Translations under genes and position numbers: made by a program
In this document: positions 1 to 54,998 of the stretch, piece by piece
Layout of the letters: each line of letters starts with the position of its first letter
How positions within the stretch are numbered: the stretch's first letter is position 1
Source of the DNA: an uncultured Candidatus Bathyarchaeia archaeon
GTDB taxonomy: Archaea > Thermoproteota > Bathyarchaeia > TCS64
NCBI GenBank assembly: GCA_964628765.1
Contig: CAZVMT010000001.1
Coordinates: forward strand, 1-54,998
DNA: 54,998 bases
Direction of reading: 5' to 3'
Notes under the pieces: generated by a model
Database searches by the model: none
Seen by the model: the letters and a program-made list of their open reading frames with translations, nothing else
Told to the model about the DNA's origin: nothing

Positions 1-55
1 AAGCCTGCCAGTGAGTGGAGATTTTACGTAGCGCACAACAGCGCGTCACCGAAGT
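1..55. repeat. Terminal overlap: 1-55 is identical to 54944-54998, indicating a circularly closed or terminally redundant contig with a unit length of 54943 bp
   Basis: The first and last 55 nt (aagcctgccagtgagtgg...gtcaccgaagt) are identical. Confidence 0.97.
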
Positions 56-165
56 CGGCAGCACGCGCTGAGCACGCCGCCGACCAGTGGCACGCCAACC
101 GGCTGGCGATGCAGCGTGCCGGACAACCACAGCGGCACGTGGTCGATGTGGTCGCCAGACTATAG
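1..165 (+). CDS. 3' part of a 94-aa hypothetical protein whose ATG is at 54824; the ORF crosses the artificial window junction
   Basis: The reading frame from 54824 continues through the 55-nt overlap to TAG at 163-165. Confidence 0.6.
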   Translation, partial: KPASEWRFYVAHNSASPKSAARAEHAADQWHANRLAMQRAGQPQRHVVDVVARL

Positions 166-218
166 CAGTAGTGCCCGCCCCGTCAAAACCAATATCACTA
201 CACCGGGGCGGTTTATAC

Positions 219-295
219 GGGCCTGATAGGTATCGACGGGCGTTAAGGCGCGCAAGCGCAGCGCTCGGAACCGGGTTCGACTCCCGGCAGGTCCA
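219..295 (+). ncRNA. tmRNA-like tRNA-like domain (TLD) without an mRNA-like domain, or an alanine-type tRNA mimic
   Basis: Acceptor GGGCCUG/CAGGUCC with G3:U70 and A73. The 5' GAU-AGGUAUCGACGGG and 3' UCGGAA-CCGGGUUCGACUCCCGG-CAGGUCCA closely resemble both ends of E. coli tmRNA as I recall it. The middle is only a short capped hairpin (247-265). No canonical D or anticodon arm is present. Confidence 0.6.
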
Positions 296-298
296 CTA

Positions 299-447
299 GG
301 GGCATCCGCGTAAATGGAGATACGCAGAAGTCGTGTGTAATGTAGGTGGAAACTCTTATGGTAAGAGTTTGGCGGTTAGTTGGCGTTCAATACGTCCCCA
401 CCCCCACACGATAAAACCGTCACCCGGTTCGAATCCGGGATGCCCCA
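299..447 (+). ncRNA. 149-nt tRNA-like RNA with canonical acceptor, D and T arms but an 86-nt multi-helix domain in place of the anticodon arm
   Basis: Acceptor GGGGCAU (299-305)/AUGCCCC (440-446) plus A447. D arm GCGU-AAAUGGAGAU-ACGC (308-325). T arm CCCGG-UUCGAAU-CCGGG (423-439). Internal helices are 331-337/405-411, 345-349/398-402, a 9-bp hairpin at 350-370 and a hairpin at 382-396. Confidence 0.55.
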
Positions 448-449
448 CA

Positions 450-473
450 AGCCCGACCGATTGCGGGCGGCAA
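450..473 (+). repeat. 24-nt direct repeat copy 1 (agcccgaccgattgcgggcggcaa) containing the hairpin GCCCG-N8-CGGGC
   Basis: Exact match to 649-672. Both copies are followed by a cggaagc box. Confidence 0.9.
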
Positions 474-648
474 TACGAAAGTTGCAACCGGAAGCCGAGT
501 AGTACCAGCCGCAAGCCGTGCGTACCGACGGCGATATACTGGCGGGCTGATGGCGAAAGCCGTGAGACGCTGCCGTAAGGTAAAACTACCAGTGTGTCAA
601 TCGTGGTATAGGGAACAAAGTGGCTTGCCGAAACGCCCCCTACTAACT

Positions 649-672
649 AGCCCGACCGATTGCGGGCGGCAA
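649..672 (+). repeat. 24-nt direct repeat copy 2
   Basis: Exact match to 450-473, 199 nt downstream, in an ORF-poor region. Confidence 0.9.
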
Positions 673-771
673 CACCCTGCACAATCGGAAGCTGTAAACT
701 TGGTTGTAAGAGTGCTCAGCAACCTCGGAATAAAAGCGGGCACCGGCTGGCCCACGATACGGGCCACCCAC

Positions 772-843
772 GCCAACCTAGCTCAATGGCAGAGCGGCGG
801 ACTTGTAATCCGCAGGTTGCCGGTTCAAGCCCGGCGGTTGGCT
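772..843 (+). tRNA. tRNA-Thr (anticodon UGU)
   Basis: Hand-folded cloverleaf. Acceptor GCCAACC/GGUUGGC. D stem GCUC/GAGC. Anticodon stem GCGGA/UCCGC with loop CUUGUAA. T arm GCCGG-UUCAAGC-CCGGC. Confidence 0.9.
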
Positions 844-936
844 TGTGTTGGCTCAAGACTGGCGGCACGTATCGCCCGTTTTGATACGCCGGGGCGCGGC
901 TCCTCCTCTCTGCGCCCCGGCTGCCCTGCTACCGTT

Positions 937-961
937 CGCCCGCACAGCGCGGGCGTTTTTT
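937..961 (+). terminator. Rho-independent terminator closing the RNA cluster
   Basis: CGCCCGC-acagc-GCGGGCG followed by T6. It is preceded by a 10-bp GC hairpin at 888-921. Confidence 0.8.
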
Positions 962-985
962 GATCCCGTAGACAAGGAGTGAGAT

Positions 986-1171
986 ATGCCTGACGATGTG
1001 CCGCGTTGCCCCTGGTGTAAAAGTCTGATGGTCAAGCAGCACTACGCCGACAGCGACCAGCGCGGCAAGCTGGTACGTGCGGTGTGGGTGTGCCTACGCT
1101 GCGAAACTGAGCGCGTCGGCAGTGCCCTGTACCGCGAACCCGTAGCGACCAAAGAAGAGCGGGCGCGATAG
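986..1171 (+). CDS. Small zinc-ribbon protein
   Basis: AAGGAG RBS. Contains CPWC...CLRC cysteine pairs. Confidence 0.7.
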   Translation: MPDDVPRCPWCKSLMVKQHYADSDQRGKLVRAVWVCLRCETERVGSALYREPVATKEERAR

Positions 1172-1364
1172 CAACAGCAACACCGCCGCCGGGGGCTACC
1201 CCCTGCGAGGGCCGGGACCACGCCAGCAATGGCAATGTCCCTAGCATACCCGTGACGTGCGTGAGGCTGTGTGGGTATCAGTCTAAAGCGCCCTCAACTG
1301 GACGGCCCCCGGTGGCAAGACATTATCTGTATCTAACCCAATCACACAATCATAGGAGCTTTCA

Positions 1365-1574
1365 ATGAGCAATACTAAGCAAGTCATCACAATGCGTGAG
1401 GGCACGTTGGCGCTAGACGAAAACAACATCTGGCGCGTTGTCGGACTCGGTAAACTGGTCGCCATTGAATGCATCGGCGGCGAGTGGGAATATCGGTGTG
1501 GTATGCGTACCGTGCCGCTGGGAACAAGTCAGCACGCGGCGTTCGTTGCCGCGTTGAATCTGGCGACGGCGTAA
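1365..1574 (+). CDS. Hypothetical protein
   Basis: ORF with a TAGGAG RBS. Confidence 0.6.
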   Translation: MSNTKQVITMREGTLALDENNIWRVVGLGKLVAIECIGGEWEYRCGMRTVPLGTSQHAAFVAALNLATA

Positions 1575-1730
1575 AGTGAGCGGCAACCGGGCGGCGTGGT
1601 GTCGCCCGCGCATCATACATTCCGCTTGGTTCAATATAAGACGTGGCATTCACGGCGGCGCTAGACTACATCACCGGACTGACTGACAAGTTTCCGCGAT
1701 AGGCCCTGACAATCTCACTTGGAGGAAAGC

Positions 1731-2579
1731 ATGAGCAACAAATTGACTGCAACAGATTGGCACGTGAGCATTACCCCGACAACCCGTGGCGACTTCCAAA
1801 CGCCTAATGGTATCCGCTACAACGTGACTTACCATAACGGCGGAACCCGCGCCATGTTGGAAGACTTGATCGCCGAACTGGACGCCAGCGCCGACTTGCT
1901 GACTCCTGCTGTGCCCGTGCAAACGGTGACGACTTCGGCGGCACACGCGCCAACCAACACACCAGGAGTCAACGCGCCCGCCAATCCCGACGGACTGCCG
2001 ACGCAAAACGTTTTTGGCATTGGCGACCTGCCCATCGGCTCACGGTTTACCCACATGGTAGATCGTATCGTTATGGGTGCGACTACCAATGGCAACACGA
2101 AGGGTGACGTGTACCCGGTGAATGCTAAGTGGCCGCTTGGTACCGTGTTTGCTGGCCGGGAAGGCGCGAACTTTGCCGCCATCCAGCAGGCGACCGGCAT
2201 TGACCTGAGCACGGCCACCGGCGCAATTGAATTCAACCCACCGGTGCCCATGCAGTTTGAAGTGGGAACAAAACAGAAGAAAGACAGCCCGAACTATTAC
2301 ATTAACTGGGTTGGCATGGCAAGCGCCGATGACAAGCAACCCGCCACCACCGCAACCACAACCGGCAGTGAGACATGGGCGCAGGACGACAAATCACGAC
2401 AGGGCTTTATCGCCTGGGCGAATAAAACGCACGGGATGACCGAAACGCTGCTGCAAGACTGTTTCACCGTTGACGACTTGTCCAGGTTGACATGCAGCAA
2501 GAGCGAGGCTATGACGGCAGTCGCTGCTTATGCCAAGCGCAACGCCAATAGTGAGGCTAGCGGCGACATCCCTTTTTAG
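1731..2579 (+). CDS. SSB-like protein with a C-terminal DIPF tip
   Basis: GGAGG RBS at 1721-1725 before ATG 1731. The C-terminus ...EASGDIPF matches the conserved SSB tail tip (DDDIPF in E. coli). Confidence 0.55.
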   Translation: MSNKLTATDWHVSITPTTRGDFQTPNGIRYNVTYHNGGTRAMLEDLIAELDASADLLTPAVPVQTVTTSAAHAPTNTPGVNAPANPDGLPTQNVFGIGDLPIGSRFTHMVDRIVMGATTNGNTKGDVYPVNAKWPLGTVFAGREGANFAAIQQATGIDLSTATGAIEFNPPVPMQFEVGTKQKKDSPNYYINWVGMASADDKQPATTATTTGSETWAQDDKSRQGFIAWANKTHGMTETLLQDCFTVDDLSRLTCSKSEAMTAVAAYAKRNANSEASGDIPF

Positions 2580-2605
2580 CGCGCGCCCCCTCGTGGGGCG
2601 CTGAC

Positions 2606-2872
2606 GTGATAGACGCCATCATTGAGCGCGTGCCACGCTACCGCAGCGCGCACCCCCGGCGCGTGCTCAATGCCCTGAAAAAACTCGAAACCTCCAACCG
2701 CTACAATATCATTATCGATAGACGGCAAACGGTTGGCGCGATCCTGTTTGCCGTCAACCAATACGCCGCCATTCGTGACGCGGAGGATGATTGCGAATAT
2801 GACAGTGACGACGAAGGCGAGATGCAGGAAATCCTCGACGAAAACAATTGCTGGGGTTTCTGGGAACGATAA
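2606..2872 (+). CDS. Hypothetical acidic protein
   Basis: GTG-start ORF in the co-oriented gene array. Confidence 0.5.
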   Translation: MIDAIIERVPRYRSAHPRRVLNALKKLETSNRYNIIIDRRQTVGAILFAVNQYAAIRDAEDDCEYDSDDEGEMQEILDENNCWGFWER

Positions 2873-2887
2873 CCACAGGATGAACCT

Positions 2888-3736
2888 ATGACCGTATCAG
2901 AATACACGATCATTGACCGGGCAACTGATGCAAACGGGCGGGTGATCATCCCGCCCCACCTTGCCCTTGAGTTCACCAGCGATGACGAAGCCGACGCAGC
3001 GCTGATCGACCGCGCAGCATCGCGGCGCATTATCGCATGGCAGGAATCAGACATTATCGCGGGCAGGATATTGCTGGCGCTCAACCGGTGTTCAACCGCG
3101 ACCGACCGACGCAGCACAATGGACGCGAAGCTGCGCCACTATGCGCACCTGTTCGGAGACATCCACCGGGAAACCGCACGCAAGCGCTTCAAGTGCGGCT
3201 ACTGGTTTCCGCCGACAACTGCCGACGGCCAGCTTGTGCGTGTGCCGGACAAACCGATCACGCTCTATGAAAACGCGCTGGTCGCGCTGCGGTACGACGA
3301 TGACCCAGTGGCCTGGGTGCTGTGGGCCATCGACAACGACATCCCGGCCCACAAGGTGCGCCAGTACATCGAGGCGGCGCACAGCGAAGGCCCGGCGGTG
3401 ATCACCACGCGCCCGCTATTGTTCGACGGCTCGCTGCCGGTAGACAGTTTACGGGTGCCGCACGTCAACGAGAGTCTGCGGGTTGCGCTGGTCTCAATGG
3501 CGACCGACCCAACGCTGACACACGTCACGGATCACAACGTGCTCCTGGCGGTTACGGTGGTCGCGCATGTTGCCGACGCCGTGCATACCGCGCTGCTGAG
3601 CGGCACGCTGGACAGACACGGCGACCTGACAGCGCTCACGGTTCGTGTGCTGGCTGAGTGCGAACAGGCCGCGCCGGAACGTGACGAAATGCCGGTGGCT
3701 GAAAACGCCGCCCTGGCGGTGTTGGAGGCGGTCTGA
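2888..3736 (+). CDS. Hypothetical protein
   Basis: 282-aa ORF with GGA-rich upstream sequence, tightly packed with its neighbours. Confidence 0.65.
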   Translation: MTVSEYTIIDRATDANGRVIIPPHLALEFTSDDEADAALIDRAASRRIIAWQESDIIAGRILLALNRCSTATDRRSTMDAKLRHYAHLFGDIHRETARKRFKCGYWFPPTTADGQLVRVPDKPITLYENALVALRYDDDPVAWVLWAIDNDIPAHKVRQYIEAAHSEGPAVITTRPLLFDGSLPVDSLRVPHVNESLRVALVSMATDPTLTHVTDHNVLLAVTVVAHVADAVHTALLSGTLDRHGDLTALTVRVLAECEQAAPERDEMPVAENAALAVLEAV

Positions 3737-4185
3737 TGGTAACTACAGCTACCATATCCACAACGCCCCGCAGCGGGCGCGTTACAACATGTAACGGCAT
3801 ATTCGAGCGGACTTTGTCCGAGCTAATGGCGCTGCGTATGCGCGGTTTATCGTATGAGCAGATCGCCACGCGCTACAGCGTCAACCGGGCCACTGTCTAC
3901 CGTGCAGTAAATGGCGCATGGTCCGACGCGCTGGTGAGTGCCGTCACGGGTGAACACTGGCGCACGGTCCCGGCGCGCGTCAAGCTGCCGGGCGACTACG
4001 CACCGCCTGATGAGTTGGTGTTGGAGTTGCGGCGGTGTGACGTGAGCGATGAATGGTTCACGCCATGCTGCGCCTCACAGCGGTTCGCGCCGGGACTGAG
4101 TGAGGCCGTCAAACGTGCGGCGCGCCGGGACATCGACAAGGCGCGGGATAAGTATGCCCGGATGGGCGGAGACTGGGGGAAGTGA
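3736..4185 (+). CDS. HTH DNA-binding protein
   Basis: Helix-turn-helix-like segment LSYEQIATRYSVNRATVYRAV. Confidence 0.6.
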   Translation: MVTTATISTTPRSGRVTTCNGIFERTLSELMALRMRGLSYEQIATRYSVNRATVYRAVNGAWSDALVSAVTGEHWRTVPARVKLPGDYAPPDELVLELRRCDVSDEWFTPCCASQRFAPGLSEAVKRAARRDIDKARDKYARMGGDWGK

Positions 4186-4191
4186 TCCCGG

Positions 4192-4220
4192 TTGCAATTG
4201 AGCGCGTGATCTGGTAAAAT
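4192..4220 (+). promoter_or_regulatory. Sigma70-type promoter (TTGCAA-17-TAAAAT) upstream of the replication module
   Basis: Hexamers and spacing read directly from the sequence. Confidence 0.5.
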
Positions 4221-4229
4221 AGGCGTAGT

Positions 4230-4307
4230 CCTGACAAGACACTGTGCAAAGTTTTTGTTTGCCCCAAAAGGCCCGGTCATCTGTGACGCTTTGCATGTCT
4301 TGTCAGG
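4230..4307 (+). promoter_or_regulatory. Long imperfect inverted repeat in the leader of the replication operon
   Basis: cctgacaagaca(ctg)tgcaaag at 4230-4251 pairs with ctttgcatgtcttgtcagg at 4289-4307. Confidence 0.6.
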
Positions 4308-4394
4308 ACGGCAAACACACAGGTGGGCGGGCTTTTTGTTACCCCGCCACCAACGACCTCGCCGCCACCCGGTGGCCAGATGATGAGGATCACA

Positions 4395-5255
4395 ATGAGT
4401 AAGCTCCTAATTGATGAACACCCCTTGCAGGTTCTTCCGTCGTTGGCTGTTGCCATCGGACTCAATGAAGCCATTATCTTGCAGCAAATCCATTATTGGC
4501 TGAAATTAGCCGAGCGCGGAAATTCTATAGATAAATACCATAGCGGCAAATGGTGGGTTTACAACAGCTATGAGCAATGGCAGGTTGATAACTTTCCATT
4601 CTGGTCTGTAAGCACCATTGGGCGAGTTGTTCGAAGCCTTGAGAAAGCCGGCCTTATCATTAGCCGGAAGATAAAAAGTAACCAATGGGATCATCGCAAG
4701 TGGTACACGATCAATTATGAAACACTGAAGGTGTTAGAATGCAACGATCGATCGTGTCAAAATGACACGATCGGAACAGGTCAAAATGACACGATCTTAC
4801 AAGAGACTACTACAGAGACTACTACAGATACAAAAGACTCTACCGCTGGCGCGGTGCAGCCACCTCAACCTGATGGCAAAAAAGCAACACGCCCCCGCGA
4901 TCTGCTGTTTGATGCGATAGCCGAGCATTCATTTGGCATCAAGCCCGGCACGACCATCGGCGCAGCTACAGCCAAGCGTATCGGCATGGTGAAAAAAGAG
5001 ATCGCCACGTTTGACCCGCCAGTTGAACCAGATGAGTACCGTCTGGCTTGTGTGGCATATCAACGCCAGAAGATAACCCCGGCCCGTGACCCGGTGAAGG
5101 TGCTGGCGATGCTTAACGAGCACCGCAACAAACACGACCGGCTGATGCGTGAAGTCCCCCCCGCCCCGCCAGCGCCTGACGACGGCGTGTATTTCCCGGT
5201 AGACGACTATCGGCGCGTAGACTCTGACGGCAACTGGATAGGAGAGACGGCATGA
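4395..5255 (+). CDS. Putative replication initiator or origin-binding protein
   Basis: GAGGA RBS before ATG 4395. The N-terminal segment is winged-helix-like. The gene lies immediately upstream of, and overlaps, the primase-helicase gene. Iterons lie inside its linker-coding region. Confidence 0.55.
   Translation: MSKLLIDEHPLQVLPSLAVAIGLNEAIILQQIHYWLKLAERGNSIDKYHSGKWWVYNSYEQWQVDNFPFWSVSTIGRVVRSLEKAGLIISRKIKSNQWDHRKWYTINYETLKVLECNDRSCQNDTIGTGQNDTILQETTTETTTDTKDSTAGAVQPPQPDGKKATRPRDLLFDAIAEHSFGIKPGTTIGAATAKRIGMVKKEIATFDPPVEPDEYRLACVAYQRQKITPARDPVKVLAMLNEHRNKHDRLMREVPPAPPAPDDGVYFPVDDYRRVDSDGNWIGETA
4744..4826. repeat. Iteron cluster (candidate origin of replication)
   Basis: Palindrome acgatcgatcgt (4744-4755). 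Inverted repeat cgatcgtgtc-aaaat-gacacgatcg (4749-4773). 17-bp direct repeat gtcaaaatgacacgatc at 4756-4772 and 4780-4796. Tandem gagactactaca x2 (4803-4826). Confidence 0.7.
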
Positions 5256-7237
5256 CGCTAGAGATACTGAGGCAGCGCGGGCTACTGGACGCGGCGCTGG
5301 CGGCGGGATGGGTTGTCGATGGCAACGGGTGGAGCTACCCGGTGTTTAACGCACGCGGCCAGCCGTACATGGTAGACGGCACGCCGGTTCGCCGCTGGAA
5401 GTCGGCGGACGGCAGCAGCCCGAAGTACTTGTGGAAACCACGCAAACCGGCGGGCGTGCGCTACTACCTGCAACCCGACACGGTGGCCGCGATTGATGAT
5501 GCCAGTGTGTTATTCCTTGCCAGTGGTGAACCGGATGTGCTGGCGTTTCGAGCGGCAGGTACCACGAACACGCTGTGCTGGTTCGATGGCGAAGGCAGCG
5601 TGCCGCCTACGCTGGTAGCGGACTTGCAGCGGCTGAATGTGGCGGCGGTAAAGTATTACCCTGACCGCGACCGGACGGGACTGGAAACAGCCGCCAAATT
5701 ATTGGCGGTGTTTGCTGGTAGCGGAATCAGTTTTTCCGCCTATGAACTGCCCGCCAGTATGGGAAGCAAATACGACATCAACGACCTGTGGTGTGATTGT
5801 GACTGTGACGCCGAGCGGTTTGCGATTCGGCTGATGCAGCTGCCGCAGGTGAGCACGACCGACTTGTACTTATACGGCAGTTCGGCCAATGACGCACCGG
5901 CACCGCTTGGCAGCGGCGGTATCACGCGGATTGATGCGAAAGCGCTGCATCGTGAGTGGATAGGCAAGATTATCGATGCGCTAGGCCAACCGGTTAAACG
6001 TGAGGGAAATGTGGACCGGTGGCACTGTCCAACCGGGCGGCACGTCAATGGTGACCGCAACCCTAGCTTGCGGATAGCCACCGATAAGAATCCCGACTTC
6101 CCCTGGCCGGTGTGTTCGTGCGAACTACACGAGGAAGCCGACGCGTGGAGTATCTTAGGCGCGGCGTTAGGTGTGGATAGATGGCAGGAATTCAAGGCAC
6201 GAAAACGCGCCGAAGGTTACGAGGTGGCAGACGACATCGCACCGCCAATGGTAGCTAGAGTCTCTGGTGGCGAAGATGAGCATGGCGCGAATTTTGTTAC
6301 CAGTTCTAGCGCAATTAAAAACGTGCGCTTGTTGTTGCGCGGTGAAATTGAGATTGATATTCCGCCGATGATTTTCCCGTTTAACAGGCTGCATCAGTTT
6401 GACGGTAGTGCATGGATTTCGATGCCGCGAAAGCTGACGTATGTTCTCGGCGTGTCGGGCGGCGGCAAAACATTTTTCTCGGAGCAGCTTGACGCCAATA
6501 TGCGAAAGGATGGATATGACAGTTTGTATTGGGGGCCTGAGTGGTCGCCGGAAGAAATGGTTTACCGATCTATCCAACGGGCGGGCGGGTCCAGCCAGCA
6601 GCGTGTTTTGCTGCATCATCTGTGGACCGCCGATAAGCAAGCCGGTGTCCCCGATCATCTAAACCGGGGCGAACAGATCGGGGCGGCGGCTATTGAGCGC
6701 GACGAGAGTATATTAAACAGCATCGAGCGGTGGCCGGGTATGACTCACTATATCGACGAAAGCGACCTGCCGCCCACCGCGTTAGTCGTTGAAATTCGCA
6801 AGCATGTTAAAAATTTGCGGAGTGAGGGCCGTAAGGTTCAGTCGCTGTTTATCGACTACCTGCAACTATGGAACAACAGCGGCGGCAACGAAGAGGGCGC
6901 ACTAGGCCCTGAGCGGGCGGTTAACCAGATCAAGCTGCTTATCCAGTCATTGGGATTGTTCGGGTTTATCGTTCTGCAACCGCGCAAGGGTGACAGTGAG
7001 CAGGCCCGCGAGGGCGAAGTGCTCCACCACGCCAGCGCGCAGGGATTAAGTGATCAACGTTGTAACCTGATGCTTGGCTTGACGCCCATCTTTGATGAGG
7101 ACGGTTGCAAGTTGAACGAGGCAAAGATAGCCGTGCTCAAAAATTCGATGGGCAACACTGGCAGCATTCGAGTCCCGGTTGATTGGCCGAAACTGCTGTG
7201 GCATGACGTGCAGCACAGTACCGCACCGAAACTTTAG
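5252..7237 (+). CDS. Bifunctional DNA primase/replicative helicase (Toprim, CHC2-like zinc finger and DnaB-like domains)
   Basis: Toprim-like SGEPD...YYPDRDRTG. Zinc motif HCPTGRH...CSCELH. Walker A GVSGGGKT. DnaB-type Walker B LFIDYLQL. Confidence 0.85.
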   Translation: MTLEILRQRGLLDAALAAGWVVDGNGWSYPVFNARGQPYMVDGTPVRRWKSADGSSPKYLWKPRKPAGVRYYLQPDTVAAIDDASVLFLASGEPDVLAFRAAGTTNTLCWFDGEGSVPPTLVADLQRLNVAAVKYYPDRDRTGLETAAKLLAVFAGSGISFSAYELPASMGSKYDINDLWCDCDCDAERFAIRLMQLPQVSTTDLYLYGSSANDAPAPLGSGGITRIDAKALHREWIGKIIDALGQPVKREGNVDRWHCPTGRHVNGDRNPSLRIATDKNPDFPWPVCSCELHEEADAWSILGAALGVDRWQEFKARKRAEGYEVADDIAPPMVARVSGGEDEHGANFVTSSSAIKNVRLLLRGEIEIDIPPMIFPFNRLHQFDGSAWISMPRKLTYVLGVSGGGKTFFSEQLDANMRKDGYDSLYWGPEWSPEEMVYRSIQRAGGSSQQRVLLHHLWTADKQAGVPDHLNRGEQIGAAAIERDESILNSIERWPGMTHYIDESDLPPTALVVEIRKHVKNLRSEGRKVQSLFIDYLQLWNNSGGNEEGALGPERAVNQIKLLIQSLGLFGFIVLQPRKGDSEQAREGEVLHHASAQGLSDQRCNLMLGLTPIFDEDGCKLNEAKIAVLKNSMGNTGSIRVPVDWPKLLWHDVQHSTAPKL

Positions 7238-7252
7238 GACAGGGAGAGTACA

Positions 7253-7510
7253 ATGGCAAGCAGTGATAGTTATGACGTGTTGGAATGGGCAATTAACCAG
7301 ATGCAGGTTTGCGGGTATCTTGACGATGATACTGATTTTTACGACGCGATTCAAGCGTGGTATCAGGACGCTTACGACGACGCATGGCCGCAGGACGAAA
7401 GCCGAACACCGCGCCCGACTGAAAGCGAGATTGATTTTCTGATTGCGCTGGCATCGTTATCGATTGAGGAAGTCAGCGACCTTAAGGATTCCTATTGGTT
7501 GCTGAGGTAA
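7253..7510 (+). CDS. Hypothetical acidic protein
   Basis: GGGAGAG RBS and a compact ORF. Confidence 0.6.
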   Translation: MASSDSYDVLEWAINQMQVCGYLDDDTDFYDAIQAWYQDAYDDAWPQDESRTPRPTESEIDFLIALASLSIEEVSDLKDSYWLLR

Positions 7511-7531
7511 CGGAGAACAGGGAGGTATTTT

Positions 7532-7792
7532 ATGACCACAAGTGAGCGGGTTGTGCAGCGTTATATCCTGGCTATCGTGAAACACACACGCTCCTACCGC
7601 GCCATGTTACACGCGGTAGACGGCGGCGGCGCTATTGTCGAGGAACTCACCTTCGATGGCGGCAAGTTGGCGGCGCTGACGTGGTTACGGGAGCAGCGAG
7701 ATAAGCGCAGCGGCCAGGGCGTGTCGTTCGATGTGTATCTGCCGTGGAGCGGTGCACCGGGTAATTGGTATGATGATTGGCCGGAGACATGA
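7532..7792 (+). CDS. Hypothetical protein
   Basis: GGGAGG RBS. Confidence 0.65.
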   Translation: MTTSERVVQRYILAIVKHTRSYRAMLHAVDGGGAIVEELTFDGGKLAALTWLREQRDKRSGQGVSFDVYLPWSGAPGNWYDDWPET

Positions 7793-8148
7793 CGCGAGAT
7801 TACACCGACATGTTGTCTGGGCTTCTCGGCTGCTCAATATCAATGACGCCTCACAGCGAGTACCGAATCAGTATTGAGCGCGACATCTGGGGCCGTCCGG
7901 CGGTAACGCTCTGGCATCTGTTCCCGTTCGTGAATCACGGCAACGCTTCCCTGCTGCGTTGTCATGTGCCGCTCAAAGGTAGGAATACTACCTTTGAAGC
8001 AGCAAACGACGCATGGCATTTGCTGTCTCAGTGGTGGCAGCATGGCCCGACTGAGATGTTGATCGAGGCGTATGAACTGCGCCAGACGCAGGACTTTACA
8101 AAGCCTGCGTCAATCGGGTATGAACCACAGCAGCTACGGTTGCTGTAA
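7789..8148 (+). CDS. Hypothetical protein
   Basis: ATGA start/stop overlap with the upstream gene. Confidence 0.55.
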   Translation: MTRDYTDMLSGLLGCSISMTPHSEYRISIERDIWGRPAVTLWHLFPFVNHGNASLLRCHVPLKGRNTTFEAANDAWHLLSQWWQHGPTEMLIEAYELRQTQDFTKPASIGYEPQQLRLL

Positions 8149-8165
8149 TTCCACATTATGCGGAA
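8149..8165. promoter_or_regulatory. 17-bp palindromic motif TTCCRCA-N3-TGYGGAA, site 1
   Basis: ttccacattatgcggaa. The same 7-3-7 inverted repeat recurs at 12075, 43841 and 54264. Confidence 0.6.
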
Positions 8166-8168
8166 ATG

Positions 8169-8192
8169 GGGCGGGCAACCGCCCTTTTGTTT
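8169..8192 (+). terminator. Intrinsic terminator
   Basis: GGGCGG-GCAA-CCGCCC followed by TTTTGTTT. Confidence 0.7.
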
Positions 8193-8204
8193 AGGAGGCT
8201 GAAC

Positions 8205-8435
8205 TTGACAACGTGGGATCGTATACGGATCGAGGCGGTGGCACTGAAGTTGTGCGAGGAACAGGGGAGCCGCAACGCCATTGTGTACGTCGATGGCGTG
8301 CAGGTGATCGTACAGGAGGGGCGTGTCCTGAGCGACATGGAAGCCGATGAACTTGTGATCGCCGGGCGCGACGTGGGAGCACACTGGAAGATGTTCCATG
8401 CGAATTCGGAAGGGAGCAGTGATGATGACTGGTAA
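8205..8435 (+). CDS. Hypothetical protein (TTG start)
   Basis: AGGAGG RBS at 8193-8198 followed by TTG 8205. The upstream ATG 8166 lies inside the terminator. Confidence 0.5.
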   Translation: MTTWDRIRIEAVALKLCEEQGSRNAIVYVDGVQVIVQEGRVLSDMEADELVIAGRDVGAHWKMFHANSEGSSDDDW

Positions 8436-8697
8436 CACGGTAAGTCCAGACATGCACAGGACAGAAGTAGTTGACGCGGTATGCGAGTGGGTTGCTGCTG
8501 CACAAAACGATCCATTCGATCCAGACGTGTATTGCGGGTTGGTGCTCTCAATTCGTAATGCGCAGGGCGTCATGCGCAAGGAACGGTATTCAAAGTTGCG
8601 GACTTGGCTGACGCGGGTTCGGTTTGCCAGCGCGGTGCGTGACGCGGAATCAAACATTGAGTTTAAGCAGCGACTAGTGAGGGGTGACGATGACTAA
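8422..8697 (+). CDS. Hypothetical protein
   Basis: GGAAGGGA RBS before ATG. Confidence 0.55.
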   Translation: MMTGNTVSPDMHRTEVVDAVCEWVAAAQNDPFDPDVYCGLVLSIRNAQGVMRKERYSKLRTWLTRVRFASAVRDAESNIEFKQRLVRGDDD

Positions 8698-8872
8698 CGG
8701 GAAATGTCTATATTGCCACAACACCGGATGGCACAACGGGCAGCCATGCCCGGCATGCGGAGGCACGAAAATTCGCAACGACCGGCAAGAATCAATTGTG
8801 AGAGGGACCGCTGATGATAGCACTCGTGGCACAGACGACACAAGCACCGCCGCCGACAACACCAGTAGTTAG
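8690..8872 (+). CDS. Small DnaJ-type zinc-finger protein
   Basis: CLYCHNTG...CPACGGTK (CxxCxGxG-like). Confidence 0.55.
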   Translation: MTNGKCLYCHNTGWHNGQPCPACGGTKIRNDRQESIVRGTADDSTRGTDDTSTAADNTSS

Positions 8873-9119
8873 CGCGGGGGTTACGAATTACGGGTGGACT
8901 TATGGCTCACGGGATCACCGCTGTATCAAGTGGTGCGGTCCTGGTGAGTATCGCCGGGGGCACGGCAACAGCTGGTGGCCCGCCGAAACAGTCACGGTTG
9001 AGGGTGAAAACGGTTCGGTGAGCCGCTGGCTTGCGGTTGTTGATGGGATGTTGTGCCGGTTTGAAACGCCCAGGCAGATTCTATTTGTTGATCAGGAGGT
9101 TGGCTGTGTCCGAAGTTAG
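8814..9119 (+). CDS. Hypothetical protein; overlaps the 3' end of the previous ORF
   Basis: GAGAGGGA RBS before ATG 8814. The 59-nt overlap lowers confidence. Confidence 0.4.
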   Translation: MIALVAQTTQAPPPTTPVVSAGVTNYGWTYGSRDHRCIKWCGPGEYRRGHGNSWWPAETVTVEGENGSVSRWLAVVDGMLCRFETPRQILFVDQEVGCVRS

Positions 9120-9354
9120 CACACTTGCGCTCGTGTTGCAGGCGCTGGCAATCGCACGGCGTGAACGCCAGCGGGCAGAGTACGCTGGTGATGTCGCCAA
9201 TAGTCGCCACTGGCAGTCGATCATCCAACTGCTGTGGACCGAGGACGTTGACACCGCGCAGGGCGTGCTGGATGACGAGGCCAAAGCGGGCTGCTGTCAG
9301 GCATGTAACGGGATGGGCTGCCACGCTTGCGGATATGTTGGGGTAGCAGAATGA
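9106..9354 (+). CDS. Small DnaJ-type zinc-finger protein
   Basis: AGGAGG RBS before GTG 9106. C-terminal CQACNGMGCHACGYVG gives two CxxCxGxG units. Confidence 0.6.
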   Translation: MSEVSTLALVLQALAIARRERQRAEYAGDVANSRHWQSIIQLLWTEDVDTAQGVLDDEAKAGCCQACNGMGCHACGYVGVAE

Positions 9355-9650
9355 AAACCGTACTCGGTACGGGCGGCGTGCTGCTGCTGGTGTTTATCGT
9401 GATGACGGTGGCGCTCGTTGGCGGCCATACGCTGATGCAAGCAACAGCGGACGCCAACCCAGGCAATGCGGTGCTGGCTCACTATGCGGACCTGACACGC
9501 ACGCTGGCGATAGTCACGCTGCTGTGTGAAGCGTTCGGGTTTCTGATGACGGCGCTGGTGTGGGCGGTGTTCGGGCGCATTGATCGGGCACCGTATCAAC
9601 GGCAGGTTGCGCACTGGGCAGAGGAACGTAACGAAACGAGGGAACAATGA
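9351..9650 (+). CDS. Small membrane protein (2 predicted TM helices)
   Basis: ATGA overlap with the upstream gene. Hydrophobic segments VLLLVFIVMTVALVGG and LAIVTLLCEAFGFLMTALVWAVF. Confidence 0.6.
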   Translation: MKTVLGTGGVLLLVFIVMTVALVGGHTLMQATADANPGNAVLAHYADLTRTLAIVTLLCEAFGFLMTALVWAVFGRIDRAPYQRQVAHWAEERNETREQ

Positions 9651-9886
9651 GGGGCAGAAAGAACACGGGGCGCGACGTGTGGAAAACCGTGCCCGTCCGC
9701 GCCTGCTGCTCGGTTTGTTTCTCTATGAGTGATGCCCGCACCTGCATATGGACGGGTAGCGAGTGGATATGCGCTGACTGCGTTGGGGTTGTCACCAGTG
9801 GCAGGATCACGCCAGCGACCAGCGCGGCAACACGCGGCGTTTATTGGCGGCGGCCCAAACGGGAGGAGGCAGAGTATGAATGGTAG
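9647..9886 (+). CDS. Cys-rich small protein
   Basis: ATGA overlap with the upstream gene. Contains CCSVC...C...CADC. Confidence 0.55.
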   Translation: MRGRKNTGRDVWKTVPVRACCSVCFSMSDARTCIWTGSEWICADCVGVVTSGRITPATSAATRGVYWRRPKREEAEYEW

Positions 9887-9910
9887 CGCGTGGAAAGTGA
9901 GGCTTAGCTG

Positions 9911-10297
9911 ATGAGTCGCGCGGCGAACAAACGGCACAATGCCCGACGCGACGCTAATGAACCGGGCATTGTTGAGGCCCTGCGTAAGTCGGGGGCGCTG
10001 GTAGACCGTATCGACGGCACGGGCACTCCCGACTTACTTGTTGGATACCAGGGCGAATGGTTTTTACTTGAGGTGAAAGTACCCGACAAAAAGCCGCGCT
10101 TGACGGAAGCAGAAGCGGCATGGCACGAGCGGGCTATCGGGTATCCGGTGGCTATCGTACAGACGCCAGAGGAAGCGCTAGCGGCAATTGGCGCAACCGG
10201 GCGGTATTGGGAGGCGTTGGCTGATATGCCAGCGGCGTTAACCGGCAGCGTGTATCGGTTCGTGCCGCCGGATAGCGACAACTGGTTCGGAGTGTAG
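9911..10297 (+). CDS. VRR-NUC / PD-(D/E)xK family nuclease
   Basis: GTPDLLV...FLLEVK motif spacing typical of VRR-NUC. Confidence 0.7.
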   Translation: MSRAANKRHNARRDANEPGIVEALRKSGALVDRIDGTGTPDLLVGYQGEWFLLEVKVPDKKPRLTEAEAAWHERAIGYPVAIVQTPEEALAAIGATGRYWEALADMPAALTGSVYRFVPPDSDNWFGV

Positions 10298-10387
10298 GCG
10301 CGGCAAACAAAAGCCCCCGGTGACGGGGGCACGGGGCGGCGACAGGTGTTCCGCTCCATACCTAAAGTATACCACAAAGGACGGGAT

Positions 10388-11341
10388 ATGGACAACGAAA
10401 CAGATACGTTAAACTGGATTGTTGGCGAAGAGGATACCGAGTTTGACATTGCAGAAATTCGGCTTGAGGCGATCAGCGCCGGGATCGACATCACGAACCA
10501 GCGTTATCTCGATCGCGTGGCAGCTAAGCGCCGCGCCGCCGTGCAAGATGCGCGCCAGAACATTGAGGCGGAGTCGCGTTTTGAACGCTTTACGGCACGC
10601 GCTGACGAAGTGCTTACCGCGCTCGGCCAGCTTGCCGCGTTGACGCTGTACTTGCTGATTGCGCGTATCGGTTTGCCGCTGGCGATCATCCCGCTATGGT
10701 GGGCAGAGATGGAGCGCGTCGGTGCGGGGATTGCCATGTTTGATACACAGCGGGCCGGGTTGCTGGCGGTGACGGCAGTGAGCGCGTACATGGTGCTGCG
10801 TATTGTGCGGGCAAGCAAGGCGACCTCAATGGATTCGACGTGGAAAGAAAATGGCGAAGGTTACGAGTGGTCGCTGCGCATTTGGTGGCAGCACTTTGCT
10901 TACTCGATGGGACTGTCGCGCCAGTGGCATCCGCGCAGCAAAAGCGAACTCAAGCGGCTTGATCAGTCTATCCGGGCGCTTGGCTGGATCATTATCCTGC
11001 TCGGCACGGTTGGCAGTATGCAGGCTGAGCTACAGGTCAACATCGGCGGGCTGAATCAGGCCTACATTGAGTCGCGGTCAGTAGCGTGGCTGTTGTCGAT
11101 GGCAGGCGGGTTTGTGTTGACGGCTGGCTTGCTGTCTGGTACGCACTGGCTGACCGGCTATCTGCACACGGTTTACAGCGATCTCCGGGGGCCTGAAGTT
11201 GAGCGGTCTTTTACCTCTCGATCTTCCGCGCTGGTTATCGAACAGGCGGAAGATCAGGCGGAGGCTCACTATCTGCGTTACCTGATGCGGAAGCGGCAGG
11301 AACTGCTAACCAGTGGCAATCAGAGTACATCGGGCGACTAG
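10388..11341 (+). CDS. Multi-pass membrane protein of unknown function
   Basis: AAAGGA RBS. The N-terminus is soluble and acidic, followed by about 5 hydrophobic helices. Confidence 0.6.
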   Translation: MDNETDTLNWIVGEEDTEFDIAEIRLEAISAGIDITNQRYLDRVAAKRRAAVQDARQNIEAESRFERFTARADEVLTALGQLAALTLYLLIARIGLPLAIIPLWWAEMERVGAGIAMFDTQRAGLLAVTAVSAYMVLRIVRASKATSMDSTWKENGEGYEWSLRIWWQHFAYSMGLSRQWHPRSKSELKRLDQSIRALGWIIILLGTVGSMQAELQVNIGGLNQAYIESRSVAWLLSMAGGFVLTAGLLSGTHWLTGYLHTVYSDLRGPEVERSFTSRSSALVIEQAEDQAEAHYLRYLMRKRQELLTSGNQSTSGD

Positions 11342-11359
11342 ACCGGATCATCGAGCTAC

Positions 11360-11397
11360 TGGAAGCGCAGCGGCAACCGCAGGGCGTGACGGTGAGT
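11360..11397. repeat. 38-bp direct repeat copy 1
   Basis: tggaagcgcagcggcaaccgcagggcgtgacggtgagt is identical to 11537-11574. Confidence 0.9.
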
Positions 11398-11613
11398 GTT
11401 CCCAAAAGCGGCGATTCTTCGGTTGGGAACAGTGTTCCCAGAGTTCCCAAGCTGGTCGCCACACCATCAAAAGCGGAGTTGTGCCGCCAGTGGTTTAAGG
11501 GGCACCCCGACGATCTGAAACTGCCGGGGCGTGACTTGGAAGCGCAGCGGCAACCGCAGGGCGTGACGGTGAGTTACAAATACTGGAACAAGATCAAGAA
11601 GGAATTCGAATAG
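11386..11613 (+). CDS. Hypothetical small protein; start uncertain
   Basis: GTG-start ORF with a weak RBS. It begins inside repeat copy 1 and contains copy 2 in the same frame. Confidence 0.35.
   Translation: MTVSVPKSGDSSVGNSVPRVPKLVATPSKAELCRQWFKGHPDDLKLPGRDLEAQRQPQGVTVSYKYWNKIKKEFE
11537..11574. repeat. 38-bp direct repeat copy 2 (177 bp, or 59 codons, from copy 1)
   Basis: Identical to 11360-11397. Confidence 0.9.
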
Positions 11614-11631
11614 GGGCGGCTTCGGTCGCCC
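11614..11631 (+). terminator. UUCG-capped GC hairpin (gggcggcttcggtcgccc); same sequence as 12056-12073
   Basis: 7-bp stem with a UUCG loop. Only a short T tract follows. Confidence 0.5.
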
Positions 11632-11651
11632 TTATAAGCAAGGGGTAATCA

Positions 11652-12056
11652 ATGGAAAATAACGATGCACGACTGGATCGCATGATTGAGATGTTTATCG
11701 AAATCGAGCGCCAGCGGACAGCATTGCAAGCGCTGATGGTCGAGTATGTCAATGATACCGGGGTCGATTGGGGCGGCACGTACCAATACGATCCGCCCAT
11801 CGATCCGCCTGATGATGCCGCTTTTGCGCGGGGTGATTCTGGATTGTTTCAGGGCGTCAGTGAGGACGACGATCAAGCTGTTGTGTTTGTCACAAAGGGG
11901 CGCAGTAATGGAAAGGTGTTGCGCTGTCCACCTGAGCATGTACGGGCAATTTACGTTGAGTACGATAATCTTGAGCGGCTTGCGGATGAGCACATGACAC
12001 GCAAGACTGAAGGACGTATCAGGAGTGTGGCACAAAGGCCACCTGATATTTATTAG
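11652..12056 (+). CDS. Hypothetical protein
   Basis: AAGGGG RBS and a 134-aa ORF. Confidence 0.65.
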   Translation: MENNDARLDRMIEMFIEIERQRTALQALMVEYVNDTGVDWGGTYQYDPPIDPPDDAAFARGDSGLFQGVSEDDDQAVVFVTKGRSNGKVLRCPPEHVRAIYVEYDNLERLADEHMTRKTEGRIRSVAQRPPDIY

Positions 12057-12073
12057 GGCGGCTTCGGTCGCCC
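12056..12073 (+). terminator. UUCG-capped GC hairpin, second copy
   Basis: Identical 18-nt hairpin followed by TTT. Confidence 0.5.
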
Positions 12074-12074
12074 T

Positions 12075-12091
12075 TTCCACATATTGCGGAA
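12075..12091. promoter_or_regulatory. 17-bp palindromic motif, site 2
   Basis: ttccacatattgcggaa. Confidence 0.6.
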
Positions 12092-12108
12092 ATGATGGAG
12101 GATGACAG

Positions 12109-12318
12109 ATGAGCAGAGATACCGATATGTCGTATACGGTTAGCTCGACCAGCGCGAGAGTTGATGTGACACCGCAAGGCATGGTTTGGCTTTCGTTTTT
12201 CGCTGGCGACCGGCTAACTACCAGAATATCGATGACTCCCGGTGATGCGGAGGGCATGGGTGCTAAGCTTATGGAAGCGGCGGTTATTGCCCGCGACATT
12301 CAAGGGAGTGAGACATGA
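12109..12318 (+). CDS. Hypothetical protein
   Basis: GGAGG RBS. Confidence 0.65.
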   Translation: MSRDTDMSYTVSSTSARVDVTPQGMVWLSFFAGDRLTTRISMTPGDAEGMGAKLMEAAVIARDIQGSET

Positions 12319-12599
12319 ATAAAGTATGGGTGCTAATGAAAGCGGACGATGAAGGCGAACCGGGAAAGACACTTGCGCTTTTTGCATCACTTGAAGATGC
12401 GAAATCATCTATTGAGTGTGAAAAGCCAGGGTTTATTACATCGTATTGGAAGGCTAAAAACGATCGATATGAGGGTGAATACTATGTGGGGTGGATTACG
12501 TCCCGCCCCCTTGCGCGTAAGACGCAATCCATGTATTACATCGTGCCATTGACGGTCGGCTATCACAATATGCAGACTAGTGACGGCGAAAAGGAGTGA
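12315..12599 (+). CDS. Hypothetical protein
   Basis: ATGA overlap and a GGGAG RBS. Confidence 0.65.
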   Translation: MNKVWVLMKADDEGEPGKTLALFASLEDAKSSIECEKPGFITSYWKAKNDRYEGEYYVGWITSRPLARKTQSMYYIVPLTVGYHNMQTSDGEKE

Positions 12600-12602
12600 C
12601 GA

Positions 12603-12833
12603 ATGATTGACAATATACCGGAATGGCAGGTGCTTTACAACGAAGTTGTTGAGGCATTTGGTGATGACTGGTTGGCAACGCCGGAACCCGTGCGGGAATA
12701 TATCAAAGTAATGGAGCAACTGCTCTATGATGCGCAGAGTGTGGTCAAGCTAATTCCAGAATGCCCAGAGCACGGATATTGTTGTCCACATGCCAGCGAA
12801 TGGGTTATTGCAGCGCGGAAGGATAACGAATGA
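12603..12833 (+). CDS. Hypothetical protein
   Basis: AAGGAG RBS. Confidence 0.65.
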   Translation: MIDNIPEWQVLYNEVVEAFGDDWLATPEPVREYIKVMEQLLYDAQSVVKLIPECPEHGYCCPHASEWVIAARKDNE

Positions 12834-13024
12834 TTGACAACATGACGGTGGCGCAGGACGGCACCTATAACCTGTGCGTTGCTGTGACTCTGAGCGGAGT
12901 CGTGGTGCTCACGGTAGTGCTGGAAGATGGCGGCGAAATTCGCGTGTCGATGCTGCCGGAAGAGGCCGAGCGTGTAAGCGGGATGATACGCGACGCGGCG
13001 CTGTTCGTGCGGGGCAGGGAGTAA
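12830..13024 (+). CDS. Hypothetical protein
   Basis: ATGA overlap with the upstream gene. Confidence 0.6.
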   Translation: MIDNMTVAQDGTYNLCVAVTLSGVVVLTVVLEDGGEIRVSMLPEEAERVSGMIRDAALFVRGRE

Positions 13025-13043
13025 GCGGCACAACGTTTGCCTA

Positions 13044-13071
13044 TTGACACGATCGGCAGCCGTGATACCAT
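13044..13071 (+). promoter_or_regulatory. Sigma70-type promoter (TTGACA-16-TACCAT)
   Basis: Perfect -35 hexamer and a 4/6 match at -10. Confidence 0.5.
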
Positions 13072-13077
13072 AGGGTA

Positions 13078-13192
13078 AGCGCGGACGCGAACGCCGGGCC
13101 AGCAGCTACAGGTCCGGCACCCTTCGTCTGGACACAAATTCACCTCTACGTAAACTAGAGCACCTGCGGCCACAGGTGCTCATCTTTTTTTT
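13078..13192 (+). ncRNA. Candidate ~115-nt small RNA (promoter-to-terminator unit with no ORF)
   Basis: Lies between the 13044 promoter and the 13158-13192 terminator. Internal hairpin GCCGG...CCGGC is enclosed by AGGGU...ACCCU. Confidence 0.45.
13158..13192 (+). terminator. Strong intrinsic terminator
   Basis: GAGCACCUG-cggcca-CAGGUGCUC followed by T8. Confidence 0.85.
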
Positions 13193-13197
13193 GCCAC

Positions 13198-13227
13198 TTG
13201 ACAGAATCTATTGAATGTTTGTATACT
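13198..13227 (+). promoter_or_regulatory. Sigma70-type promoter of the packaging/head operon (TTGACA-18-TATACT)
   Basis: Perfect -35 hexamer and a 5/6 match at -10. Confidence 0.6.
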
Positions 13228-13340
13228 AACAGTTGACAGGGTTCGCGGTGCATCCGTGTACTTTGCGAATCCTTTTTCTTTCGGCAAACGGACCTGACGC
13301 AGTGGGGGGCCTACCGCTGCTCAGGTTGTCGGGCCATCCG

Positions 13341-13389
13341 CAGGCGGCGGTATACGGGAGCGATTCCGTGTGCTGTCGCCTGTTTTTTT
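13341..13389 (+). terminator. Leader terminator 12 nt upstream of the first late gene
   Basis: 19 consecutive pairs (13341-13359/13364-13382, including G:U pairs), capped by a GCGA tetraloop and followed by T7. Confidence 0.8.
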
Positions 13390-13401
13390 GTGTGAGGGAC
13401 T

Positions 13402-13947
13402 ATGAGTATATCGCAGCGCATAACAGATTTATTGGCCTTGTGGTTTGACAAGGGCACGCCCGTCGGTGTTGAATGGGAGCCGGATGTCAAAGCGGGGACC
13501 GTTTATCGTGTATACTACCTGGTCCCCATCGGCGAAACATTGGCTGCTGGCGCATCTGCTAACCTGATCATTAAGGTAGGCTCTTTGCCTATTCAGGTTT
13601 TTGGCAGCTATTCGGTCGGTGGCGATTGTGACGTGATCACATATGCAGGCGCGGCGTATGCGGACGACGGCACTATACTCACAAATTACGGGATCAACCT
13701 GACATCGACGCATACGTCTGATACAGTGGTGCGGTTCAACCCCACGATTAACTCGGATGGGGCAATAATTCGCCATCAGTTTGTTCCTATCGCAAAAAAG
13801 ACCGGGCAGACGTTCCCGTCGGACCTGCTGACACTCTCAACCGTAGCACCTGCCAATTCCGTAATCATGGCGCGGATTACGAATTCGAGTGGCGCCGCCT
13901 ATCGATATGGCTTTGAGATATTTTGGCGGGAATATACTCGTGAGTAA
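13402..13947 (+). CDS. Hypothetical beta-rich protein (possible virion protein)
   Basis: GAGGGA RBS. First gene after the late leader. Confidence 0.6.
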   Translation: MSISQRITDLLALWFDKGTPVGVEWEPDVKAGTVYRVYYLVPIGETLAAGASANLIIKVGSLPIQVFGSYSVGGDCDVITYAGAAYADDGTILTNYGINLTSTHTSDTVVRFNPTINSDGAIIRHQFVPIAKKTGQTFPSDLLTLSTVAPANSVIMARITNSSGAAYRYGFEIFWREYTRE

Positions 13948-14176
13948 CGAACCGACCCGTATCACGTTCGCCGCCAGCCTGCCGCCAATTACATCGGCTA
14001 TCTCGCTGGATGGCAACGGGGACGGGGCGCGAATGAAGCTCGATATTCCGGCTTCCGATGTGGGAGCCATGCTGTTGTTGCAACATCACGGGGCGGGCAA
14101 GCTGCTTAAAGTGACAATTGAAGTGTTGGGTGAGAATGGGCAAAACACAGAAAACACAACAGAAATCAACATCTGA
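13940..14176 (+). CDS. Hypothetical protein (GTG start)
   Basis: GTG overlaps the upstream stop codon. Confidence 0.45.
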   Translation: MSNEPTRITFAASLPPITSAISLDGNGDGARMKLDIPASDVGAMLLLQHHGAGKLLKVTIEVLGENGQNTENTTEINI

Positions 14177-14576
14177 GGGAGTTTTCTCGCTGCTGAGTGA
14201 CAGCCAGTGGCGCTTTGTTGCTGTCATGGTGGCTAACCCTGACTTCACCAAAGCAGACGCGGCCCGCGCCCTCAAGATCAAACCAAACACGGTTTACGCA
14301 TGGCCTGATCATGTCAACGCCGCGATTGAGCAGGCCCGCATCGACGTGCACGAGGCGGCGGTGAATGCCCGCAAGCAGGCGCTGCTCGAAGCGATCCGAG
14401 TCAAGATCGCCGGGCTGCGTTCCAGGAGCGAAAGCATTCGGCAAAAGGCCGCTTCAGAGATCATCGAGTGGGAGCTTGGCAGGGCGTCAACGTCGGTTGA
14501 TGTTACCAGCGCCGGGCAGCAGATAAAGGGCTACATTGGTTTCAGTCCGGATGATTGGGACAATGACAGCGACTAG
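14136..14576 (+). CDS. terS: Terminase small subunit
   Basis: HTH-like segment FTKADAARALKIKPNTVYAW. Lies immediately upstream of, and overlaps, TerL. Confidence 0.6.
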   Translation: MGKTQKTQQKSTSEGVFSLLSDSQWRFVAVMVANPDFTKADAARALKIKPNTVYAWPDHVNAAIEQARIDVHEAAVNARKQALLEAIRVKIAGLRSRSESIRQKAASEIIEWELGRASTSVDVTSAGQQIKGYIGFSPDDWDNDSD

Positions 14577-15822
14577 GTCGGGCATTCTCGCACCGTACAA
14601 GCCGCTGCCCTGGCAGATCGATCCGCTGCGTGACAAGTCCAAGATCGTGCTGCTGAGTGGCAGCGCAGGCGGCGGCAAGTCAAGACTCGCAGGAGAGAAG
14701 TTGCACGCTTACTGTCTCAAGTACCCAGGCGCGACGGCGCTCATGATGCGCAAGACGCGCAAGTCGATGACGAACAGCACGGTGTTATTCATGGAGCGCG
14801 TGGTCATTGGCCTGGGTGCGCCCAACGTGCGGCATGTGTCGAGCAACAGCCGCTTTGAGTACAGCAATGGCAGTCTGCTTGTATACGGTGGCATGGCAGA
14901 CGAGGATCAGCGCGAACAAATCCGCTCGATTGGTATCCAGGGCGGCCTTGACATCGTGTGGATGGAGGAAGCGACTCACTTCCTCGAGAAAGACTTCCAA
15001 GAGATCGCGCCTCGTATGCGTGGGCGTGCCGGGGGGTGGGCGCAAATTATCCTGAGCACGAACCCGGACGGCCCGAAACATTGGATCAATCAGCAGATGA
15101 TCGTCGGGAAAAAGGGCAGCGTCTATTACAGCGGGGCGCTTGACAACCCGCACAACCCGCCGGAGTACATCGAGTGGCTGAACATGCTCACGGGGGTGCA
15201 GCGCCTGCGACTGGTCGAGGGCAAGTGGGTGCAGGCGGAGGGTGCGGTCTACCCGGACTTCGATCCGCTGTACAACGTGACCGAGGACGCCGAATACAAC
15301 CCGGATGTAGGACCGGTGTTCTGGGGTGTGGATGACGGTTATGCTTACGGCTCAGGGCCGGGCACGTCAGGCTATCACCCGCGCGTGATCCTGTTCGGGC
15401 AGATGACGGCGCAGGGCGGGCTGAACGTGTTCAACGAGTATTATCGATGTGGGGTAGCCGATTATTACCAGACTATCGACGATGCGTTTGACATGGGCTA
15501 CCCGCCGCCTGAGCTGTCCTTTGTGGATAGCAGCGCGGCCATGCTGCGCGGGGCGCTGTCACAGCGCAACGTGTACAACGCGGGCGCGACGCACAAGGTA
15601 ACCGAGGGAATCCGCAACCTGCGGCGAATGATATTGGACGGGCAGGGAGTGCGGCTGTTGAAAATACACCCGCGCTGTGTGCAGTTGATCGGGGAGTTGC
15701 AAAGCTACCTGTACAACGAGCGGTCAACGGCTGCGCAGAGTGGGGAGCCGGTTCCGCTCAAACTTGACGATCACGGGCCGGACGCGCTGCGTTATATGGC
15801 GTGGCACCTGAAAAATACGTAA
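14563..15822 (+). CDS. terL: Terminase large subunit
   Basis: Walker A GSAGGGKS, Walker B-like IVWMEEA, and a nuclease-half acidic motif. Confidence 0.85.
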   Translation: MTATRSGILAPYKPLPWQIDPLRDKSKIVLLSGSAGGGKSRLAGEKLHAYCLKYPGATALMMRKTRKSMTNSTVLFMERVVIGLGAPNVRHVSSNSRFEYSNGSLLVYGGMADEDQREQIRSIGIQGGLDIVWMEEATHFLEKDFQEIAPRMRGRAGGWAQIILSTNPDGPKHWINQQMIVGKKGSVYYSGALDNPHNPPEYIEWLNMLTGVQRLRLVEGKWVQAEGAVYPDFDPLYNVTEDAEYNPDVGPVFWGVDDGYAYGSGPGTSGYHPRVILFGQMTAQGGLNVFNEYYRCGVADYYQTIDDAFDMGYPPPELSFVDSSAAMLRGALSQRNVYNAGATHKVTEGIRNLRRMILDGQGVRLLKIHPRCVQLIGELQSYLYNERSTAAQSGEPVPLKLDDHGPDALRYMAWHLKNT

Positions 15823-15840
15823 TGGCTATTGGAGCAACCA

Positions 15841-18132
15841 ATGCCTGACGAAACACAGATCATGAAACGGCAGTCCGTGCAGGATTTGCCGGACGTAAAA
15901 AAGGACAGCGGCTTTTCGTCTCTTTGGGCGTGGTCGTATCGGGAGAGTGACGGCCTGCTGCCTGCGTGGGGCACGCGCCAACGTGAGGAGAAGCTGCGCC
16001 AGTACTACCGCAGCTTCTACGGCACGCTGATCCAGGGCGCGTTTGCCGGTTTGCTCAAGCGCATTGTGTCTACGCCCTGGGAAGTGGAGGGGCCGAAGGC
16101 GGGCGTTGAGCGTTATCAGGATTTCTTGCGTCACGCGCAGTTCGGGCAGGGCTGGCGGCAGTTCCTTATGCCCATGCTGCTTGACTACCTGCGGCATGAC
16201 ATCGGCGGCTTCGCTGAGGTTATCGGTCCCGGTAATCCGATGAGGGCTATGACCGGCCCGGCAACCGGACTCGCCTACCTCGACGCGCTGCACTGCTGGC
16301 CGACGGGCGACCCGGAATATCCGGTGATCTACGTGTCGCGCAAGGGGCAGAAACACATCCTGCACAAGACGCGGGTGCTGCGTTTTGTAGACATGCCAGA
16401 CAGTGACGAGGATCAACCCGGCGGGATCGGGCTGTGCGCGTTGTCGCGCTCGATGATGATCCTTGAGCGACAGATCTTGATGGGGCGTTACATTGAGCAG
16501 CGCCTTGACGACAAACCGCCGCCGGGGATCATGCTGGCGCGTAACATGACCGAACAGCAGCGCAATCAAGCCGCCGCCGCGTATCACAATGACCAACAGC
16601 GCGATGCACGGCCTATCTGGGGGCGCACACTATGGTTCTACGGCTTGCAGGTCGAGCACCCTATCGAATTGACACCGGTCGAATTCAGCAAGCCGCCGGA
16701 AGGGTTTGACTACCGCGTATACACGGTTGACATCGACGTTCCCATGTTGGCGTTGGCAATCGGAATCGATCCACAGGACATCTGGCCGCTGACAGGCAGC
16801 ACTACAGCGGGCACGGCTACGCAGTCAAGCATCCTGCACGCGAAGGGGCGCGGTAAGACGTTCTCAGACATCCTGTCAATGTTGGAGCGGGACTTAAACG
16901 ATGTTTTGCCTAAACGGTACGAGTTCCAGTTCAAATTCAGTGACGGCGATCAGGACAAGGAACGTGCCGACTTTGCCGCTACCTGGACATCCACCGTCAA
17001 TCAGATGGACAAATACCTGACACCTGACGAGGCGCGGCGCTTGCTGGCAAACCAGATCGAGCCAGTCAAAGACGTGATCACCGACGAGGACGGCACAGTT
17101 CTCCGATTGGGTGACGCCGATCCGAAAGACCCGGCGACAGCGGATGACATGGGCACACCGCCAATGTTACCGGGGCAGCAGGTAGATACCGCGCCCGCCA
17201 GTGAGACGATACCTGTCACGGGTGGCGAACCTGTTGCAGCAATGCCAACCGTGCCCGTCGCGGGCACTGCACCTGTGCGGGGAGGCGGTTCCGATACAGC
17301 CGCTCCGGTTAACATCGACAGTACCCAGGGATTGAACGGGGCGCAGATCGCCGCCGCGCTGCAAATTCTGGCGGGGGTTGTGGACGGCACGACCGTTCCC
17401 TCGGTGGCAATTGAGTTGCTTATGGCGTTGGGTATCGAGCCGGAACGTTCCCGCCGTATGGTAGAGGATACCGTGTCGGGTGCCAAGCCCAAGGAAGAAC
17501 CACCTAAGCAGGCACCACCGCAGTTTAACAAGCCTGCCCCTGATGACACCGAAGAGAAGGCGCTTAAGGATTTCGGCGGCACGCGCGCCGAATTCGTGGC
17601 AAACGTGGCTGACCTTGTGGCATCGGCGCAGGCAGGCAGCATCAACCGCCGTCGGTTCGGGATCGTGTTACGGGCACAGCTGCGGCGATTGGGGCAGTAT
17701 GCGTTTCTCGATGGGCGGGAGGACGGCGGGGTAGACCGTGACGAGCCGCTTGACGACCGGGAACAGCAGGCGCTGGCGGTGTGGCTGAGCGACCAGAATC
17801 AGTATATTGGCAACTTTGCGCAGCGGGTGTTTGGCAATGAGTTGTCAGGGTCGCAGATCGAGATGCATTCCGAAATGTGGGCGAACAAATCCTTACGTGG
17901 CGCGTTCCAGTTGGGGCAGGCATCAGCAGCCTGGAATGCCCCCTTTCGTTGGGTATATGGCGATACTGAACACTGCGCCGACTGCCTGCGACTCAATGGG
18001 CAGGTACACCGCATGAGAGACTGGCGCAAGCGGAATCTGTTACCGGGCAGCAGCGCGTTAGCCTGTCACGGCTACAACTGCAAATGTCAACTGGTGCCAG
18101 CACCGGGTGAAAAATCAAGGGGGCGATTCTGA
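15841..18132 (+). CDS. Portal protein fused to a MuF/SPP1 gp7-like head morphogenesis domain
   Basis: Lies after TerL. A P/A/T/G-rich linker of about 150 aa is present. The C-terminus CADCLRLNG...HGYNCKCQLVP is typical of the MuF family. Confidence 0.7.
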   Translation: MPDETQIMKRQSVQDLPDVKKDSGFSSLWAWSYRESDGLLPAWGTRQREEKLRQYYRSFYGTLIQGAFAGLLKRIVSTPWEVEGPKAGVERYQDFLRHAQFGQGWRQFLMPMLLDYLRHDIGGFAEVIGPGNPMRAMTGPATGLAYLDALHCWPTGDPEYPVIYVSRKGQKHILHKTRVLRFVDMPDSDEDQPGGIGLCALSRSMMILERQILMGRYIEQRLDDKPPPGIMLARNMTEQQRNQAAAAYHNDQQRDARPIWGRTLWFYGLQVEHPIELTPVEFSKPPEGFDYRVYTVDIDVPMLALAIGIDPQDIWPLTGSTTAGTATQSSILHAKGRGKTFSDILSMLERDLNDVLPKRYEFQFKFSDGDQDKERADFAATWTSTVNQMDKYLTPDEARRLLANQIEPVKDVITDEDGTVLRLGDADPKDPATADDMGTPPMLPGQQVDTAPASETIPVTGGEPVAAMPTVPVAGTAPVRGGGSDTAAPVNIDSTQGLNGAQIAAALQILAGVVDGTTVPSVAIELLMALGIEPERSRRMVEDTVSGAKPKEEPPKQAPPQFNKPAPDDTEEKALKDFGGTRAEFVANVADLVASAQAGSINRRRFGIVLRAQLRRLGQYAFLDGREDGGVDRDEPLDDREQQALAVWLSDQNQYIGNFAQRVFGNELSGSQIEMHSEMWANKSLRGAFQLGQASAAWNAPFRWVYGDTEHCADCLRLNGQVHRMRDWRKRNLLPGSSALACHGYNCKCQLVPAPGEKSRGRF

Positions 18133-19466
18133 TGCCTTACGATATTCGAAAGCGGGACGGCAAGTACTGCCTGTACAAGGAAGGCACCGACGAACTGGTA
18201 ACCGGTTCGTGCCATGCTGACCGTGCCGAGACTGAGCGCATGGCGCGGGCGATCATGGCGAACGAGAACAAGGCGACGGTGTACAAGGCGGCAGACGGCA
18301 CGCGCCACATGTTGATCGTCACCTCCAACAGTTACAAGGATCGAGAAGATCAGACGATCACGACCGACGCGCTGACTGGATACGTAGAGCGCCAGTGGCA
18401 GGGCGAACAATTCGCCGGGGACAATGTGCTGCTGTTCTGGCACGATGGGCCGCCGATTGGCGATATTGTGTGGGCTGACATGGAAGGGCCTTTCCTGGTC
18501 GAGGTCGCACGAGAACGCAAGTCGGGCTTACCGATGCTGGAACACTACACCCGCGCTATCTGGGACCACGTCGAACGTAATGACGAGGACTGGGGCGCGT
18601 CGCACGGGTTTGGGTATGATGTAGCGGACCTGGAACCCGACGAGGGGCGGGGCACATTCAAACAAATTCACAAAGTTGAGACGAGCGTTTTGCCGCGTGA
18701 ATATGCGGCCAATGCGCTGACATACTCAGGAGTGATCATGAGCGACAAACGAGACAAGACGTTAGATGCGATTGCCCCCGGTTGGGGCCAGCGCATCCGC
18801 GAAGCGTTGGGCATGGCGAAAGCCGAGCTTGACGAACAGGGCGTGCAGCATAAAGCATTGGGGCCGACTGTGACCAAAGCCGATCTGCTCGACGCCATTG
18901 AATACACGGTGAAGCGCATCAACGAACAGACGGTCACCAAAGCCGCAGGCGACGACTCCGCTCCGGTGGACGTTCGCGCCGAAGCCGAGGCCGTGCTTGA
19001 TGCGCTGATGGACGTGCCGACGGTGGATGTTGAAGCCGCCGCCGCCGTGTTTGCCGAAGGCGCTGAGCCGGTCGAGGAAGTTACGCCGGACGCTGACACC
19101 GACGCGCCGGAAGATGACAACAGCGCCGAAGTCAAAGCGCTGTTTGACAGCATGACGAAACAAACCGCACTGGTGACGCAGATCGTTGACGATCAGGCGG
19201 CATTGGTGGAGGCCATGCAAACCATCGGCAAGGGGCTTGAATCTGTGGCCCGGTCCGCTGGTAAGATCGAATCACTGGAAGTGACGGTCAAGGCGCTTGA
19301 AGCGCAGTTGAATGACCGCCCGCGCCGTGCGACTCGCGCACTTGAAACTGCTGTTGAAAACGACGACTTGCCCGAACCTGTGCTGGATGCGCTGAAAGCG
19401 GCGCAGGGCAAGGACGGCGACTTCTTCGGCATTCCGCTTCACAAATTGCCGCCTAATGGGGCGTAA
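18132..19466 (+). CDS. Prohead protease (HK97/S78-like) fused to a scaffold-like acidic coiled-coil region
   Basis: LLFWHDGPPIGDIVWADMEGPFLVEV resembles the S78 core. The C-terminal half is Ala/Glu/Asp-rich and helical. Confidence 0.6.
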   Translation: MPYDIRKRDGKYCLYKEGTDELVTGSCHADRAETERMARAIMANENKATVYKAADGTRHMLIVTSNSYKDREDQTITTDALTGYVERQWQGEQFAGDNVLLFWHDGPPIGDIVWADMEGPFLVEVARERKSGLPMLEHYTRAIWDHVERNDEDWGASHGFGYDVADLEPDEGRGTFKQIHKVETSVLPREYAANALTYSGVIMSDKRDKTLDAIAPGWGQRIREALGMAKAELDEQGVQHKALGPTVTKADLLDAIEYTVKRINEQTVTKAAGDDSAPVDVRAEAEAVLDALMDVPTVDVEAAAAVFAEGAEPVEEVTPDADTDAPEDDNSAEVKALFDSMTKQTALVTQIVDDQAALVEAMQTIGKGLESVARSAGKIESLEVTVKALEAQLNDRPRRATRALETAVENDDLPEPVLDALKAAQGKDGDFFGIPLHKLPPNGA

Positions 19467-19487
19467 CCGACAAGGAGACAGGCTACA

Positions 19488-20945
19488 ATGACCGACAAGA
19501 TCACGATCAAGGGTCAGGACTTTGACCCTGAAGTCATCCAGAAGATGATTGACGCGGGGCTGGCATTCGGCACCAAGAACGACCCGGCCTCGACCACGCC
19601 GACCAATGCGCAGTTGCACGGCCCGCTGGCTGACAACTCCGGTAACTGGGGACCGTTCGCGGAACCCGGTATCCGCCCGACGATGCTCAGCGCTATGCAG
19701 CGCCCGAAGTCGTTGTCTGCTGTGCTGCCGCTGATGCAGTCACGCGTGTACAATGAGAAGATCGCCATCATGACCGGCGTCACCGAAGAAGGCGGCACGA
19801 ACGCCGCCAACTGGTGTGGTGACCCGCCCGGCCCCGGTGCGCTGAAAAAGTGCACGCAGTGGTACAGCTTCGGCAAATACTACGTCAAGGACAATCTGGC
19901 GAAGCTGGCCGACATCGGCCTGAGCCGCGACTACAGCGACGTGCCGCGCCAGATTCTCAACGCGGGGCGGGGCGGTGGCCCTGGTGCCACTGGCAACCCG
20001 TTCATCCCCGAATCCGTGTTCATGTTGGCGGACACCTACAGCCTGCTGCGCTATCAGCAGTTCCTCGTGGGCGTGTCGGCTGAGCGCGACATCTGTCACG
20101 TGACCATCCAGGGTAATGCTGCAACGGCTTACACAGCGACGCAGCACGGCTGGATCGGCGAGTTTACTGGCCTCGACAGCCAGATCAAGACGGGCTACAC
20201 GGACCACGACACCGGCCTGACGTGCCCCGCCGCTGACTCGGTGGTTGAGACGTTCAACGCAGCGGTAACGGGCAACAACGACGCCGCCAACCGCACAATC
20301 GTGCAGGTGTGGCAGGACACGATGTTTGCACTCGAAAGCCGGGCAGACGCTGCCGGGCTGATGGGTGTCACGTTCGTCGCGGTCATGCGCAAGGACCTGT
20401 TCTACGCGCTGACGCAGCAGCTGGCCTGCAACTTCTACACCGCCCGCTGCACGTTCTCCAACAACAACGCGCAGAGCCAGGATGCCCGCGACATCGAAGG
20501 GCTGCGACTGGCGATGCTTAACGGCTCCTATCTGCTATACAACGGTATGCAGGTGCCGGTCGTGTTTGATGAATGTATGCCTCGTGAAACCCTGGGCAAC
20601 CAGTACTACAAGAGCGACATCTTCATTGTGCCGCTGTCGTGGCAGGGGATGCCGTTGACCTACTTCCAGTACTTCCCGATGAACAATCAGTACGCGACCG
20701 AGTTTGCGCAGATTCTCGGTTCCGGCGTGCAGTATCTCAACAACGGGTTGTGGCTGGTGGGCAAGCGTGATACGGGTCTGTGCCTCGAACATCACTACCA
20801 GATGATGCCTCGCGTCATCCTGGAAGCGCCGTTCCTGGCCGGACGTATCGACGATATCTTCTACAACTACTATGCTCAGAGCCGCGAGGCCCTGCCGGGC
20901 GAATCGATGTACGCTGACGGCGGCACCTCCTACTACGTGGCATAA
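19488..20945 (+). CDS. Major capsid protein
   Basis: AAGGAGA RBS. 485 aa. Lies directly after the protease/scaffold gene and is followed by a terminator-like hairpin. Confidence 0.65.
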   Translation: MTDKITIKGQDFDPEVIQKMIDAGLAFGTKNDPASTTPTNAQLHGPLADNSGNWGPFAEPGIRPTMLSAMQRPKSLSAVLPLMQSRVYNEKIAIMTGVTEEGGTNAANWCGDPPGPGALKKCTQWYSFGKYYVKDNLAKLADIGLSRDYSDVPRQILNAGRGGGPGATGNPFIPESVFMLADTYSLLRYQQFLVGVSAERDICHVTIQGNAATAYTATQHGWIGEFTGLDSQIKTGYTDHDTGLTCPAADSVVETFNAAVTGNNDAANRTIVQVWQDTMFALESRADAAGLMGVTFVAVMRKDLFYALTQQLACNFYTARCTFSNNNAQSQDARDIEGLRLAMLNGSYLLYNGMQVPVVFDECMPRETLGNQYYKSDIFIVPLSWQGMPLTYFQYFPMNNQYATEFAQILGSGVQYLNNGLWLVGKRDTGLCLEHHYQMMPRVILEAPFLAGRIDDIFYNYYAQSREALPGESMYADGGTSYYVA

Positions 20946-20965
20946 CGCAGCATAAGTAACAGCCT

Positions 20966-20994
20966 ATTGACAGAATGAAGATTTTGCAATAGGA
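20966..20994 (+). promoter_or_regulatory. Sigma70-type promoter of the glycosylation cassette (TTGACA-17-TAGGAT)
   Basis: Hexamers and spacing read directly. The upstream cctaTTGACA context is shared with the 13044 promoter. Confidence 0.55.
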
Positions 20995-21004
20995 TCGAAC
21001 TGAG

Positions 21005-21044
21005 AAACGCAGTCTCTCGCCCCGGTGAGGGGCTGCGTTTTCCA
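21005..21044 (+). terminator. Hairpin with a short T tract (weak terminator or attenuator)
   Basis: AACGCAG...CCCC-ggtga-GGGG-CTGCGTT followed by TTTT. Confidence 0.5.
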
Positions 21045-21065
21045 TATTCGAGGTGAATAAAACCA

Positions 21066-21446
21066 ATGAAACGATATAAAGAATACGACTATTGGCTTGT
21101 TTTTCCCATTGCCAACAATGATATACGCTGGCATTGGAATAAGCATACACACGACTTGTATTTGAATTACAGTACCTCCGATGAATTCTACAAAACCGCC
21201 ACTGTTTGGTATGAAGTATCTCCGCTTGTGCAACGGTTGTATCTTGAAAAGTGGGGCGCTGAATTGTGGCCCCTTATTAAAGATTATGTGTTGATTGTTC
21301 AGGATCACCTTAATCGCAAAACTCACCTCACGCAACCTCTAGGAGTAAAGCACGCTGAGCAGCGTTCAGCAGAGATAATCATCAATGAGATTGTTGATGC
21401 TTTTATGCTGTCGAAAACAGGTATGCACAACGGTTCTGGCCTATGA
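21066..21446 (+). CDS. Hypothetical protein encoded by a low-GC gene
   Basis: Clearly AT-richer than the flanking genes. GAGGTGA RBS. Confidence 0.6.
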   Translation: MKRYKEYDYWLVFPIANNDIRWHWNKHTHDLYLNYSTSDEFYKTATVWYEVSPLVQRLYLEKWGAELWPLIKDYVLIVQDHLNRKTHLTQPLGVKHAEQRSAEIIINEIVDAFMLSKTGMHNGSGL

Positions 21447-22537
21447 TGAATACTACCGTGATCATCCCTGTCGGGCCGAATCACCACGATCTGAGTGTTC
21501 GCGCCATTGCCAGCGTGCAAGATCAGACGACGGCGGCGGCGCTCATTGTCGTGCATGATACCGAGCGGCGCGGCCCCGGATGGGCGCGTAATCAGGGCAT
21601 CGAGCAGGCGGACACGCCGTTCGTGCTGTTCCTGGATGCCGACGACTGGCTCAATCCTGAAGCTGTGCAGCGCCTCGAAGCGGCGGCGGCGGGATGGGAT
21701 GGGTATGTGTATGGCGACTGGATCATCGGGAACGCTGTGCACAAGTCGCCGGAGCCGTGCAAAGCATGGCGGCACGGCACGCGCAACATCGTGACGGCGC
21801 TGGTGCCGACGGTGGCAGCGCGTAAGGTGGGCGGCTTTGATGAGACACTGCCCGGCGGGGAAGATACCGACTTCTACCTCAAACTAATTGCCGCCGGGAT
21901 ATGTGGCAAACACATTGATTACCCCGTCCTCAACTACCGGCCCGAAGGCGAACGCGGGCGGGAGTATGTGGCAAGCGGGGCACGCGACCGGGTACACGCG
22001 CTCATGGATGCGCGTTATGGAGTAAGGGAAATTGTAATGGGATGCTGTGGAAAACCTGATAAGCCGGACACCACGCCGGAGCCGATTGAAAACGGGGTGC
22101 TTGTCACTCCCGTCTGGCGCGGCAATCGAAGAGTTACAGGCGGGGTAACGGGGCGCGACTACGGACGGCAGTCAGCGCCAAAAACATTTTACATCGACAG
22201 GCGCGATCTTGATGCGATGCCGAACATGTATCGCCCTGTGCAGGTCGGAGATGCCGAACCGGAGTCGCTGCTTAACCCAGCCTTCCCGATTGCACGGGGG
22301 CTACCGGCGCTCGGCGACGCTATCTTTGGTGAACGGCGCGAGGCCCCGCAGGGCACGCGCTACACACCGCCAACGGCAGGGCGGCAAGCGCCAGACCTTG
22401 ACGCGGTGATTCGCATGGGGCGCGAAGCGTTGGAAGCGGCGCCAGCGTCGGAACCTGCGCCCAAGCCGAAACGCACGCGCAAACGTAAGGCGACGGCACC
22501 GAAAGCAGAGGTTATTGTCGAGGGTGAGGGTGCATGA
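21443..22537 (+). CDS. Family 2 (GT-A) glycosyltransferase with a C-terminal extension
   Basis: VIIPVGPNHH, LFLDADDWL (DxD) and GGEDTDFY motifs. Confidence 0.75.
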   Translation: MMNTTVIIPVGPNHHDLSVRAIASVQDQTTAAALIVVHDTERRGPGWARNQGIEQADTPFVLFLDADDWLNPEAVQRLEAAAAGWDGYVYGDWIIGNAVHKSPEPCKAWRHGTRNIVTALVPTVAARKVGGFDETLPGGEDTDFYLKLIAAGICGKHIDYPVLNYRPEGERGREYVASGARDRVHALMDARYGVREIVMGCCGKPDKPDTTPEPIENGVLVTPVWRGNRRVTGGVTGRDYGRQSAPKTFYIDRRDLDAMPNMYRPVQVGDAEPESLLNPAFPIARGLPALGDAIFGERREAPQGTRYTPPTAGRQAPDLDAVIRMGREALEAAPASEPAPKPKRTRKRKATAPKAEVIVEGEGA

Positions 22538-22860
22538 AAGTGTACATTGTGCGTGCACGAGTAGTCGATCATCTTTCGCCTATGCCGATAGGCGTGTTTG
22601 ATAATTTCGCGCTGGCGAAAAGCGAGCTTGTCAAATTTCTTGAGGCCATGTTTCCCGGTTACGAATGGCTGAACTGTGGAAACACGTTCCCTGCCCCCTG
22701 GCTTGCAGTGGAACGGGTGGGGCCCGGCACAGAAAGCACTCTAATAAGATATGGAGACATCAAGGGGGCAGTTATGAACGAGTTAATGTCCGATGCTGCC
22801 GATTGGGTGCGTCTCAAGCCAGAACTTGACAGCATGGCAGAAAGAGCGAAACGTGACTGA
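22534..22860 (+). CDS. Hypothetical small protein (lower GC)
   Basis: ATGA overlap with the upstream gene. Confidence 0.55.
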   Translation: MKVYIVRARVVDHLSPMPIGVFDNFALAKSELVKFLEAMFPGYEWLNCGNTFPAPWLAVERVGPGTESTLIRYGDIKGAVMNELMSDAADWVRLKPELDSMAERAKRD

Positions 22861-23665
22861 CGAAATCGTCTTTGTCCGCACGCGCCACGAATACGCCAGC
22901 TATGCCGACCTATGGCGGCTTGTCGAGCTAACCGGCTTCCCGCTGATCTACCCTGACGAGGTGCCCACTCAGGCACCGGATACCACGTTTATCATCACGC
23001 CCGCCAACGGCGAGTGGCGTGACTGGCCCGAAGATCACACGACCGGGCATATCGTGTTTTGGAATCTGGAATGGGGCAAGGGCGATCCAATCCCCTGCGC
23101 CAATGAGGTGTGGACTTCGGATGCATGGCACGCTGAGCGCATCGGGGCGCGGTTCGTGCCGTTTGGCAGCCACCCCGATCTATGCCCAACCGAACGCGCC
23201 GACGCGCCCGACTACGACGCGATCCTGCTGGCCTATCGCAACTGGCCCCGGCAGGTTGCGGAGGGCGCGCTTATTGACGCGGGGCTGACGGTTGCGCCGG
23301 ATGGGTGGGGCGAACACCGCCGGGATATGTTGGGCCGGACGCGCTGTATGGTGAACGTACACCAGCATCAGATCATGCCGGAACACTGGATTGAAGAAGA
23401 ATATCCCTGCGTAGCGGCGCAGCGGTTCGCGGTGGCGGCTTCGGCGCGGATTCCGCTGATCGGCCAGACCATGTACAACCCGCTGCCGTTTATTCCGGGC
23501 CTGCATTTTATCCCGACTGCCATGCCGTTTATTGCTAATGTTGTGGCATCCCTCACGCCACAGCGCGGCGAAGAACTGGCGCGGGCCATGCACCTGCTGC
23601 TGTGTGAGCAGCTTCGATTTGACAAGGTGGTCAAGGCTGCGGTTCGGGGAGGAGTAGAGGTATGA
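22853..23665 (+). CDS. CgeB-like/GT-B C-terminal-domain glycosyltransferase (putative)
   Basis: MVNVHQHQ...AAQRFAVAASARIPLI resembles the CgeB/Glyco_trans_1_2 core. Confidence 0.45.
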   Translation: MTDEIVFVRTRHEYASYADLWRLVELTGFPLIYPDEVPTQAPDTTFIITPANGEWRDWPEDHTTGHIVFWNLEWGKGDPIPCANEVWTSDAWHAERIGARFVPFGSHPDLCPTERADAPDYDAILLAYRNWPRQVAEGALIDAGLTVAPDGWGEHRRDMLGRTRCMVNVHQHQIMPEHWIEEEYPCVAAQRFAVAASARIPLIGQTMYNPLPFIPGLHFIPTAMPFIANVVASLTPQRGEELARAMHLLLCEQLRFDKVVKAAVRGGVEV

Positions 23666-23931
23666 AAGCAACAGTTAATCTGTTTTGGGTCGTGGTCAAG
23701 GCTGAGCCGAAAATTAAAGGCTCATACCAATTTTTTCGCGCTGGCCCGCTGTATTTTGATGAGGTATTCAGAACCCGCGCCGCTGCAATCGAGCGCCTTA
23801 GAAGCAACCGCGACGGCGATCTGCTCTTCAAGGAAGAGGAAATCGTTATTGTCGACAATACTGCCGCATTCCTCATGCTTTATGAAACAGGTGCATTTTT
23901 GATTAAGCCCCTGTTGGAGTTTTCAGAATAA
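23662..23931 (+). CDS. Hypothetical small protein (lower GC)
   Basis: ATGA overlap with the upstream gene. Confidence 0.55.
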   Translation: MKATVNLFWVVVKAEPKIKGSYQFFRAGPLYFDEVFRTRAAAIERLRSNRDGDLLFKEEEIVIVDNTAAFLMLYETGAFLIKPLLEFSE

Positions 23932-24683
23932 TGAAAATCATCGCTTTCACCGCTCTTCACTACGGTATGGACTACCTCGACGCGGCGATCCGGTCGGTCG
24001 CGCCATTCGTGCACGAGTGGTACTTTGCCTACTCTCCGGTTGGCAGTCACGGCACGCGCACCCACACGGTATGCCCGGAGTCAGAGTCGATGTTACGCGC
24101 CGAAGCTGAGCGGGCGTTTTCCCGCTCCCCGCTGCAACGTGGCTTCGATTACGCATGGTATACACAGGACTGGAACCACGAGGGCGAACAGCGGGACAGC
24201 GTGTATACCATGTGCCCCGACGCCGATCTGATCATCGTTGTGGACGCTGACGAGGTATGGGCACCGGAAGCGGTCGCGGATGCAGTCAGGGCAGGCGCGG
24301 CGCAAACGACGCATGACGGTCTGCTCCCGTTCTGGCACTTCTGGCGCTCGTTCGGGTGGTACTGCACAGATGGGCATCGCCCGGTACGGCTGATTCGCCC
24401 TGACATGCCTGCTGGCAACACGTACCACGACCTGCCGCCCGTATACCACTTCGGTTATGCGCAGCGCTTAGAGATTGTGCGCTACAAGATCGGGATACAC
24501 GGGCACCGGACAGAGTGGCGCAATGACTGGCTGGCGCGGTTCGAGGCGTGGACCCCGGCGGGGCCGCACAATGATCTGCATCCGGTGGTGTATGATTTCT
24601 GGACGGCGCGGCCATTTGCCAAAGAGCAGATGCCCGCCGTGCTTGCGGAACATCCGAACTATGGAAAGGGAATTGTTAGATGA
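23931..24683 (+). CDS. GT-A-like glycosyltransferase (putative)
   Basis: N-terminal beta-strand MKIIAFTALHYG and a DxD motif, IIVVDADEVW. Confidence 0.5.
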   Translation: MKIIAFTALHYGMDYLDAAIRSVAPFVHEWYFAYSPVGSHGTRTHTVCPESESMLRAEAERAFSRSPLQRGFDYAWYTQDWNHEGEQRDSVYTMCPDADLIIVVDADEVWAPEAVADAVRAGAAQTTHDGLLPFWHFWRSFGWYCTDGHRPVRLIRPDMPAGNTYHDLPPVYHFGYAQRLEIVRYKIGIHGHRTEWRNDWLARFEAWTPAGPHNDLHPVVYDFWTARPFAKEQMPAVLAEHPNYGKGIVR

Positions 24684-25210
24684 CTAGATTTGCCATATTC
24701 TTATATCTATCGGGGCAAACAAGGATTGTCGGTTATCCAGAAGGCTTTGAAGAAGTCTACACGACTGTGCCGACCGCAGAATTATCCAGGGGCGTCATTC
24801 TCGATCTAGATAGGTTTGACCAAAGCGCTGATGATTTATTCAATGAATTCAAGCAAGGGGCGCGGACCTTTGGCGGACCTTTGGCTGAATTGCCGTTTAT
24901 TCTGGATAATGACGGGCTGGATTTCGAGAAGCGTATTATGTGGTTTGACGGCTTGGCTTTCACCCTCATTCCTATGTGGGCTGATGAAGTTCCGGGCCTT
25001 AGTATCGACCATGAAAAATATCGTAGTGGGGATATTGAATCTCATCCTAAGGCCAAGATACACTTTGAGCGCCCGCTAACGCTCGAACGAGATGACGGCG
25101 AAACCATACTAAGAATGCACTCCGAGACACGATATATCGAAGCGGGTCCCAAAACAGACGCCTTTATCGCCGAGCAAAGGCAGCACAATAAAGAGAAGGA
25201 TAACGAATGA
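24680..25210 (+). CDS. Hypothetical protein (lower GC)
   Basis: ATGA overlap with the upstream gene. Confidence 0.55.
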   Translation: MTRFAIFLYLSGQTRIVGYPEGFEEVYTTVPTAELSRGVILDLDRFDQSADDLFNEFKQGARTFGGPLAELPFILDNDGLDFEKRIMWFDGLAFTLIPMWADEVPGLSIDHEKYRSGDIESHPKAKIHFERPLTLERDDGETILRMHSETRYIEAGPKTDAFIAEQRQHNKEKDNE

Positions 25211-26103
25211 CCGACATGAACATTCTAATCGCTGGATTACATCACCGCGTAGGCACTGCCCGCTACATGACCGACGCTTTTGAGCGCCTGGGTCATGACA
25301 CCCGACACATCGGCTACCTGCCCGGCAACGACAACCCCGCCGACTCTAACCGCTGGCTGCCACAGGGCGACTGGCACAAGGCGTGGGAGGGCTGGACGCC
25401 GGACCTCGTGCTCTACATCGACACGATCTACCACACGTACCAGCACAACGTATACGGCAGCGTGCCCCACGTGACCGTGTGCACGTGTAACAACGTCTGC
25501 AACATGAGCACGACCAAGCATGCGCATTATTTTGTCGCCCACAAGCACAGCGAAGAGTGGCCGCTCGAAGGGCCTGATATGTCATGGATGCCCTGCGGCT
25601 ACGATCCGGCGCTGCACACGCCGAGTCCGATTGCATGGAGCAAGCGCGAATATGACATCGCTGTCGTGGGAGCAGGCACGGACCCGCGCCGGGAATACGT
25701 GGCAGCGCTGCGCGAAGCCGGGTTGTCTGTGCTGTTCGAAAGTGGCGTGTACTTCGAGGCTTACGTAGACGCCTACCACAACAGCCGCATGAGCCTCTGC
25801 GTCAACGTGTACAAGTCGCCCATGATGCGCTATTTTGAGAGTGCGGCGATGGGCTGCCTGATCATCGGAGACAACAGCCCGGACCTTGTCGATCTCAAAG
25901 CGCGGGGCATGGTGGGCGTAGACAGCGCAGTGGAAGCGGTAGAGCAGGCGCAGTATTATCTGGCCCACGCAAAGGAAGCCAACGCCATGATCAAGCAGGC
26001 GCAGCGGTGGGCCGCACGCAAGGTAAACGGCGTCCCGGCGCATTCGTGGGATGCACGGGCGCAGCAGATTGTCGATTGGTACAAGGAGGCATACGGTGGC
26101 TGA
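25207..26103 (+). CDS. CgeB-like glycosyltransferase
   Basis: SLCVNVYKSPMMRYFESAAMGCLIIGD plus a C-terminal helix pattern as in the CgeB family. Confidence 0.55.
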   Translation: MTDMNILIAGLHHRVGTARYMTDAFERLGHDTRHIGYLPGNDNPADSNRWLPQGDWHKAWEGWTPDLVLYIDTIYHTYQHNVYGSVPHVTVCTCNNVCNMSTTKHAHYFVAHKHSEEWPLEGPDMSWMPCGYDPALHTPSPIAWSKREYDIAVVGAGTDPRREYVAALREAGLSVLFESGVYFEAYVDAYHNSRMSLCVNVYKSPMMRYFESAAMGCLIIGDNSPDLVDLKARGMVGVDSAVEAVEQAQYYLAHAKEANAMIKQAQRWAARKVNGVPAHSWDARAQQIVDWYKEAYGG

Positions 26104-26788
26104 TATTATCCGCTGCACATCAGTGCACGACGCGCTGGCGCAGATTAACGTGACGTTCGGGATCGACGGCACACCATACCCCGACGAGGATCATTACACT
26201 GGGTGGGATTACGGCAAGGGGCAATTCCACAGCGGGGCAATTTTCGGCGTCGAGGGGCAGGTATTGTATTCGCTGGTTCGGGCGCTAGAAGCTGATACGA
26301 TTTTTGAAATTGGCCCTGCTACAGGATGCAGTAGTACGCATATTTTGGCCGCGCTGAAAACAATCGATAGCAAGCGCTTGTATTCAGGGCTTACTAGCGC
26401 TGATTTGCGAGAAGATGCAGGCAGCGAAATTCCCTATGAACTGCGCGGGCATTTTCGATTAACAGTAGAAAGCGGTGTAACAATGTTGGACGAATGGGAA
26501 CAAGAATGTATTGGGCATAGACAACCATATCCCATTATCGACATGGTATTCGACGACAGTTCTCACCTTCGCCCCGACGTTGCCGCCCATGCCGAGTACA
26601 TCAAGCGCCTACTGCGCCCCGGCGGCGTCTACGTTGTGCATGACGTGGCCCACCCGATGCACCGGGACAACGTGCAAGGCGGGCTGGCTGACGCGGGCCT
26701 GCTGGATGCCATGCTGCTGCTGTTGATCGAACCTGCCGACACCGGGATCGGTGTGTGGCGTAAGCCGCTTGGAGAGTATGATGCCTAA
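26096..26788 (+). CDS. Class I SAM-dependent methyltransferase
   Basis: AAGGAGG RBS before GTG 26096. Motif I IFEIGPATGCSS, plus VFDDSSH and GGVYVVHD. Confidence 0.7.
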   Translation: MADIIRCTSVHDALAQINVTFGIDGTPYPDEDHYTGWDYGKGQFHSGAIFGVEGQVLYSLVRALEADTIFEIGPATGCSSTHILAALKTIDSKRLYSGLTSADLREDAGSEIPYELRGHFRLTVESGVTMLDEWEQECIGHRQPYPIIDMVFDDSSHLRPDVAAHAEYIKRLLRPGGVYVVHDVAHPMHRDNVQGGLADAGLLDAMLLLLIEPADTGIGVWRKPLGEYDA

Positions 26789-27080
26789 AATAACAGATAC
26801 ATCATATAAAATCTATTGTGATGAAATTCCCGGACATGAAATAATGACAAAACAAGAGATAAGAAGAGCTTGTTATAAACAAGCGCATCAAGAGATAGAG
26901 GGCTATCTTCGCGGCAGTTGGTGGCCCTTGCATTCTGGAAATAATTCACAAATAGATATAGGTTATTGCTTTCCGCTAGGTATGCCTATCCCCGCAGATG
27001 AATTGATAAGAATGGGGTACACGCAAGAAGCGAAGCAAAAAACAGAAGTAGAAATATTCTGGGGAAAAAGAAACTCATGA
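26778..27080 (+). CDS. Hypothetical small protein encoded by a low-GC gene
   Basis: Markedly AT-rich. Overlaps the end of the upstream gene. Confidence 0.55.
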   Translation: MMPKITDTSYKIYCDEIPGHEIMTKQEIRRACYKQAHQEIEGYLRGSWWPLHSGNNSQIDIGYCFPLGMPIPADELIRMGYTQEAKQKTEVEIFWGKRNS

Positions 27081-28786
27081 TCACTGTATCTATTGTGTCA
27101 GGCACCTACAATCGCATCAATCACCTGACCGCCATGCTCGACAGCGCCCGCCGCTCTCTGCCTGCCGGGGTGCCCTATGAATTCGTGATTGTGGATGGGG
27201 GCAGCACGGACGGCACGCTCGACTACCTGCGGCGCCAGTCGGACGTGGCGCTAATCGAGCACGGTGAACTGCGCGGCGCAATCCGCGCATTCTGCGACGG
27301 GGCACAGGCGGCAAGGGGTAAGTACGTGCTGCTGGCGAATGACGATGTGACATTCCGCCCCTACGGGATCGCGGCGGCAATCGCACACCTCGACGATAAT
27401 CCCCACTGCGGCGCGGTGGCATTTCGTGACAACCGGCCCGCGCCCGGCTACCCGCACGGCGTGTACAAGACACAGACGACGGCAGTCCGGCTGGCGAACG
27501 GCAAGCGGTCGCACGTGACGTTTGCTCAGGTCGGCCTGTTTCGCCGCTGGCTAGGCGATGCTGTGGGTTGGTGGGGGGCAGATGATCCAGTTATGGGCGT
27601 GTCGCGCACGTATGGCGGGGACAACTTCCTGAGCGCCCGTATTTGGGAGGAAGGCTACACAGTCGAGGAAGTGACATTCGCTGATGTGACCGATCATGTT
27701 GCCAACGACGACCTGCGGCACAACAACACGGCGCATACCGGCGGCATTCACCCTGACAGCAAGGCATTTCGGGACCGCTTCCCTGACGGCGCGATCCTGC
27801 CCGCTGTGTCAAAGGTCGCCAGTGACCCGCGCCCACTGCGCATTCTGTACCTGTCAATCTACGAGCCGCATACGCTGCAACACACAACCAAGCGCGGTTT
27901 GCGGCAGGCGCTCAAACTGATCGGCCTCGTGTGGGAGGTGGACTACCTCAACAGCAGTATGGACCTTGCTCACGTGGTCAAGGCATGGCAGCCGGACTTG
28001 GTGCTGAGCCAGTTCCACGATGGCAGAAATGTCACCGCCGATAAGCTGGCGTATATCCGTAAGTTGTCCCCACATTCGACCTGGGTCAACTGGTCGGGGG
28101 ACGCGCGGGGACTGTTGGAGCCGGAATATATTGACCTACTGACCCATGTCGATCTGCAACTGGTCGTTAATGCCAGCGTGTTGGGTAATTATGCGGAAAT
28201 GGCAATTCCTGCGTCATTCTGGCAAGTCGGCTATGAACTACCGCAGTGTGAATTGCCCGATGTGCCGCCCTATGATGTGGTGTTCCTCGGCAACAACACG
28301 AACGCCCACCGCGCCGAAATGGTGGCCCGACTGCGGGCGATCTCTGGCATCGCGTTCGGGCTATACGGGGCGGGGTGGCAGGATGCAGATGGGCAGTGTC
28401 TATATGACTTCGCCACCGCTTGCGCCCTGCATCGCTCGGCGCGGATTGTGATCGGTGATACATTCCCCGACACATGGGGTTTTGTCTCTAATCGTATGGT
28501 TCAAGTGTTGGGCGATGGGGCGTTTTTGCTGCATGAACGGATCGCGGGTCTAACGGAACGTATGGGGGTTGTACCGGGCGAACATTACGCCGACTGGGCT
28601 GACCTCGACGATCTTGAAGCGCAGATCGCCTACTGGCTACAACCCGAACAAGACGCGAAGCGCAAGCGTATCATGCTTGCGGGACAGGCGTTTGTACAGG
28701 AACGGTACGTATTCGACGCGCTGGTGCGGCAGTTGTTCGATGACCTGCTGCCGATGATCCGGCAAGGACAGAGGGAAACAGCATGA
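27077..28786 (+). CDS. Two-domain glycosyltransferase (N-terminal GT2, C-terminal CgeB-like)
   Basis: SIVSGTYNR...FVIVDGGSTDGT...LANDDV in the N-terminal half. VSNRMVQVLGDGAFLLHE...LEAQIAYWL in the C-terminal half. Confidence 0.75.
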   Translation: MITVSIVSGTYNRINHLTAMLDSARRSLPAGVPYEFVIVDGGSTDGTLDYLRRQSDVALIEHGELRGAIRAFCDGAQAARGKYVLLANDDVTFRPYGIAAAIAHLDDNPHCGAVAFRDNRPAPGYPHGVYKTQTTAVRLANGKRSHVTFAQVGLFRRWLGDAVGWWGADDPVMGVSRTYGGDNFLSARIWEEGYTVEEVTFADVTDHVANDDLRHNNTAHTGGIHPDSKAFRDRFPDGAILPAVSKVASDPRPLRILYLSIYEPHTLQHTTKRGLRQALKLIGLVWEVDYLNSSMDLAHVVKAWQPDLVLSQFHDGRNVTADKLAYIRKLSPHSTWVNWSGDARGLLEPEYIDLLTHVDLQLVVNASVLGNYAEMAIPASFWQVGYELPQCELPDVPPYDVVFLGNNTNAHRAEMVARLRAISGIAFGLYGAGWQDADGQCLYDFATACALHRSARIVIGDTFPDTWGFVSNRMVQVLGDGAFLLHERIAGLTERMGVVPGEHYADWADLDDLEAQIAYWLQPEQDAKRKRIMLAGQAFVQERYVFDALVRQLFDDLLPMIRQGQRETA

Positions 28787-29082
28787 CAATCACACTCCCC
28801 CTGCTTGACTTGCTGCTGCTGGTATTCGCCACGTGGCGGATATCTTACCTGCTCGTGCACGAGGCCGGGCCGGGTAACGTGTTCCGCCGTCTGCGGGACC
28901 GCTTCCCGGCAGAGGGGCGCGGTGGCATCGGTGACGCGCTGGCCTGCGTCTATTGCACATCGGTATGGGTAGGCACGGCGCTGTTCATGCTGTGGCTCAC
29001 GCCGCTGTGGTGGCTGATCATCCCGCCTGCTGTGTCGGGCATGGCGATCATGTTGAGCACGTATACGGGAGTGGATGTGTGA
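28783..29082 (+). CDS. DUF1360-like small membrane protein
   Basis: ATWRISYLLVHE...CVYCTSVWVG pattern and 3 hydrophobic helices. Confidence 0.5.
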   Translation: MTITLPLLDLLLLVFATWRISYLLVHEAGPGNVFRRLRDRFPAEGRGGIGDALACVYCTSVWVGTALFMLWLTPLWWLIIPPAVSGMAIMLSTYTGVDV

Positions 29083-29083
29083 T

Positions 29084-29320
29084 ATGAGATTCACAATTAG
29101 CAGAACGTCATTGGCTACCGGATTAGGCACAAAATGCAAGTCGCAACCATGCCCGGAAGCCATAGAGGGTACCGATGGCTTGTGGTATATTGACTTCCCC
29201 GCTGCTGAGGATGTATTGGCCTTTCTCCAAAAATATGATGAGTGTCTAGTCAAATGGGAGCCGAACCCCCACCTGTCACCATATCCGCTTATTGACATCA
29301 ACGACGAGCATTATTTTTAG
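29084..29320 (+). CDS. Hypothetical small protein
   Basis: Start lies adjacent to the upstream stop codon. Confidence 0.5.
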   Translation: MRFTISRTSLATGLGTKCKSQPCPEAIEGTDGLWYIDFPAAEDVLAFLQKYDECLVKWEPNPHLSPYPLIDINDEHYF

Positions 29321-29336
29321 GCGGAATAATTGCTGC

Positions 29337-29364
29337 TTGACAGCGTTACTAGTTGTGGTATGAT
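29337..29364 (+). promoter_or_regulatory. Sigma70-type promoter of the head-tail/tail operon (TTGACA-16-TATGAT)
   Basis: Hexamers read directly from the sequence. Confidence 0.6.
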
Positions 29365-29421
29365 CAGAGTGCGTTAGACAATTGAGCAAATGCCCCGCAC
29401 CGCCTGCGGGTAACACCGGAG

Positions 29422-29470
29422 GCCCCCGGTAAACCAGAGTATCGGTTTCGGGGGCTTTTTGTTTTGGGTG
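29422..29470 (+). terminator. Leader terminator just upstream of the first tail-module gene
   Basis: GCCCCCG..AAACC-loop-GGTTT-CGGGGGC followed by TTTTTGTTTT. The gene ATG is at 29475. Confidence 0.8.
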
Positions 29471-29474
29471 ATAC

Positions 29475-29972
29475 ATGCATCTAACTGTGACATACAACGA
29501 ACGCAAAGCGGCGATTTTCAACCTGACTGACAGCCGGGCGCTATCTCGCGCTGTGGCGAAACACGTCGAACGTACAATCGCGCCAGCGGTTGAGCGCCGC
29601 ATGAATCGCACGCTGCAATTTTTGCCCGGCAAGCCGAAGTATCCGATCCGGTGGGCCAGCGACAGACAGCGTCGTTATGTGATGGCGATGCTCAGGAAAC
29701 AGGGCAAAATACCATATAAGCGCAGCGGGAAATTGGCACGAGGCTGGCAGGTTCTATCGGCATTTGATGCCAAGACGGACGGCGGATCGCTGACCGTTGA
29801 CAACCCGGCAAGCATCGCCAAATACGTGTATGGCCCTGAGCAGCAGCCGTTCCACCAGGACACCGGCTGGCCCGATTTCGCCGAGTGGGTAGATCAGGAG
29901 CGGGAGCGCGCCGTCAATGACCTAATGGGCGTTTGGCCCGACATCCTGATAGACGCCCTGGATTTAGGGTAG
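29475..29972 (+). CDS. Putative head-tail joining/virion protein
   Basis: Assigned by position. No motif recognised. Confidence 0.5.
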   Translation: MHLTVTYNERKAAIFNLTDSRALSRAVAKHVERTIAPAVERRMNRTLQFLPGKPKYPIRWASDRQRRYVMAMLRKQGKIPYKRSGKLARGWQVLSAFDAKTDGGSLTVDNPASIAKYVYGPEQQPFHQDTGWPDFAEWVDQERERAVNDLMGVWPDILIDALDLG

Positions 29973-29981
29973 GGGGCTATT

Positions 29982-30839
29982 ATGGCCTATGCGACATTAA
30001 GCGACGCCAAGCTAGAGTTGGATACAACCGCGACCACCGACGATACAACGCTGCTGCGGTTTCTTGACATTGCTTCGCGGCGCATTGACAACATTCTCGG
30101 CTTTCCATTGGAGCCGCGCATTATGACACGCCGTTTTTTCCTGCGGTCCGATCTTGTCAATTCGCGGCTTGGCAATCTGTACCTGGACATGCCAATGCTG
30201 GCATTGACTGCCGTCACCGTCTACAACACGGCGCTGACAATCGGAACCAATGTCGAGTTGTGGCCGAGCGGCTTTGTGCCCTCAACTGTGCTGCACCTCA
30301 AAAGCACGGAATACGACTGGTATCGCACGTGGTACGACAGCAGCTACAGCGCCATTGTGACCGTCACGGGGCTGTGGGGGTATCATCCTGATTACGACTA
30401 CGCGTGGCAGACCGAGGACCTTGTTAAAGACGCAGCCGGAATCAGCGCCAGTGTCAACGAGATCACGGTTACGGACGCGGACGGCGCAGACTGGCTCGAC
30501 AGAACGCCCCGGTTCAGCGCCGGGCAACTGCTGCGCATCGAGGCCGAATACGTGCGGGTTACGGCAGTGGATACGACCACTAACAAGATAACCGTGCGGC
30601 GCGGGGTGAATGGCTCAACTGCCGCCCTCCATGCGCTTGACACGCCGATTTACGTCTATTCGTGTGATGACGTGATCCGGCATGGCGTGGCGCGACAGGC
30701 GGGGTTGCTCTACAAACGCCAGGGCGCGTTTGACCAGCCGCAGGGAGACTTTGGCGGGATCGCTTACCCGTCCGATCTGCTGGCTGAACTTCGCGACATC
30801 CTACAGGGTTATGCCATGCCGAACGAGGCGTATTTATGA
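29982..30839 (+). CDS. Head-tail connector (gp6-like N-terminal domain) protein
   Basis: N-terminus ATLSDAKLELDTTATTDDTTLLRFLDIASRRIDNILG matches the head-tail connector pattern. Confidence 0.6.
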   Translation: MAYATLSDAKLELDTTATTDDTTLLRFLDIASRRIDNILGFPLEPRIMTRRFFLRSDLVNSRLGNLYLDMPMLALTAVTVYNTALTIGTNVELWPSGFVPSTVLHLKSTEYDWYRTWYDSSYSAIVTVTGLWGYHPDYDYAWQTEDLVKDAAGISASVNEITVTDADGADWLDRTPRFSAGQLLRIEAEYVRVTAVDTTTNKITVRRGVNGSTAALHALDTPIYVYSCDDVIRHGVARQAGLLYKRQGAFDQPQGDFGGIAYPSDLLAELRDILQGYAMPNEAYL

Positions 30840-31300
30840 GCAATCATGGCGATTTGTTAGCGCGGATGGTAGCGTTGCAGCAGGAAGCGATAGTCGGATC
30901 GGTAGCCTACCCGCGCCGGTTTGCCAAAACACCAACGCTCCCCTACTGGTTGAACTGGCTAGGCCCGGCCACTTACGAAACTAACAGCGAGGATGAACTT
31001 GTTGAGACGCGCACGGTTACAACGCGGCTTGTCGTGGCCCATGCCACGCAGGGTTACGACGGGGAGCCGGAAGAATTACTCAACGGATACATCGAGGCGT
31101 GGATCGCAACAATAATCGACGCACCTGGTTTACAATCGACAACTTACCCAACCGAAGCGGCCTATATCATGCCCAATGCCATTCTGCCGGACAGTGATAC
31201 CGGGATCGAGTATCTGCTCGATACGGTCAGTCCGTTTGTAATGGTTGGCGTCGAGTTTTCGGTCGATGTCGAGTTGGTTTATAGGAGAACAGTCGCATGA
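30836..31300 (+). CDS. Putative head closure/tail completion protein
   Basis: ATGA overlap and position. Confidence 0.5.
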   Translation: MSNHGDLLARMVALQQEAIVGSVAYPRRFAKTPTLPYWLNWLGPATYETNSEDELVETRTVTTRLVVAHATQGYDGEPEELLNGYIEAWIATIIDAPGLQSTTYPTEAAYIMPNAILPDSDTGIEYLLDTVSPFVMVGVEFSVDVELVYRRTVA

Positions 31301-32136
31301 CCACAGAAGTAATTGCCGCAGGGTTTACCAATGTTTACATTGGCGTTCTTGATACGGATGGTATGAGCCTGGGGTTCACTACATCCCTGAACGCCGGTGA
31401 TCAGAATGGGGCTGGTATGCGCCGGTTTGAGGGTGCTAAAAATGGCCCGATCAGTGTGCCGGAACCGGATACAGTTACCCCTACCGGAGATGACGAACCG
31501 AAAGGTAACTTTACTTTTGAGAGTACCACGCTGGCAAGCGGCGTGCTGACTACTTCGATCAAGGACATGAACATTGAGGCTATGTGCATGGGCCTCGAAG
31601 TCGTTAACATGGGTATGATGCAGATCGTCGTGACCGGTCAGCCCGAAAATCCACAGCGGCGTGATATGTGCTTGATTTTACAGCGCCGATCAATCTCCCG
31701 AACAGCGGGCGAAGTTGGTGTCTCCCGTTGGTCCGGTGTCTACATCCCCAAAGCGACTATCACGCCAATGGGTGCGCCGTTCGAGGAACGAGCCGCCGCC
31801 ACATACAGCTACAAGATCACGCTGAACAAGTCGGACCGCATGTTGTGGGGTGAGACGTTCGGTGTATCTGTGCATGGCACCGAGCAGGCAGCGTTCTACC
31901 AGTTCATCAGTGAATACCCGATTGTGCAGCACAGCTTCAGGGGTGATGGGGCGGAAACCGTGTTCAATCTGGCTCTCACGCCTGCCGGGACGACAAGCAA
32001 CTACCTCCGCGCCTGGAAAGCAGGCGTCTATCAATCGTCTGGCGTGACAGTGAATGCCGCCGCTAAAACGGTGACATTTGCCGCCGCGCCTGCTGCCGAC
32101 CAGATCGTTAACGTCGCTTATCAGTACACAACCTAG
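31297..32136 (+). CDS. Major tail protein
   Basis: Lies immediately upstream of the G/T chaperone pair. Confidence 0.6.
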   Translation: MTTEVIAAGFTNVYIGVLDTDGMSLGFTTSLNAGDQNGAGMRRFEGAKNGPISVPEPDTVTPTGDDEPKGNFTFESTTLASGVLTTSIKDMNIEAMCMGLEVVNMGMMQIVVTGQPENPQRRDMCLILQRRSISRTAGEVGVSRWSGVYIPKATITPMGAPFEERAAATYSYKITLNKSDRMLWGETFGVSVHGTEQAAFYQFISEYPIVQHSFRGDGAETVFNLALTPAGTTSNYLRAWKAGVYQSSGVTVNAAAKTVTFAAAPAADQIVNVAYQYTT

Positions 32137-32157
32137 CCTGCGGATGGCAAATAACAC

Positions 32158-32538
32158 ATGACTCAAATAACGAGGGAAATCGTGCATGGTGACGTTAAGC
32201 TGACCATACGACGCGCCACCATGCGCGACGTTATTCAGCGGGAGCGCGTATACTGGCAGGTTCGGCAGGAATCCGATACCGATCCCGGCCACCACTTCGC
32301 GCATTACTTTTCTCGCGCCGTTGCACAAACTGATGTTGAAGGTGACATTGGATGGACGCCGCCGCCGTTTGACGCTATGCCGGAAGAGTTGCGGCAGTCG
32401 CTCGACCAGTGGCTCGACATCGATGTCGAGTTGGCGCAATTGTGGTTTACCGCGCTACTGCTGGCAGACACCGCGCCGCAACCGGTCGAGATGACGCCAG
32501 CGGGTAAAGACGCGGCAAAAAAATCAGAGGCGGGTTAG
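32158..32538 (+). CDS. Tail assembly chaperone (G-like)
   Basis: Lies upstream of the tape measure gene and contains a slippery site near its 3' end. Confidence 0.75.
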   Translation: MTQITREIVHGDVKLTIRRATMRDVIQRERVYWQVRQESDTDPGHHFAHYFSRAVAQTDVEGDIGWTPPPFDAMPEELRQSLDQWLDIDVELAQLWFTALLLADTAPQPVEMTPAGKDAAKKSEAG

Positions 32539-32849
32539 ACCGCCGCTTTGAGATGCAGGCCGATGTCCGAGAACAGATCGCCGGAATTGTCGATGCCGAT
32601 CTTGGAAACACCGCCGCCGGTACCACGCTCGATGATTTTGGCTTCAACAATCCGCCACATGTGGTTATACGGTGCTTCCAGGCACTACGCAATTTCGGGA
32701 TATTACCGGAGCCGGGCGGCTTGTTGGACCAAGATCAGCAGTTGTGGGATGACATCATGACGATGTTCGCCGTGTACAACGATGTCAAGCGCCAGATCGA
32801 TCCACCGGCGGAGGCCCCTGCCGGTGACATCTATACGGATATGTGGTAA
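32158..32849 (+). CDS. Tail assembly chaperone G-T fusion product (via -1 frameshift at 32517-32523)
   Basis: The -1 frame (ORF 32553..32849) has no stop between the slippery site and 32847. Confidence 0.65.
32517..32523 (+). promoter_or_regulatory. -1 programmed ribosomal frameshift slippery heptamer A_AAA_AAA
   Basis: Zero-frame codons are gcA AAA AAA tca. The -1 frame is open from here to 32849. Confidence 0.75.
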
Positions 32850-35200
32850 TGGCAAAAAAGAAAAGTGAACGCCTGAGCGAAGTTGTCCTTCGGTATGAGG
32901 TCGATTTCGAAGATACGCTCCAACGCCAGCAAGCCTATCAAGCGGCTGAAGAAGCGTCTTTGCAAGCGATCACGGCTAAGGCCAATTTATACAATTCCGC
33001 GATGCAGGATGTAGCCAACACACAATCCCGCGTCGCGTCAACCGTACAGGACACAACGCGGGATTTCAGCCGCGCCCAACAGATCATCGACAACAGCAAA
33101 AAGTCCGTTGATGAATACGGGGATGCCTACCGCCGAGCTTCGCAAGAGGTCGAATCATTTGGTGACGTTGCGACCAACATCTCGCAGGTAAGCGGGGTGT
33201 TGCGCGGTCTCGGAGCGGGCGGGGTTGCCGATGTCGCCATGCTTGGCGCTGACATTACCGACGCGGTCGAAGGCATCCGGCGCTTAGGGCCTGCTATCGG
33301 AGACGTGAGCGGCAAGGCGCTTACCGCCGTAAATGCGTTCACCGGGCTTGACCTGTCAATGGGCGAGCTTGTCGGGGCCGGGGCTGCTGTTGGTCTGGCG
33401 ATTGCCGCCGTCGGGCTGGCGCTGTCACAGTTGACACGCGCAGCGGCAGAGGCGGGCGAAGAAGCGCGACGCGAAGCCGAGGCCCGCGCCAATGCGATCA
33501 TTGACACGGAAGCCGCGCTCACCGATATGACGATCGACGAATATGAGACGCGACAGCAAGAGTTGCAGGACACGATCAACGAAAGCGGGAACGCCTACGA
33601 GCGGTTGCGGCAAGAGGTTTTGGATGAGGCGCAGGCGATGGTTGATGAGCGCGGCACAGGTCCACTGATCGGCGGCTTTGCCCCTGTTATGGACTCGCTT
33701 GAAGATGTTGATTATATGCTGAACCATGTGTCGATCAGCATTGACCGGAACCTTGACCCGTCGCTTGAAAGGTCAGTTAGTTCTATTGAGCAGCTTCAGG
33801 AAGGGCTTGACCAGGCGCGGGATGTGACGACAAAAGCAACCGCCAGCCTGACCGAACTCAACCTGGAATACGCGCAGTCTGACATCCTGGCGAATACACT
33901 GGCGCAGCGTGAACGCGAACTGGCGCAGGGTCGCAATGATTTGATACTGCGAACCATTCAGGATGAAATCGACCTGCAAAACGAACTGATGACCGCCAGC
34001 AGCGAACAGCTTGAGCAGCGCCGTCAGCAGCTTGAGATGGAACGCACCGCCTTGCAGAGCGGTATGGGCGGCCTCACCGGATCGGCGCAAGCGGAAGCGG
34101 CGGCGCGGTTTGCTGAGCTAGGCCGCGAATTGAACACGATCAACAACGAACTGCTGCCCGCTGTGCAGGCCCGCGAAGCGGAAGAAGCGGCGATCCGTGA
34201 AACCGCCGATGTTATGCTGCGTGCCATTGACATACAGCGTGATTACGCCGCTTTTCGTGAGCAGTTGTCGGACGTTGAAAAAGCCAACCTGACTCAACAG
34301 GAGGTGGCGGCGGCAGCCAGCGGTAAGAAGATCGACGACCTGACAGCAAAGTTTAATGAATTTGCGACAAACGCCGGGAAACAGATCACCGAAGCGGAAG
34401 CCGAGTCCCGCGCCGAACGCGCCAACGTTGACAAGCAGTACATGAAAGACACGCGCAAAGCCTACGAGGATTGGCGGCGTGAGGAACTGGAACAAGTCGA
34501 GGATTACCAGCGGGAACGCATTCGCCGGATCGAGGACCTGAACGAAAGCCTATTGCAAGCCGAAGAATCCAACGACGTGATCTCGTTTATCCGCACGCAG
34601 CGGGCCGGACAAACCGACTTGCGGCGCATGGATCAGGATGCCAGTATCGAGGCGCAGAAACGCCGTGAACAGTTCGAGGTTGAGCAAGACGAACGCGAGG
34701 ACGAGTATACCGAAGAACTTGTCCAGCTTGATCGGTCGAATGAAGATAAAATCGCGGCTATTCAAAAGAGTGTCGAGGAACAGCGCCAGAAGTTACAGGA
34801 AGGCATCCTGGCTGAACGCGCCGCGCTGCAACAGCGGCTAACCGATCTGCGGGCGGCGCTTGTTGCCGAATTGACACAGCGCCAGTTAGCCTACAAAACG
34901 AGCCTGATAATGGAGTCGGAATACGCCAAGCAGCGCCGGGCCATCGAGGAACAAAAGAACGCGGCGCTGGCAAGTGCCTCGCAGAGTTCCTATAACGCGG
35001 CGCTGTCCCGACTGAGTGGGGCCAGCGGTGGCGGCAGTGCGGCAAGCATGAGCGCAGGGACACGCCTGCTTGGTACCACGTTCAACTTCTCAAATATTCA
35101 GGTCGGCAGCAATCTCAGTCGGGCGGAGTTACAGGGGTCACTGCGCGACTTCAGTACCCAACTTGTGATCAGCAAACAGAAGGCGCTAAGGGGTAAGTAA
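32849..35200 (+). CDS. Tape measure protein
   Basis: About 783 aa, highly helical and rich in Q/E/A/R. Canonical position. Confidence 0.8.
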   Translation: MAKKKSERLSEVVLRYEVDFEDTLQRQQAYQAAEEASLQAITAKANLYNSAMQDVANTQSRVASTVQDTTRDFSRAQQIIDNSKKSVDEYGDAYRRASQEVESFGDVATNISQVSGVLRGLGAGGVADVAMLGADITDAVEGIRRLGPAIGDVSGKALTAVNAFTGLDLSMGELVGAGAAVGLAIAAVGLALSQLTRAAAEAGEEARREAEARANAIIDTEAALTDMTIDEYETRQQELQDTINESGNAYERLRQEVLDEAQAMVDERGTGPLIGGFAPVMDSLEDVDYMLNHVSISIDRNLDPSLERSVSSIEQLQEGLDQARDVTTKATASLTELNLEYAQSDILANTLAQRERELAQGRNDLILRTIQDEIDLQNELMTASSEQLEQRRQQLEMERTALQSGMGGLTGSAQAEAAARFAELGRELNTINNELLPAVQAREAEEAAIRETADVMLRAIDIQRDYAAFREQLSDVEKANLTQQEVAAAASGKKIDDLTAKFNEFATNAGKQITEAEAESRAERANVDKQYMKDTRKAYEDWRREELEQVEDYQRERIRRIEDLNESLLQAEESNDVISFIRTQRAGQTDLRRMDQDASIEAQKRREQFEVEQDEREDEYTEELVQLDRSNEDKIAAIQKSVEEQRQKLQEGILAERAALQQRLTDLRAALVAELTQRQLAYKTSLIMESEYAKQRRAIEEQKNAALASASQSSYNAALSRLSGASGGGSAASMSAGTRLLGTTFNFSNIQVGSNLSRAELQGSLRDFSTQLVISKQKALRGK

Positions 35201-35201
35201 C

Positions 35202-35657
35202 ATGGCACTCGTATCCGGGTATCGATGGCGGGCGGGCACGTGGGGACCGGGAGTTGTGTTGCCCGTGACCTACGCAATTGAGAACTTCCCCCGGCAAACT
35301 GACATGGGCTATGACAAGCAGTGGATGCGCCCCGGCAACGCAGCGGATATTGTCGCGCCCGCTGCCATTACGCAGGCGCTCGATGGCTCACAGGATGATT
35401 ACGGCGGCATACAGTTCACGTGGGAATTTGACTGGCTGTCGCCCGACATGGTGAGCTACCTGTTTACAACTATGTTCAGCAGCGCCTACAATGCTACCGC
35501 GACCGTGCGCACATGGAACCGGAGCACGGGGTTATGGGAACAGTACACCGCCACAGCGCTATGGCCTACCGCTGAGATGATCCGCGACCTGGATACTATC
35601 GGCGGGGGCTTCGAACAATTCCCGATCCGTTTCATCAAAGGAACAAAGATCGCATGA
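35202..35657 (+). CDS. Tail protein (distal-tail position)
   Basis: Lies directly after the tape measure gene. Confidence 0.5.
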   Translation: MALVSGYRWRAGTWGPGVVLPVTYAIENFPRQTDMGYDKQWMRPGNAADIVAPAAITQALDGSQDDYGGIQFTWEFDWLSPDMVSYLFTTMFSSAYNATATVRTWNRSTGLWEQYTATALWPTAEMIRDLDTIGGGFEQFPIRFIKGTKIA

Positions 35658-36565
35658 CCCGACGACTCGCCGCGCAGATTGGTTTCATTATCGGCTTGTT
35701 TGTCGCCTGCATCATGTTCGAGGGCGGCAGGGATGGCGTGTTGTGGTTCTGGCGGGACTGGTTCCCAGGCGCGACCGCGCCCGCGTATGCGTACCTGTTT
35801 ACCGCGCCCTTTGGCTGGCTGCCCTACCCCGCCAATTTTGCGCTGTTCGCCGGACTGTCTGCCATCTGCGTCATGTGGGCCTGCCAGCGGTTCGGTATTA
35901 CGTGGCTGATCATCCTGACGCCGCCTGTCCTGTCCCTGCTGTGGTTGGGGCAGCTTGAGGCGCTGGTCGTGTTGGGCGCTGTATTGGCGGCGGAGGTAGG
36001 GCAGGGGGATCGTGCCGCTGTGTGGGCGGGTCCGGCGTGGCTGCTGCTGATGGCTAAACCGACAGTCGGGATCGGGCTGGCGCTGTGGCTGCTGTGGCGA
36101 CTGTGGAAACAGGACGGCGCGGTAGCGGTCTGGGTTCCGGCGGTGGTTGTGATTGCCGCGCTGCTGCTGACGCTGGTACTGTGGGGGTCATGGGGTGCGG
36201 ACTGGCTGCACGTAATGACTCACTTCGACGAGCCGCTCAGTCATGACAATTTCGGCGGCTGGCCTTATGGCGCGATCCTGCTGCTACTGTTGGCGCTGCC
36301 CGGCGTATCGCCCAAGAAACAACCGGCATTGATCGCCGCGTTGACATTCTTTCTGGTGCCGTATACGCGCATCTACCACCTCACGCCGCTGCTTGTTTTG
36401 GCCGGTTCACCGCTGCTGATTGGTGTAACGTGGCTGGCTACCGCGCTCGGCGTGTTCTACAAAGCCCCGCTCTATATGTTGTGGCTGCCGGGGCTGGTGC
36501 TGGCGTTCGTTCTGTGGCGCGTGAATGGAAGGGGGCAAACGTGGCGATTCCAGCGGGCGATCTAA
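35654..36565 (+). CDS. Polytopic integral membrane protein (~10-12 TM; GT-C/Wzy-like architecture)
   Basis: Almost entirely hydrophobic helices rich in W, L and A. ATGA overlap with the upstream tail gene. Confidence 0.6.
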   Translation: MTRRLAAQIGFIIGLFVACIMFEGGRDGVLWFWRDWFPGATAPAYAYLFTAPFGWLPYPANFALFAGLSAICVMWACQRFGITWLIILTPPVLSLLWLGQLEALVVLGAVLAAEVGQGDRAAVWAGPAWLLLMAKPTVGIGLALWLLWRLWKQDGAVAVWVPAVVVIAALLLTLVLWGSWGADWLHVMTHFDEPLSHDNFGGWPYGAILLLLLALPGVSPKKQPALIAALTFFLVPYTRIYHLTPLLVLAGSPLLIGVTWLATALGVFYKAPLYMLWLPGLVLAFVLWRVNGRGQTWRFQRAI

Positions 36566-39500
36566 CCAAGTTACGCGGCCCAGGCATCATTGTAACCCCT
36601 CACCTCAATGTGACGCCTAAAGTGTCACTGGGCACGGCAACCGTTAGTGGGGGCACGGGAACAAGCATCGGCATTACCGGCGCGGCGCTGGTCGGTGGGT
36701 TGACAGTCGATGCGTTGCCGGTGGGCAGCATGGTCTGGGTTGGCACGGCGGCAGGCGGGCACGACGTATTTACCTCCTCAATCCGTAAGGTAGTCGCCAC
36801 AGTAACAGACGTCTTATACTGTCACGGCAGCACGGGCGGCGGTGATCCTGGCGTGGCTGTGCTGGAACCTGCCACAATTACAGCGGCGCAGAATGTCACG
36901 ATATTTGCCAACCTGCCGCTGTGGGCGCAGCTAAGCCGCGTCTACAACAACACGTTTTACAAGGCGTATGATGTCGCCTACACCGATCAGGGCAGTGACC
37001 CCGCGCCAGTCTGCAACATCGGCAAGTGGCGACGGTTGGAACTGACAATCGGCGGATCGGTTGACCTGACACTGACCGCGCTCACCAGCGTGACGTGGGG
37101 CGGCAAGGCCGTCGATAGTTGGGTATGGGACGCCAGGAACAGCGCCTACGCCACTATGACCGGCGTCACTGTTGTAGCCGGGGCGGGCACCAATACCGCT
37201 ACATTCCGGTTCACCGCTGCCGGGTTCTATATGCTATCCTGCACGATCACCGACGACGGGGCGGGCAATCACAGCCACATTGCCTATTGTTACGTGTGGG
37301 TGGTAGACGTCACCAATTACGACGACCTGCACGGCTGGCGCATTGAGAATGACCAGCAAGACCGGACCGGGCGACGCATGACCATTGTCATGGAAGGTGA
37401 CGTTGCCGAGTCGTCTGTGTTTCCCGGCGCGGCGTTTCTGTACAGCGAAACGTCCACTTACAACGGCAGCACGTTAACCGATGGATCAGTTGTGGACACC
37501 TTTGTCGGGTTCATTGATGAAGAAACCGGCATTCGTGAAATCGAAAATGGGCGCGTCCAATTTACGCTGATCAGCCCGTCCTATGTGCTCGACCAGCTGC
37601 CAATGGCATCGCAGTACATCGAGGAAACCGCCAGCCCTGCTGACTGGACGCAGGTGACAGGCGACCTCTCCAACCCGAACGGGATCGCGTGGTATGTGCT
37701 GGCGCATCACGCACCCAACATGCTTAAATTATTTGACTTTCGGGCCAGCCTGGGCGACACGCTGCGCAACCACATCTGGACGCTCAATAATTCGAGCGTG
37801 TGGGGCCAGCTCAAAGAAATCACGCCGGAACAAATCAATATTGGCTGCGCCAGCGAAGGCGCGTTATTTATTCGAGATGATCCGCTGATTGAGGATGACA
37901 CCTACCGGGCCGCGCTTGACGTGGCGATGACGTGGCTTGTGGGCGATCTGCGCGGCGACGATCCGCTCGAATACCGGAAGCGCTACCGACTCAAGGTTGG
38001 GCAGGTGGACGCTTACGCCTTCGCCTACAACGGATCGAACACGATCCCGCTTCGCGCCACCGCGCCCTGGATATTCCAGGTCGAGGGTACCGACAAGCGC
38101 GTCTATAACGGCCTTGTCACGCCATACACTACGGTGGGGGCGGACATTGCGCGGATGGCGGGCAACCTGTTCGCCCGCCTGAACAGCCCCTATCAGGACA
38201 TCGCCCTGCACGCCATGCGCAACTTTGACACGGCAGACCCGGCGCGTATGATCTGGCATAAACTCACGCTGGATGCCGCGTATGATCCACGCGGTACAGG
38301 CTGGACAGAACAGCGCGTGTTACCGCGCAGTGTTTCCCGGCGCTGGCAGCAGGTCAACGGTGAGTGGCTCAAAACGGTAGATGTTACCGTTGAGGTCGAG
38401 ACGGAGGGCAAGCCGGGGATATTTCGCCCGGTGGAATACAATCAGGATGGAGCATGGAACCCAATTTTTGACTGGCTCGATCAGGGCGACATCGTTGTGA
38501 CCGAACCCGATCCGCCCGCGCCTGAGAGTGGCCCGCTGTACCTGCTGGCTGCCGCTTACGGCGCAGCACAAATCGCCCGCGCCTATGACGGGGGTGGCTT
38601 CGAGGGCGAGACTCCCGTGTGGGAGAGCATCAGTACGGGACTCAGCGGCGCTATGCGCTGGATGACTTCCGATCCGTTTGAACCGAAACGATATTATGCA
38701 TGTGGCACGGCTGGCCTGTTTGTGTGCGAGGACATCACGGCTACAACGCCGCTGTGGGTGCAGATACTCGACACAAGTCGCTTGCCCTCGGAAACAGCCG
38801 CGCTTGGGTATCATCATGTCGTGACGACTCCACACCGGCAGGGCTGGATTGGGCTGTGCAACGGCTACGACTATGTTGATCTTTCTCTCGACGGCGGCAA
38901 CACGTGGCAGACGACATTCGGCGTCAATCCGATTGCCCTCACCGATTACCTGTGCAACTTACAAGTGTCGCCATTTTCTACCGAGTCAGACAACACGGTT
39001 TGGTTCCGGCGCGCGCGCGATCTGTTTCGTTCGACAGATTGGGGCCTGACCTGGACGGTGGGTGCTACTCAGGCCCAGATGGGCTTTACCGAGAACGGCG
39101 TGGGCATGGTGACTGTGCCGCTGTTCCGTCCTGATGGCACGATCAACCCCCCTGACGCGAATCAGCGGTTGTATGTTGTGTCCGGCTTGCGAACCATCTT
39201 TCCCGACAAGGGTGCCAACCTTGCGCTTTCGACGGCGCGGGGTGTGGTGGGTAGCTGGTCACAGTTACTCGCCCCAACCGGGTTGGGTGATTGGGGAGCG
39301 TGGCCGTCACCGGCGATCCGGTCACTGGTGACTTCGACGCAGAACGGTACGCATATCGGAATTGTGTTACGCCAAACGGCGGGCACATCATGGTTGACGC
39401 GGTTTGCCTACAGCACAAACAGCGGTGTAACGTGGACACTGAGCGCCAATCAACCGGCTTATCCAGCCGCCATCAACACTACCGTCGGCATGAACGGCTG

Positions 39501-39690
39501 GCCCTACGATGACAACATTTTTGTCACATGGTGGGCAACGTCGACATCAGGTCTCAGCGGCGGATTATACCTGACGTATGACAAGGGCGCGTCAGCGTGG
39601 CAAAACGCTATCGGCAACTTAATCACCGGCGGGATATTTACCAACAGCCGGATCGCCTACGCTGAATTGCTAACGGCAGGTGCGCAATGA
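36541..39690 (+). CDS. Large tail/baseplate protein with a C-terminal BNR (Asp-box) repeat propeller
   Basis: GGAAGGGGG RBS before GTG 36541. Asp-boxes SLDGGNTW, STDWGLTW and STNSGVTW. Confidence 0.7.
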   Translation: MAIPAGDLTKLRGPGIIVTPHLNVTPKVSLGTATVSGGTGTSIGITGAALVGGLTVDALPVGSMVWVGTAAGGHDVFTSSIRKVVATVTDVLYCHGSTGGGDPGVAVLEPATITAAQNVTIFANLPLWAQLSRVYNNTFYKAYDVAYTDQGSDPAPVCNIGKWRRLELTIGGSVDLTLTALTSVTWGGKAVDSWVWDARNSAYATMTGVTVVAGAGTNTATFRFTAAGFYMLSCTITDDGAGNHSHIAYCYVWVVDVTNYDDLHGWRIENDQQDRTGRRMTIVMEGDVAESSVFPGAAFLYSETSTYNGSTLTDGSVVDTFVGFIDEETGIREIENGRVQFTLISPSYVLDQLPMASQYIEETASPADWTQVTGDLSNPNGIAWYVLAHHAPNMLKLFDFRASLGDTLRNHIWTLNNSSVWGQLKEITPEQINIGCASEGALFIRDDPLIEDDTYRAALDVAMTWLVGDLRGDDPLEYRKRYRLKVGQVDAYAFAYNGSNTIPLRATAPWIFQVEGTDKRVYNGLVTPYTTVGADIARMAGNLFARLNSPYQDIALHAMRNFDTADPARMIWHKLTLDAAYDPRGTGWTEQRVLPRSVSRRWQQVNGEWLKTVDVTVEVETEGKPGIFRPVEYNQDGAWNPIFDWLDQGDIVVTEPDPPAPESGPLYLLAAAYGAAQIARAYDGGGFEGETPVWESISTGLSGAMRWMTSDPFEPKRYYACGTAGLFVCEDITATTPLWVQILDTSRLPSETAALGYHHVVTTPHRQGWIGLCNGYDYVDLSLDGGNTWQTTFGVNPIALTDYLCNLQVSPFSTESDNTVWFRRARDLFRSTDWGLTWTVGATQAQMGFTENGVGMVTVPLFRPDGTINPPDANQRLYVVSGLRTIFPDKGANLALSTARGVVGSWSQLLAPTGLGDWGAWPSPAIRSLVTSTQNGTHIGIVLRQTAGTSWLTRFAYSTNSGVTWTLSANQPAYPAAINTTVGMNGWPYDDNIFVTWWATSTSGLSGGLYLTYDKGASAWQNAIGNLITGGIFTNSRIAYAELLTAGAQ

Positions 39691-40571
39691 CAGACATGAT
39701 CCCGGTGGACGTACTTGACGAACTGGCAGACCTGGAAGCGGCGCATATCGCGGCGTCGGCATGGTCGGAGGTACAAACGGCCCGACTCGGCGCGACTGTC
39801 AACAATCAACAGATAGTGCGCGTGCCGGAAACAGCGCGGCAGTATCCCAATCAGTGTTATTACACGTCGCTGGAAAACGACCGGATCGGGCGGGTGATCA
39901 ATACCGTGACACCCTACCGCTACGGGCTGCACATCAAGATCGGCTATCCGCCGGGCGACCGAACACGCCTGCACGTGATGGCGTTGGCGTCTGACCCAAG
40001 CGAGAATCTGAGTGTTGACGAGGTAGGCACGGTGCCCCACGCTATGCAGCATAGTCTGCGGGCGGCGGGCCTGTTTCGCCACTGGCAGGGCAAGGTGGGC
40101 GAGGACGTGCTGTTGCTCGACGCCCGACAGATGTGGAATAGCAATATCCAGCCCTGGGCCGGGATGACGGTATACCTTACACCCGGCTGGATTACGTTGG
40201 GCAGTCTGATGCAATACTTCTCTGGCGAAGAATATGATATGACCGCCTACCAGCCGGGGGGCACGGGCTACGAGGGCCGGTTTGTGCTGCTGGAACTGGA
40301 CCGCGATCTGACCGTGATCGCAACCGGCGGCCCAGTGTTTTATTATGGCAGCGGCCATTTGCCCTATGTCGATTACTTGCCTGCACCCAATGGCAACCGC
40401 TATCAGTTAGGATATGTAGCGCTCGCATCCACACAGGACACCCTGACATGGTTCAACGTGTGGACGGGGATGCAGCAGGCGGCAATGGCGGACATGGCCC
40501 GTCAGCGGCAGGAAATTGATCTCGAACTGGACGAACTGCGCACGGCATTAGCTGTGCATACGAGGTATTGA
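39687..40571 (+). CDS. Tail-associated hypothetical protein
   Basis: ATGA overlap and position. Confidence 0.6.
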   Translation: MTDMIPVDVLDELADLEAAHIAASAWSEVQTARLGATVNNQQIVRVPETARQYPNQCYYTSLENDRIGRVINTVTPYRYGLHIKIGYPPGDRTRLHVMALASDPSENLSVDEVGTVPHAMQHSLRAAGLFRHWQGKVGEDVLLLDARQMWNSNIQPWAGMTVYLTPGWITLGSLMQYFSGEEYDMTAYQPGGTGYEGRFVLLELDRDLTVIATGGPVFYYGSGHLPYVDYLPAPNGNRYQLGYVALASTQDTLTWFNVWTGMQQAAMADMARQRQEIDLELDELRTALAVHTRY

Positions 40572-40574
40572 GAC

Positions 40575-41042
40575 ATGGCAATTACACTAAGCGACAACGC
40601 TACACCGGGCGTAGGCAATACTTACGACCAGACCGGCGACTCGCAGGGCACCGCTAACGTCAAACGTTTTGACGAGGGGCTGGCGCTGGCGGCAGCGGTT
40701 GAGATTACGGACGGCGACGCGCACGATTACAATATCGCAGCACGGGGCCGCGAATGTACGATCATCATTGACAACAATCTTGATGTAGCGTTGGATGTGG
40801 ATATTTTTATGCAGCCCGTGTCAGCACTGGAACAATCCACGACGATCTACAGCGCCGATGACGTGGTGGCAGACACAACCGGTCTGCTGACACTCAGCCC
40901 TTACGCGGGCGGTACCGGTGGCACAACCGATCATCTGCAAGTCGCAGCGCTGGCAAGCCCGGCGTATCGGTTCATCGTGCGCATTCAGGGCGCGAGTGCT
41001 GCCTCATCCGGCACCATCAATATTTACGCGGCGTGTTCGTAA
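40575..41042 (+). CDS. Tail-associated hypothetical protein
   Basis: Position in the tail module. Confidence 0.6.
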   Translation: MAITLSDNATPGVGNTYDQTGDSQGTANVKRFDEGLALAAAVEITDGDAHDYNIAARGRECTIIIDNNLDVALDVDIFMQPVSALEQSTTIYSADDVVADTTGLLTLSPYAGGTGGTTDHLQVAALASPAYRFIVRIQGASAASSGTINIYAACS

Positions 41043-41051
41043 AGGGCTAGC

Positions 41052-42368
41052 ATGGCTGACTTTTACACCAGACACTACCGCTCAGGTACAACTACTGAGC
41101 GAGCAGCATACGGAGTCACGCTTGCCAACGTTGCCGCTGACATTGGCCGCTTGTGGTGGGATACAACGCTGTCCGCGCTCTACTATTGGACTGGCGCTGC
41201 ATGGACGGCGGTAAGCGGCGGTGGTAGTTCGTATTACCAGACTGTAAAAGAGGCCGGTGTCGCGGAGACGCAGCGGGCCGCGATCAACTTTGTGGATGGT
41301 ACGGGTATCGACATCACAGCTACAGACGACGCGGGCAATGATGAAACAGACGTGCAGGCCGATCTCAACGTGCCGGGACTGACTGCCGAAGCGACCGCCG
41401 ATGATACCGACCTGGTTATCATTTACGACGACAGCGCTACAGCAGTTCGCAAAATGACCCGCGCCAATTTTCTGGCGGGCAGCGGCGGTGGCAGCGTCGC
41501 CTTTGCGTGTAACGGTCGCCTGACGCTTACCACCGGTGTGCCGGTCACAACTACCAACGTCGCGGGCGCGGGAACGCTCTATTTCACGCCATATCGCGGT
41601 AACATCGTCACCCTATACGGTGGCACGGCGTGGGAGGAGCACACGCTTACCGAGATTAGTTTGACGCTGTCAACCCTGACCGCGTCAACAATGTACGACA
41701 TTTTTATCTATGACAACGCGGGCACGCTGACACTGGACGCAGTAGCATGGACAAACACCACGACTCGCGCCACTGCTTTGGCAACACAAGACGGGCATTA
41801 CGTGAAGTCGGGATCGGCAACGCATCTCTACATCGGCACAATTTACGTAGATGCCTCAAAACAATGTAATGAGGTGTTGATCGGAACGCCAGCAAAACTG
41901 CACGTATCAAACCATTACAACCGCGAATCGAGACCGTTTCGCATTGTCGATACCACCGCCACGTGGATATACAACACGGCAACGTGGCGCGCACGAAATG
42001 GCACGGCCAACAATCAGTTGCAAGTAGTACGCGGGTTAGACATTGATCCCGTAAAAATGACATTTTTAGCTGCTGGATATTCGACAAACGGAACGGCGTT
42101 TAATGGATACATGAATATCGGGGTCGATTGGACAAGTGGCCTTCCGTCTGGCGCGAATTCGATAGCGCACCCAATTACAATTGCAGTTGTTTCAGTGTCG
42201 ATCATGGCCGAGGTCGAGTATGAGGGTTTCCCCGGCACAGGGTATCACACACTGACATTACTGGAACGGGGATATGGCACAGCGTCAAACTTAACGTGGA
42301 TTGGGCAACCCGCGAGTGGTGAAGCGGGATATTATGCGCTTGGCGCAGTTGGGGAGGCGTGGGCATGA
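41052..42368 (+). CDS. Tail fiber protein
   Basis: N-terminal GRLWWDTTLSALYYWTGAAWTAV motif, common in tail fibers, followed by a Gly linker. Confidence 0.6.
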   Translation: MADFYTRHYRSGTTTERAAYGVTLANVAADIGRLWWDTTLSALYYWTGAAWTAVSGGGSSYYQTVKEAGVAETQRAAINFVDGTGIDITATDDAGNDETDVQADLNVPGLTAEATADDTDLVIIYDDSATAVRKMTRANFLAGSGGGSVAFACNGRLTLTTGVPVTTTNVAGAGTLYFTPYRGNIVTLYGGTAWEEHTLTEISLTLSTLTASTMYDIFIYDNAGTLTLDAVAWTNTTTRATALATQDGHYVKSGSATHLYIGTIYVDASKQCNEVLIGTPAKLHVSNHYNRESRPFRIVDTTATWIYNTATWRARNGTANNQLQVVRGLDIDPVKMTFLAAGYSTNGTAFNGYMNIGVDWTSGLPSGANSIAHPITIAVVSVSIMAEVEYEGFPGTGYHTLTLLERGYGTASNLTWIGQPASGEAGYYALGAVGEAWA

Positions 42369-42844
42369 CGTTATCGCAAGCAGATATACAGGCAATCAGT
42401 GCTAATTTGGCATCTCGACTAGACACTGCCGGTATCGCCTACACAACCCTGCGGATTTTGCCGCCTGGTACACCGGTCGCGCCGGAGTGGGATTATGTGT
42501 TTGACACGCAGTATACCGGCTGGCGCATCAGCATCGACGGTACGCTGACTGCTGGACAGCAGGCGGCAATTGCGGCGGCGGCGCTCAATCTCGAGGTTAA
42601 GGACTATCTGGCAGAGGTTCTGGCAGAGGTTCTGGCATCATTCGCCGCGCTGCCCAAGTTGATGCGCACCGGAACGTATGAAGAAATCGAGGCGTATTAC
42701 GCCAGCGTACCGCACGCCACAGACGCGGCATGGAAAGCCCGACAGGAAACCTTTCTGCTGTTCCTTGTGCGCGGCTGGGTTATCAATCGGGACTGGGATC
42801 GGGCGCAATACCGCGCCGCACAACTCCGTGAGGATGCAGGGTGA
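42365..42844 (+). CDS. Hypothetical protein (possible fiber chaperone)
   Basis: Overlaps the stop codon of the fiber gene. Confidence 0.5.
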   Translation: MTLSQADIQAISANLASRLDTAGIAYTTLRILPPGTPVAPEWDYVFDTQYTGWRISIDGTLTAGQQAAIAAAALNLEVKDYLAEVLAEVLASFAALPKLMRTGTYEEIEAYYASVPHATDAAWKARQETFLLFLVRGWVINRDWDRAQYRAAQLREDAG

Positions 42845-42897
42845 TCAGCATCCTCAAATAGGGAAACATCGCCAAAGGGCAGAGGGAAAAGAGAATT

Positions 42898-43368
42898 ATG
42901 GAGATACTACTCGTTACTGTTGTTCTGGTCGTTGTTGTTATCCTGGCAATTGCGTTAGTTGCATTCGCTGTGATGTTTTGGCGCATGGCGAACGATCTGA
43001 TCTCTGCGCAGAATACGCAGCACCAACAGCAGGTGGATGCGGATAAGCAAACAGCACAAGCGCTGTTTGAGATGGGACTGTACGTCAAGGAATCGGTGGC
43101 AGCGTTTGCTAATTTGCAAGCAATTCTATCGTCGATCCATCGAGATATTAGTGAATTATCGGGCGATGCGTCCCGTAATCAAGTGTCACTTGAAAATCGT
43201 TTGGAGATCATCCATGACAAACAATCGGCGCTGTTGGATTTGATTGGCGAGATGTACCAACAAATCAACGGCGACAACGAACACATGCGCCACCTACTTG
43301 ATACACTGGCAACCGAGGTCCGTAACTGGATTGGCACTCGACTTGATTCGCGGGATAAAGCTGAGTAA
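42898..43368 (+). CDS. N-terminally anchored coiled-coil membrane protein (candidate lysis-cassette member)
   Basis: TM segment ILLVTVVLVVVVILAIALVAFAVMFW followed by a helical region. Confidence 0.55.
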   Translation: MEILLVTVVLVVVVILAIALVAFAVMFWRMANDLISAQNTQHQQQVDADKQTAQALFEMGLYVKESVAAFANLQAILSSIHRDISELSGDASRNQVSLENRLEIIHDKQSALLDLIGEMYQQINGDNEHMRHLLDTLATEVRNWIGTRLDSRDKAE

Positions 43369-43462
43369 AATGAATTCACTCCCGCATCGTGTGGGCTGCA
43401 TCGGCGGCGGCTTTCCCTCTGTCCCCGGTGTGGCCCACACGGCGCGGGAGTTTCGCACCGTA

Positions 43463-43476
43463 CACATTCGAATGTG
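43463..43476. promoter_or_regulatory. Perfect 14-bp palindrome cacattcgaatgtg upstream of the holin-like gene RBS
   Basis: Self-complementary. It is preceded by a long hairpin, 43379-43396 paired with 43433-43450. Confidence 0.55.
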
Positions 43477-43492
43477 ATAGGGAGGCTTTACC

Positions 43493-43840
43493 ATGTGGGA
43501 AAGTGTTGCAGTATTTTTAGAAAAGGCGATCGGGTTGCTGACCAGTCAGCGCACGATTACTACCGCGATTGGCGTGATTGTGATCGTTGTAGTTGCTCAG
43601 CAAGCGTTCGCCCTGATCGGCGGGTTCGAACCCTGGCAGGATGTTGACGAAGCCGGACTCGAACAGCAGATCGCCACCGTACTTGGTGCGATTGCGACTG
43701 TGCTGATCGCCTTGCAGAAGATCGTCGATCTGGTCAAAACACTGGTGATTAGTGTTGAGACTGCGCCGCCTTCGCTCAAATCCGACTGGAAAAACCGCGC
43801 CGTGAATGCTGTACTACTCGACGCAACGCACGATCGGTAA
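43493..43840 (+). CDS. Holin-like small membrane protein
   Basis: GGGAGG RBS, 2-3 hydrophobic helices and a charged C-terminus. Confidence 0.5.
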   Translation: MWESVAVFLEKAIGLLTSQRTITTAIGVIVIVVVAQQAFALIGGFEPWQDVDEAGLEQQIATVLGAIATVLIALQKIVDLVKTLVISVETAPPSLKSDWKNRAVNAVLLDATHDR

Positions 43841-43857
43841 TTCCGCAATATGTGGAA
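43841..43857. promoter_or_regulatory. 17-bp palindromic motif, site 3, followed by a UUCG-capped hairpin at 43858-43883
   Basis: ttccgcaatatgtggaa. Confidence 0.6.
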
Positions 43858-43917
43858 AGCGCCCCGGCTTCGGTTGGGGCGCTACGTAAACCTAGCCAGG
43901 GCAGGGGAGTCAGCAGC

Positions 43918-44286
43918 ATGACACGTGAGAGAATTGCAAACGCCGGGTTGTTGCTTCTGCTTGCGGTGACGCTTGTCGGGTTCATGATCGCCACCATTCG
44001 CGGCTTCTCCCCTGACAACCAAACGCCAACCGCCGCCGCCACACCTACGCCGACCGCGACCGCGCTGAGCAGTCCGACACCGGAGGCGTGGCAGTGGTGC
44101 CGCGTGACCGCGCCTCTGCGCGTCCGCAACGGTTACTCGCTACAGGCGGACGTGTTGCGCGTGCTGGCGGTCGACGACGTGGTAGCCATTGACGCCAATG
44201 TGCGCCCAGTTGTGACGGATGGGTTCCGGTGGTTCCCGCTAGTCGCGGGCGGGTGGGTGGCTGAGGGGTGGATGGTGTGCGGGTAG
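43918..44286 (+). CDS. Membrane-anchored SH3b-domain protein with a PT-rich linker
   Basis: Signal-anchor LLLLLAVTLVGFMIATI, linker TPTAAATPTPTATALSSPTPE, and an SH3b-like C-terminus (RVRNGYSLQADVLRVL...GWV). Confidence 0.6.
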   Translation: MTRERIANAGLLLLLAVTLVGFMIATIRGFSPDNQTPTAAATPTPTATALSSPTPEAWQWCRVTAPLRVRNGYSLQADVLRVLAVDDVVAIDANVRPVVTDGFRWFPLVAGGWVAEGWMVCG

Positions 44287-44296
44287 GGACGCAAAA

Positions 44297-44315
44297 AGGC
44301 CCCGGTGTGGGGCCT
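44297..44315. terminator. Bidirectional terminator between convergent genes
   Basis: AGGCCCC-ggtgt-GGGGCCT flanked by an A5 tract and TT. Confidence 0.6.
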
Positions 44316-44332
44316 TCGGTAGGGCGGGGCGC

Positions 44333-44677
44333 TCAGCGGCGGTCTTCAATCATTGGCGTCATTTCCAGCCAATAATCACGAACGCTATCTGGTCTCTTTG
44401 TGCCGTATCGTTTATTGAGCAGATTTTCTTGTGTTTCGTGTTCCATAATGTGGTCTGCTGTTTTGAGTGCGTGCCACTTAGCGCGTGGTATCCATGCCTC
44501 AATTCTGCCGCTGCCATCACAGGTATTACAACAGTACAAGTCAACAGCACCGTTACCGAAACATTCAGGACAGAGTATACGGGTGCGGATGCACACGCGA
44601 TACATATGAGTACGCTTAACTTCAAGCACGGGATATTTGTCTTCTGGTATTCTACATCTGATATGAAGTTCACTCAC
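44333..44677 (-). CDS. DnaJ-type zinc-finger protein
   Basis: CPECFGNG...CNTCDGSG (two CxxCxGxG units). Confidence 0.6.
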   Translation of the reverse strand: MSELHIRCRIPEDKYPVLEVKRTHMYRVCIRTRILCPECFGNGAVDLYCCNTCDGSGRIEAWIPRAKWHALKTADHIMEHETQENLLNKRYGTKRPDSVRDYWLEMTPMIEDRR

Positions 44678-44698
44678 GTTCTTTATCCTTTTGTTTGC

Positions 44699-45076
44699 TC
44701 AGCGGCGGCGGCGTCCCCAGTACGCCTCGGCTGAGGCGCGGTCGATGCGGTATTCGCGGCCCGGCTTCGTTGCGACGATACGCCGCTCCCGGCACGCTTT
44801 GGTGACGGTGGCGATGGCCTTGCCGTACATCGTGGCGCATTCGGCAACCGTGAGCTTCTCGGCCAGTTCGTTCTTGGCTTTCTGTACCGCGTCGATAAAC
44901 GCTGCGCCAAATGCCAATGTCTGGCAATATGCGTGGTTGATGTCAACGTCGATGTTGCCCCAGCCGGGAACATACTCGACGTTCCAGCCCTCGCTAATCA
45001 GGATTTTAACGGCGCGCTCGGTGACTGCGGGCGCCTCATCGGTCATAGTATCGTCGATACGGTATACGTTACTCAT
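44699..45076 (-). CDS. Excisionase/MerR-like HTH DNA-binding protein
   Basis: LTVAECATMYGKAIATVTKACRERRI...YRI pattern near the C-terminus. Confidence 0.5.
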   Translation of the reverse strand: MSNVYRIDDTMTDEAPAVTERAVKILISEGWNVEYVPGWGNIDVDINHAYCQTLAFGAAFIDAVQKAKNELAEKLTVAECATMYGKAIATVTKACRERRIVATKPGREYRIDRASAEAYWGRRRR

Positions 45077-45186
45077 TGTGTCGCTCCTTCGCCCGTGTGG
45101 GCATTCGTTGGGTGCCTCGTGCCCCCACCGCTACCCGCTGTTGCCAGTGAGCAGGGGTGGGGCCGCGTGTGCGGCCCGGTGGGTGG

Positions 45187-45399
45187 TTAGTTGCTCATGC
45201 TTTCGGCAACTTCGGCGGCGATTGTAGCCGCGTTCTTTTCAACAAAGTCGAGGAAGGCCATCAGCGCATTGACTTCACCGAGATTTTCTTCTACGAATTT
45301 CGCGGTAGCTTCGGTGCCAATTTCTGCAACCATTTTGTCGATAATCATTCCGCGAATTTTGATTCCGTTTTCTGTCAGTTTGTGTGTTTTGTTAGCCAT
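45187..45399 (-). CDS. Hypothetical small protein
   Basis: GGAGCGGGA RBS. First gene downstream of the consensus minus-strand promoter. Confidence 0.6.
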   Translation of the reverse strand: MANKTHKLTENGIKIRGMIIDKMVAEIGTEATAKFVEENLGEVNALMAFLDFVEKNAATIAAEVAESMSN

Positions 45400-45437
45400 T
45401 GTCCCGCTCCTGTGTGTTTGTTCCTGTCTATGATTAC

Positions 45438-45466
45438 ATTATAGTAGTTTTCGTGCTACTTGTCAA
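45438..45466 (-). promoter_or_regulatory. Consensus sigma70 promoter on the minus strand (TTGACA-17-TATAAT)
   Basis: The reverse complement of 45438-45466 reads TTGACA agtagcacgaaaactac TATAAT. Confidence 0.7.
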
Positions 45467-45488
45467 GTAGTTCTGCGCTACCTAAACT
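45460..45488 (+). promoter_or_regulatory. Divergent plus-strand promoter (TTGTCA-17-TAAACT) overlapping the minus-strand -35
   Basis: Hexamers and spacing read directly. Confidence 0.45.
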
Positions 45489-45531
45489 AAACCTTAACTA
45501 TCTCAACTATATGTCAACCAAAGGAGTCACC

Positions 45532-46659
45532 ATGTCCTACCGCCGCTCACCCATCGGTCTCCACCTGACCACGCGCTTCCCTGGCGACGACCTCAATCAG
45601 CCCGCCGGTCACGGCGTGTACCACTGGTTAGCCGCGCTGCAACCGGCGTGCATCGTGGTCAACAACAACGCAGAGATAGCGGCGCGGCTGGCGCGTGAGT
45701 ATCCGCAGATGACGGTCGTGTACAGGATTCACGAACGCTTCGACGGTGCGGCCACCGACGACGATTCGCACCGTCACGAAACCGCCGCGCAGACGGTGGC
45801 GCGCATGAAAGCGAAGGCGACGGCGTATGGGATACCGCTGGATGCCAACGTGTGGTTTGCGTTCAATAACGAGCCGACTTATACCAACGAGGCCGCGCCT
45901 TACGATGACTTGCAGCTAGTCGTCAACCATGCCATCGGTGTATACCATCTGGCAGCGGCGGCGGGGATGCACGTTGCAGGCCCCCATTTTGGCGTAACGC
46001 ATCCTGACACCAATGACCAGCGCACAATGGGTATTCTGGCCCCGATGTTTGCGGCGGCAATTGAATGTGGCGCGTTGGTTGGCCTCCATCTATACAGCCC
46101 TGGCCCGACAATGCCGCGCACGATACCGACACCGAACGGAGACTGGATTATCAATGAGACATGGTGGTCGCGCATCCCGGCGGCTATCATCGATCGGTAT
46201 CCTGGCATCAGGTTTGTGTTATCTGAAATAGGCGACGAAAACATTGCCAACGTGCCCGGCAGCGGTACGTACAAACAACTAGGTATCGATGGCGCTACCT
46301 ATGCCAAGCGCCTCACGGAATGGCTATGGGATATGGTGCTTGCGCCAATGGCTGATAATATTGTTGGTTGCTGCCTGTACTGTTTCGACGAAGATGGAGA
46401 CCCGACGACAAGCCGCTGGAACGCCTGGGATATTAGAGGCAGCGACGGCGTGCGCGATACGCTGGCGGCGTGGGTACCCGTGCGCGGGGCGGGGGAGTTG
46501 CCGGTGCCAGCGGGTGAGCCGGAACCGGTGCCGGAACCGGAACCGCCCGCGCCTGTTCCGGTGTGGCATGGTTGGGCGCGGGCATTGGCGGCTTGGTTGC
46601 GGCGGGCTGCGGATTGGTTGGAAAAACTAGCTACCAGTTATCCCAACCGTTTCGCTTAA
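45532..46659 (+). CDS. Clan GH-A (GH5-like) glycoside hydrolase with a Pro/Glu linker and a C-terminal amphipathic helix (candidate lysin or depolymerase)
   Basis: AAAGGAG RBS. FAFNNEPT (acid/base NEP), GLHLY and VLSEIGDE (nucleophile). Linker PEPVPEPEPPAPVP, then WHGWARALAAWLRRAADWLEKL. Confidence 0.6.
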   Translation: MSYRRSPIGLHLTTRFPGDDLNQPAGHGVYHWLAALQPACIVVNNNAEIAARLAREYPQMTVVYRIHERFDGAATDDDSHRHETAAQTVARMKAKATAYGIPLDANVWFAFNNEPTYTNEAAPYDDLQLVVNHAIGVYHLAAAAGMHVAGPHFGVTHPDTNDQRTMGILAPMFAAAIECGALVGLHLYSPGPTMPRTIPTPNGDWIINETWWSRIPAAIIDRYPGIRFVLSEIGDENIANVPGSGTYKQLGIDGATYAKRLTEWLWDMVLAPMADNIVGCCLYCFDEDGDPTTSRWNAWDIRGSDGVRDTLAAWVPVRGAGELPVPAGEPEPVPEPEPPAPVPVWHGWARALAAWLRRAADWLEKLATSYPNRFA

Positions 46660-46936
46660 AAACCTTTTCTATTTCAAAATCAGCGCCAACAGCCTCGATT
46701 TCTGATGTGACTGGAATATACAGGATGTTATCTTGTGGTTTGTGTTTGTGTTTGTCGAAGTCGTTAGCAAACATTAATCCCGGAATTGATGTCTCCCAGT
46801 ACCATGCCGGATAGTCGCCATACAATCGACGCACTACTGACACCTCGGTTTGCGGTGTAATCACGTTGGCATCTATTGCATCCCGTAAGGCGTCAATTAA
46901 ATCCTGTACCGTATTAATTGATGTATCTACTGACAT
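46631..46936 (-). CDS. Hypothetical protein
   Basis: AAAAGGGTAAG RBS. Convergent overlap with the hydrolase gene. Confidence 0.55.
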   Translation of the reverse strand: MSVDTSINTVQDLIDALRDAIDANVITPQTEVSVVRRLYGDYPAWYWETSIPGLMFANDFDKHKHKPQDNILYIPVTSEIEAVGADFEIEKVFKRNGWDNW

Positions 46937-47044
46937 CTTACCCTTTTCATTTCACTAACCCGCGCCTATGTGGTGGCAACGGGCGGCGTTAAGGCTGGCC
47001 GCGTGGTTCAGGTGGTGCGCGGCGTGGTTGGAGCGGGTGGCAGG

Positions 47045-47599
47045 CTAATCTATCAGCCCGGCAGATTTTTGATAATCGGTATAAGATACACCTCGCAAAA
47101 CCAGACTGATGGAGTTTCTGCTCACACTGTAACGTGCGCTTATTTCACAAAGAGACATGCCATTTTCTGAAAGCCTGTGTATGTTTTTAATATCTTCTGG
47201 TCTAAGTTTGCTTTGTGGCTTATCAAATTCAGTTGGTAACGCGGCTATTGCGTTAGTCCGTATTGGCTGTAGCCTAAGATTACACGGGCGCATATCGTCA
47301 CTACTGCCAATAAAAACGACCTCCATGTCGTCCGGGATTTTCCCGACGAACACTGTGTAAACAAGACGGTTGATTCCAATCTGCTTTTGTCCCCCGTCTT
47401 TGCATAATGTATGCGCCCACTTATTTGTTGGATTAGACGGTTTTAGTAAACGGCCTTTAAGTCTGTGACCATTAGCCGAAAGACGATCAAGTGATTTGAC
47501 ACGCCCAATATTGGATATAATGTATATACCCTCATAGTCGGGAATTGGTCGCCATACCTCGCCCGATATATACCCCTTGCGGCTTTTGAAGTTGCCCAC
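47045..47599 (-). CDS. HNH homing endonuclease (NUMOD4 N-terminus, C-terminal HTH)
   Basis: WRPIPDYEGIYIISNIGRVKS is a NUMOD4 signature. Low-GC gene. Confidence 0.75.
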   Translation of the reverse strand: MGNFKSRKGYISGEVWRPIPDYEGIYIISNIGRVKSLDRLSANGHRLKGRLLKPSNPTNKWAHTLCKDGGQKQIGINRLVYTVFVGKIPDDMEVVFIGSSDDMRPCNLRLQPIRTNAIAALPTEFDKPQSKLRPEDIKNIHRLSENGMSLCEISARYSVSRNSISLVLRGVSYTDYQKSAGLID

Positions 47600-47745
47600 A
47601 TTTGACTCCCCTCACTCAACTATGCCACACTATCGTTACATACTCGCCAAGCCTCTACCCTACCGGGCACGCTCAAATGTGGCGGGTTTTGCTCACCTAC
47701 CATGTGTAGGCAGAGCAACGGTTGCGCTGTTTGCGCCGCCAGCAG

Positions 47746-47775
47746 GCCCCCGCAAACGCGGGGGCTTTTGCTTTT
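47746..47775 (+). terminator. Plus-oriented intrinsic terminator inside the minus-strand block
   Basis: GCCCCCGC-aaac-GCGGGGGC followed by TTTTGCTTTTG. It shares cttttgtggcgtctgg with 48122-48137. Confidence 0.6.
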
Positions 47776-47786
47776 GTGGCGTCTGG

Positions 47787-48008
47787 CTAGCGCGGAATTT
47801 CGATCCAGCGCTTAACCGTATGCCTGCCCAGGTCGCGGGGCAGGCCGAAGCTGCCTGCCGGATGCGAACCGACACAAGTGCCGACTTCGGAGAACAGCGT
47901 TGTAGTATCGGTGTTGTTCTCGATTTCCTCAACCCACACACGCAGCGGGTTTTTGTGCGGACACTTTGCCAACTCACTACGATATACACCTACGAGATAT
48001 TTAAACAT
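47787..48008 (-). CDS. Hypothetical protein
   Basis: AAGGAGAG RBS. Confidence 0.55.
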   Translation of the reverse strand: MFKYLVGVYRSELAKCPHKNPLRVWVEEIENNTDTTTLFSEVGTCVGSHPAGSFGLPRDLGRHTVKRWIEIPR

Positions 48009-48089
48009 TTGCTTCTCTCCTTATATATGCTACACTCACTCTTGGCGAAAGTCGGCCCCGTGCCGTGCGCTCGGTAACCGAGCCTAGCC

Positions 48090-48126
48090 GCATCTGCCCC
48101 CGCGTTGTGCGCGGGCAGATGCTTTT
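48090..48126 (+). terminator. Plus-oriented intrinsic terminator, second copy of the module
   Basis: 10-bp stem GCATCTGCCC/GGGCAGATGC followed by TTTTG. Confidence 0.6.
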
Positions 48127-48137
48127 GTGGCGTCTGG

Positions 48138-48383
48138 TTAGGGTCCGTCGTAGAGATAAGATCGCAAGGGGTCGAGCAGGTTGTTTGCTTCTTTTCGGAT
48201 GCGCTTGGCGTTATCCTGAGGCTCTGCGTCACCCATACGTGAAGCGGCGCTATCGGCCATGTAAACCGCCGCCTCAAAGTATTGAGCCGCGCCAATAGGA
48301 TCGCCATTGCGTTGAGCTTGATACCCCAGACCGATTAACCAGTTCGCTAACCACATCATTCGCTTAAATTGTTCCATTTGCAT
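48138..48383 (-). CDS. Hypothetical protein
   Basis: GAGGAA RBS, preceded by a TATAGT -10-like box. Confidence 0.6.
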   Translation of the reverse strand: MQMEQFKRMMWLANWLIGLGYQAQRNGDPIGAAQYFEAAVYMADSAASRMGDAEPQDNAKRIRKEANNLLDPLRSYLYDGP

Positions 48384-48409
48384 TCCTCATTCAACTATAC
48401 TGCGCCACT

Positions 48410-48655
48410 CTAGATCGTTGGAGCGTTCGGCGGGTTTTGGGTTTCCTCCGCCGCCACTAGATATGCCACATGGCCGCGCCGCCGCAGTTCGTCAGCCAGT
48501 TGCTCGGACGTGAAAGCTTCAATCGCTGGCGTTACGTGGTGCCATGTGCCGGCATCATCGGTGCCGAAAACCGTATCGCGCACGTACTTCTCGATTGCGA
48601 TGTCGGTTGCTGTTGGCTGGTTTAACCAGCGCCAAAAACGCCTGAATATCGCCAC
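48410..48655 (-). CDS. Hypothetical protein (GTG start)
   Basis: GGAGGA RBS before GTG at 48655. Confidence 0.5.
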   Translation of the reverse strand: MAIFRRFWRWLNQPTATDIAIEKYVRDTVFGTDDAGTWHHVTPAIEAFTSEQLADELRRRGHVAYLVAAEETQNPPNAPTI

Positions 48656-48656
48656 G

Positions 48657-48965
48657 TCAATCCTCCATGTCGCTTTCAGGACCGCCGCCAACATCCAGGG
48701 CGGTCGGCGTATACGTAGCGCTGTCAGTAGCGACCATCTCAATATACGACCGCATTTGTTCTACCAGCGCCTCCAATTCACGGGCACTATCCAGCAGCAC
48801 TCGCCTGATCTGCTCGTCACCGACTTGCGCGGCGGCGTCCGCCTCTGCTACCAATGCGGCACGGAACATGACACCCGCTGCGCTGCGGTTGTAGGCACGG
48901 CGATAGATGTGTCCCTGCTCGGTCAGGAGCATGGCCAGATCGTGCAATCGCTTAGGTACGGTCAT
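48657..48965 (-). CDS. Hypothetical helical protein
   Basis: The ATG overlaps the end of the upstream gene. Confidence 0.55.
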   Translation of the reverse strand: MTVPKRLHDLAMLLTEQGHIYRRAYNRSAAGVMFRAALVAEADAAAQVGDEQIRRVLLDSARELEALVEQMRSYIEMVATDSATYTPTALDVGGGPESDMED

Positions 48966-49224
48966 CGTCGCTCCCGTTTCGCACCTTGTACAACAAATCC
49001 TCGGCCAGCGCAATCGCCGCTGTCAGCGCCTCACGCAGCGGTTCCACCAGCGCCGCGTCCGCTTCGGTTGCGCGAATGTCCAGAATGTCGATCACGTCTT
49101 GGATACTGTTGCGCACATCCTGTATCTCGTAATCGGTAATGCGGCCATCGTCGTCGGCATCGTACCGCGCCCAATCGCTGTCACTGCCGGGTGGCATGTT
49201 GTAGTACGAATCACGAATGGTCAT
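48952..49224 (-). CDS. Hypothetical acidic protein
   Basis: ORF in the operon array. Confidence 0.55.
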   Translation of the reverse strand: MTIRDSYYNMPPGSDSDWARYDADDDGRITDYEIQDVRNSIQDVIDILDIRATEADAALVEPLREALTAAIALAEDLLYKVRNGSDDDRT

Positions 49225-49493
49225 TGTTTAGACTCGCTTTCACTGGTATCAGGGGCAATCGCTCTTGCCGCAATATCACCGCAAAGATTCATCACAACAC
49301 TGTAACCGCCATTGCCAACCGACAATTCCGACAATTCGGCAATGTCGCACAGCGCACCAATCAGGCGCGAACGCTCTTTGCGTAACCAGTCGATTTCGTT
49401 CAAAAGCGTTTGCACATCATCGATACCAATAAAGGTACCGTTTTCGACAGACTCACGAAACCTATTGTAATCTCTGATACTTAGCTTCATCAT
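49221..49493 (-). CDS. Hypothetical protein (C-terminus ...SESESKQ)
   Basis: ATGA-type coupling to its neighbours. Confidence 0.55.
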   Translation of the reverse strand: MMKLSIRDYNRFRESVENGTFIGIDDVQTLLNEIDWLRKERSRLIGALCDIAELSELSVGNGGYSVVMNLCGDIAARAIAPDTSESESKQ

Positions 49494-49768
49494 TCACTCT
49501 CGCTTTCGTTAGCAGCGGACTGAGTAGGCGCGGGCATAAACTGACACTGGACGCGGAACAGCGTATCGTCGCCATCAGTCATCACTGCCAGCGGTTCCCC
49601 GGTTTCATCGTCCGCATTCAGGTAAATTCCAACCGTTACCGCGCCAGTGTCATACACATCGACATGAACAACCCCAAGCGGCGTGCGAATTTGCACACCG
49701 TCGCGGTGCATAAAGCAGTCCGGCGTGATCCTAACATCCACTACTGCAATCTGTGATTTAGCCATCAT
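49490..49768 (-). CDS. Hypothetical protein (C-terminus ...ANESESE)
   Basis: Coupled start. Shares the 23-bp junction repeat. Confidence 0.55.
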   Translation of the reverse strand: MMAKSQIAVVDVRITPDCFMHRDGVQIRTPLGVVHVDVYDTGAVTVGIYLNADDETGEPLAVMTDGDDTLFRVQCQFMPAPTQSAANESESE

Positions 49769-49995
49769 TCACTCTCGCTTTCGTTGGCGGCAACAAACTC
49801 GTTACCAGCCTCGTTACCTAAAATTCTACCAATCACCGCGCCGCAGCGCTCGTGAATAGCATCCATTACAATGCGGCAGGTTTCCTGTGTCGGGTACGGG
49901 CCATAGTACCGCCCGTTCCATAACAGCCACCATTTGCCGCCAGCCTTTGTGTAAGATGCACCGTTGAACATCCCGTGTGTGTATTCGTTCATCAT
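49765..49995 (-). CDS. Hypothetical protein (C-terminus ...ANESESE)
   Basis: Coupled start. Shares the 23-bp junction repeat. Confidence 0.55.
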   Translation of the reverse strand: MMNEYTHGMFNGASYTKAGGKWWLLWNGRYYGPYPTQETCRIVMDAIHERCGAVIGRILGNEAGNEFVAANESESE

Positions 49996-50394
49996 TCACC
50001 CCTTCAGGTACTCGTTTATGCGATGCGTGACCCAATATCGAATATCGTCAAAAACAAAGTCTTCTTGATCAGCATGATTATCATTGTCAAACCAACCAAC
50101 AGAAATGTTGAGGCACTGATACTGTTGACTGGACCAGAACTCTATTGGTGATGGCAGGCCGCTGTCGTAAACTGACGTTTGCTTGCTATCGTAAATGGTA
50201 ACGGCAAACGCGGGATTATCCTTATCCCGACTATCCCAAAAGTGATAGAGGCGGGTTACCTTTTTCGACTCTTTGGCGGCCAAAGGCACTCCGCCACCGA
50301 AACGACCAACAAAGTCGCACGGTCGAACGTAAAAGTGGCCAATTAGATATTTTGACGGTCCCGCTTGTTTGGTTTGCTGGTACGATCCCATCAC
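49996..50394 (-). CDS. Hypothetical protein
   Basis: AAAGGGG RBS. Confidence 0.55.
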   Translation of the reverse strand: MMGSYQQTKQAGPSKYLIGHFYVRPCDFVGRFGGGVPLAAKESKKVTRLYHFWDSRDKDNPAFAVTIYDSKQTSVYDSGLPSPIEFWSSQQYQCLNISVGWFDNDNHADQEDFVFDDIRYWVTHRINEYLKG

Positions 50395-50482
50395 TCACCC
50401 CTTTCAGGTGTTTATTGCATTTTTTGAATGCTTGTTTCTTATCCAACACGTTATAGGTAACATATTATGAAAGTGATACGAA

Positions 50483-51007
50483 TTATCTTACATAGGTTTT
50501 GCCGGATACGATGTTGTTTATGCAGGTAGGTGTAACTTCATACTCGCGTGCCAATTCCGCTTGGGTCACTTGAGGGTTTTGGATTCGGTTGCGAATATCA
50601 TCAGCCTGTTCCCAAGACAATTTTGCCGCGTAGTTGTCAGCCCCCCGCTGTCTCCGAAACTGCATATTCTGTTTACGAGTAAACAATCGCAAGTTCTCTG
50701 GTCGGTTATCATCACGCACTTTGTTGATGTGATCGATTTCCATTGGCGGTGCAATTTCGCCAATGAACGTCATGTATACCAGTTGATGAGCATAAAAATG
50801 CTGCCTCTCACCACCCCGGCAAAGGTTGTAACCGTGATATCCGTTGATGTTTGACGGCTTGAGAATACGTTCTTTCAGGTGGCGACCTACTGAGCTAACC
50901 CGCGTCAATGCTTTAACGCGCCCGGTGTTGGACACCTGATAGATACCCTCATAACCAGGCACGTCGCGCCATTCTTCCTGTAGCTCCTGGTATCGTTTTT
51001 CGTTCAT
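50483..51007 (-). CDS. HNH homing endonuclease (NUMOD4 N-terminus)
   Basis: WRDVPGYEGIYQVSNTGRVKA, an HNH-like H...N...H region, and a C-terminal HTH. Confidence 0.75.
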   Translation of the reverse strand: MNEKRYQELQEEWRDVPGYEGIYQVSNTGRVKALTRVSSVGRHLKERILKPSNINGYHGYNLCRGGERQHFYAHQLVYMTFIGEIAPPMEIDHINKVRDDNRPENLRLFTRKQNMQFRRQRGADNYAAKLSWEQADDIRNRIQNPQVTQAELAREYEVTPTCINNIVSGKTYVR

Positions 51008-51010
51008 TGG

Positions 51011-51478
51011 TTAGTCCTCCGCCAACTCGAACCCCAACACCCACACCTCGACGCCGGAGGCAAAGCTACCCGCGCCGTGAATTTCGTCCCACGTCATAGC
51101 GAATTCTTCAACTGGTGTAACCGGGTTACACCATGTTTCCCCGCTTGGACCATGCGAAATTACATCATACCCGGTAAACCCCTCCGACACCGCACCCGCT
51201 TCGGTGATAGCATTCACTGGTTCACGCTTGATGCTGGTGAGTTTGAAGCGCGCGACCGCCTTTTGCCCGCGCCCTGGTTGCACCGCGTAGGTGTTGCCAA
51301 CGCGCCACTTGACCCCATTGTTTGAGTAAAAGTGGACGGCGCGTATCACTGGGCTATCTACGAATACGCCAAAGTTATTATACGATGACATCTCGGCCCA
51401 CTCGGTTTGTTTAACCGGGCGGCGCGTTTCCGACTTGGTACCATTGAGTACCCACTGATATGTTTTTGCGAATTGCAT
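51011..51478 (-). CDS. ASCH (PUA-like) domain protein
   Basis: LNGTKSETRR, RVGNTYAV and ITEAGAVSEGF pattern. Confidence 0.6.
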   Translation of the reverse strand: MQFAKTYQWVLNGTKSETRRPVKQTEWAEMSSYNNFGVFVDSPVIRAVHFYSNNGVKWRVGNTYAVQPGRGQKAVARFKLTSIKREPVNAITEAGAVSEGFTGYDVISHGPSGETWCNPVTPVEEFAMTWDEIHGAGSFASGVEVWVLGFELAED

Positions 51479-51987
51479 TAGCTTCCTCCCTGCTCTGACA
51501 GGTCAAGATTTTTATTATGCAGCACAACCGACCACACCGCGCCGCCGATTGTCTTGGCAGCAAACTGCCCGACCATGATCGGTACCAACAATGGCAACCC
51601 AAACGCCAGCGCCGGAAACACGACGCTGTCTACTGCTGCGCTGGCGATGTTCGATCCGTTGATCTTCACTAATCGCGCACGGCTGCCCATCGCGGCGTAC
51701 ACAACAGTATCGACCACCCCCGCCGCCGCAAACGCTGCGAACGAAGCGACAGCAATCGACGCTGCATTCCAATTAAGCGCCGCCGACAGGATCGACCCGG
51801 CACCGATCAACAGCGCCATATTGCGCCACAGGTCTCGCCCGCTCCACTGCTCATGCAGTCGGTCACGGGCAGTCAGGTCGAGGCCGATGAACAGCAGCGC
51901 GTTGATCACGCTCATGCCCGGACCGAATGCAGCGGTGGTCAAATTCGCGGCAACGATGGCCGCCAGATACATCACAATCAAGTACAT
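51478..51987 (-). CDS. yhhQ: YhhQ/DUF165-family queuosine-precursor (preQ0/preQ1) transporter
   Basis: GGGAGGA RBS before ATG 51987. Six hydrophobic helices. Segments FIGLDLTARD, AGVVDTVVY and SAAVDSVVFPALAF are co-linear with E. coli YhhQ as I recall it. Confidence 0.65.
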   Translation of the reverse strand: MYLIVMYLAAIVAANLTTAAFGPGMSVINALLFIGLDLTARDRLHEQWSGRDLWRNMALLIGAGSILSAALNWNAASIAVASFAAFAAAGVVDTVVYAAMGSRARLVKINGSNIASAAVDSVVFPALAFGLPLLVPIMVGQFAAKTIGGAVWSVVLHNKNLDLSEQGGS

Positions 51988-52619
51988 AGGAATCCTCCCA
52001 TAGCGGGGTGAAATTGAGATAACCACCCCGTCCACGTGTGCACAACGCCAGGCTCATAAATTTCATTGGTACCATCGATGCTATCAGCGCCAATCAGGTG
52101 AAAATGGTTAGCCCGCTTTCGACTGTTGACGCGCCCGATGTGCACCCATTTCTCGCGCCGCTTAGCATCAACAATCAACCGGTCAGCGTCGGGTGACATT
52201 TTCCACTCGGTAGACCCGCCGATAAAAAGCGCTGCAATCTGCGGCCAGGGTACATCATCCGGTGTCATACCATCCTGAGCAGCCAATCCGACAGGGTACC
52301 CGTACCCGGTAATTGCCGGATACCAAAACGGGAATTCCGTCAACGTAGCTGCTGCATCGCCAACAACATCAGGCGCCAGGACAAACACGCACTTACTCCG
52401 CCAAGGCTGAAAATCACACAACATGCGAATGAAATCCGCGTCGCTGTAATGCGCATTAAAGCGATTGTTGTCGGCTGCCCACACATTGGTAATCTGCACA
52501 TCGCGCAATTGACCGGCCCGACTTTTTAATGACGGCGTAACTAATCGCCCCCAGACATCAGGTCTGTTTATTAGCGCGTCTGTAATGTGCTGATTAGCGA
52601 TGTTGGCAAGGCGAAACAT
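51978..52619 (-). CDS. dpdA: DpdA-like (TGT-superfamily) DNA transglycosylase (putative)
   Basis: Ordered motifs WAADNNRFN, LAPDVVGDAAATL, IGGSTEWK, HIGRVNS and GADSIDGT resemble the DSGAF/PDxxGD/GG/HxxG/DSxxW pattern of DpdA. The gene overlaps the transporter gene. Confidence 0.45.
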   Translation of the reverse strand: MFRLANIANQHITDALINRPDVWGRLVTPSLKSRAGQLRDVQITNVWAADNNRFNAHYSDADFIRMLCDFQPWRSKCVFVLAPDVVGDAAATLTEFPFWYPAITGYGYPVGLAAQDGMTPDDVPWPQIAALFIGGSTEWKMSPDADRLIVDAKRREKWVHIGRVNSRKRANHFHLIGADSIDGTNEIYEPGVVHTWTGWLSQFHPAMGGFLCT

Positions 52620-52831
52620 TACACTGTCCCTTTGTTGGACTCGTCCTCGACACCCGTGACGCGGATGTCGTCGGCAGCGGTGGAATACGGCCACCATGCC
52701 GCGATGTCGGCGCACACTACGGCGATAGCATCCTGCTCACTGGTAGCCCACACCCGCCATATGGTGCCCGGTGTCTGCGCGGCGGTGTCGAGGCCGTAAA
52801 ACTCGGTGACGGTGTAGAGCTTCTTAGTCAT
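52619..52831 (-). CDS. Hypothetical small protein
   Basis: TAATG coupling to the downstream gene. Confidence 0.55.
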   Translation of the reverse strand: MTKKLYTVTEFYGLDTAAQTPGTIWRVWATSEQDAIAVVCADIAAWWPYSTAADDIRVTGVEDESNKGTV

Positions 52832-53396
52832 TGGCGGCGTCCTGTTCTGGCTGCGCTTCGAGTGCAGTGCGAGCGGTTTTCAGTAGTACGAAAAAACTCC
52901 GCCCGGCATAAATAATTGCGTCATGGAGCCGTTGCGGTTCTGGGTAGTTCGCAATTTCTTCCAGCGCCGTCCGGTACCGTGCTGCCTCCGCCCGCAAATG
53001 CCCGATCTCGACATTCTGCACCTCATATGCGGTATTAAAGTCGGCGACTTGCTGGTTAAGTGCCGCTCGGTAGCGCCTGGCTTCCGTCTCGGCGCGTTCG
53101 GCGCGGGCATGCGCGGTGTTGCGCTCGGTAGTTACCAGTTTTGCCAATGACATCCAGTCATCAGCGACAGTGAACGCTTCCAGTGTCTCGGCGGACATAT
53201 CGTCACACGTCTCCTGTAGGCTTTCGGTCTGCGTGCGGTATTCCTGCCGCCATTCCTCAACTTCGGCCACCTGCCGGGTCAACTCTGCCACCTGCTCCGC
53301 CAGCGCGTCATACGCCGCCAGCAACTCTGTCGCCTCATGGCTGCGCAGCCCGGACGCGGCCCGCTGGTGTAACTGTTCGAGTCTAATGTCATTCAT
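52824..53396 (-). CDS. Coiled-coil protein
   Basis: AAGGAG RBS before ATG 53396. Heptad-rich, Ala/Glu/Arg-rich sequence. Confidence 0.6.
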   Translation of the reverse strand: MNDIRLEQLHQRAASGLRSHEATELLAAYDALAEQVAELTRQVAEVEEWRQEYRTQTESLQETCDDMSAETLEAFTVADDWMSLAKLVTTERNTAHARAERAETEARRYRAALNQQVADFNTAYEVQNVEIGHLRAEAARYRTALEEIANYPEPQRLHDAIIYAGRSFFVLLKTARTALEAQPEQDAAND

Positions 53397-53445
53397 CAGT
53401 CCCTCACTCCTTGTTAAGCAAAGCGCCCCGCTGGTGATTGTGTGA

Positions 53446-53512
53446 TGTCTAGGCACACGAGTCCGGCGGAGCGCTATGGTCACAATCATACCTCGTTTAT
53501 CGTGCCTAGACA
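53446..53512. promoter_or_regulatory. Operator-like nested inverted repeats in the divergent control region
   Basis: tgtctaggcac (53446-53456) pairs with gtgcctagaca (53502-53512). gattgtg (53436-53442) pairs with cacaatc (53481-53487). Confidence 0.6.
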
Positions 53513-53513
53513 A
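53485..53513 (-). promoter_or_regulatory. Minus-strand promoter (TTGTCT-17-TATGAT) for the leftward operon
   Basis: Read from the reverse complement. The -35 overlaps the right operator half-site. Confidence 0.5.
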
Positions 53514-53539
53514 TATCAATATACACCACATGGCGCATA

Positions 53540-53568
53540 TTGTCAAACAAGCCGTGATAGTGTACACT
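53540..53568 (+). promoter_or_regulatory. Plus-strand promoter (TTGTCA-17-TACACT)
   Basis: Hexamers and spacing read directly. Confidence 0.5.
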
Positions 53569-53600
53569 GGTTTCAATATAACACACTAGGAGAATTCGAC

Positions 53601-53876
53601 GTGACCGACATCACCCTACCCCGCACGGTACCAATCGATCCACAGGTGCCGCCTGAATTCCAGCAGCAATACATTACCGTCACTGTGGCAGCGAAGGCCG
53701 CCGGTGTGTACAGGTCAACAATCAAGCGCCACCTGGGCAACGGCACACTCAGAGGCAAGAAAATGGCGACTCATTTATGGTACGTGAGTCGCACCAGTAA
53801 TGAAGGCGAATCGCCGCCCGGCCTCGATTGGTGGACGCCAGGAACATCAGGCAATCCAAACTGGATCAAAGAATAG
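53601..53876 (+). CDS. Small HTH DNA-binding protein (Cro/excisionase-like)
   Basis: AGGAG RBS before GTG 53601. Contains ITVTVAAKAAGVYRSTIKRHLGNGTLRG. Confidence 0.6.
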   Translation: MTDITLPRTVPIDPQVPPEFQQQYITVTVAAKAAGVYRSTIKRHLGNGTLRGKKMATHLWYVSRTSNEGESPPGLDWWTPGTSGNPNWIKE

Positions 53877-53899
53877 TACCAAGGTACCACGCCGCTCTC

Positions 53900-53928
53900 T
53901 TGACATTGTGGGCTAAAAAGCCTATGAT
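53900..53928 (+). promoter_or_regulatory. Near-consensus sigma70 promoter (TTGACA-17-TATGAT)
   Basis: Hexamers and spacing read directly. Confidence 0.7.
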
Positions 53929-54263
53929 GTAAGTATGAAGTGAGCGGAGCAATAGGAACTCACGAGAACCTTAACAACTGCACACAAGCATCCGCCACCG
54001 CCACAAAAACGCGCACCCAGGCCGGGCTACCGGCAAACAACACAGCGCGAACGGCACCGGCGACAAATGCCAGCGCAGCACATAAAAGGCAAAGCAACCA
54101 TCCACCGTAGTGAGAGCAGGACGGGGGAAAGCTGATGAGTATCCCGGCGAGGGATTACATGGAGATGTACATACATCGGCAAGGGGCATCAGGGCTTCGG
54201 CGCTGATGTTCCCACTGTACCCCAAAACAGGCGACCGGTGGAGAGATGGGACAAGCCTACCAA

Positions 54264-54280
54264 TTCCGCAATATGCGGAA
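54264..54280. promoter_or_regulatory. 17-bp palindromic motif, site 4 (perfect: TTCCGCA-ATA-TGCGGAA)
   Basis: ttccgcaatatgcggaa inside the candidate ncRNA. Confidence 0.6.
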
Positions 54281-54549
54281 ACCTGATCGGGAGAACCGAG
54301 GCGCTGGAAACAGCGACCGGGACCGGCAGACAGTAACGAATATTACGGGGACCGCAGCGGGCGATTTTTCTTCGAGGACTTGTCGCGGGGGCGCAACTCC
54401 CCCACCCCGTACAAGGATAGGCACTAAATACATCTGGGCTTTTCGCTGAAGGCGATCCCCCACATGATAATTACTGCCTCTCCGTACATGCATCGGCGGG
54501 CGTTTACCTATCGATTGATACTCGTCCGGATTCCCCACCGATGCAGACT

Positions 54550-54586
54550 GGCACCGCGCTACCCTGACGCGGTGCCTTTTCATTTA
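54550..54586 (+). terminator. Intrinsic terminator ending the long noncoding unit
   Basis: GGCACCGCG-9 nt-CGCGGTGCC followed by TTTTCATTT. Confidence 0.8.
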
Positions 54587-54599
54587 TAGAGGAGGCGAA

Positions 54600-54824
54600 A
54601 TGACAACAATGGAATTTGCTATTATCCTGTTTGGTATCGGCGGCTTTTTGTTCACCACCGTCTACTCAAACCACAACGAGCGGCTGGCGCAGCAGTATAT
54701 AAGGGAGCACCGCACATACAAAGGCCGTCCGCTCGACAACGACCTGATCGACATGTTGTGCGCCCAGGACGACGCCGACCGCGCCGACCGCGCCGCAATT
54801 GCGGAAATTTACGGAGCGTGGTAA
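54600..54824 (+). CDS. Small membrane protein (1 TM)
   Basis: GAGGAGG RBS. TM segment FAIILFGIGGFLFTTVY. Confidence 0.65.
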   Translation: MTTMEFAIILFGIGGFLFTTVYSNHNERLAQQYIREHRTYKGRPLDNDLIDMLCAQDDADRADRAAIAEIYGAW

Positions 54825-54998
54825 TGTACCTGAAACAACGTGAGGATCAGCGGCTCACCGAAGGCGCGGCGCTCGATCTGCTGCGTACCGTGCGGCGCTA
54901 TTGTTGGCACGCCGACATTTATTTAGCGGAGCGCACCGACGGCAAGCCTGCCAGTGAGTGGAGATTTTACGTAGCGCACAACAGCGCGTCACCGAAGT
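54824..54998 (+). CDS. 5' part of the 94-aa hypothetical protein that continues at 56..165 after removal of the overlap
   Basis: TAATG coupling to the upstream ORF. The frame is open to the window end and matches the frame of 1..165. Confidence 0.6.
   Translation, partial: MYLKQREDQRLTEGAALDLLRTVRRYCWHADIYLAERTDGKPASEWRFYVAHNSASPK
54944..54998. repeat. Second copy of the terminal overlap (same as 1-55)
   Basis: Identical to bases 1-55. Confidence 0.97.

What the first reader, a model, noticed from the sequence alone, without database searches (positions are those of the whole stretch)
219..295. Minimal tmRNA-like tRNA-like domain lacking any tag-template
What the sequence shows:
- The 77-nt element has an acceptor stem GGGCCUG/CAGGUCC carrying G3:U70 plus A73. 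G3:U70 is the AlaRS identity determinant.
- It has a T arm CCGGG-UUCGACU-CCCGG.
- Instead of a D arm it has the tmRNA-type segment GAU-AGGUAUCGACGGG.

Comparison with E. coli tmRNA as I recall it: the 5' end is GGGGCUGAUUCUGGAUUCGACGGG, and the 3' end UUUCGGACGCGGGUUCAACUCCCGCCAGCUCCA corresponds to UCGGAACCGGGUUCGACUCCCGGCAGGUCCA here. Where helix P2 would lead into pseudoknots and the tag ORF, a short capped hairpin (247-265) closes the molecule.

Inference: an alanine-chargeable, possibly SmpB-binding domain without an mRNA-like domain could compete with or modulate host trans-translation. It could also act as a decoy. I am not aware of this as a characterised phage function.
Basis: partly seen in the sequence, partly recalled or inferred. 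Interest (0 to 1): 0.7.

Follow-up and report, generated by a model that had tools for sequence, protein, structure and literature searches.

The report
Phage mini-tmRNA: tRNA-like domain only
This phage carries a 77-base gene for just the alanine-accepting, tRNA-like head of the bacterial ribosome-rescue RNA (tmRNA), with no tag-coding part. One such RNA was already known from a mycobacteriophage, and here the type turns out to be common in uncultured phages.

Summary
Window 219-295 (+) matches the Rfam tmRNA model end to end (58.4 bits, gathering score 47). About 308 central model positions (pseudoknots and tag ORF) are replaced by a 15-nt GNRA-capped hairpin.

It has a 7-bp acceptor stem with G3:U70 and A73, a tmRNA-type D-loop substitute (GGUAUCGAC), the P2a helix with tandem G·A pairs, and a TΨC arm. 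ARAGORN and the Rfam gathering-mode run both miss it.

It is not an ordinary tRNA, not a two-piece tmRNA and not an attP remnant. No integrase or SmpB was found in this circular 54.9-kb phage.

The kind is already known. Mycobacteriophage DS6A has a "TLD only" tmRNA, and a similar molecule inhibits tmRNA in E. coli (PMC4131195, PMC11915505).

I found 21 more such loci in IMG/VR, 3 in metagenomes and one unannotated in Stenotrophomonas phage Jojan60, often inside phage tRNA arrays. None appeared among 80 same-pattern loci from cellular genomes. Helices covary while G3:U70 stays invariant.

Most likely it is alanylated, binds host SmpB and EF-Tu, and diverts or blocks ssrA tagging. This is inferred, not shown.

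Verdict: a real feature and a new member of a known but poorly studied kind. Interest is moderate.

The parts
219..295 (+). TLD-only tmRNA-like RNA gene (77 nt, no encoded CCA; followed by CUA)
   Evidence: Rfam tmRNA 58.4 bits over model positions 1-374 with the central 308 positions deleted. Own model R1 scores it 74.6 bits. MFE fold is the same structure.
219..225 (+). Acceptor stem 5' strand GGGCCUG. Pairs with 288-294 (CAGGUCC). G221:U292 is G3:U70; A295 is the discriminator A73.
   Evidence: Sequence. Acceptor pairs are 99% paired across 17 phage elements, with G3:U70 in 17 of 17.
226..234 (+). D-loop substitute AUAGGUAUC with no D stem (tmRNA-type; conserved GG and UC)
   Evidence: Aligned to the tmRNA consensus AucuGGaUUC with one deletion.
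235..269 (+). P2a helix (GACGGGCGUU at 235-244 with AGCGCUCGGA at 260-269, including tandem G·A / A·G pairs), an AAG bulge (245-247) and the cap hairpin GCGC-GCAA-GCGC (248-259). This stands in place of the pseudoknots and tag ORF.
   Evidence: The P2a pairs covary across phage elements: 5 of 7 pairs change on both sides.
271..287 (+). T arm CCGGG-UUCGACU-CCCGG
   Evidence: The T stem is 100% paired, with 3 of 5 pairs covarying.
175..211 (+). Hairpin CCGCCCCG...CGGGGCGG followed by UUUAUAC. It lies between the stop codon of the upstream ORF (163-165) and the TLD 5' end, so it is the leader that RNase P would remove.
   Evidence: Fold of 160-300. ORF end taken from the gene calls on the identical Logan contig.
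299..447 (+). Second anticodon-less tRNA-like RNA, starting 3 nt after the TLD. Acceptor GGGGCAU/AUGCCCC, a D arm, a T arm (CCCGG-UUCGAAU-CCGGG), and the anticodon arm replaced by an 8-bp stem plus a branched insert of about 67 nt. Same transcription unit; role unknown.
   Evidence: No Rfam family and no relative found in IMG/VR.
772..843 (+). tRNA-Thr(UGU), the only canonical tRNA of the phage, in the same RNA cluster
   Evidence: ARAGORN. Rfam tRNA 69.5 bits.
848..961 (+). sRNA-like element with a CUCCUCCUCUC loop, plus the intrinsic terminator (937-961) that ends the RNA cluster
   Evidence: Weak ar14/CcsR1 matches below gathering score. Terminator scan. Fold z = -3.35.
53900..53928 (+). 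Near-consensus sigma-70-type promoter (TTGACA-17-TATGAT, 11 of 12). It is the candidate promoter for the unit made of small ORFs plus the RNA cluster; the genome is circular, so it lies upstream of 219.
   Evidence: Promoter scan. 55-nt terminal overlap.

Best explanation
Window 219-295 is a phage gene for a 'TLD-only' tmRNA. It is the tRNA-like domain of tmRNA with the pseudoknots and tag template deleted and helix P2 closed by a GNRA hairpin.

Proposed working (inferred):
1. It is transcribed early, in one unit with two small ORFs, a second tRNA-like RNA, tRNA-Thr and an sRNA.
2. It is cut out by RNase P at its 5' end. The 3' end is set by RNase P cleavage of the next tRNA-like RNA 3 nt downstream, followed by trimming and CCA addition.
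3. Host AlaRS charges it with alanine through G3:U70 and A73.
4. Host SmpB binds its D-loop substitute and P2a elbow, and EF-Tu binds it.
5. It then competes with host tmRNA for SmpB and for stalled ribosomes. Because it has no resume codon, no ssrA degradation tag can be added.

The net effect is that host trans-translation tagging is blocked or diverted during infection.

What is shown: the anatomy, the family relationship, recurrence in phages, and covariation. What is inferred: charging, SmpB binding and the effect on trans-translation.
For: - Family relationship: the Rfam tmRNA model matches both ends with the centre deleted, at 58.4 bits, above gathering score.
- TLD features: all TLD-specific features are present.
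- Precedent: DS6A's known 'TLD only' element has the same design. The literature reports that such a molecule strongly inhibits tmRNA in E. coli, perhaps by titrating SmpB (PMC4131195; PMC11915505).
- Engineered analogue: the TLD fragment co-crystallised with SmpB (5' 25 nt + UUCG + 3' 34 nt, per PMC3985003) has the same layout.
- Recurrence in viruses: 21 of 42 IMG/VR loci found with a pattern that specifies only the D-loop/P2 and T-loop motifs are complete 62-82-nt TLDs. So are 3 of 3 metagenome loci, and phage Jojan60 has one.
- Absence from cells: 0 of 80 loci from cellular genomes matching the same pattern are TLDs.
- Covariation: across 17 distinct elements, 96.5% of cells are paired, 12 of 19 pairs change on both sides, and 0 of 500 shuffles reach the observed values. 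G3:U70 never changes although acceptor pairs 4-7 vary freely. That argues for selection on alanylation.
- Host factors: no SmpB gene in this phage and no recurrent protein partner near 16 such loci, which fits action through host factors.
- Setting: the elements sit in or beside phage tRNA arrays.
Against: - Nothing here shows expression, processing, charging or SmpB binding.
- The inhibition experiment is second-hand. Mao et al. 2009 could not be read, and it used E. coli, not an infection.
- If pure SmpB titration were the mechanism, G3:U70 would not need to be conserved. [quoted passage not shown]
- G3:U70 invariance is partly built into my selection of IMG/VR sequences. However, no TLD-like hit lacking it appeared between 33 and 52 bits.
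- The closest relatives of this phage by helicase similarity carry no such element, so it is not essential to the lineage.
- The host is unknown.
Confidence: 0.5

Rival explanations
1. Tag-less ribosome rescue that helps the phage. Ala-TLD with SmpB and EF-Tu enters stalled ribosomes and accepts the nascent chain. The small peptidyl-TLD is then released or hydrolysed, which recycles ribosomes quickly without marking phage proteins for proteolysis. In this reading it is a helper rather than an inhibitor.
For: - G3:U70 and A73 are invariant while the rest of the acceptor stem covaries. This suggests that charging, and therefore ribosome entry, matters.
- Organellar CDS-less tmRNAs (jakobid mitochondria, Mallomonadaceae plastids) are conserved together with SmpB and are thought to still help with incomplete mRNAs (PMC11915505).
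- The elements sit within tRNA arrays that are generally thought to boost phage translation.
Against: - No release mechanism is known for a peptidyl-TLD without a stop codon. PMC3985003 argues that such RNAs cannot perform bacterial-type trans-translation.
- The reported effect of such a molecule in E. coli is inhibition.
- No ArfB- or Pth-like partner gene lies near the TLD-only loci.
Confidence: 0.25
2. An RNA-processing handle. The tRNA-like shape serves only as an RNase P / RNase Z cleavage signal that separates the upstream mRNA from the downstream RNAs, as in tRNA punctuation. It would have no role in trans-translation.
For: It lies directly between an ORF with a hairpin (ORF end at 165, hairpin 175-211) and another tRNA-like RNA 3 nt downstream, in a unit with a tRNA and a terminator.
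Against: A cleavage handle needs only an acceptor/T minihelix. It would not need the tmRNA-specific D-loop substitute, the tandem G·A P2a helix, or invariant G3:U70 and A73, which are kept across unrelated phages. In several loci the element stands alone with no adjacent tRNA.
Confidence: 0.08
3. A decaying remnant of a once full-length phage tmRNA gene, now without function.
For: About 2% of phage genomes carry full tmRNAs (PMC9004378). Near relatives of this phage lack the element.
Against: - The deletion is clean and leaves a perfectly closed, stable hairpin with every helix intact.
- The same architecture recurs in many lineages with compensatory changes.
- It scores higher against the tmRNA model than DS6A's element does (58.4 against 43.2 bits).
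Confidence: 0.05
4. An unusual tRNA-Ala, or an attP-type leftover of host ssrA.
For: ARAGORN at a relaxed threshold labels 219-296 as tRNA-Ala(AGC). Phages often integrate into ssrA (PMC10865867).
Against: - The forced tRNA fold has a mispaired D arm, a G·A mismatch in the anticodon stem and a 4-bp T stem, and ARAGORN at default settings rejects it.
- An attP core carries only the 3' part of ssrA, whereas both halves are present here and they pair.
- No integrase was found.
- No bacterial ssrA contains the 3' 23-mer.
Confidence: 0.03

Closest known systems
Mycobacteriophage DS6A 'TLD only' tmRNA (tmRNA Website; Hudson, Lau & Williams 2014, PMC4131195; Mao et al. 2009)
   Same: Phage-encoded and about 80 nt. 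It has a complete acceptor stem with G3:U70, a T arm, and a P2 helix closed by a short hairpin, with no tag ORF. It is detected by the same models (Rfam tmRNA and R1).
   Different: - DS6A's element has a diverged D-loop/P2 motif (UCGACCGCCG...CGGCGGCAC) and scores below the Rfam gathering score (43.2 bits). The window element keeps the consensus UCGACGGG...UCGGA and scores 58.4 bits.
- DS6A is a temperate actinophage with an integrase. This phage has none detected.
- The sequences are not alignable outside the conserved core.
Stenotrophomonas virus Jojan60 (ON045087.1), unannotated element found here
   Same: An 80-nt TLD-only element (R1 69 bits, Rfam tmRNA 61.8 bits) beside a tRNA cluster and replication genes.
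   Different: It comes from a cultured phage of a gammaproteobacterium. The element is annotated there as part of a hypothetical protein, and its P2 cap is different.
Engineered TLD fragments used for SmpB co-crystals (Thermus thermophilus, PDB 2CZJ, Bessho 2007; Aquifex aeolicus, Gutmann 2003), as described in PMC3985003 and PMC3022190
   Same: The same design: the 5' ~25 nt and 3' ~34 nt of tmRNA joined by a tetraloop. These constructs are known to bind SmpB. The T loop UUCGACU and the GGU-UCGACGGG motif match the Thermus sequence as I recall it.
   Different: The constructs are man-made, whereas the phage element is natural. It has a longer P2 (10 pairs plus a 4-bp cap) and a GCAA loop.
Organellar CDS-less tmRNAs (jakobid mitochondrial mt-tmRNA RF02544; ~65-bp Mallomonadaceae plastid tmRNAs; PMC11915505)
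   Same: A tmRNA reduced to its tRNA-like domain with no tag reading frame.
   Different: In organelles this is the cell's only tmRNA, the product of reductive evolution, working with an imported SmpB. In the phage it is an extra copy acting alongside the host's full tmRNA. There was no Rfam mt-tmRNA hit here.
Full-length phage tmRNAs (cluster C mycobacteriophages, cyanophages, Melnitz and others)
   Same: Phage-borne ssrA-derived genes, often next to tRNA genes.
   Different: Those retain a tag ORF and pseudoknots (ARAGORN tag peptides). This element has neither.

Membership tests
tmRNA (Rfam RF00023), tRNA-like domain | 7-bp acceptor stem with G3:U70 and discriminator A73 (AlaRS identity) | tested here: met
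   GGGCCUG/CAGGUCC plus A295. Aligned to model positions 1-7 and 364-370.
tmRNA (Rfam RF00023), tRNA-like domain | T arm with GUUCRANYC-type loop; D stem replaced by a loop carrying GG...UCGAC; P2a helix starting with tandem G·A pairs (GAC...GGA) | tested here: met
   CCGGG-UUCGACU-CCCGG; AUAGGUAUC; GACGGGCGUU/AGCGCUCGGA.
tmRNA (full, functional trans-translation RNA) | mRNA-like domain: resume codon, tag reading frame and stop codon | tested here: not met
   308 model positions are replaced by 15 nt. ARAGORN finds no tag peptide. The 25 nt at 245-269 form a closed hairpin.
tmRNA (full) | Pseudoknots PK1-PK4 flanking the tag region | tested here: not met
   There is no sequence between the two P2a strands other than a 4-bp GNRA hairpin.
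Two-piece (permuted) tmRNA (RF04321, RF01849-51) | Acceptor piece upstream of the coding piece, with the TLD formed in trans | tested here: not met
   No hit to any permuted model at E <= 10 in 1-1500, or at gathering score in the whole window. The same models readily detect permuted tmRNAs in other phages. The TLD here is closed in cis.
Phage TLD-only tmRNA (DS6A type) | Phage-encoded, under 100 nt, complete TLD, P2 closed by a hairpin, no tag ORF | tested here: met
   The window element (74.6 bits) and DS6A (52.5 bits) are the only hits in their genomes with model R1.
Phage TLD-only tmRNA (DS6A type) | Inhibits host tmRNA function / binds SmpB / is alanylated | not testable with these tools
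   Known only from the literature, for a similar molecule (PMC4131195, PMC11915505).
Canonical tRNA-Ala | D stem, 5-bp anticodon stem with a 7-nt loop and an NGC anticodon | tested here: not met
   ARAGORN at default settings makes no call. The call forced at -ps90 has mispaired D and anticodon stems. In Rfam's clan competition the tmRNA model was kept over any overlapping lower-scoring clan match, such as tRNA.
attP / ssrA integration remnant | Only the 3' part of host ssrA, identical to the host, next to an integrase | tested here: not met
   The 5' half is present and pairs with the 3' half. No integrase by PHROGs or Pfam. The 3' 23-mer is absent from bacterial ssrA in the GTDB representatives.

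The most novel reading that the evidence does not exclude
TLD-only tmRNAs may be a widespread, virus-specific class of translation-takeover RNA, not a DS6A oddity. Under this reading they are carried like an extra 'tRNA' in phage tRNA arrays and kept chargeable with alanine. In this phage the element would be the first gene of an early RNA operon that also encodes a second anticodon-less tRNA-like RNA with an 84-nt branched arm (299-447), a tRNA-Thr and an anti-Shine-Dalgarno-like sRNA. Together these would reprogramme host ribosome rescue and translation. The second RNA might be a new kind of tmRNA-like or SmpB-independent partner.
Probability: 0.2. Interest if true: 0.75.

Novelty: new member of a known kind. 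Interest (0 to 1): 0.5.

Why it matters
Trans-translation is the main bacterial ribosome-rescue pathway and a drug target. A natural, phage-made RNA that mimics only the SmpB- and AlaRS-binding head of tmRNA would be a ready-made inhibitor or re-router of that pathway. It would also be a clean tool for separating SmpB titration from ribosome entry.

The literature treats this as a single curiosity, phage DS6A. The searches here suggest it recurs in many uncultured phages, usually unannotated because ARAGORN and default Rfam filters miss it, and that it is absent from a cellular-genome control. That makes its role in infection directly testable, and it suggests phage annotation pipelines overlook a gene class.

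Tried and rejected
- Relatives of this phage. A helicase-based search of IMG/VR found none. A search of the 5.8-billion-protein database gave relatives at 55% identity or less. Their contigs (L058-L063) carry no TLD and no tRNA. Conservation of the whole RNA cluster, including element 2, therefore could not be tested.
- Host ssrA match. The exact 3' 23-mer of the TLD in the GTDB genomes hit only DPANN-archaeal, CPR and a few other bacterial MAG contigs and gave no host clue; these loci were not inspected further.
- Host identity. The only hint is that two helicase relatives lie in Chloroflexota MAG bins, which is weak.
- Element 2. Its 3' 25-mer has no match in IMG/VR.
- Leader region. An Rfam permissive scan of the 1.7 kb upstream (53300-54998) found nothing.
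- Partner proteins. Pfam on 52 window ORFs and on 123 ORFs within 3 kb of 16 TLD-only loci found no SmpB, ArfB, Pth, RtcB or other recurrent partner.
- False positives removed. L037 looked like a mini-TLD (6 of 7 acceptor pairs) but is the 3' part of a full tmRNA. Half-length blastn hits in S-CAM1, Salinibacter, Xanthomonas, Stenotrophomonas DLP_6, Acinetobacter and Tunturiibacter phages are full or permuted tmRNAs. Microbacterium phage Quenya remains ambiguous (R1 30.9 bits).
- Literature. Mao et al. 2009 is not held, so the inhibition result is cited second-hand.
- A GNRA-loop/receptor pairing between the TLD cap and the UAUGG...UAAG hairpin of element 2 was considered and dropped, because the geometry does not fit the 11-nt receptor.

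Full report
**1. What is there**

Window 219-295 (+) reads GGGCCUGAUAGGUAUCGACGGGCGUUAAGGCGCGCAAGCGCAGCGCUCGGAACCGGGUUCGACUCCCGGCAGGUCCA. Its parts are:
- Acceptor stem: 7 bp, 219-225 with 288-294, carrying G3:U70. The discriminator A73 is at 295.
- D-arm region: no D stem, only the loop AUAGGUAUC.
- P2a helix: 10 pairs, GACGGGCGUU (235-244) with AGCGCUCGGA (260-269). It opens with the tandem G·A / A·G pairs typical of tmRNA helix P2a.
- Cap: an AAG bulge, then the hairpin GCGC-GCAA-GCGC (248-259).
- T arm: CCGGG-UUCGACU-CCCGG (271-287).

The minimum-free-energy fold is exactly this structure (-38.9 kcal/mol, z = -3.4, 0 of 200 shuffles as good). The fold is kept when flanks are included.

**2. 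Is it tmRNA-like beyond resemblance?**

With permissive filters, the Rfam tmRNA model RF00023 aligns from position 1 to 374 at 58.4 bits (gathering score 47, E 6e-22). 308 central positions, which hold the pseudoknots and tag ORF, are replaced by 15 nt.
- No permuted-tmRNA model hits. The same models readily find permuted tmRNAs in other phages.
- ARAGORN at default settings calls only tRNA-Thr(UGU) at 772-843.
- At a relaxed threshold ARAGORN forces a tRNA-Ala(AGC) on 219-296. That fold has a mispaired D arm, a G·A mismatch in the anticodon stem and a 4-bp T stem, so I reject it.
- The Rfam gathering-mode scan of the whole window misses the element. This probably explains why such genes go unannotated.

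**3. Genome context**

- The window has a 55-nt terminal overlap, so it is a circular assembly of 54,943 bp. The same contig exists in Logan run SRR8556705.
- It is a tailed phage. It encodes a large terminase, a DnaD-like loader, a DnaB-like helicase and a head-tail adaptor.
- It has no close relative among GenBank phages or in IMG/VR.
- No integrase and no SmpB were found among the ORFs scanned.
- A near-consensus promoter lies at 53900-53928. It is followed by two small ORFs (54600-54821, and 54824 across the junction to 165) and then by an ORF-free RNA cluster.
- The RNA cluster contains, in order: a leader hairpin, the TLD (219-295), a second tRNA-like RNA 3 nt later (299-447), a pair of 30-nt repeats (447-476 and 646-675), tRNA-Thr (772-843), and an sRNA-like element with a CUCCUCCUCUC loop that ends in a strong terminator (848-961).
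- The gene encodes no CCA (the sequence runs ACUA), and neither does the tRNA-Thr gene.

**4. It is not an attP leftover**

- An attP core would contain only the 3' part of ssrA. Here both halves are present and pair with each other.
- There is no integrase.
- The 3' 23-mer is not found in any bacterial ssrA among 185,579 species representatives. The 12 exact matches lie in DPANN-archaeal, CPR and a few other bacterial MAG contigs.

**5. What is already known**

- Hudson, Lau and Williams (2014, PMC4131195) list 'Mycobacterium phage DS6A (TLD only)'. [quoted passage not shown] 2009).
- The 2025 tmRNA database paper repeats this. It adds ~65-bp CDS-less plastid tmRNAs and notes that mitochondrial tmRNAs lack a tag frame (PMC11915505).
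- I located the DS6A element at JN698994 28478-28560, between gp33 and gp34. It scores 43.2 bits against Rfam tmRNA, below the gathering score.
- The engineered Thermus TLD used for the SmpB co-crystal is the 5' 25 nt joined to the 3' 34 nt by a UUCG loop (PMC3985003). This is the same design as the phage gene.

The kind is therefore known, but as a single example.

**6. How common is it?**

The search pattern TCGACGGG-N15-45-GGGTTCGANTCCC specifies only the D-loop/P2 start and the T loop, at a spacing impossible for a full tmRNA.
- **IMG/VR.** The pattern gave 42 loci. Twenty-two passed a filter for at least 6 of 7 acceptor pairs plus G3:U70, all with A73. One of these, L037 (the only one with 6 of 7 pairs), is the 3' part of a full tmRNA. 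The remaining 21 loci, 14 distinct sequences of 62-82 nt, all have a perfect 7-bp acceptor stem.
- **Covariance model.** A model built from these sequences (R1) separates them cleanly. TLD-only elements score 52-82 bits, tRNAs score 33 bits or less, and nothing falls in between.
- **Covariation.** Across 17 distinct sequences including DS6A, 96.5% of cells are paired and 12 of 19 pairs change on both sides. No shuffle or slid control comes close. G3:U70 is 17 of 17, while acceptor pairs 4-7 show 3-4 pair types each. The G3:U70 count is partly a product of my filter. However, DS6A, Jojan60 and the metagenome hits were not filtered that way and also have it.
- **Metagenomes.** A narrower pattern in JGI metagenomes gave 3 of 3 TLD-only elements (74-79 bits). 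Two of the three lie inside arrays of 25-27 tRNAs, and the third, on a 1.3-kb contig, has two tRNA-Leu genes nearby.
- **GenBank phages.** Stenotrophomonas virus Jojan60 carries an unannotated element (R1 69 bits, Rfam 61.8 bits) next to four tRNAs.
- **Cellular-genome control.** The identical pattern in 596 Gb of cellular genomes returned at least 119 loci. None of the 80 fetched is a TLD-only element: the best R1 score is 39.6 bits, and none has 7 of 7 acceptor pairs with G3:U70.

In these tests the design is specific to viruses.

**7. Neighbours**

In other phages the element sits in or beside tRNA arrays (L001, L030, L032, L038, L194, L195, Jojan60) or stands alone. Pfam scans of 123 ORFs within 3 kb of 16 such loci show no recurrent partner: no SmpB, ArfB, Pth or RNA ligase. 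The RNA must therefore work with host factors.

**8. Mechanism**

Shown: the anatomy, the homology to the tmRNA TLD, recurrence in phages, and covariation.

From established knowledge:
- AlaRS recognises G3:U70 in acceptor minihelices.
- SmpB binds the TLD elbow.
- EF-Tu delivers Ala-TLD with SmpB to ribosomes with an empty A site (PMC3022190, PMC3985003).

Inferred: the phage RNA is charged, binds SmpB and EF-Tu, and competes with host tmRNA. Because it has no resume codon, no degradation tag can be added.

Whether the outcome is inhibition of rescue or tag-less rescue cannot be decided here.
- For inhibition: this is the reported E. coli result.
- For tag-less rescue: this is what is proposed for organellar CDS-less tmRNAs.
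- The invariance of G3:U70 argues that charging, and hence ribosome entry, matters. Simple SmpB sponging would not require it.

I give about 0.5 to 'blocks or diverts tagging' and 0.25 to 'tag-less rescue helper'. Small weights go to a pure RNase P processing handle, a dead remnant, an odd tRNA-Ala, or an attP remnant.

**9. The second tRNA-like RNA (299-447)**

It begins 3 nt after the TLD. Its features are:
- a perfect acceptor stem (GGGGCAU/AUGCCCC, with G3:C70) and A73;
- a D arm and a T arm;
- in place of the anticodon arm, an 8-bp stem leading into a branched insert of about 67 nt.

The tRNA-like fold is within 3 kcal/mol of the MFE (z = -4.0). No Rfam family matches it, and no relative was found. 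It is unexplained. I record it as a lead, not as part of the conclusion.

**10. Verdict**

This is a new, better-conserved member of the 'TLD-only phage tmRNA' kind previously represented by DS6A. The added value here is the evidence that the kind is recurrent and virus-specific, which makes it worth experimental attention. Interest is moderate (0.5).

Noticed in passing
window 299-447 (+): A second anticodon-less tRNA-like RNA begins 3 nt after the TLD. It has acceptor GGGGCAU/AUGCCCC (G3:C70), A73, a D arm and a T arm (CCCGG-UUCGAAU-CCGGG). The anticodon arm is replaced by an 8-bp stem plus a branched insert of about 67 nt. The fold has z = -4.0, and the cloverleaf-like fold is within 3 kcal/mol of the MFE. 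No Rfam family matches, ARAGORN calls it only at -ps80, and no relative was found in IMG/VR.
   Followed up: partly
window 447-476 and 646-675 (+): A 30-nt direct repeat (93% identical), ACAAGCCCGACCGATTGCGGGCGGCAATAC. Each copy can form a GCCCG...CGGGC hairpin. The first copy starts at the discriminator of the second tRNA-like RNA. Possibly processing or protein-binding sites.
   Followed up: no
window 848-961 (+): An sRNA-like element directly after tRNA-Thr. It has a long hairpin whose loop carries CUCCUCCUCUC (anti-Shine-Dalgarno-like). It gives weak sub-threshold Rfam matches to alphaproteobacterial ar14 (30 bits) and CcsR1 (23.7 bits), then a strong intrinsic terminator at 937-961.
   Followed up: partly
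window 1-55 and 54944-54998: An exact 55-nt terminal overlap, so the window is a circular (or circularly permuted) assembly of 54,943 bp. The ORF starting at 54824 continues across the junction and ends at 165.
   Followed up: yes
window 53930-54599 (+): An ORF-free leader of about 670 nt downstream of a near-consensus promoter (53900-53928). A divergent 11/12 promoter lies on the minus strand at 53546-53518. No Rfam match in this region.
   Followed up: partly
window 51478-51987 (-): An ORF with a Pfam Vut_1 domain (YhhQ-type queuosine-precursor transporter family). Two HNH/NUMOD4 homing-endonuclease-like ORFs occur elsewhere in the genome.
   Followed up: no
L066 1493-1572 (Stenotrophomonas virus Jojan60, ON045087.1, reverse strand about 37725-37804): An unannotated TLD-only tmRNA-like gene in a cultured phage. 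It partly overlaps a CDS annotated as a hypothetical protein, sits next to four tRNAs and lies upstream of DNA primase. This phage is a tractable system for experiments.
   Followed up: partly
L070 (Tunturiibacter phage Tunturi_4, PP885687.1): An 'RF-1 domain peptide chain release factor' gene (ArfB-like) lies directly upstream of a full permuted tmRNA. This phage therefore carries two ribosome-rescue components side by side.
   Followed up: no
L073 539-627 (Microbacterium phage Quenya, MT889365.1): An 89-nt unannotated element upstream of tRNA-Gln with the same acceptor stem as the window element (GGGCCUG/CAGGUCC, G3:U70). Its D-loop/P2 region is diverged (R1 30.9 bits, no Rfam hit). It may be a degenerate TLD-only RNA of the DS6A type.
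   Followed up: no
L064, L065 (GTDB genome contigs): The only cellular-genome relatives of the phage helicase lie in MAG bins of Chloroflexota (Dehalococcoidia and Anaerolineae). This is a weak hint about the host.
   Followed up: no

Follow-up and report, generated by a model that had tools for sequence, protein, structure and literature searches.

A tRNA-shaped element lacking an anticodon arm in the RNA island of an uncultured phage

The stretch of DNA analysed here (the window, 54,998 nucleotides) is a complete circular phage genome of 54.9 kb, whose circularity is shown by a 55-nt overlap of its ends; the contig was probably mis-binned in an archaeal bin. Positions 166–985 form an ORF-free RNA island, running from a promoter-like site to a strong terminator, in a 55-kb phage that otherwise has little non-coding DNA. 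All features described below lie on the forward (+) strand. The promoter-like site, TTGACA-17-TATGAT (53900–53928), agrees with 11 of 12 consensus bases and precedes the island on the other side of the circular junction. The island comprises, in order, a mini-tmRNA that consists only of the tRNA-like domain, a gap of 3 nt, the element that is the subject of this study (299–447, 149 nt), a 324-nt spacer, a tRNA-Thr, and a hairpin with a terminator. The mini-tmRNA (219–298) is matched by Rfam RF00023 at 58.4 bits (gathering score 47), with 15 nt replacing 308 positions of the model, and it carries a G3-U70 pair and discriminator A295. The CUA spacer that follows A295 places the start of the element 3 nt after the tmRNA-like gene, as the initial annotation had it. 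Canonical tRNA-Thr(UGU) (772–843), called by ARAGORN and scored by Rfam at 69.5 bits, stands at the end of the island, which is closed by an intrinsic terminator (937–961) of seven G-C pairs followed by T6. The element is present as a single copy in the window's own assembly.

Both ends of the element are tRNA-like, and it has no anticodon arm. The 5′ strand of the acceptor stem, GGGGCAU (299–305), forms seven Watson–Crick pairs with residues 440–446, and is also matched by the descriptor scan described below. The 3′ strand, AUGCCCC, is followed by discriminator A447 (440–447); CCA is not encoded 3′ of A447, the next bases being CAA. The D arm (308–325) combines the stem GCGU/ACGC (308–311, 322–325) with a 10-nt loop, AAAUGGAGAU, that contains G316 and G317. 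The T arm (423–439), apparent both on reading the sequence and in the descriptor scan, consists of CCCGG (423–427), the loop UUCGAAU and CCGGG (435–439). Scaffold pairing is complete (acceptor 7/7, D 4/4 and T 5/5, or 16 pairs), and the T loop is of consensus type. Every tRNA part of the earlier annotation (the fully paired acceptor stem of 7 bp, the discriminator A, the GG-containing D arm and the T arm with UUCGAAU) is thus found where it was placed.

Measured against canonical tRNA (RF00005), the element possesses the acceptor stem with discriminator and stacked T arm, and the D arm with G18 and G19. In quality, the acceptor, T arm and elbow are those of a tRNA; if the anticodon arm of the phage's tRNA-Thr is grafted in where the insert stands, ARAGORN reports a tRNA at default settings. 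Position 8 in tRNAs is a near-invariant U8; positions 8–9 of the element (306–307) read CC. The distance between the D and T arms is 97 nt (326–422), compared with ~22 nt normally.

The region between these arms is predicted to fold into several helices. Its 5′ junction, AGAA (326–329), spans 4 nt in the constrained fold, where a tRNA has 1 nt (position 26). The closing helix of the insert (330–337) pairs with residues 405–412 to give 8 bp, including G330-U412, in both the minimum free energy (MFE) and the cloverleaf-constrained folds, with no comparative support. Beyond it, the internal loop UAAUGUA (338–344) faces CC (403–404) in the fold, and the helix GGUGG (345–349) is partnered with CCACC (398–402). 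A 9-bp hairpin with the loop UGG (350–370) is predicted next, followed by the linker of a three-way junction (371–381, from sequence reading) and a 5-bp hairpin, GGCGU/ACGUC (382–396). Opening the closing U-A pair of the latter yields the 7-nt loop UUCAAUA, which is the loop that ARAGORN uses for its low-stringency 'uca' call. The C-rich 3′ strands of the two outer insert helices, CCCCACCCCCACACGAU, occupy residues 397–412, and the 3′ junction, AAAACCGUCA (413–422), spans 10 nt in the constrained fold, compared with 4–5 nt in class I tRNA. The inner helices proposed previously (331–337/405–411, 345–349/398–402, 350–370 and 382–396) coincide with those of the MFE fold.

The MFE of the whole element is -59.1 kcal/mol (z = -3.86), and none of 200 shuffled sequences was equally stable. 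Forcing the cloverleaf gave -56.0 kcal/mol with the same inner fold. The insert by itself gains modestly over its shuffles (z = -2.22), 5 of 200 being as stable. A pseudoknot between residues 372–378 (GGCGGUU) and 415–421 (AACCGUC) was considered and rejected; its complementarity is at the chance level, since ~0.3 such matches are expected by chance on our estimate, and it has no counterpart in the relative described below. Similarly, an antisense role for the insert was discarded, the best complementarity inside the phage being 12 nt (E = 0.23).

Standard detectors do not recognise the element as a tRNA. ARAGORN at its default settings, with or without intron options, makes no call at 299–447, and Rfam places 299–447 in no family at gathering scores or up to E = 10, including RF00005 (threshold 29 bits). 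A 5-bp anticodon stem with a 7-nt loop is absent from the position one base past the D arm, the junctions being 4 and 10 nt. The earlier claim that there is no anticodon arm is consistent with the ARAGORN (default settings, intron options) and Rfam checks, both of which returned no tRNA call. To a Leu-like (class II) parent, suggested by eye from the D arm, comparison with 38 Dehalococcoidia tRNAs and with 153 tRNAs of phage and other loci gave no support; neither set yielded a clear parent isotype.

The frequency of such a scaffold was estimated with a loose descriptor (7-bp acceptor stem, 4-bp D arm with GG and 5-bp T arm, total length 95–330 nt). On both strands of the window, this descriptor matches exactly one site, which is the element, and dinucleotide shuffles of the window give 0.175 sites each. 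Furthermore, the real site exceeds the descriptor in its consensus T loop and in its place within a tRNA island, where it immediately follows another tRNA-like gene. Over 1.5 Mb of phage contigs, the further hits comprised a full-length tmRNA, two adjacent tRNAs and weak matches, and no other such element was present among the hits inspected.

The overall shape of a tRNA with an insert raises the alternative of an intron-containing tRNA, from which the insert would be spliced out to leave a decoding tRNA of ~75 nt. At 70% stringency, ARAGORN is forced into a tRNA-SeC(uca) call with a 53-nt intron, and taking 330–334/408–412 as an anticodon stem would place GUA at positions 34–36, which is regarded as coincidental. 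This alternative is opposed by the lack of 5-bp stem halves spaced canonically from the D and T arms (junctions of 4 and 10 nt instead of 1 and 4–5 nt), and by direct reading of the sequence, in which the complement of 327–331 is absent from the required place. No bulge-helix-bulge motif is present, the insert is far below the size of a group I core, and the Rfam search up to E = 10 returned no intron or ribozyme; together with the junction lengths, these results uphold the initial view that the element is neither a group I intron carrier nor a canonical intron-bearing tRNA. The default intron search of ARAGORN found nothing, and an RNA ligase, RtcB or splicing endonuclease was not found among the 43 ORFs scanned. 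The insert of the relative described below likewise lacks an anticodon arm. An intron-containing tRNA is therefore considered very improbable.

A scan of genome contigs yielded one relative of the element, designated L151 (6804–6988 of its contig, 185 nt). It is located in the corresponding ORF-free island (1.4 kb) on the contig of a distantly related phage; the helicases of the two phages are 32% identical. Common to the two elements are GGGG at positions 1–4, C8, the D stem GCGU/ACGC and A73, and the pairs G1–G4/C69–C72 are kept. Five compensatory pair changes distinguish the scaffolds, at 5-68 and 7-66 in the acceptor stem and at 49-65, 50-64 and 51-63 in the T stem. This covariation is that of two sequences only, because a single relative was found. 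As with the window element, exchanging the L151 insert for an ordinary anticodon arm leads ARAGORN to call a tRNA. The 5′ halves of the two elements score 8 against each other, compared with up to 4 and up to 7 against 38 host tRNAs. The L151 element carries G55 in place of U55, and C8 in both members together with G55 in L151 may weaken the tRNA core. On their sequences, the two elements may alternatively descend independently from two different tRNAs.

The L151 insert (139 nt) is unrelated in sequence to that of the window element and folds no better than shuffles (z = +0.48). As L151 shares the scaffold signature while its insert is unrelated, the scaffold is kept and the inner helices are not. 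The initial annotation's 86-nt multi-helix domain accordingly exists in the MFE fold, without being conserved as a structure in the sole relative, and the comparative check of the inner helices, which that annotation had set as a refuting condition, shows conservation for the scaffold and none for the insert. The islands also share an order of modules, namely a small acceptor-stem RNA with a GGCGCGCAAGCGC hairpin, the tRNA-like element and a tRNA. The upstream module is 54 nt from the tRNA-like element in L151, compared with 3 nt in the window.

Searches of other collections gave no further member. Among INPHARED phages, blastn found nothing on 299–447, the query's matches being confined to the tRNA-Thr part, and the L151 island gave no match whatever. 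No homologue was found in 60, and then 400, genomes related to the window's bin; these searches say little about the host because the genomes are archaeal relatives of a probably mis-binned contig. In IMG/VR, neither an exact 27-mer nor any of four scaffold patterns retrieved a homologue, the single pattern hit being intragenic and unpaired. A loop-only pattern in JGI metagenomes returned four AT-rich chance matches only, and a 3′-half pattern in GTDB genome contigs returned no homologue. When a wide-gap scaffold pattern was applied to 400 genomes of the class of the L151 host bin, there were 0 hits, and control hits were also 0. A mini-tmRNA pattern matched 77 loci in IMG/VR, some of them the 3′ ends of full tmRNAs, and in none of them does the element lie downstream; L010, a relative that carries a true mini-tmRNA, also lacks it. 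Likewise, no counterpart is present on the contigs of nine relatives by helicase or DnaD. A covariance model of the scaffold with a placeholder arm (R1) gave hits that end at ~90 nt; it was dropped as a search tool because long inserts were not spanned and the artificial placeholder hairpin was partially matched.

Several known RNAs resemble the element in part. Canonical tRNAs, including class II, share with it the acceptor, D and T arms, G18 and G19, the T-loop consensus, A73 and a location in a tRNA cluster; the element differs in lacking an anticodon arm, in C8, in the 97 nt between its D and T arms and in having no Rfam match. The tmRNAs, including mini-tmRNA (RF00023), are characterised by the G3-U70 alanine identity pair, the lack of a D stem and a D-loop analogue, GGxAUCGAC. 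Like the element, they are tRNA-like and phage-borne, have no anticodon, and combine a 7-bp acceptor stem, T arm and discriminator A with a helix that leads from the anticodon position to a folded domain. Unlike them, the element has G301-C444 (G3-C70) rather than G3-U70, a real 4-bp D stem and no tag frame. By reading, the only short frame that ends inside the element (UAA at 412–414) has no tag-like tail. Identity as a tmRNA was rejected, as RF00023 matches the neighbour at 219–298 only and not 299–447; in the ARAGORN tmRNA search no call spans the element, and a permuted tmRNA at 205–405, obtained at 80% stringency, was the sole hit.

Bacterial Y RNAs offer another comparison. In M. smegmatis, the tRNA-like YrlA receives CCA and is a substrate of RNase P, an enzyme for which a 7-bp acceptor stem is a major determinant (PMC4201824). 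YrlA ends in a Ro-binding stem and has its tRNA-like module in the interior, is encoded within 4 kb of a TROVE gene, and carries the motif GNCGAAN0-1G (PMC4201824). Like the element, the YrlA-type Y RNAs of bacteria and phages are non-coding and contain D, T and acceptor modules of tRNA type; in contrast, the element ends in its acceptor stem, and on reading, the motif is absent from 299–447. A Ro60-linked Y RNA was also rejected. No PF05731 (TROVE) domain was detected when the entire assembly, with the window in it, was searched in six frames (the D. radiodurans control was positive), and Pfam scans of 40 ORFs found none.

A close natural parallel in form is the T4 species 1 RNA (rnaC; NC_000866, 70908–71046), which its record describes as a 'small, stable RNA' with no further function. 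Both RNAs are phage-encoded, of similar length (139 nt in T4, 149 nt here) and located in a tRNA cluster, and rnaC likewise has a T arm with a GGUUCGAAUCC core, an acceptor-like 3′ end and no anticodon arm. The element thus belongs to the rnaC type when this is taken as a ~140-nt non-decoding RNA with a T arm and an acceptor-like end in a phage tRNA cluster. Sequence likeness is confined to the 11-nt T-loop core, which does not amount to homology, and rnaC reads as having an acceptor pairing of 5/7 and no evident D arm, whereas the window element has C8 and complete acceptor, D and T arms. The design of the element is identical to that of the engineered 'tRNA scaffold' RNAs of Ponchon and Dardel, in which the acceptor, T and D arms are retained and a foreign RNA replaces the anticodon stem-loop (>50 constructs; PMC3753655). 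Cellular factors of E. coli recognise these chimeras, which are protected from nucleases (PMC3753655). They differ in being man-made, and in carrying the insert on a regular hairpin stem at the anticodon position rather than on junctions of 4 and 10 nt.

The preferred reading, held tentatively and at slightly less than even confidence, is that 299–447 encodes a non-decoding, tRNA-shaped stable RNA in which a phage-specific folded domain of ~95 nt replaces the anticodon arm. Transcription, processing, stability and the role of the insert as the working part are all features that we infer. It is proposed that transcription would begin at the promoter-like site near 53900 and stop at the terminator (961), yielding one precursor, and that RNase P would cut 5′ of G299, which would also free the 3′ end of the mini-tmRNA. 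Trimming of the 3′ end to A447 would be followed by addition of CCA. The scaffold would then shield the RNA from decay, as in tRNAs, and the insert would be the payload, offering a surface to which some factor of host or phage origin binds. That the insert is unconserved fits a payload that varies from phage to phage, and fits equally well an insert of little importance.

Alternatively, the scaffold itself may be what matters: the acceptor, T arm and elbow would titrate a host protein that contacts tRNAs elsewhere than at the anticodon (for instance EF-Tu, a synthetase, an enzyme of tRNA modification or repair, or a defence toxin that targets the acceptor end), with the insert merely barring the RNA from decoding. 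Phages are known to counter tRNA-directed defences with tRNA genes, and such a decoy would fit a signature, including A73 and G1–G4/C69–C72, that is retained between members where the insert is not; the adjoining gene, a tmRNA reduced to its tRNA-like domain, is another tRNA mimic. This reading is nevertheless judged unlikely. No defence or toxin partner is identifiable, a structured insert of 97–139 nt would be superfluous, and the alteration of core bases (U8 in both members, U55 in L151) is odd in a faithful mimic. It is improbable that the fold serves only as processing punctuation, by analogy with mascRNA at the MALAT1 3′ end or with mitochondrial tRNA punctuation, recruiting RNase P and 3′ enzymes to release the mini-tmRNA upstream and the 324-nt spacer RNA downstream before being discarded without a further role. 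With only 3 nt between the mini-tmRNA discriminator and G299, little would remain after an RNase P cut at G299 to be trimmed before CCA is added, and an unconserved insert would fit punctuation. A plain tRNA would suffice for this purpose, however, as does tRNA-Thr further on; the upstream module of L151 stands at 54 nt, not 3 nt, and the large insert that both phages retain is left unexplained.

The position of the element beside a tmRNA of the tRNA-like domain only, and the same module order in L151, could also indicate a ribosome-directed partner of the mini-tmRNA, which would enter the ribosome in aminoacylated form, or bind SmpB or EF-Tu, and so manipulate ribosome rescue. Its intact acceptor stem with A73 would be compatible with this, as would a tmRNA-like layout in which an 8-bp helix emerges at the place of tmRNA helix 2 and leads to a compact domain. 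The features that set the element apart from tmRNA make such a role quite improbable: it has G3-C70 rather than the alanine determinant G3-U70, a true D stem and no credible resume codon or tag frame, and neither Rfam nor ARAGORN calls a tmRNA on 299–447. The mini-tmRNA-pattern loci in IMG/VR (0/77, with the full-tmRNA 3′ ends among them) and L010 show no such pairing of genes either. Finally, the locus could be functionless, being a chance fold or a decaying tRNA gene disrupted by insertion or rearrangement in its anticodon region. No close homologue occurs in any collection searched, C8 replaces the conserved U8, and the insert is marginally stabler than shuffles. Against this stand the 16 of 16 intact scaffold pairs and the intact consensus T loop, a second member that keeps the scaffold through five double compensatory changes, the chance expectation of 0.175 sites per genome even with the loose descriptor, and the position within a compact, ORF-free, promoter-to-terminator island of a phage with little non-coding DNA. 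This alternative is also regarded as having a low probability, about that of processing punctuation.

Beyond the non-decoding RNA preferred above, a broader model is offered as a doubtful speculation. It holds that an uncultured phage lineage, whose hosts are probably Chloroflexota, keeps a conserved multi-RNA operon comprising a small acceptor-stem RNA or mini-tmRNA, a C8 scaffold with a swappable insert, and a tRNA. The scaffold would serve as a natural, exchangeable chassis for RNA delivery or as an anti-defence decoy; it would undergo tRNA-like maturation, perhaps with aminoacylation, and cooperate with the mini-tmRNA in acting on host translation or tRNA surveillance.

RNAs of this type would escape notice because phage tRNA clusters are usually annotated with tools that require an anticodon arm. 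The two members define a search signature of GGGG at positions 1–4, C8, the D stem GCGU/ACGC, A73 and an insert of 100–140 nt, and with two members this is a lead and not yet a system. If made and matured as predicted, the RNA would give the engineered tRNA scaffold a counterpart in nature, and the long-unexplained species 1 RNA of T4 a better-formed relative. Its pairing with a mini-tmRNA in one promoter-to-terminator unit would provide a testable link to the sets of tRNA mimics that phages may direct against host translation or tRNA-directed defence.

The element at positions 299–447 of the forward strand combines canonical tRNA ends with an aberrant middle. Reading of the sequence bore out the layout proposed in the initial annotation: acceptor stem, D arm, T arm, discriminator A and a 97-nt insert between the two arms (326–422). 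The acceptor stem (GGGGCAU, positions 1–7, paired with AUGCCCC) is entirely Watson–Crick and is followed by A. The D arm, preceded by CC, reads GCGU-AAAUGGAGAU-ACGC, and the T arm reads CCCGG-UUCGAAU-CCGGG. In this scaffold of acceptor stem, D arm and T arm, 16 of 16 pairs are standard. Position 8 is C, as against the near-universal U of tRNAs, and the junctions to the closing helix of the insert measure 4 and 10 nt, compared with 1 and 4–5 nt in canonical tRNAs. The anticodon arm is indeed missing: no 5-bp stem with a 7-nt loop occupies the canonical place.

Over the window, ARAGORN reported the tRNA-Thr (772–843) alone. Two of the detector checks suggested by the initial annotation were negative. 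With its intron search on, ARAGORN made no call on 299–447, except for a forced one at 70% stringency, SeC(uca) with a 53-nt intron; Rfam, in a scan that included tRNA, tmRNA, Y RNA, group I introns and small ribozymes, gave no match, whether at the gathering scores or with the limit relaxed to E = 10. When the anticodon arm of the phage's own tRNA-Thr, together with its variable loop, was put in place of the insert, ARAGORN called a tRNA at default settings, which argues that the scaffold is of full tRNA quality and that the deviation is restricted to the middle.

Membership of three known families is ruled out. The element has neither the anticodon arm nor the Rfam match (up to E = 10) of a tRNA. 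The pair G3–C70, the D stem, the absent tag frame and the absent model match exclude a tmRNA. A YrlA/Ro60 RNA is excluded by the lack of a TROVE gene, the terminal acceptor stem and the absence of the GNCGAAN0-1G motif.

The minimum-free-energy fold of the whole element (−59.1 kcal/mol, z = −3.86) contains the inner helices that had been drawn by hand, and in it the insert is predicted to form one closing helix that opens into a three-way junction. Constraining the RNA to the cloverleaf raises the energy by 3 kcal/mol, and the inner fold does not change. By itself, the insert has only a modest edge over shuffled sequences (z = −2.22, with 5 of 200 shuffles as stable). A deliberately loose descriptor, requiring tRNA ends around a long middle, matched the element alone on both strands of the window; dinucleotide shuffles of the window gave 0.175 matches each.

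The window, a complete circular contig whose 55-nt end overlap implies a unit of 54,943 bp, is a tailed phage that encodes a large terminase subunit, a DnaD-like initiator, a DnaB-like helicase, two NUMOD4-HNH endonucleases and glycosyltransferases. An ORF on the reverse strand (51478–52035) scores 38.4 bits against Pfam Vut_1 (PF02592, 'putative vitamin uptake transporter'), the YhhQ family of queuosine-precursor transporters. The element lies in an ORF-free RNA island (about 166–985), downstream of a near-consensus promoter-like site (53900–53928) and closed by a strong terminator (937–961). The island comprises, in order, a tRNA-like-domain-only tmRNA (mini-tmRNA, 219–298), a gap of 3 nt, the element, a 324-nt spacer in which a 24-nt hairpin is duplicated, tRNA-Thr(UGU), and a CUCCUCCUCUC-loop hairpin plus terminator. 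The 3-nt gap, already described in the initial annotation, holds when counted from discriminator A295. The mini-tmRNA, in which 15 nt replace 308 model positions, scores 58.4 bits in Rfam (gathering score, 47). Among 43 ORFs scanned with PHROGs or Pfam, none matched a Ro60/TROVE protein, an RNA ligase, RtcB or a reverse transcriptase, and a six-frame search found no TROVE match. In the region of the CUCCUCCUCUC-loop hairpin and terminator (848–961), Rfam gave matches below threshold to CCUCCUCCC-motif sRNAs, namely ar14 (30 bits) and CcsR1 (23.7 bits).

The bin of the contig carries archaeal-type, intron-bearing genes for tRNA-Trp, -Tyr, -Met, -Leu and -Pro, and has no tmRNA; it therefore looks archaeal. 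The window itself has sigma-70-like promoter-like sites, intrinsic terminator-like sites and a tmRNA mimic, and the relatives of its helicase come from Dehalococcoidia, Chloroflexi and Armatimonadota bins. Set against the archaeal-looking bin, these bacterial features indicate that the contig is probably a mis-binned bacteriophage with a Chloroflexota host, so both searches among the bin's 'relatives' say little about the host.

No sequence homologue of the element was found in INPHARED phages, in IMG/VR (exact 27-mer and four scaffold patterns), in JGI metagenomes or in GTDB genome contigs. A mini-tmRNA pattern matched 77 IMG/VR loci, and 0 of 77 had an element-like sequence downstream. Many of these loci (L058–L134) are genuine 75–95-nt tRNA-like-domain-only tmRNAs from diverse uncultured phages, several followed by tRNA genes; other matches correspond to the 3′ ends of full tmRNAs. 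In L010, the closest phage in which a true mini-tmRNA precedes a similar 61-aa zinc-ribbon ORF, about 270 nt of different non-coding sequence occupy the place of the element. The loose descriptor identified no further long tRNA-shaped element when run over phage contigs totalling 1.5 Mb; its other matches were one full-length tmRNA, two adjacent tRNAs and unexamined weak matches. A wide-gap scaffold pattern occurred once in the Dehalococcoidia bin of L151, a 22.6-kb phage contig whose helicase is 32% identical to that of the window, and in none of 400 further genomes of that class, where a reversed control pattern also gave 0.

L151 carries a 185-nt element (6804–6988) of the form GGGGUAG CG GCGU-GGUAGGAAC-ACGC, a 139-nt insert, and UGGGG-UGCAAAU-CCCCA CUACCCC A. 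The two elements share GGGG at 1–4, C8, the D stem GCGU/ACGC and A73. At acceptor pairs 5–68 and 7–66 and at T-stem pairs 49–65, 50–64 and 51–63, both bases differ and pairing is retained. Their 5′ halves score 8 against each other, compared with up to 4 and up to 7 against the 38 tRNAs of the Dehalococcoidia bin, and the L151 scaffold was also called by ARAGORN after the insert swap.

Module order is identical in the two islands. The L151 island (1.4 kb, ORF-free, with the hexamers TTGCAT and TATACT close to its start) contains a 60-nt acceptor-stem RNA (6690–6749) 54 nt before the element, and ends in a tRNA. The terminal stem of this RNA has 7 bp (GUCUCCG/CGGAGAC), and its GGCGCGCAAGCGC hairpin, with a GCAA loop, is also that of the mini-tmRNA (247–259); Rfam made no call on the module, which may be the mini-tmRNA's counterpart in reduced form.

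The two inserts are related neither in sequence nor in layout. That of L151 is predicted to form a hairpin and then a long irregular helix, and its stability does not exceed that of shuffled sequence (z = +0.48). The scaffold is conserved and the inner helices are not; the inner-helix conservation on which the initial annotation had staked its proposal is thus absent from L151. CCCUCCUCCUGG is present in the L151 insert and CCCCACCCCCAC in that of the window.

Other irregular tRNA-like genes were seen on these and further contigs. The tRNA ending the L151 island (7276–7346) has a 6-nt anticodon loop, UGUGAU, scores 54 bits in Rfam with a loop deletion, and is labelled 'tRNA-???(tg)' by ARAGORN. 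Another small contig of the same Dehalococcoidia bin (L193, G449:C75) has two odd tRNA-like genes of about 90 nt (1036–1125 and 1276–1366), which ARAGORN labels 'tRNA-???' and each of which is followed by a Shine–Dalgarno sequence and then by a small ORF. A tRNA-like element of about 100 nt lies at about 7860–7965 in the divergent early region of L056, a 54-kb phage contig whose helicase is related to that of the window (33% identical). It has the terminal stem UAUCCCC/GGGGAUA and the T arm GCGGG-UUCGAUC-CCCGC, and Rfam made no call on it at gathering scores. In L155, a related phage contig of 51 kb, a tRNA gene in the non-coding gap (about 4900–4975) has the anticodon loop GGACGCG, which lacks U33.

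The closest natural analogue is T4 species 1 RNA (rnaC), a stable 139-nt RNA encoded where the tRNA cluster of T4 ends. It shares the T-loop core and an acceptor-like end with the element, but the similarity is confined to 11 nt, its acceptor stem is poorer and it has no clear D arm. Two blocks in the spacer at 448–771, AAGCCGAGUAG (492–502) and UGCCGUAAG (571–579), are contiguous in rnaC (UGCCGUAAGCCGAGUAG), with E-values of 0.04 and 0.6 that possibly reflect chance. Among about 10,000 candidate structured RNAs of viruses surveyed in 2023, 'tRNA or tRNA-like' candidates overlap ARAGORN calls, and anticodon-less forms are not mentioned (PMC10690425). In the engineered 'tRNA scaffold', the acceptor, T and D arms are retained and foreign RNA replaces the anticodon stem-loop; more than 50 such constructs have been made, and they are recognised by E. 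coli cellular factors (PMC3753655).

Taken together, the anatomy, island context and scaffold conservation suggest that the element is most likely a non-decoding, tRNA-shaped, putative stable RNA. A cut at G299 would free the 3′ end of the mini-tmRNA as well. We favour, at somewhat less than even confidence, a natural tRNA scaffold bearing a phage-specific payload, because the engineered scaffold shows such a design to be workable in bacteria. The scaffold might instead be the working part, a decoy for a tRNA-binding host factor, which we consider unlikely; a kept scaffold with an exchanged insert fits decoy and payload alike.

The remaining explanations are less probable. It is improbable that the element is a processing signal for its neighbours and nothing more. 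We give equally little credence to a decaying gene; the scaffold pairs are intact and retained in L151. A ribosome-directed partner of the adjacent mini-tmRNA appears more doubtful still, and an intron-bearing tRNA, which ARAGORN returned only when forced, is very improbable.

The element is a real, well-formed, anticodon-less tRNA-shaped gene, with one distant relative and, in the mini-tmRNA, an interesting syntenic partner. It belongs, as a novel variant, with the phage tRNA-like stable RNAs, a kind that is known but poorly understood.

Follow-up and report, generated by a model that had tools for sequence, protein, structure and literature searches.

A conserved glycosyltransferase and methyltransferase operon beside the major capsid gene of an uncultured tailed phage lineage

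Layout of the operon and its flanks

The window analysed here, the whole stretch of 54,998 nucleotides, comprises the genome, complete at 55 kb, of an uncultured phage. Between its major capsid gene and its head-tail genes lies a single gap-free, translationally coupled operon of 13 genes (21066-29320), which starts 120 bp past the capsid gene and leaves zero intergenic space, neighbouring genes overlapping by 1-11 nt (ATGA among others) or standing 1 nt apart. Seven of the genes are enzyme or conserved-core genes; the other six are ORFans of low GC that encode small, soluble proteins. The features are given below; L001 is the closest of the related metagenomic loci.

19488-20945, + strand: major capsid protein, HK97 fold (AlphaFold2 and Foldseek)
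20967-20995, + strand: sigma-70-like promoter TTGACA-17-TAGGAT upstream of the cassette (10/12 consensus matches)
21019-21043, + strand: GC-rich hairpin with T-run, terminator-like (stem largely conserved in L001)
21066-21446, + strand: s126, accessory ORFan of 126 aa, GC 0.417 (open-frame P=0.00005)
21443-22537, + strand: GT2 (GT-A) glycosyltransferase (Pfam Glycos_transf_2, 1.6e-12)
22534-22860, + strand: s108, accessory ORFan, GC 0.511 (no family match in Pfam, PHROG or NCBIfam)
22853-23665, + strand: e270, CgeB-like putative glycosyltransferase, GTG start (family-level profile support)
23662-23931, + strand: s89, accessory ORFan, GC 0.463 (no family match)
23931-24683, + strand: e250, GT-A (GT2-like) glycosyltransferase (family-level support, invariant motif)
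24680-25210, + strand: s176, acidic soluble ORFan, GC 0.469 (open-frame P<0.00005)
25207-26103, + strand: CgeB-like glycosyltransferase, Glyco_trans_1_2 (Pfam PF13524, 7.6e-16)
26096-26788, + strand: class I SAM-dependent methyltransferase, Methyltransf_24 (Pfam, 3e-10; gene kept in relatives)
26778-27080, + strand: s100, accessory ORF, GC 0.38 (no Pfam match)
27077-28786, + strand: bifunctional glycosyltransferase (Pfam GT2, 7e-18, and PF13524, 7.5e-11)
28783-29082, + strand: DUF1360 small membrane protein, 2-3 TM segments (Pfam, 2e-5; phrog_781)
29084-29320, + strand: s78, accessory ORF, GC 0.468 (orthologue in L001)
29337-29364, + strand: sigma-70-like promoter TTGACA-16-TATGAT with upstream TG, downstream boundary of the cassette (11/12 matches)
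29393-29465, + strand: leader with two hairpins upstream of the head-tail genes (sequence and folding)
29475-30839, + strand: first head-tail genes, 165 aa and 285 aa (Pfam PF04883; phrog_442)

The initial annotation had sited this block within the late structural operon, with the capsid gene on one side and head-tail genes on the other, and this siting holds. Every ORF that it listed is present at the coordinates given, and homologue alignment backs its internal GTG starts at 22853 and 26096. The alternation in GC that it described is also real: enzyme genes have a GC of 0.55-0.63 (mean 0.604), versus 0.38-0.51 (mean 0.453) for the small ORFs, whose GC3 is 0.34-0.51 versus 0.60-0.79.

The AlphaFold2 model of the capsid protein, built on a 60-sequence alignment, has a pLDDT of 86.1 and a pTM of 0.81. 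Its top 50 Foldseek matches in the PDB are all HK97-fold shells of phages, a GTA, satellites (P4, PICI) and encapsulins, the best with E 3e-9 and probability 1.00. The GC3 of the gene, 0.817, is the genome maximum. The protein has no long S/T-rich tail, and positions 473 and 481, near the C-terminus, are S or T in 60/60 homologues. On the other flank, the 165-aa protein is HK97 gp10-like (PF04883 at 8.7e-4, under Pfam's gathering score). The 285-aa protein (29982-30839) matches a head-tail adaptor PHROG (phrog_442, 4e-8), and its C-terminal region matches PHROGs of large virion structural proteins. These head-tail genes lie directly 3' of the cassette in relatives too.

Promoter-like sites were scored by matches to a sigma-70-like consensus. 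Within 18-33 kb the site at 29337 scores best and that at 20967 second, and both hexamer pairs are identical in L001 while their spacers diverge. The upstream promoter-like site reported earlier is present, with its start at 20967 rather than 20966, and the one that had been taken as the downstream boundary stands. The hairpin at 21019-21043 sits between the first promoter and the first cassette gene. The leader before the head-tail genes folds at -39 kcal/mol with a z of only -1.8; its second hairpin has an intrinsic-terminator-like stem and T-run. The leader is kept in L001, where differences in the two arms leave the second stem paired in an alignment read by eye.

Enzyme families and conservation of the block

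Profile searches place the enzymes in glycosyltransferase and methyltransferase families, upholding the family calls made previously. The GT2 enzyme (21443-22537) also matches the glycosyltransferase phrog_14775 (3.8e-15); its C-terminal half is outside Pfam, with a K/P/A-rich tail, and the gene is kept in relatives. Neither e270 nor e250 has a direct Pfam match. The former resembles the C-terminal half of a GT-B enzyme: hhalign matches its family profile to the CgeB-like part of the fusion protein at 81% probability (E 1.2e-5), and Glyco_trans_1_2 (PF13524) is matched by 4 of 57 family members. It recurs in each locus that has this region of the cassette, the most distant one, L011, among them. 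Among the homologues of e250, 23 of 83 match Glycos_transf_2 and 5 match GT17; the motif D105-x-D107-E108 (DxDE) is invariant, and in the PDB the family profile matches the flagellin O-GlcNAc transferase GmaR (9.5e-6). For the enzyme at 25207-26103, a window-type orthologue was detected in L001 and L002 only, the two closest relatives. The methyltransferase is probably an O-methyltransferase, judging by weak PDB matches to an O-methyltransferase of family 3 (0.0024) and to demethylmacrocin O-methyltransferase (0.017).

The fusion gene at 27077-28786 is the signature gene of the cassette. It encodes an N-terminal GT-A (GT2) domain and a C-terminal complete GT-B (CgeB/GT4-like) domain, and its product, with at least 822 metagenome homologues, is modelled by AlphaFold2 at pLDDT 95.2 and pTM 0.92. 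Foldseek matches include the two-domain synthases PmHS2 and K4CP, BshA and MshA, polypeptide GalNAc-transferases (ppGalNAc-transferases) to the GT-A half, and a methylmannose-polysaccharide mannosyltransferase to the GT-B half. In viral models, the closest structural neighbours are multi-domain and CgeB-like glycosyltransferases from giant viruses, which glycosylate their own capsid fibrils. The DUF1360 gene follows the fusion gene in most relatives, and its product alone among the cassette proteins has several clear TM segments.

In related metagenomic loci that carry the capsid gene, the enzyme core lies directly downstream of it in 10 of 10 (L001, L002, L003, L004, L006, L007, L010, L012, L015 and L016), a set that includes loci retrieved via the capsid protein and not via a glycosyltransferase. 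The cassette had been described as inserted, perhaps as a mobile unit. We find the block syntenic and vertically conserved across the neighbourhoods of the relatives compared, and the word "inserted" misleads, since the block is an ancestral feature of the entire lineage, one of uncultured, widespread, tailed phages of 45-56 kb. Natural fusions join GT2 to e270 (L012, L003), e270 to e250 (P0249), GT2 to e270 and e250 (P0243) and a fusion-protein-like enzyme to e250 (P0325), so that the enzymes behave as one functional unit. Some relatives carry nucleotide-sugar enzymes in the same block, as expected of a glycan-building locus: an RmlD-like enzyme and a DegT aminotransferase in L011, and NTP_transf_3 in L014. 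In L011 the core lies away from this capsid gene, with a Dam methylase about 4 kb upstream. Among 50,697 cultured-phage records, the cassette enzymes have no counterparts except weak generic GT2 matches.

Small ORFs at the enzyme junctions

It is unlikely that the six small ORFs arose as open frames by chance, since each has an open-frame probability of 0 to 0.014 in shuffles and 5 of 6 are called identically in public gene sets. None is conserved in any relative more distant than L001. There, s126 (nothing in Pfam, PHROG or NCBIfam) has a diverged positional orthologue (33% identity, z=20), s100 a partial diverged one (z=11.8) and s78 a clearer one (49% identity, z=34). At the junctions of the other three, L001 has unrelated ORFs instead, of 120 aa for s108 and 85 aa for s89, and s176 also lacks relatives in INPHARED and IMG/VR.

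These ORFs had been proposed as interleaved partners of the enzymes. They could serve, for instance, as acceptor adaptors or chaperones, the alternation itself then being a functional design. Strict alternation, ATGA-overlap coupling with each enzyme gene and interleaving of a similar kind in the seven genomes compared speak for this. Yet the three replacements in L001 occurred between enzymes that are 60-75% identical, and the 156 non-core ORFs (mostly small) of 12 loci show homology only between the closest genomes. The cassette of L012 is compact, most of its enzyme junctions having no small ORF, and the site of s108 is the point at which other phages fuse GT2 and e270. The small ORFs are also compositionally foreign in GC3. 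Other low-GC ORFs of this genome are HNH/NUMOD4 homing endonucleases, and nucleases lie inside or beside the cassette in some relatives. We consider a partner role very unlikely. As judged by sequence comparison, the small ORFs are fast-turnover accessory ORFans that settled in the enzyme junctions, translationally coupled and outside the enzyme machinery.

Proposed function and comparison with known systems

We believe, with somewhat better than even confidence, that the cassette glycosylates virion proteins, the capsid being the likeliest of them, and does so late, in the cytoplasm and step by step; a methylated glycan is a plausible product. Virion glycosylation is the best fit because the core adjoins the capsid gene in all ten loci, the enzymes are soluble and lack detected lipid-carrier machinery, and protein O-glycosyltransferases are among their nearest solved relatives. 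Direct cytoplasmic glycosylation fits because no cassette enzyme has a TM segment and Pfam, PHROG and NCBIfam searches find no flippase, oligosaccharyltransferase or Gtr-type component among the cassette proteins. A pathway confined to the cytoplasm offers no evident task for the conserved DUF1360 membrane protein at the block end, which counts against this reading.

We infer the timing, acceptor, glycan chemistry and division of labour as follows. As part of the head-assembly region of this lineage, the module would be transcribed late alongside the structural genes, with transcripts starting at its own conserved promoter, reading through from the capsid gene, or both. Soluble cytoplasmic enzymes would draw on SAM and on nucleotide sugars of the host. 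GT-A catalytic domains occur in 21443, in 23931 and in the N-terminal half of 27077, and GT-B/CgeB-like domains in 22853, in 25207 and in the C-terminal half of 27077, three of each kind. With methylation by the O-methyltransferase-like enzyme (26096), they may build a methylated oligo- or polysaccharide stepwise, straight on Ser/Thr residues of virion proteins. For elongation the best candidate is the two-domain fusion enzyme, and for chain modification or capping the methyltransferase. The predicted acceptor is most likely the major capsid protein encoded immediately upstream. We found no pointer to the acceptors suggested before, the portal-MuF linker and the PT linker of the SH3b protein, and the capsid C-terminal S/T positions are at least as good.

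The enzymes could instead act in the infected cell on a glycan that is not part of the virion, making or remodelling a free or envelope-associated (methylated) polysaccharide, or modifying the host surface polysaccharide. This might, for example, prevent superinfection, hide receptors or help release, with the DUF1360 protein as the membrane link. Such a role would suit the conserved small membrane protein that closes the block, the methylmannose-polysaccharide match of the GT-B half, the best structural matches of the fusion enzyme, PmHS2 and K4CP, and sub-threshold NCBIfam matches to exopolysaccharide, teichuronic-acid and colanic-acid glycosyltransferases. We nevertheless regard it as unlikely: all cassette enzymes are soluble, and the family searches detected neither a priming polyprenol-phosphate transferase nor a flippase, polymerase/ligase, ABC exporter or Gtr-type component. 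The block is tied to the capsid gene in the ten relatives, inside the late structural operon, and is not near integration or immunity genes; Pfam finds no integrase in the ~50 larger window ORFs (the ~20 smaller ones lay outside the scan). Observations against the virion reading remain the likeness of the fusion enzyme to polysaccharide polymerases, the core of L011, which lies apart from this capsid gene with a Dam methylase upstream, the lack of a long S/T-rich tail on the capsid protein, and the lack of detectable homology to the actinophage virion-glycosylation enzymes.

Phage glycosyltransferases are classically DNA-modifying, and the cassette might glycosylate and methylate phage DNA bases against restriction, as in T-even or other glycan-hypermodified phages. 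Diverse viral glycosyltransferases are reported to hypermodify DNA (Pyle et al. 2024, as cited in a passage of PMC12619734). A YhhQ/Vut_1-like queuosine-precursor transporter gene at 51478-52035 of the window hints at some base-modification biology, and L016 and L011 have DNA methylases near their packaging genes. This explanation is highly improbable, however, given that the block is in the head module and not the replication module and that no thymidylate-synthase-like hydroxymethylase or other base-modifying enzyme was detected in the cassette or in the larger window ORFs. The glycosyltransferase affinities are with protein and polysaccharide enzymes, a T4-type DNA glucosyltransferase is absent from the top 50 matches whether the PDB or viral models are searched, and the methyltransferase is like small-molecule/sugar O-methyltransferases, unlike DNA methylases.

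Returning to virion glycosylation, the heparosan and chondroitin synthases of the PmHS2/K4CP type, which the fusion enzyme most resembles in structure, make free or lipid-linked polymers, and demethylmacrocin O-methyltransferase, to which the cassette methyltransferase is weakly similar, is a macrolide enzyme. To our knowledge, virion glycan coats have so far been shown for only a few phages of actinobacteria. The cassette enzymes have no detectable homology to the enzymes that glycosylate actinophage virions. According to passages of PMC12619734 and PMC11600133 that cite Freeman et al. (2023), capsid and tail-tube subunits of mycobacteriophages receive C-terminal glycans from phage glycosyltransferases, and in cluster O mycobacteriophages an O-methyltransferase gene adjoins three glycosyltransferase genes.

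Genome context and layout of the cassette

The first 55 bp of the 54,998-bp window are repeated exactly at its other end (1-55 and 54944-54998), which shows that a complete phage genome has been assembled and closed, in circular or terminally redundant form. Searches for near-identical DNA and by tblastn, with the cassette, its fusion protein (27077-28786) and the capsid protein among the queries, found no counterpart, as DNA or as protein, in 50,697 records of cultured phages, and because of this we place the phage in an uncultured lineage. MAG-bin labels of Chloroflexi and Gammaproteobacteria, attached to the only two matches in genome collections (contigs of 7 kb and 53 kb), were rejected as evidence of a host, as the contigs resemble binned phage DNA. 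Apart from the terminase, the tRNA and a few further features, the window is nearly blank to Pfam and PHROGs. Features placed outside the cassette include:

772-843, close to the left genome end, the only tRNA, a tRNA-Thr (anticodon TGT)
14536-15822, large terminase (PHROG 2, 6e-33), followed by proteins of 767, 444 and 485 aa
47045-47599 and 50483-51007, both on the minus strand, homing endonucleases with NUMOD4 and HNH domains, low in GC (0.44 and 0.48)
51478-52035, minus strand, Vut_1 (PF02592, 2e-9), a YhhQ-like queuosine-precursor transporter domain

The two NUMOD4 and HNH ORFs are consistent with the low-GC fraction of the genome being mobile or foreign DNA.

The 485-aa protein encoded at 19488-20945 belongs to no family that could be found by sequence (Pfam, PHROGs, and profile search against the PDB), and its identity therefore had to come from structure prediction. 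An AlphaFold model built from a 60-sequence alignment (pLDDT 86.1, pTM 0.81) was compared with the PDB using Foldseek, and the top 50 matches were all HK97-fold shells, namely phage, GTA and P4/PICI satellite capsids and encapsulins (probability 1.00, E from 3e-9). This identifies the protein as the HK97-fold major capsid protein. A glycine-rich insertion in it (GRGGGPGATG, residues 161-170) is present only in the window and in its closest relative, L001. Downstream of the cassette lie a 165-aa protein with an HK97-gp10-like match slightly under the Pfam gathering score, a 285-aa protein that matches a head-tail adaptor PHROG, and more structural genes, a run that ends with a 785-aa protein at the usual position of a tape measure, for which no family match was obtained.

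The initial annotation correctly placed the cassette between the capsid and head-tail genes, and every ORF that it listed is present. The 13 genes are packed end to end from 21066 to 29320: at ten junctions the genes overlap by 4-11 nt (ATGA and others), at another by 1 nt, and at the remaining one they are 1 nt apart. True gaps, of 120 bp and 154 bp, are found only at the cassette ends. In order, the genes are:

21066-21446, small ORF s126
21443-22537, GT2 enzyme (PF00535, 48.1 bits against a cut-off of 23.3 bits) with an LDADD motif
22534-22860, small ORF s108
22853-23665, e270, a probable CgeB-like enzyme
23662-23931, small ORF s89
23931-24683, e250, a predicted GT-A enzyme
24680-25210, small ORF s176
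25207-26103, CgeB-like Glyco_trans_1_2 enzyme (PF13524, 7.6e-16)
26096-26788, Methyltransf_24, a class I SAM methyltransferase (PF13578, 41.4 bits against a cut-off of 26.3 bits)
26778-27080, small ORF s100
27077-28786, fusion of GT2 (PF00535, 65.5 bits against a cut-off of 23.3 bits) and Glyco_trans_1_2 (PF13524, 7.5e-11)
28783-29082, DUF1360 membrane protein of 99 aa (Pfam), the sole membrane protein of the cassette
29084-29320, small ORF s78

The alternation in GC that had been noted between enzyme genes and small ORFs is real and strong (0.55-0.63 versus 0.38-0.51), and at third codon positions the values are 0.60-0.79 for the enzyme genes and 0.34-0.51 for the small ORFs. The two promoter-like sites proposed for the cassette ends proved to be the best in the 18-33 kb region. 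The two cassette boundaries (20967-21043 and 29337-29465) share an odd layout, a near-consensus sigma-70 promoter followed by a conserved GC-rich hairpin and T-run before the next gene. At both sites the hexamers are kept exactly in L001 and the spacers have diverged; within 29393-29465 there are two hairpins, and L001 changes on both arms of the terminator stem preserve pairing. Neither boundary leader matched Rfam, and the second gap is missing from another relative, L002. With promoter, terminator and late genes in that order, the layout is reminiscent of lambda PR'-tR' (Q antitermination), or else of a short leader or a small RNA, approximately 95 nt long.

Enzyme families and interleaved small ORFs

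Pfam places five of the cassette genes directly, as initially annotated. To place e270 and e250 we relied on deeper family alignments rather than on 8-sequence profiles: an exhaustive HMMER search with a concatenated e270 and e250 query yielded 581 homologues, which were then divided into the two families. The e250 protein of the window does not itself match the GT2 family profile, and its assignment comes from its relatives. Among 83 e250 homologues, 23 match Glycos_transf_2 (best 6.7e-8) and 5 match GT17, the residues D105-x-D107-E108 are invariant, and the family profile aligns across the DxD region with GmaR, the Listeria flagellin O-GlcNAc transferase (9.5e-6). We therefore read the GT-A assignment proposed for e250 as borne out at the level of family sequence. 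The CgeB-like assignment of e270 stands as probable: in hhalign, the profile of its 57 sequences pairs with the CgeB-like part of the fusion protein at 81% probability (E 1.2e-5), and weak PF13524 matches occur in 4 of 57 family members, which suggests a GT-B-type enzyme.

The fusion protein, in whose family N88-D89-D90 is invariant, gave an AlphaFold model of high confidence (pLDDT 95, pTM 0.92) that predicts a GT-A domain at the N-terminus and, C-terminal to it, a complete GT-B domain. Structure comparison of the whole protein with the PDB found the two-domain glycan synthases PmHS2 and K4CP as neighbours; the GT-A half is close to polypeptide GalNAc-transferases and SpsA, and the GT-B half to the methylmannose-polysaccharide mannosyltransferase (ManT), BshA and MshA. 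Among viral proteins, its structural neighbours come from giant viruses and uncultured tailed phages, and are multi-domain and CgeB-like GTs; actinophage enzymes are not among them. In total, the cassette holds three GT-A and three GT-B/CgeB-like domains (six GT catalytic domains in five genes) together with the methyltransferase. The latter has weak PDB matches to O-methyltransferases, a macrolide O-methyltransferase among them, and sugar O-methylation is only suggested as its substrate class. All of the enzymes are predicted to be soluble.

The six small ORFs could have been chance frames in AT-rich spacers, an explanation that we ruled out. Each of the frames would be open by chance in only 0 to 1.4% of shuffles and the other frames are stop-rich; the ORFs are coupled to their neighbours, purine-rich RBS-like sequences lie ahead of their starts, and public gene sets call five of the six identically. 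These features argue that they are genuine genes. No match was found for them in Pfam or PHROGs (six tested) or in NCBIfam (four tested), they have no relatives in INPHARED, and s176 and s126 have none in IMG/VR.

Comparison with relatives indicates how these genes behave. In L001, whose enzymes are 60-75% identical to those of the window, s126, s100 and s78 have strongly diverged positional orthologues, and unrelated ORFs replace s108, s89 and s176 at the same junctions. Lower-GC, non-homologous ORFs lie between enzyme genes in seven genomes, and the 156 non-core ORFs of 12 loci have no mutual similarity except among the closest genomes. The cassette of L012 is compact, with no small ORF at most junctions and with GT2 and e270 fused where s108 sits. 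We conclude from these sequences that the small ORFs are probably compositionally foreign accessory genes with fast turnover at the gene junctions of the operon, and that they do not appear to be obligate partners of the enzymes. The earlier suggestion of interleaved partners thus loses its footing, with three of six exchanged in L001 and most junctions empty in L012.

Conservation and variation in related phages

Homologues of the fusion protein number at least 822 in metagenomes, many of them on contigs of 45-56 kb, and we compared 16 related loci. In all ten loci that carry this capsid family (L001, L002, L003, L004, L006, L007, L010, L012, L015 and L016, the last two retrieved by the capsid protein), the enzyme core lies directly 3' of the capsid gene on the same strand. 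It also directly precedes the same head-tail genes wherever the contig reaches that far, except in L004. GT2, e270, the methyltransferase and the fusion protein are almost always part of the core, and e250 and DUF1360 are present in most loci. The one case in which the core does not adjoin this capsid gene is the most distant locus, L011, where no member of the capsid family is found over a distance of 10 kb and where there is a Dam methylase upstream.

The initial annotation had regarded the cassette as an insertion, possibly a mobile unit. We rejected a mobile insertion because the position is kept in every relative that carries this capsid gene. The cassette belongs to the head module by ancestry and has been passed on vertically with it.

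Natural fusions also tie the cassette enzymes to one another. These join GT2 to e270 (L012 and L003), e270 to e250 (protein P0249), all three (P0243), and a region like the fusion protein to e250 (P0325). The GT2-e270 fusion is a single gene of 593-595 aa (L012 5384-7171; L003 1761-3542), and in the window s108 occupies exactly the boundary between the two domains. This arrangement suggests either that an insertion at the s108 site split one gene into two, or that two genes became joined when the insert was lost.

The edges of the locus vary. An orthologue of the CgeB-like gene at 25207 is found in the two closest relatives only, and a second methyltransferase is present in L001, L002, L014 and L015. 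Extra cargo within or next to the cassette in L014 (5823-9937) comprises an NTP_transf_3 nucleotidyltransferase, a T5orf172/MUG113 nuclease-like gene and a 112-aa RecA_N fragment, and in L015 an HNH endonuclease (11648-12343) lies between the capsid gene and the cassette. L011 (5951-12715) encodes a 904-aa fusion enzyme with a third GT domain (Glyco_tranf_2_4), and carries RmlD-like and DegT/EryC1 aminotransferase genes between e270 and e250; the cassette of the window itself holds no nucleotide-sugar synthesis genes. This variation would fit a glycan-building locus whose product differs between relatives. As a separate observation, a 919-aa portal-region protein in L016 (3769-6528) has an ADP-ribosyltransferase exotoxin domain (PF03496) and a weak Phage_portal match.

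Proposed function and comparison with known systems

The enzymes are predicted to be soluble, and searches of the cassette revealed neither a polyprenol-phosphate primer nor a flippase, an oligosaccharyltransferase, an exporter or a Gtr component. The simplest model is that they glycosylate a phage protein step by step in the cytoplasm. Late in infection the enzymes would draw on host sugar donors, and methylation would modify or cap the glycan. The major capsid protein is the proposed acceptor, since the cassette universally adjoins its gene. Candidate sites are positions 473 and 481, 13 and 5 residues from the C-terminus, which are occupied by S or T in each of the 60 homologues, and the near-invariant motif K-N-D-P-A-S-T-T at residues 30-37, in a low-pLDDT segment of the N-arm; the conservation of either could equally reflect assembly contacts. 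The acceptors put forward initially, a portal-MuF linker and an SH3b linker, are not specially supported: no other stretch in the 23 larger structural or late ORFs scanned is as rich in S/T/P as the SH3b-like linker, but nothing links it to the cassette.

The main alternative is that the enzymes make a non-virion polysaccharide or remodel the host surface. The fusion enzyme, whose fold is polymerase-like, and the conserved DUF1360 membrane protein speak for such a role, which we nonetheless consider improbable, because export and lipid-carrier machinery is missing and the cassette is locked to the capsid gene. Seroconversion cassettes of the Gtr type combine a GtrA flippase, a bactoprenol-linked GtrB and a polytopic GtrC near the integration module of temperate phages; here, Pfam and NCBIfam matches included no Gtr family, DUF1360 is the only membrane protein, and no integrase domain was found among the window ORFs scanned. 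DNA glycosylation is very unlikely. No dCMP/dUMP hydroxymethylase or similar enzyme, of the kind that provides the acceptor base for T4 alpha/beta-GT and for other hypermodification pathways, was detected in the cassette or the larger window ORFs, the family affinities are wrong, and such systems sit with DNA-metabolism genes, whereas the cassette sits in the head module. The Vut_1/YhhQ-like gene at 51478-52035 does make some DNA modification possible, perhaps of the 7-deazaguanine type and separate from the cassette.

From gene content and synteny we infer lineage-wide, capsid-linked glycosylation, and tentatively offer a fuller reading. In a globally distributed, uncultured lineage of approximately 55-kb HK97-fold tailed phages, a fixed assembly line of six GT domains and an O-methyltransferase in the head module may build a methylated heteroglycan coat directly on the capsid, a possible counterpart of giant-virus particle glycosylation that would have evolved independently of the actinophage systems; the gene junctions would be a preferred landing site at which unrelated low-GC ORFans are repeatedly captured and exchanged.

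To our knowledge, phage virion glycosylation has been demonstrated only in a few actinobacteriophages, where it alters antibody recognition and is relevant to phage therapy. If our reading is true, particle glycosylation would be a lineage-defining trait of an abundant environmental phage group, carried out by a much larger enzyme set that is unrelated in sequence to known systems. The glycan would differ among relatives as methyltransferases and nucleotide-sugar enzymes are gained and lost, and would influence how stable the phage is, how it adheres to mucus or particles, and how it evades recognition by hosts or predators; the soluble GTs would provide a defined set for capsid glyco-engineering. 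The interleaved ORFans would be a clean natural example of an accessory-gene turnover hotspot within an essential late operon. A lineage-wide capsid-linked module outside the actinophages, with ORFan-capturing junctions, would be noteworthy to specialists.

Several characterised enzymes offer partial likenesses. GmaR is, like e250, a soluble GT-A, and under the proposed model each modifies a structural protein that polymerises, either ahead of assembly or while it proceeds; however, the two are remote homologues over no more than part of the catalytic domain, and GmaR adds a single GlcNAc whereas the cassette implies a multi-sugar methylated glycan. PmHS2 (Pasteurella) and K4CP (E. coli) have two catalytic domains per polypeptide as the fusion protein does, in the combination GT-A with GT-A rather than GT-A with GT-B. 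The mycobacterial methylmannose-polysaccharide pathway (ManT and O-methyltransferases) shares with the cassette a GT4-like GT-B domain and accompanying methyltransferases. PmHS2, K4CP and the methylmannose-polysaccharide enzymes make free polysaccharides, and share no significant sequence identity with the fusion protein.

Functionally, the nearest known system is actinophage virion glycosylation. As cited from Freeman et al. 2023 (Cell Host Microbe) in PMC11600133, PMC12619734 and PMC13313380, the capsid and tail-tube subunits of mycobacteriophages (Che8, Corndog and Myrna) are decorated by phage-encoded GTs, which is proposed in some cases and shown in others; cluster O also encodes an O-methyltransferase, the sugar donors are those of the host, and the pathway needs no lipid carrier. 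PMC12619734 and PMC11600133, citing Freeman et al. 2023, locate the glycans at the C-termini of these subunits. Such systems are characterised by phage-encoded GTs, with or without an O-methyltransferase, that are co-located or co-expressed with structural genes, and the cassette lies between capsid and head-tail genes on the same strand in 10 of 10 relatives. The actinophage systems have 2-4 genes, whereas the cassette has six GT domains in five genes, a methyltransferase and a membrane protein, and unlike them keeps its place immediately 3' of the capsid gene throughout an uncultured lineage. In tblastn searches against the 50,697 phage records, the fusion protein and five of the remaining enzymes had no match, and one enzyme gave weak generic GT2 matches to Arthrobacter phage Atuin (1e-8) and Streptomyces phage KimJongPhill (9e-5), at 32-34% identity over approximately 140 aa. 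Because homology to the characterised actinophage GTs and O-methyltransferase was not found, we file the cassette as one that would work like these systems and not as a member of them.

Architecturally, the models place the cassette closer to the enzymes with which giant viruses (Mimiviridae and relatives) autonomously glycosylate their capsid fibrils. These are eukaryotic dsDNA viruses with a double-jelly-roll capsid, whereas the cassette phage is a 55-kb HK97-fold tailed phage, and the likeness extends no further than fold and architecture (identities of 7-18% in the top 50 matches). Multi-domain GT-A/GT-B and CgeB-like GTs of giant viruses are nonetheless the best viral structural neighbours of the fusion protein, nucleotide-sugar enzymes are added in the cassette relatives L011 and L014, and both kinds of virus would encode their own multi-enzyme glycan pathway for the particle surface.

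Follow-up and report, generated by a model that had tools for sequence, protein, structure and literature searches.

Background

The known 7-deazaguanine modifications of DNA are all viewed as being made after replication (PMC10516641). In the bacterial Dpd system of S. Montevideo, the enzyme DpdA has the layout D95, F99 (position +4), D130, H181-G182, G206-G207 and D256, and mutagenesis has identified D95 and D256 as essential (PMC10164549). Phages encode DpdA1 proteins (9g/CAjan type, for example phiG7_16) as well as divergent TGT-like proteins that were found only by HHpred, namely DpdA3 in Cellulophaga phiST and Campylobacter phages and DpdA4 (DUF6610) in archaeal viruses. In the survey of Hutinet et al. 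2019, Group 3 phages carry DpdA only and have no preQ0 genes; host preQ0 or uptake of exogenous 7-deazapurines was proposed as their source (PMC6884629). Some phages also encode YhhQ (PMC6884629, PMC7544227), which was not correlated with any phage group in that survey (PMC6884629). In phage CAjan, which makes its own preQ0, deletion of yhhQ left the modification unaffected.

In this work, we analyse a phage genome of 54,998 nt (hereafter, the window) in which a small, putatively TGT/DpdA-like protein is encoded beside a YhhQ-type transporter. The small protein belongs to an uncharacterised family of about 205 aa, designated F205 here, that comprises more than 600 proteins and is represented on at least 393 viral contigs. 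Unlike in the survey of Hutinet et al. 2019, one short family is here tightly linked to the transporter, and the names of the phages carrying F205 are absent from the supplementary files of that survey. Both the family and its pairing with the transporter appear to be undescribed. A preliminary description of this DNA had called the module little explored, which appears to hold for the minimal family and the pairing, but not for DpdA-only phages and phage YhhQ, both of which were already on record (PMC6884629, PMC7544227).

Genome and operon layout

The 55-kb genome is novel: a megablast search of GenBank phages with the locus gave no near-identical phage, and no phage isolate has a TerL more than 31% identical to its own. 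An exact terminal direct repeat of 55 nt (positions 1-55 equal 54944-54998) indicates that the assembly is circularly closed, so that the absence of pathway genes described below is valid genome-wide and not just for a fragment. The features considered are as follows.

51978..52619, minus strand: F205 gene, putative minimal TGT/DpdA-like TIM barrel, 213 aa (phrog_15826, E 3e-47; AF2; hhalign; invariant residues)
51478..51987, minus strand: Vut_1/COG1738 (YhhQ/QPTR-type) membrane transporter, 169 aa (Pfam PF02592), predicted importer of a 7-deazaguanine base
51011..51478, minus strand: ASCH (PUA-like) domain protein, 155 aa (Pfam matches of homologues; AF2 model)
52619..52831, minus strand: small ORF, 70 aa, coupled to F205 (stop and start overlap in TAATG)
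50483..51007, minus strand: NUMOD4 + HNH_3 homing endonuclease (Pfam 3.7e-16 and 5.3e-15)
53518..53546, minus strand: sigma-70-like promoter candidate, TTGACA-17-TATATT (11/12 consensus matches), which could drive the leftward operon
53900-53928, plus strand: divergent sigma-70-like candidate site (consensus scan only)

The three coupled minus-strand ORFs that had been reported, and the order of the five motifs in the first of them, were reproduced exactly: the F205 and transporter genes overlap by 10 nt, and the transporter and ASCH genes by 1 nt (TAATG). A GGGAGGA ribosome-binding site precedes both the transporter gene and the ASCH gene, and the start codons are backed by homologue alignment. 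The promoter candidates are weak, since the consensus scan gave 6 sites where 4.5 were expected. The 70-aa ORF gave no match in family searches and is absent beside F205 in other loci.

Family and fold of the 213-aa protein

Standard searches do not place the 213-aa protein, which had been called a DpdA-like transglycosylase. It has no match in Pfam/NCBIfam, and none of 49 F205 members matches either the TGT family (PF01702), even at E <= 10, or DUF6610 (PF20314). PADLOC, including its Dpd models, gives no F205 match, and BLAST does not connect F205 with DpdA1. The DpdA1 HMM matches only Sonali gp87 and phiG7_16; it misses F205 and, at E <= 0.01, has no match in the window. Searches of PDB sequences with the single F205 sequence and with the family profile returned only noise, and DpdA1 likewise finds no PDB sequence. 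With respect to DpdA2 (nt-1) and DpdA3 (phiST), tblastn against phages returned neither phage, and it likewise did not connect F205 with the other carriers of DpdA3 and DpdA4.

The relationship becomes visible when profiles are compared with each other. Two hhalign alignments of the F205 profile with a 118-sequence DpdA1 profile score 78% (E 1.8e-5) and 91% (E 9e-7). A reversed control scores 0.1%, and no match arises from ten column shuffles or from the unrelated ASCH family. The diversity of the DpdA1 profile was obtained by a representative search; a plain homologue search gave close relatives only. The corresponding comparison of F205 with the single E. coli Tgt sequence (0.1%) is uninformative because the genuine DpdA1 profile itself reaches only 2.7% there.

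The AF2 model (pLDDT 93) contains eight strand-helix units that form a full minimal TIM barrel, and the structural check that had been proposed thus gave a confident eight-strand barrel with the predicted catalytic Asp residues at the C-terminal strand ends. In a Foldseek search of the PDB with this model, Z. mobilis TGT ranks first (E 1.2e-5), with transaldolases and ribulose-phosphate epimerase scoring about equally. In a viral library, phage DpdA-type 'queuine tRNA-ribosyltransferases' make up most of the named matches from rank 2 to rank 30, and a phiST protein is a weak match at rank 30.

On profile comparison and conserved residues, the 213-aa protein is assigned as a remote member of the TGT/DpdA superfamily with its catalytic residues intact, and this part of the original claim stands. 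F205 does not, however, belong to the DpdA family proper: it is a distinct minimal barrel of about 205 aa that the Pfam TGT, DpdA1 and PADLOC models fail to detect.

Current annotations of F205 proteins are inconsistent (hypothetical, ssDNA-binding, DarB-like, DpdA-like), and the longer members contain no informative extra domain. An apparent fusion in phage ZS04 to a 'DarB-like antirestriction protein' was rejected; the protein is a stand-alone F205 member of 213 aa, and the label is doubtful.

Active site

Among 188 non-redundant F205 members, D50, D84, Q115, G134, G135, H160 and D182 are invariant (188/188), and residue 54 is F or Y in 186. The active-site residues all map to the C-terminal ends of predicted strands. 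The predicted roles are acid/base catalysis for D50, stacking for F54, base recognition for D84 and Q115-D116-G117, and nucleophilic attack for D182; G134-G135 (Gly loop) and H160 are further predicted catalytic residues. In the hhalign alignment the five motifs are in register with DpdA1, and the invariant residues follow the order of the bacterial enzyme.

Like phage DpdA1, F205 has the DSG-like, (L/P)DV(I/V)GD, GG, VHxxG and DS/DG motifs in the same order, and is phage-borne in an early or replication-region context. Unlike DpdA1, it has about 205 aa instead of about 306, no C-terminal extension, and Gln in place of the His of FHxG, and it usually occurs with a transporter rather than with the full preQ0 pathway (folE/queD/queE/queC). 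With bacterial DpdA (S. Montevideo Dpd; PMC10164549) it shares the acid/base Asp, the Phe at +4, the recognition Asp, the Gly-Gly loop and the nucleophile Asp, but it lacks the Zn site and the DpdA-specific insertions, and the operon ORFs that were scanned include no DpdB (ParB-like ATPase). The 213-aa protein ends about 25-30 residues past the nucleophile Asp and has no Zn2+ site or C-terminal subdomain; the only conserved Cys in the alignment is C77 (177/188). The active-site loops are the same in transporter-only, QueF and QueE/QueC loci, so that no signal of substrate specificity can be extracted from them.

Q115, which is aligned with the His of DpdA1, stands at a position that is Gln in bacterial tRNA TGTs. 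This would suit an RNA target, where the pair salvages a queuosine precursor for tRNA or other RNA of the host or phage and thereby tunes translation during infection. Moreover, TGTs are primarily tRNA enzymes, bacterial YhhQ supplies tRNA queuosine synthesis, and a boost of Q production by some phages was proposed by Hutinet et al. (PMC6884629). However, F205 lacks the Zn subdomain and the C-terminal parts that serve tRNA binding and dimerisation, and the single tRNA that the genome encodes, tRNA-Thr(TGT), is not among the Q substrates. In addition, the pair is present in mycobacteriophages, which infect hosts reported to lack the Q pathway, and the F205 neighbours are DNA methylases and replication genes, with no QueA, QueG or QueH among the recurrent ones in an untargeted listing. 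We consider an RNA target unlikely.

A second alternative is raised by K140, R163, N165 and R169, which are invariant in F205 and absent from DpdA1. These residues could hold the phosphates of a mononucleotide, in which case F205 would exchange the base on a free dGMP/dGTP-type nucleotide that is then incorporated at replication. A minimal barrel without the Zn subdomain and the nucleic-acid-binding insertions of TGT and DpdA would fit such a substrate, as would the presence of F205 alongside a true DNA-acting DpdA in phages Sonali and phiG7, where the two could serve different pathway steps. We know of no TGT-superfamily enzyme that acts on free nucleotides, however, and the invariant basic residues might equally touch the DNA backbone. 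No dedicated kinase or dNTPase lies nearby, and the field regards 7-deazaguanine modification as post-replicative (PMC10516641). Exchange in the nucleotide pool is accordingly improbable in our judgement, and the stronger proposal, in which F205 would be the smallest 7-deazaguanine transglycosylase to suffice by itself and would act on free deoxynucleotides, is quite a long shot. If it were true, an importer and a 205-aa barrel would allow a phage to make modified DNA as it replicates, with deazapurines scavenged from the environment, even where the host has no queuosine pathway, as in mycobacteria. The base would then be exchanged before replication, against the prevailing view that 7-deazaguanine DNA modifications are all post-replicative.

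Transporter and absence of the preQ0 pathway

The 169-aa protein had been described as a six-helix membrane protein of the YhhQ type. Its family assignment is borne out by a Pfam Vut_1 score of 39.4 bits (gathering score, 27.2) and by the transporter family profile, which covers E. coli YhhQ residues 15-169 co-linearly (HMM E 2.5e-15; hhalign 96%); the six helices were counted by visual inspection and with a rough hydropathy scan only. Homologues include phiG7_11 (a CAjan-type phage YhhQ), Phegasus gp53 and ReqiPine5 gp04. The protein resembles E. coli YhhQ/QPTR (COG1738) and CAjan yhhQ in its Pfam family, its co-linear core and a size near that of CAjan-type phage YhhQ, but it differs from E. 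coli YhhQ in length (169 aa vs 221 aa) and stays below the NCBIfam equivalog cut-offs (TIGR00697, 21.5 bits vs 50.95; PRK11212, 16 vs 252). Because the TIGR00697 score is below the cut-off, the substrate specificity of this Vut_1 protein cannot be read from its sequence. We predict that it is an importer of a 7-deazaguanine base, where both the substrate and the direction are what we infer.

[quoted passage not shown] Pfam on concatenated ORFs gave NUMOD4, HTH_23 and little else, a weak negative in itself that is backed by the tblastn and HMM searches. Mycobacterium phage Phegasus (cluster P), Rhodococcus phage ReqiPine5 and Roseobacter phage CRP-701 are cultured carriers of the pair alone. 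Six-frame HMM searches detected only the pair in the window, in Phegasus and in the 57 of 59 kb of ReqiPine5 that were scanned. Two weak 'QueF' matches in ReqiPine5 (E 6e-4 and 5e-3) were set aside as probable artefacts of an over-extended QueF seed ORF. With FolE, QueD, QueE and QueC missing, the base would have to be drawn from an external source or from the pool of the host. Since mycobacteria are reported to have no Q-pathway genes at all (PMC6884629), an importer is logical there; M. smegmatis, the host of Phegasus, is one such species.

Gene neighbourhoods of F205

We surveyed 91 F205 loci and scored the neighbours within 6 kb. A Vut_1-like gene is adjacent to F205 and co-oriented in 50 loci (upstream in 32, downstream in 18). 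It lies within 1.5 kb in 11 further loci, 8 of which carry a Pfam-verified QueF gene in between, so that a co-oriented Vut_1-like gene is found within 1.5 kb in 61/91 loci, in both gene orders. QueE and/or QueC occur in 9/91 loci, 8 of which are Vut-less. At least one deazaguanine-related gene is present in 71/91 loci, and 20/91 have no deazaguanine-related neighbour within 6 kb. The pairing pattern is also seen when the family is grouped into 30 clusters at 60% identity. Co-occurrence of three genes, including ASCH, had been suggested as a check; the pair co-occurs in the 61 loci, and the trio is found in two of the 91 at most. The conserved unit is the pair of F205 and transporter, not the trio.

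In addition, C5 DNA methylases are encoded near F205 in 12/91 loci, and replication genes are also neighbours. The context of QueF, QueE, QueC and C5 DNA methylase genes ties the F205 family to 7-deazaguanine metabolism. Arthrobacter phage Sonali and Seuratvirus phiG7 each encode a true DpdA next to F205, which in phiG7 is split into two ORFs; this co-residence with canonical DpdA argues against simple redundancy.

The same survey bears on whether deazaguanine, or nucleic acid, is involved at all. F205 might be a generic TIM-barrel enzyme served by an importer of some other vitamin-like compound or purine, or it might conjugate or sequester a deazapurine on a protein in the manner of Cap10, for instance in anti-defence. 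The Foldseek ranking fails to separate TGT from other barrels, the Pfam name of Vut_1 says simply 'putative vitamin uptake transporter', and 20 of the 91 loci have no informative neighbour. There is also a precedent in Cap10 of type IV CBASS, a member of the TGT family whose target is the N-terminus of a protein (bioRxiv 10.1101/2025.04.06.647259). On the other side are the profile-profile homology, in which all motifs line up and the catalytic Asp residues never vary, the recurrence of QueF, QueE and QueC as immediate neighbours, and the match of the transporter family to YhhQ itself; no Cap9/QatC-like partner and no PADLOC match were found. These explanations are, in our opinion, rather improbable.

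Proposed mechanism

The best reading of the locus, in which we have middling confidence, is salvage-based insertion of a 7-deazaguanine by two genes, probably into DNA. An early leftward operon would express the module, and the YhhQ/QPTR-type transporter would bring free preQ0 or preQ1 (possibly queuine) into the infected cell. F205 would then swap guanine for the imported base by double displacement, as shown for TGT and DpdA: D182 would act as the nucleophile on C1', D50 as the general acid/base, and F54 would stack on the base, the Watson-Crick edge of which would be read by D84 and Q115. The likeliest acceptor is phage DNA, where a dPreQ-type modification might blunt restriction.

Several observations were counted against salvage: F205 fails the Pfam TGT, PADLOC and DpdA1 HMM searches, other barrels score about as well as TGT in Foldseek, two phages have a canonical DpdA in addition to F205, the yhhQ deletion had no effect in CAjan (which makes its own preQ0), 20/91 loci have no related neighbour, the transporter scores below the TIGR00697 cut-off, and a search for a preQ1 riboswitch found none. 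As regards DNA as the acceptor, the missing Zn subdomain and insertions, which bind nucleic acid in TGT and DpdA, speak against it.

If salvage into DNA is correct, two small genes would suffice for guanine hypermodification without a biosynthetic pathway. The outcome would hinge on the deazapurines of the environment or host, linking phage anti-restriction to metabolite exchange in the community. The at least 393 viral contigs, together with cultured actinophages, roseophages and cyanophages, would become candidates for modified DNA, which is relevant to sequencing, cloning and studies of defence systems. A 205-aa core without a Zn domain would also define minimal TGT chemistry and might provide a compact tool for nucleic-acid labelling.

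The ASCH protein and other neighbours

The third gene had been assigned an ASCH domain and a place in the module. The 155-aa protein itself has no Pfam match, and the domain assignment is carried by its fold and by its homologues, since 14 of 23 full-length homologues match Pfam ASCH (PF04266; best E 5e-7). The top PDB matches of its AF2 model (pLDDT 87.5) are YqfB (TM on target 0.80), EF3133, 3s9x, PH0355 and ZmASCH. With E. coli YqfB, an ac4C amidohydrolase, it shares the fold and the conserved N-terminal G-T-K-x-x-T-R-R and E-G motifs; unlike other ASCH proteins, it has an insertion of about 50 residues and is missed by Pfam directly.

The place in the module did not survive the survey: ASCH is near F205 in only 2/91 loci, this one and the closest relative (L011), and is therefore probably incidental. 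ASCH could still be imagined as a functional subunit that gives the enzyme a PUA-like nucleic-acid-binding surface or processes the modified base. Archaeal TGT has a PUA domain, YqfB as the nearest structural match is a nucleoside amidohydrolase, the start of the ASCH gene is coupled to the transporter stop and has its own ribosome-binding site, and in L011, too, an ASCH gene lies 1.6 kb downstream. However, two genes intervene in L011, the two ASCH proteins are only 29% identical, and the cultured phages that carry the pair have no ASCH gene. We regard such a three-part system as very improbable. We take the ASCH gene and the 70-aa ORF to be passengers that are co-transcribed with the F205/transporter pair, and the homing endonuclease gene, 3 nt downstream of the ASCH gene, is a neighbour outside the module.

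Operon structure and genome context

The three ORFs of the preliminary description lie on the minus strand exactly where they had been placed. Read from the sequence, they form a tightly packed operon in which four ORFs follow one another in a chain, with a homing endonuclease gene directly downstream.

Operon genes
52619-52831, minus strand, 70-aa ORF
51978-52619, minus strand, F205 (our name for the 213-aa protein and its family)
51478-51987, minus strand, 169-aa YhhQ-type transporter
51011-51478, minus strand, 155-aa ASCH protein
50483-51007, minus strand, NUMOD4/HNH homing endonuclease, beginning 3 nt past ASCH

The 70-aa ORF (52831..52619) terminates in a TAATG whose ATG starts the F205 gene. 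The described 10-nt overlap between the F205 gene and the transporter start is present, and the transporter and ASCH genes also overlap, the transporter stop sharing a TAATG with the ASCH start. A GGGAGGA ribosome-binding site precedes the transporter start, and a second GGGAGGA precedes that of ASCH. The short start codons of the operon genes are those backed by homologue alignments. A second NUMOD4-type homing endonuclease gene lies at 47045-47599 (minus strand).

An exact 55-nt direct repeat stands at both ends of the window (1-55 = 54944-54998). Circularly closed assemblies usually show such a repeat, and we therefore take the window to be a complete viral genome (about 54.9 kb). GenBank contains no similar phage, and TerL shares no more than 31% identity with that of any isolate. 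The structural module contains a glycosyltransferase block between the capsid and tail genes (21443-28786, plus strand), which may serve virion glycosylation.

Genes of the glycosyltransferase block
21443-22537, plus strand, GT2
25207-26103, plus strand, GT1-like
26051-26788, plus strand, methyltransferase
27077-28786, plus strand, GT2+GT1 fusion

The sole tRNA is tRNA-Thr(TGT) (772-843, plus strand), around which (1-1700) only implausible ORFs occur. Judged by their translations, the long minus-strand ORFs at 7800-13100 appear spurious.

The window had been described as lacking FolE, QueD, QueE and QueC. Consistent with this, tblastn with phage QueC, QueD, QueE, FolE and DpdA proteins gave nothing in the window (all E > 0.2), six-frame HMM and phmmer searches detected only F205, the transporter and ASCH, and Pfam searches over most ORFs added nothing of relevance. 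Six-frame scans of Phegasus (complete genome) and ReqiPine5 (57 of 59 kb) likewise detected no synthesis genes. Mycobacteria are reported to have none of the Q-pathway genes (Hutinet et al., PMC6884629); a phage of such a host cannot borrow preQ0 from it, and an importer is the logical source.

Transporter and ASCH protein

The transporter matches Pfam Vut_1 at 39.4 bits (gathering threshold 27.2) and does not reach the equivalog cut-offs that NCBIfam sets for the queuosine precursor transporter. Its homologues include the CAjan-type phage YhhQ (phiG7_11), Phegasus gp53 and ReqiPine5 gp04. A profile built from 62 relatives in phages can be aligned with residues 15-169 of E. coli YhhQ (E 2.5e-15; hhalign 96%), in agreement with the YhhQ-type identity proposed earlier. 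The 155-aa protein itself has no direct Pfam match; however, 14 of its 23 homologues match Pfam ASCH, and its model (pLDDT 87.5) finds E. coli YqfB and further ASCH structures as matches, as expected of the ASCH/PUA-like protein it had been called.

The F205 family

F205 has no match in Pfam, NCBIfam or PADLOC and belongs to phrog_15826, whose function is unassigned. The family comprises more than 600 proteins with a median length of 207 aa, and no Pfam domain is found in any of them; 393 relatives are in IMG/VR. Its GenBank labels differ from record to record: 'DpdA-like tRNA-guanine transglycosylase' (SEA-PHAGES), 'hypothetical', 'ssDNA-binding protein' or 'DarB-like antirestriction protein'. 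The last two, carried by the members in Roseobacter phage CRP-701 (L096 3908-5033) and Erythrobacter phage ZS04 (L095 6881-7522), are unsupported by our analyses.

The AlphaFold model of F205 is a confident, complete eight-strand beta/alpha barrel (pLDDT 93). Z. mobilis TGT ranks first in a Foldseek search of the PDB, although other TIM barrels score nearly equally; in a viral library, the named matches at ranks 2-30 are for the most part DpdA-type proteins of phages. The best structural match by far is BFVD A0A0F7L9Z1 (E 2e-11, TM 0.74, 26% identity), an uncultured marine virus protein of 499 aa, more than twice the length of F205, whose extra domain might give a clue to substrate.

Against a diverse 118-sequence profile of DpdA1, the phage 7-deazaguanine DNA transglycosylase, hhalign gave 78% (E 1.8e-5) when 49 sequences were used and 91% (E 9e-7) when 189 were. 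A reversed profile gave 0.1%, and no match came from ten column shuffles or from the ASCH family, which is unrelated. All five conserved motifs are in register.

Corresponding segments of F205 and DpdA1
WAADNG, FLDSGAF
APDVVGD, LDVIGD
AQDG, FHxG
FIGGS, ALGGM
VHxGRV, VHGFG
DSVDGT, SVDSTSW

In bDpdA, the enzyme of the bacterial Dpd system, structure and mutagenesis identified D95 (acid/base), F99, D130, H181-G182, G206-G207 and D256 (nucleophile) (PMC10164549). F205 similarly has D50, F54 (+4), D84, Q115-x-G117, G134-G135 and D182 in the same order. All 188 non-redundant members keep these residues without exception, apart from position 54, which is F or Y in 186. In the model, each predicted catalytic residue is placed at the C-terminal end of a predicted strand.

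Unlike TGT and DpdA, F205 has neither the Zn subdomain nor the insertions, and its chain stops 25-30 residues past the nucleophile; we therefore regard it as a minimal, separate clade of the TGT/DpdA superfamily. The DpdA-like character first proposed is thus borne out by remote homology, motif order and catalytic residues, but membership of DpdA1, bDpdA or DpdA4 is not, because the HMM tests for these three do not recognize F205. The missing nucleic-acid-binding parts, the additional invariant residues K140, R163, N165 and R169, and coexistence with a true DpdA suggest an alternative in which F205 would exchange the base on free nucleotides.

A 370-aa member (L010 8001-9113, on a 297-kb contig), whose C-terminal extension matches Zn_ribbon_ISL3, has a TrwC relaxase, ParA and a DNA methylase as its neighbours, which places the family also on a plasmid- or ICE-like element.

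Gene neighbourhoods

We compared 91 loci. Most of them (80) come from IMG/VR; the others are six metagenome places, four isolates and the window. They are partly redundant and form 60 clusters at 90% identity.

Neighbours of F205 in the 91 loci
Vut_1-like gene immediately upstream on the same strand: 32
Vut_1-like gene immediately downstream on the same strand (the window's order): 18
Vut_1-like gene upstream, not adjacent but within 1.5 kb: 11, of which 8 have QueF between
QueE and/or QueC: 9, of which 8 lack Vut
One or more deazaguanine-related genes: 71
Canonical DpdA within 6 kb: 2
ASCH: 2 (window and the locus L011)
No informative neighbour within 6 kb: 20

Clustering F205 at 60% identity leaves the pattern intact: of 30 clusters, 18 have the transporter and 4 have QueE/QueC. 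That the pair is kept in either gene order over such divergence strongly indicates functional coupling, and the nearby QueF (28-34 bits, gathering threshold 27.3), QueE and QueC identify the metabolite class. A genuine three-part system including ASCH, as had been proposed, is contradicted by this census; in L011, ASCH is two genes away, 1.6 kb downstream of F205. The 29-kb CRP-701 has the pair in the window's order, F205 then VUT.

C5 DNA methylases are same-strand neighbours of F205 in 12 loci, and PAPS-reductase-like (PP-loop) genes occur nearby in 9, for example ReqiPine5 gp02 (L002 4601-5518) and clusters C4 and C12. In the closest relatives, L005 and the P0004 contig, a dCTP-deaminase-like (DCD) gene lies a few kb upstream of the pair, as does a Macro-domain gene in L005 (L005 genes at 3221-3838 and 4190-4672).

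Proposed function and published work

The analysis itself shows the barrel fold, the remote homology, the invariance of the predicted catalytic residues, the family of the transporter, the pairing of the two genes and the lack of pathway genes. As to the base, its import, the acceptor and the role of the pair, we infer that the transporter would import a 7-deazaguanine base, which F205 would exchange for guanine in phage DNA by the double-displacement chemistry of TGT/DpdA, and that the modified DNA would be protected against restriction. We consider this the most likely reading, and give it about an even chance of being correct as a whole. Besides exchange on free nucleotides, its rivals are an RNA target and an unrelated or protein-directed function.

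A large group of phages that have DpdA and lack preQ0 genes was previously defined by Hutinet et al. (2019, PMC6884629), who proposed that these depend on host or exogenous precursors and also noted YhhQ homologues in phages, 'with no correlation' to any of the groups. Deletion of yhhQ in CAjan had no effect (Kot et al. 2020), and DpdA3 and DpdA4 were added later (Cui et al. 2023, PMC10516641). The concept is already known, whereas the F205 enzyme class and its obligate pairing with the transporter appear undescribed. Our literature search found no paper on the 205-aa family or its transporter coupling, and the family is present solely as a label in annotations.

Arthrobacter phage Sonali and Escherichia phage phiG7 (a Seuratvirus) encode an F205 homologue in addition to, and separately from, a canonical DpdA, which is grouped with QueC or a full folE-queDEC cluster. 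Sonali gp86-88 (L001 6398-8534) are, in a row, a ParB-like nuclease-domain protein, canonical DpdA and a QueC-like gene, an arrangement resembling the bacterial DpdB-DpdA pairing; its F205 is gp81. Among many Queuovirinae coliphages, only phiG7 and SHIN8 have F205, in both split into two ORFs. In phiG7 these (phiG7_20 and phiG7_21, L003 6935-7527) overlap in different frames between DNA polymerase genes, and could represent a pseudogene, a frameshift or a two-piece enzyme.
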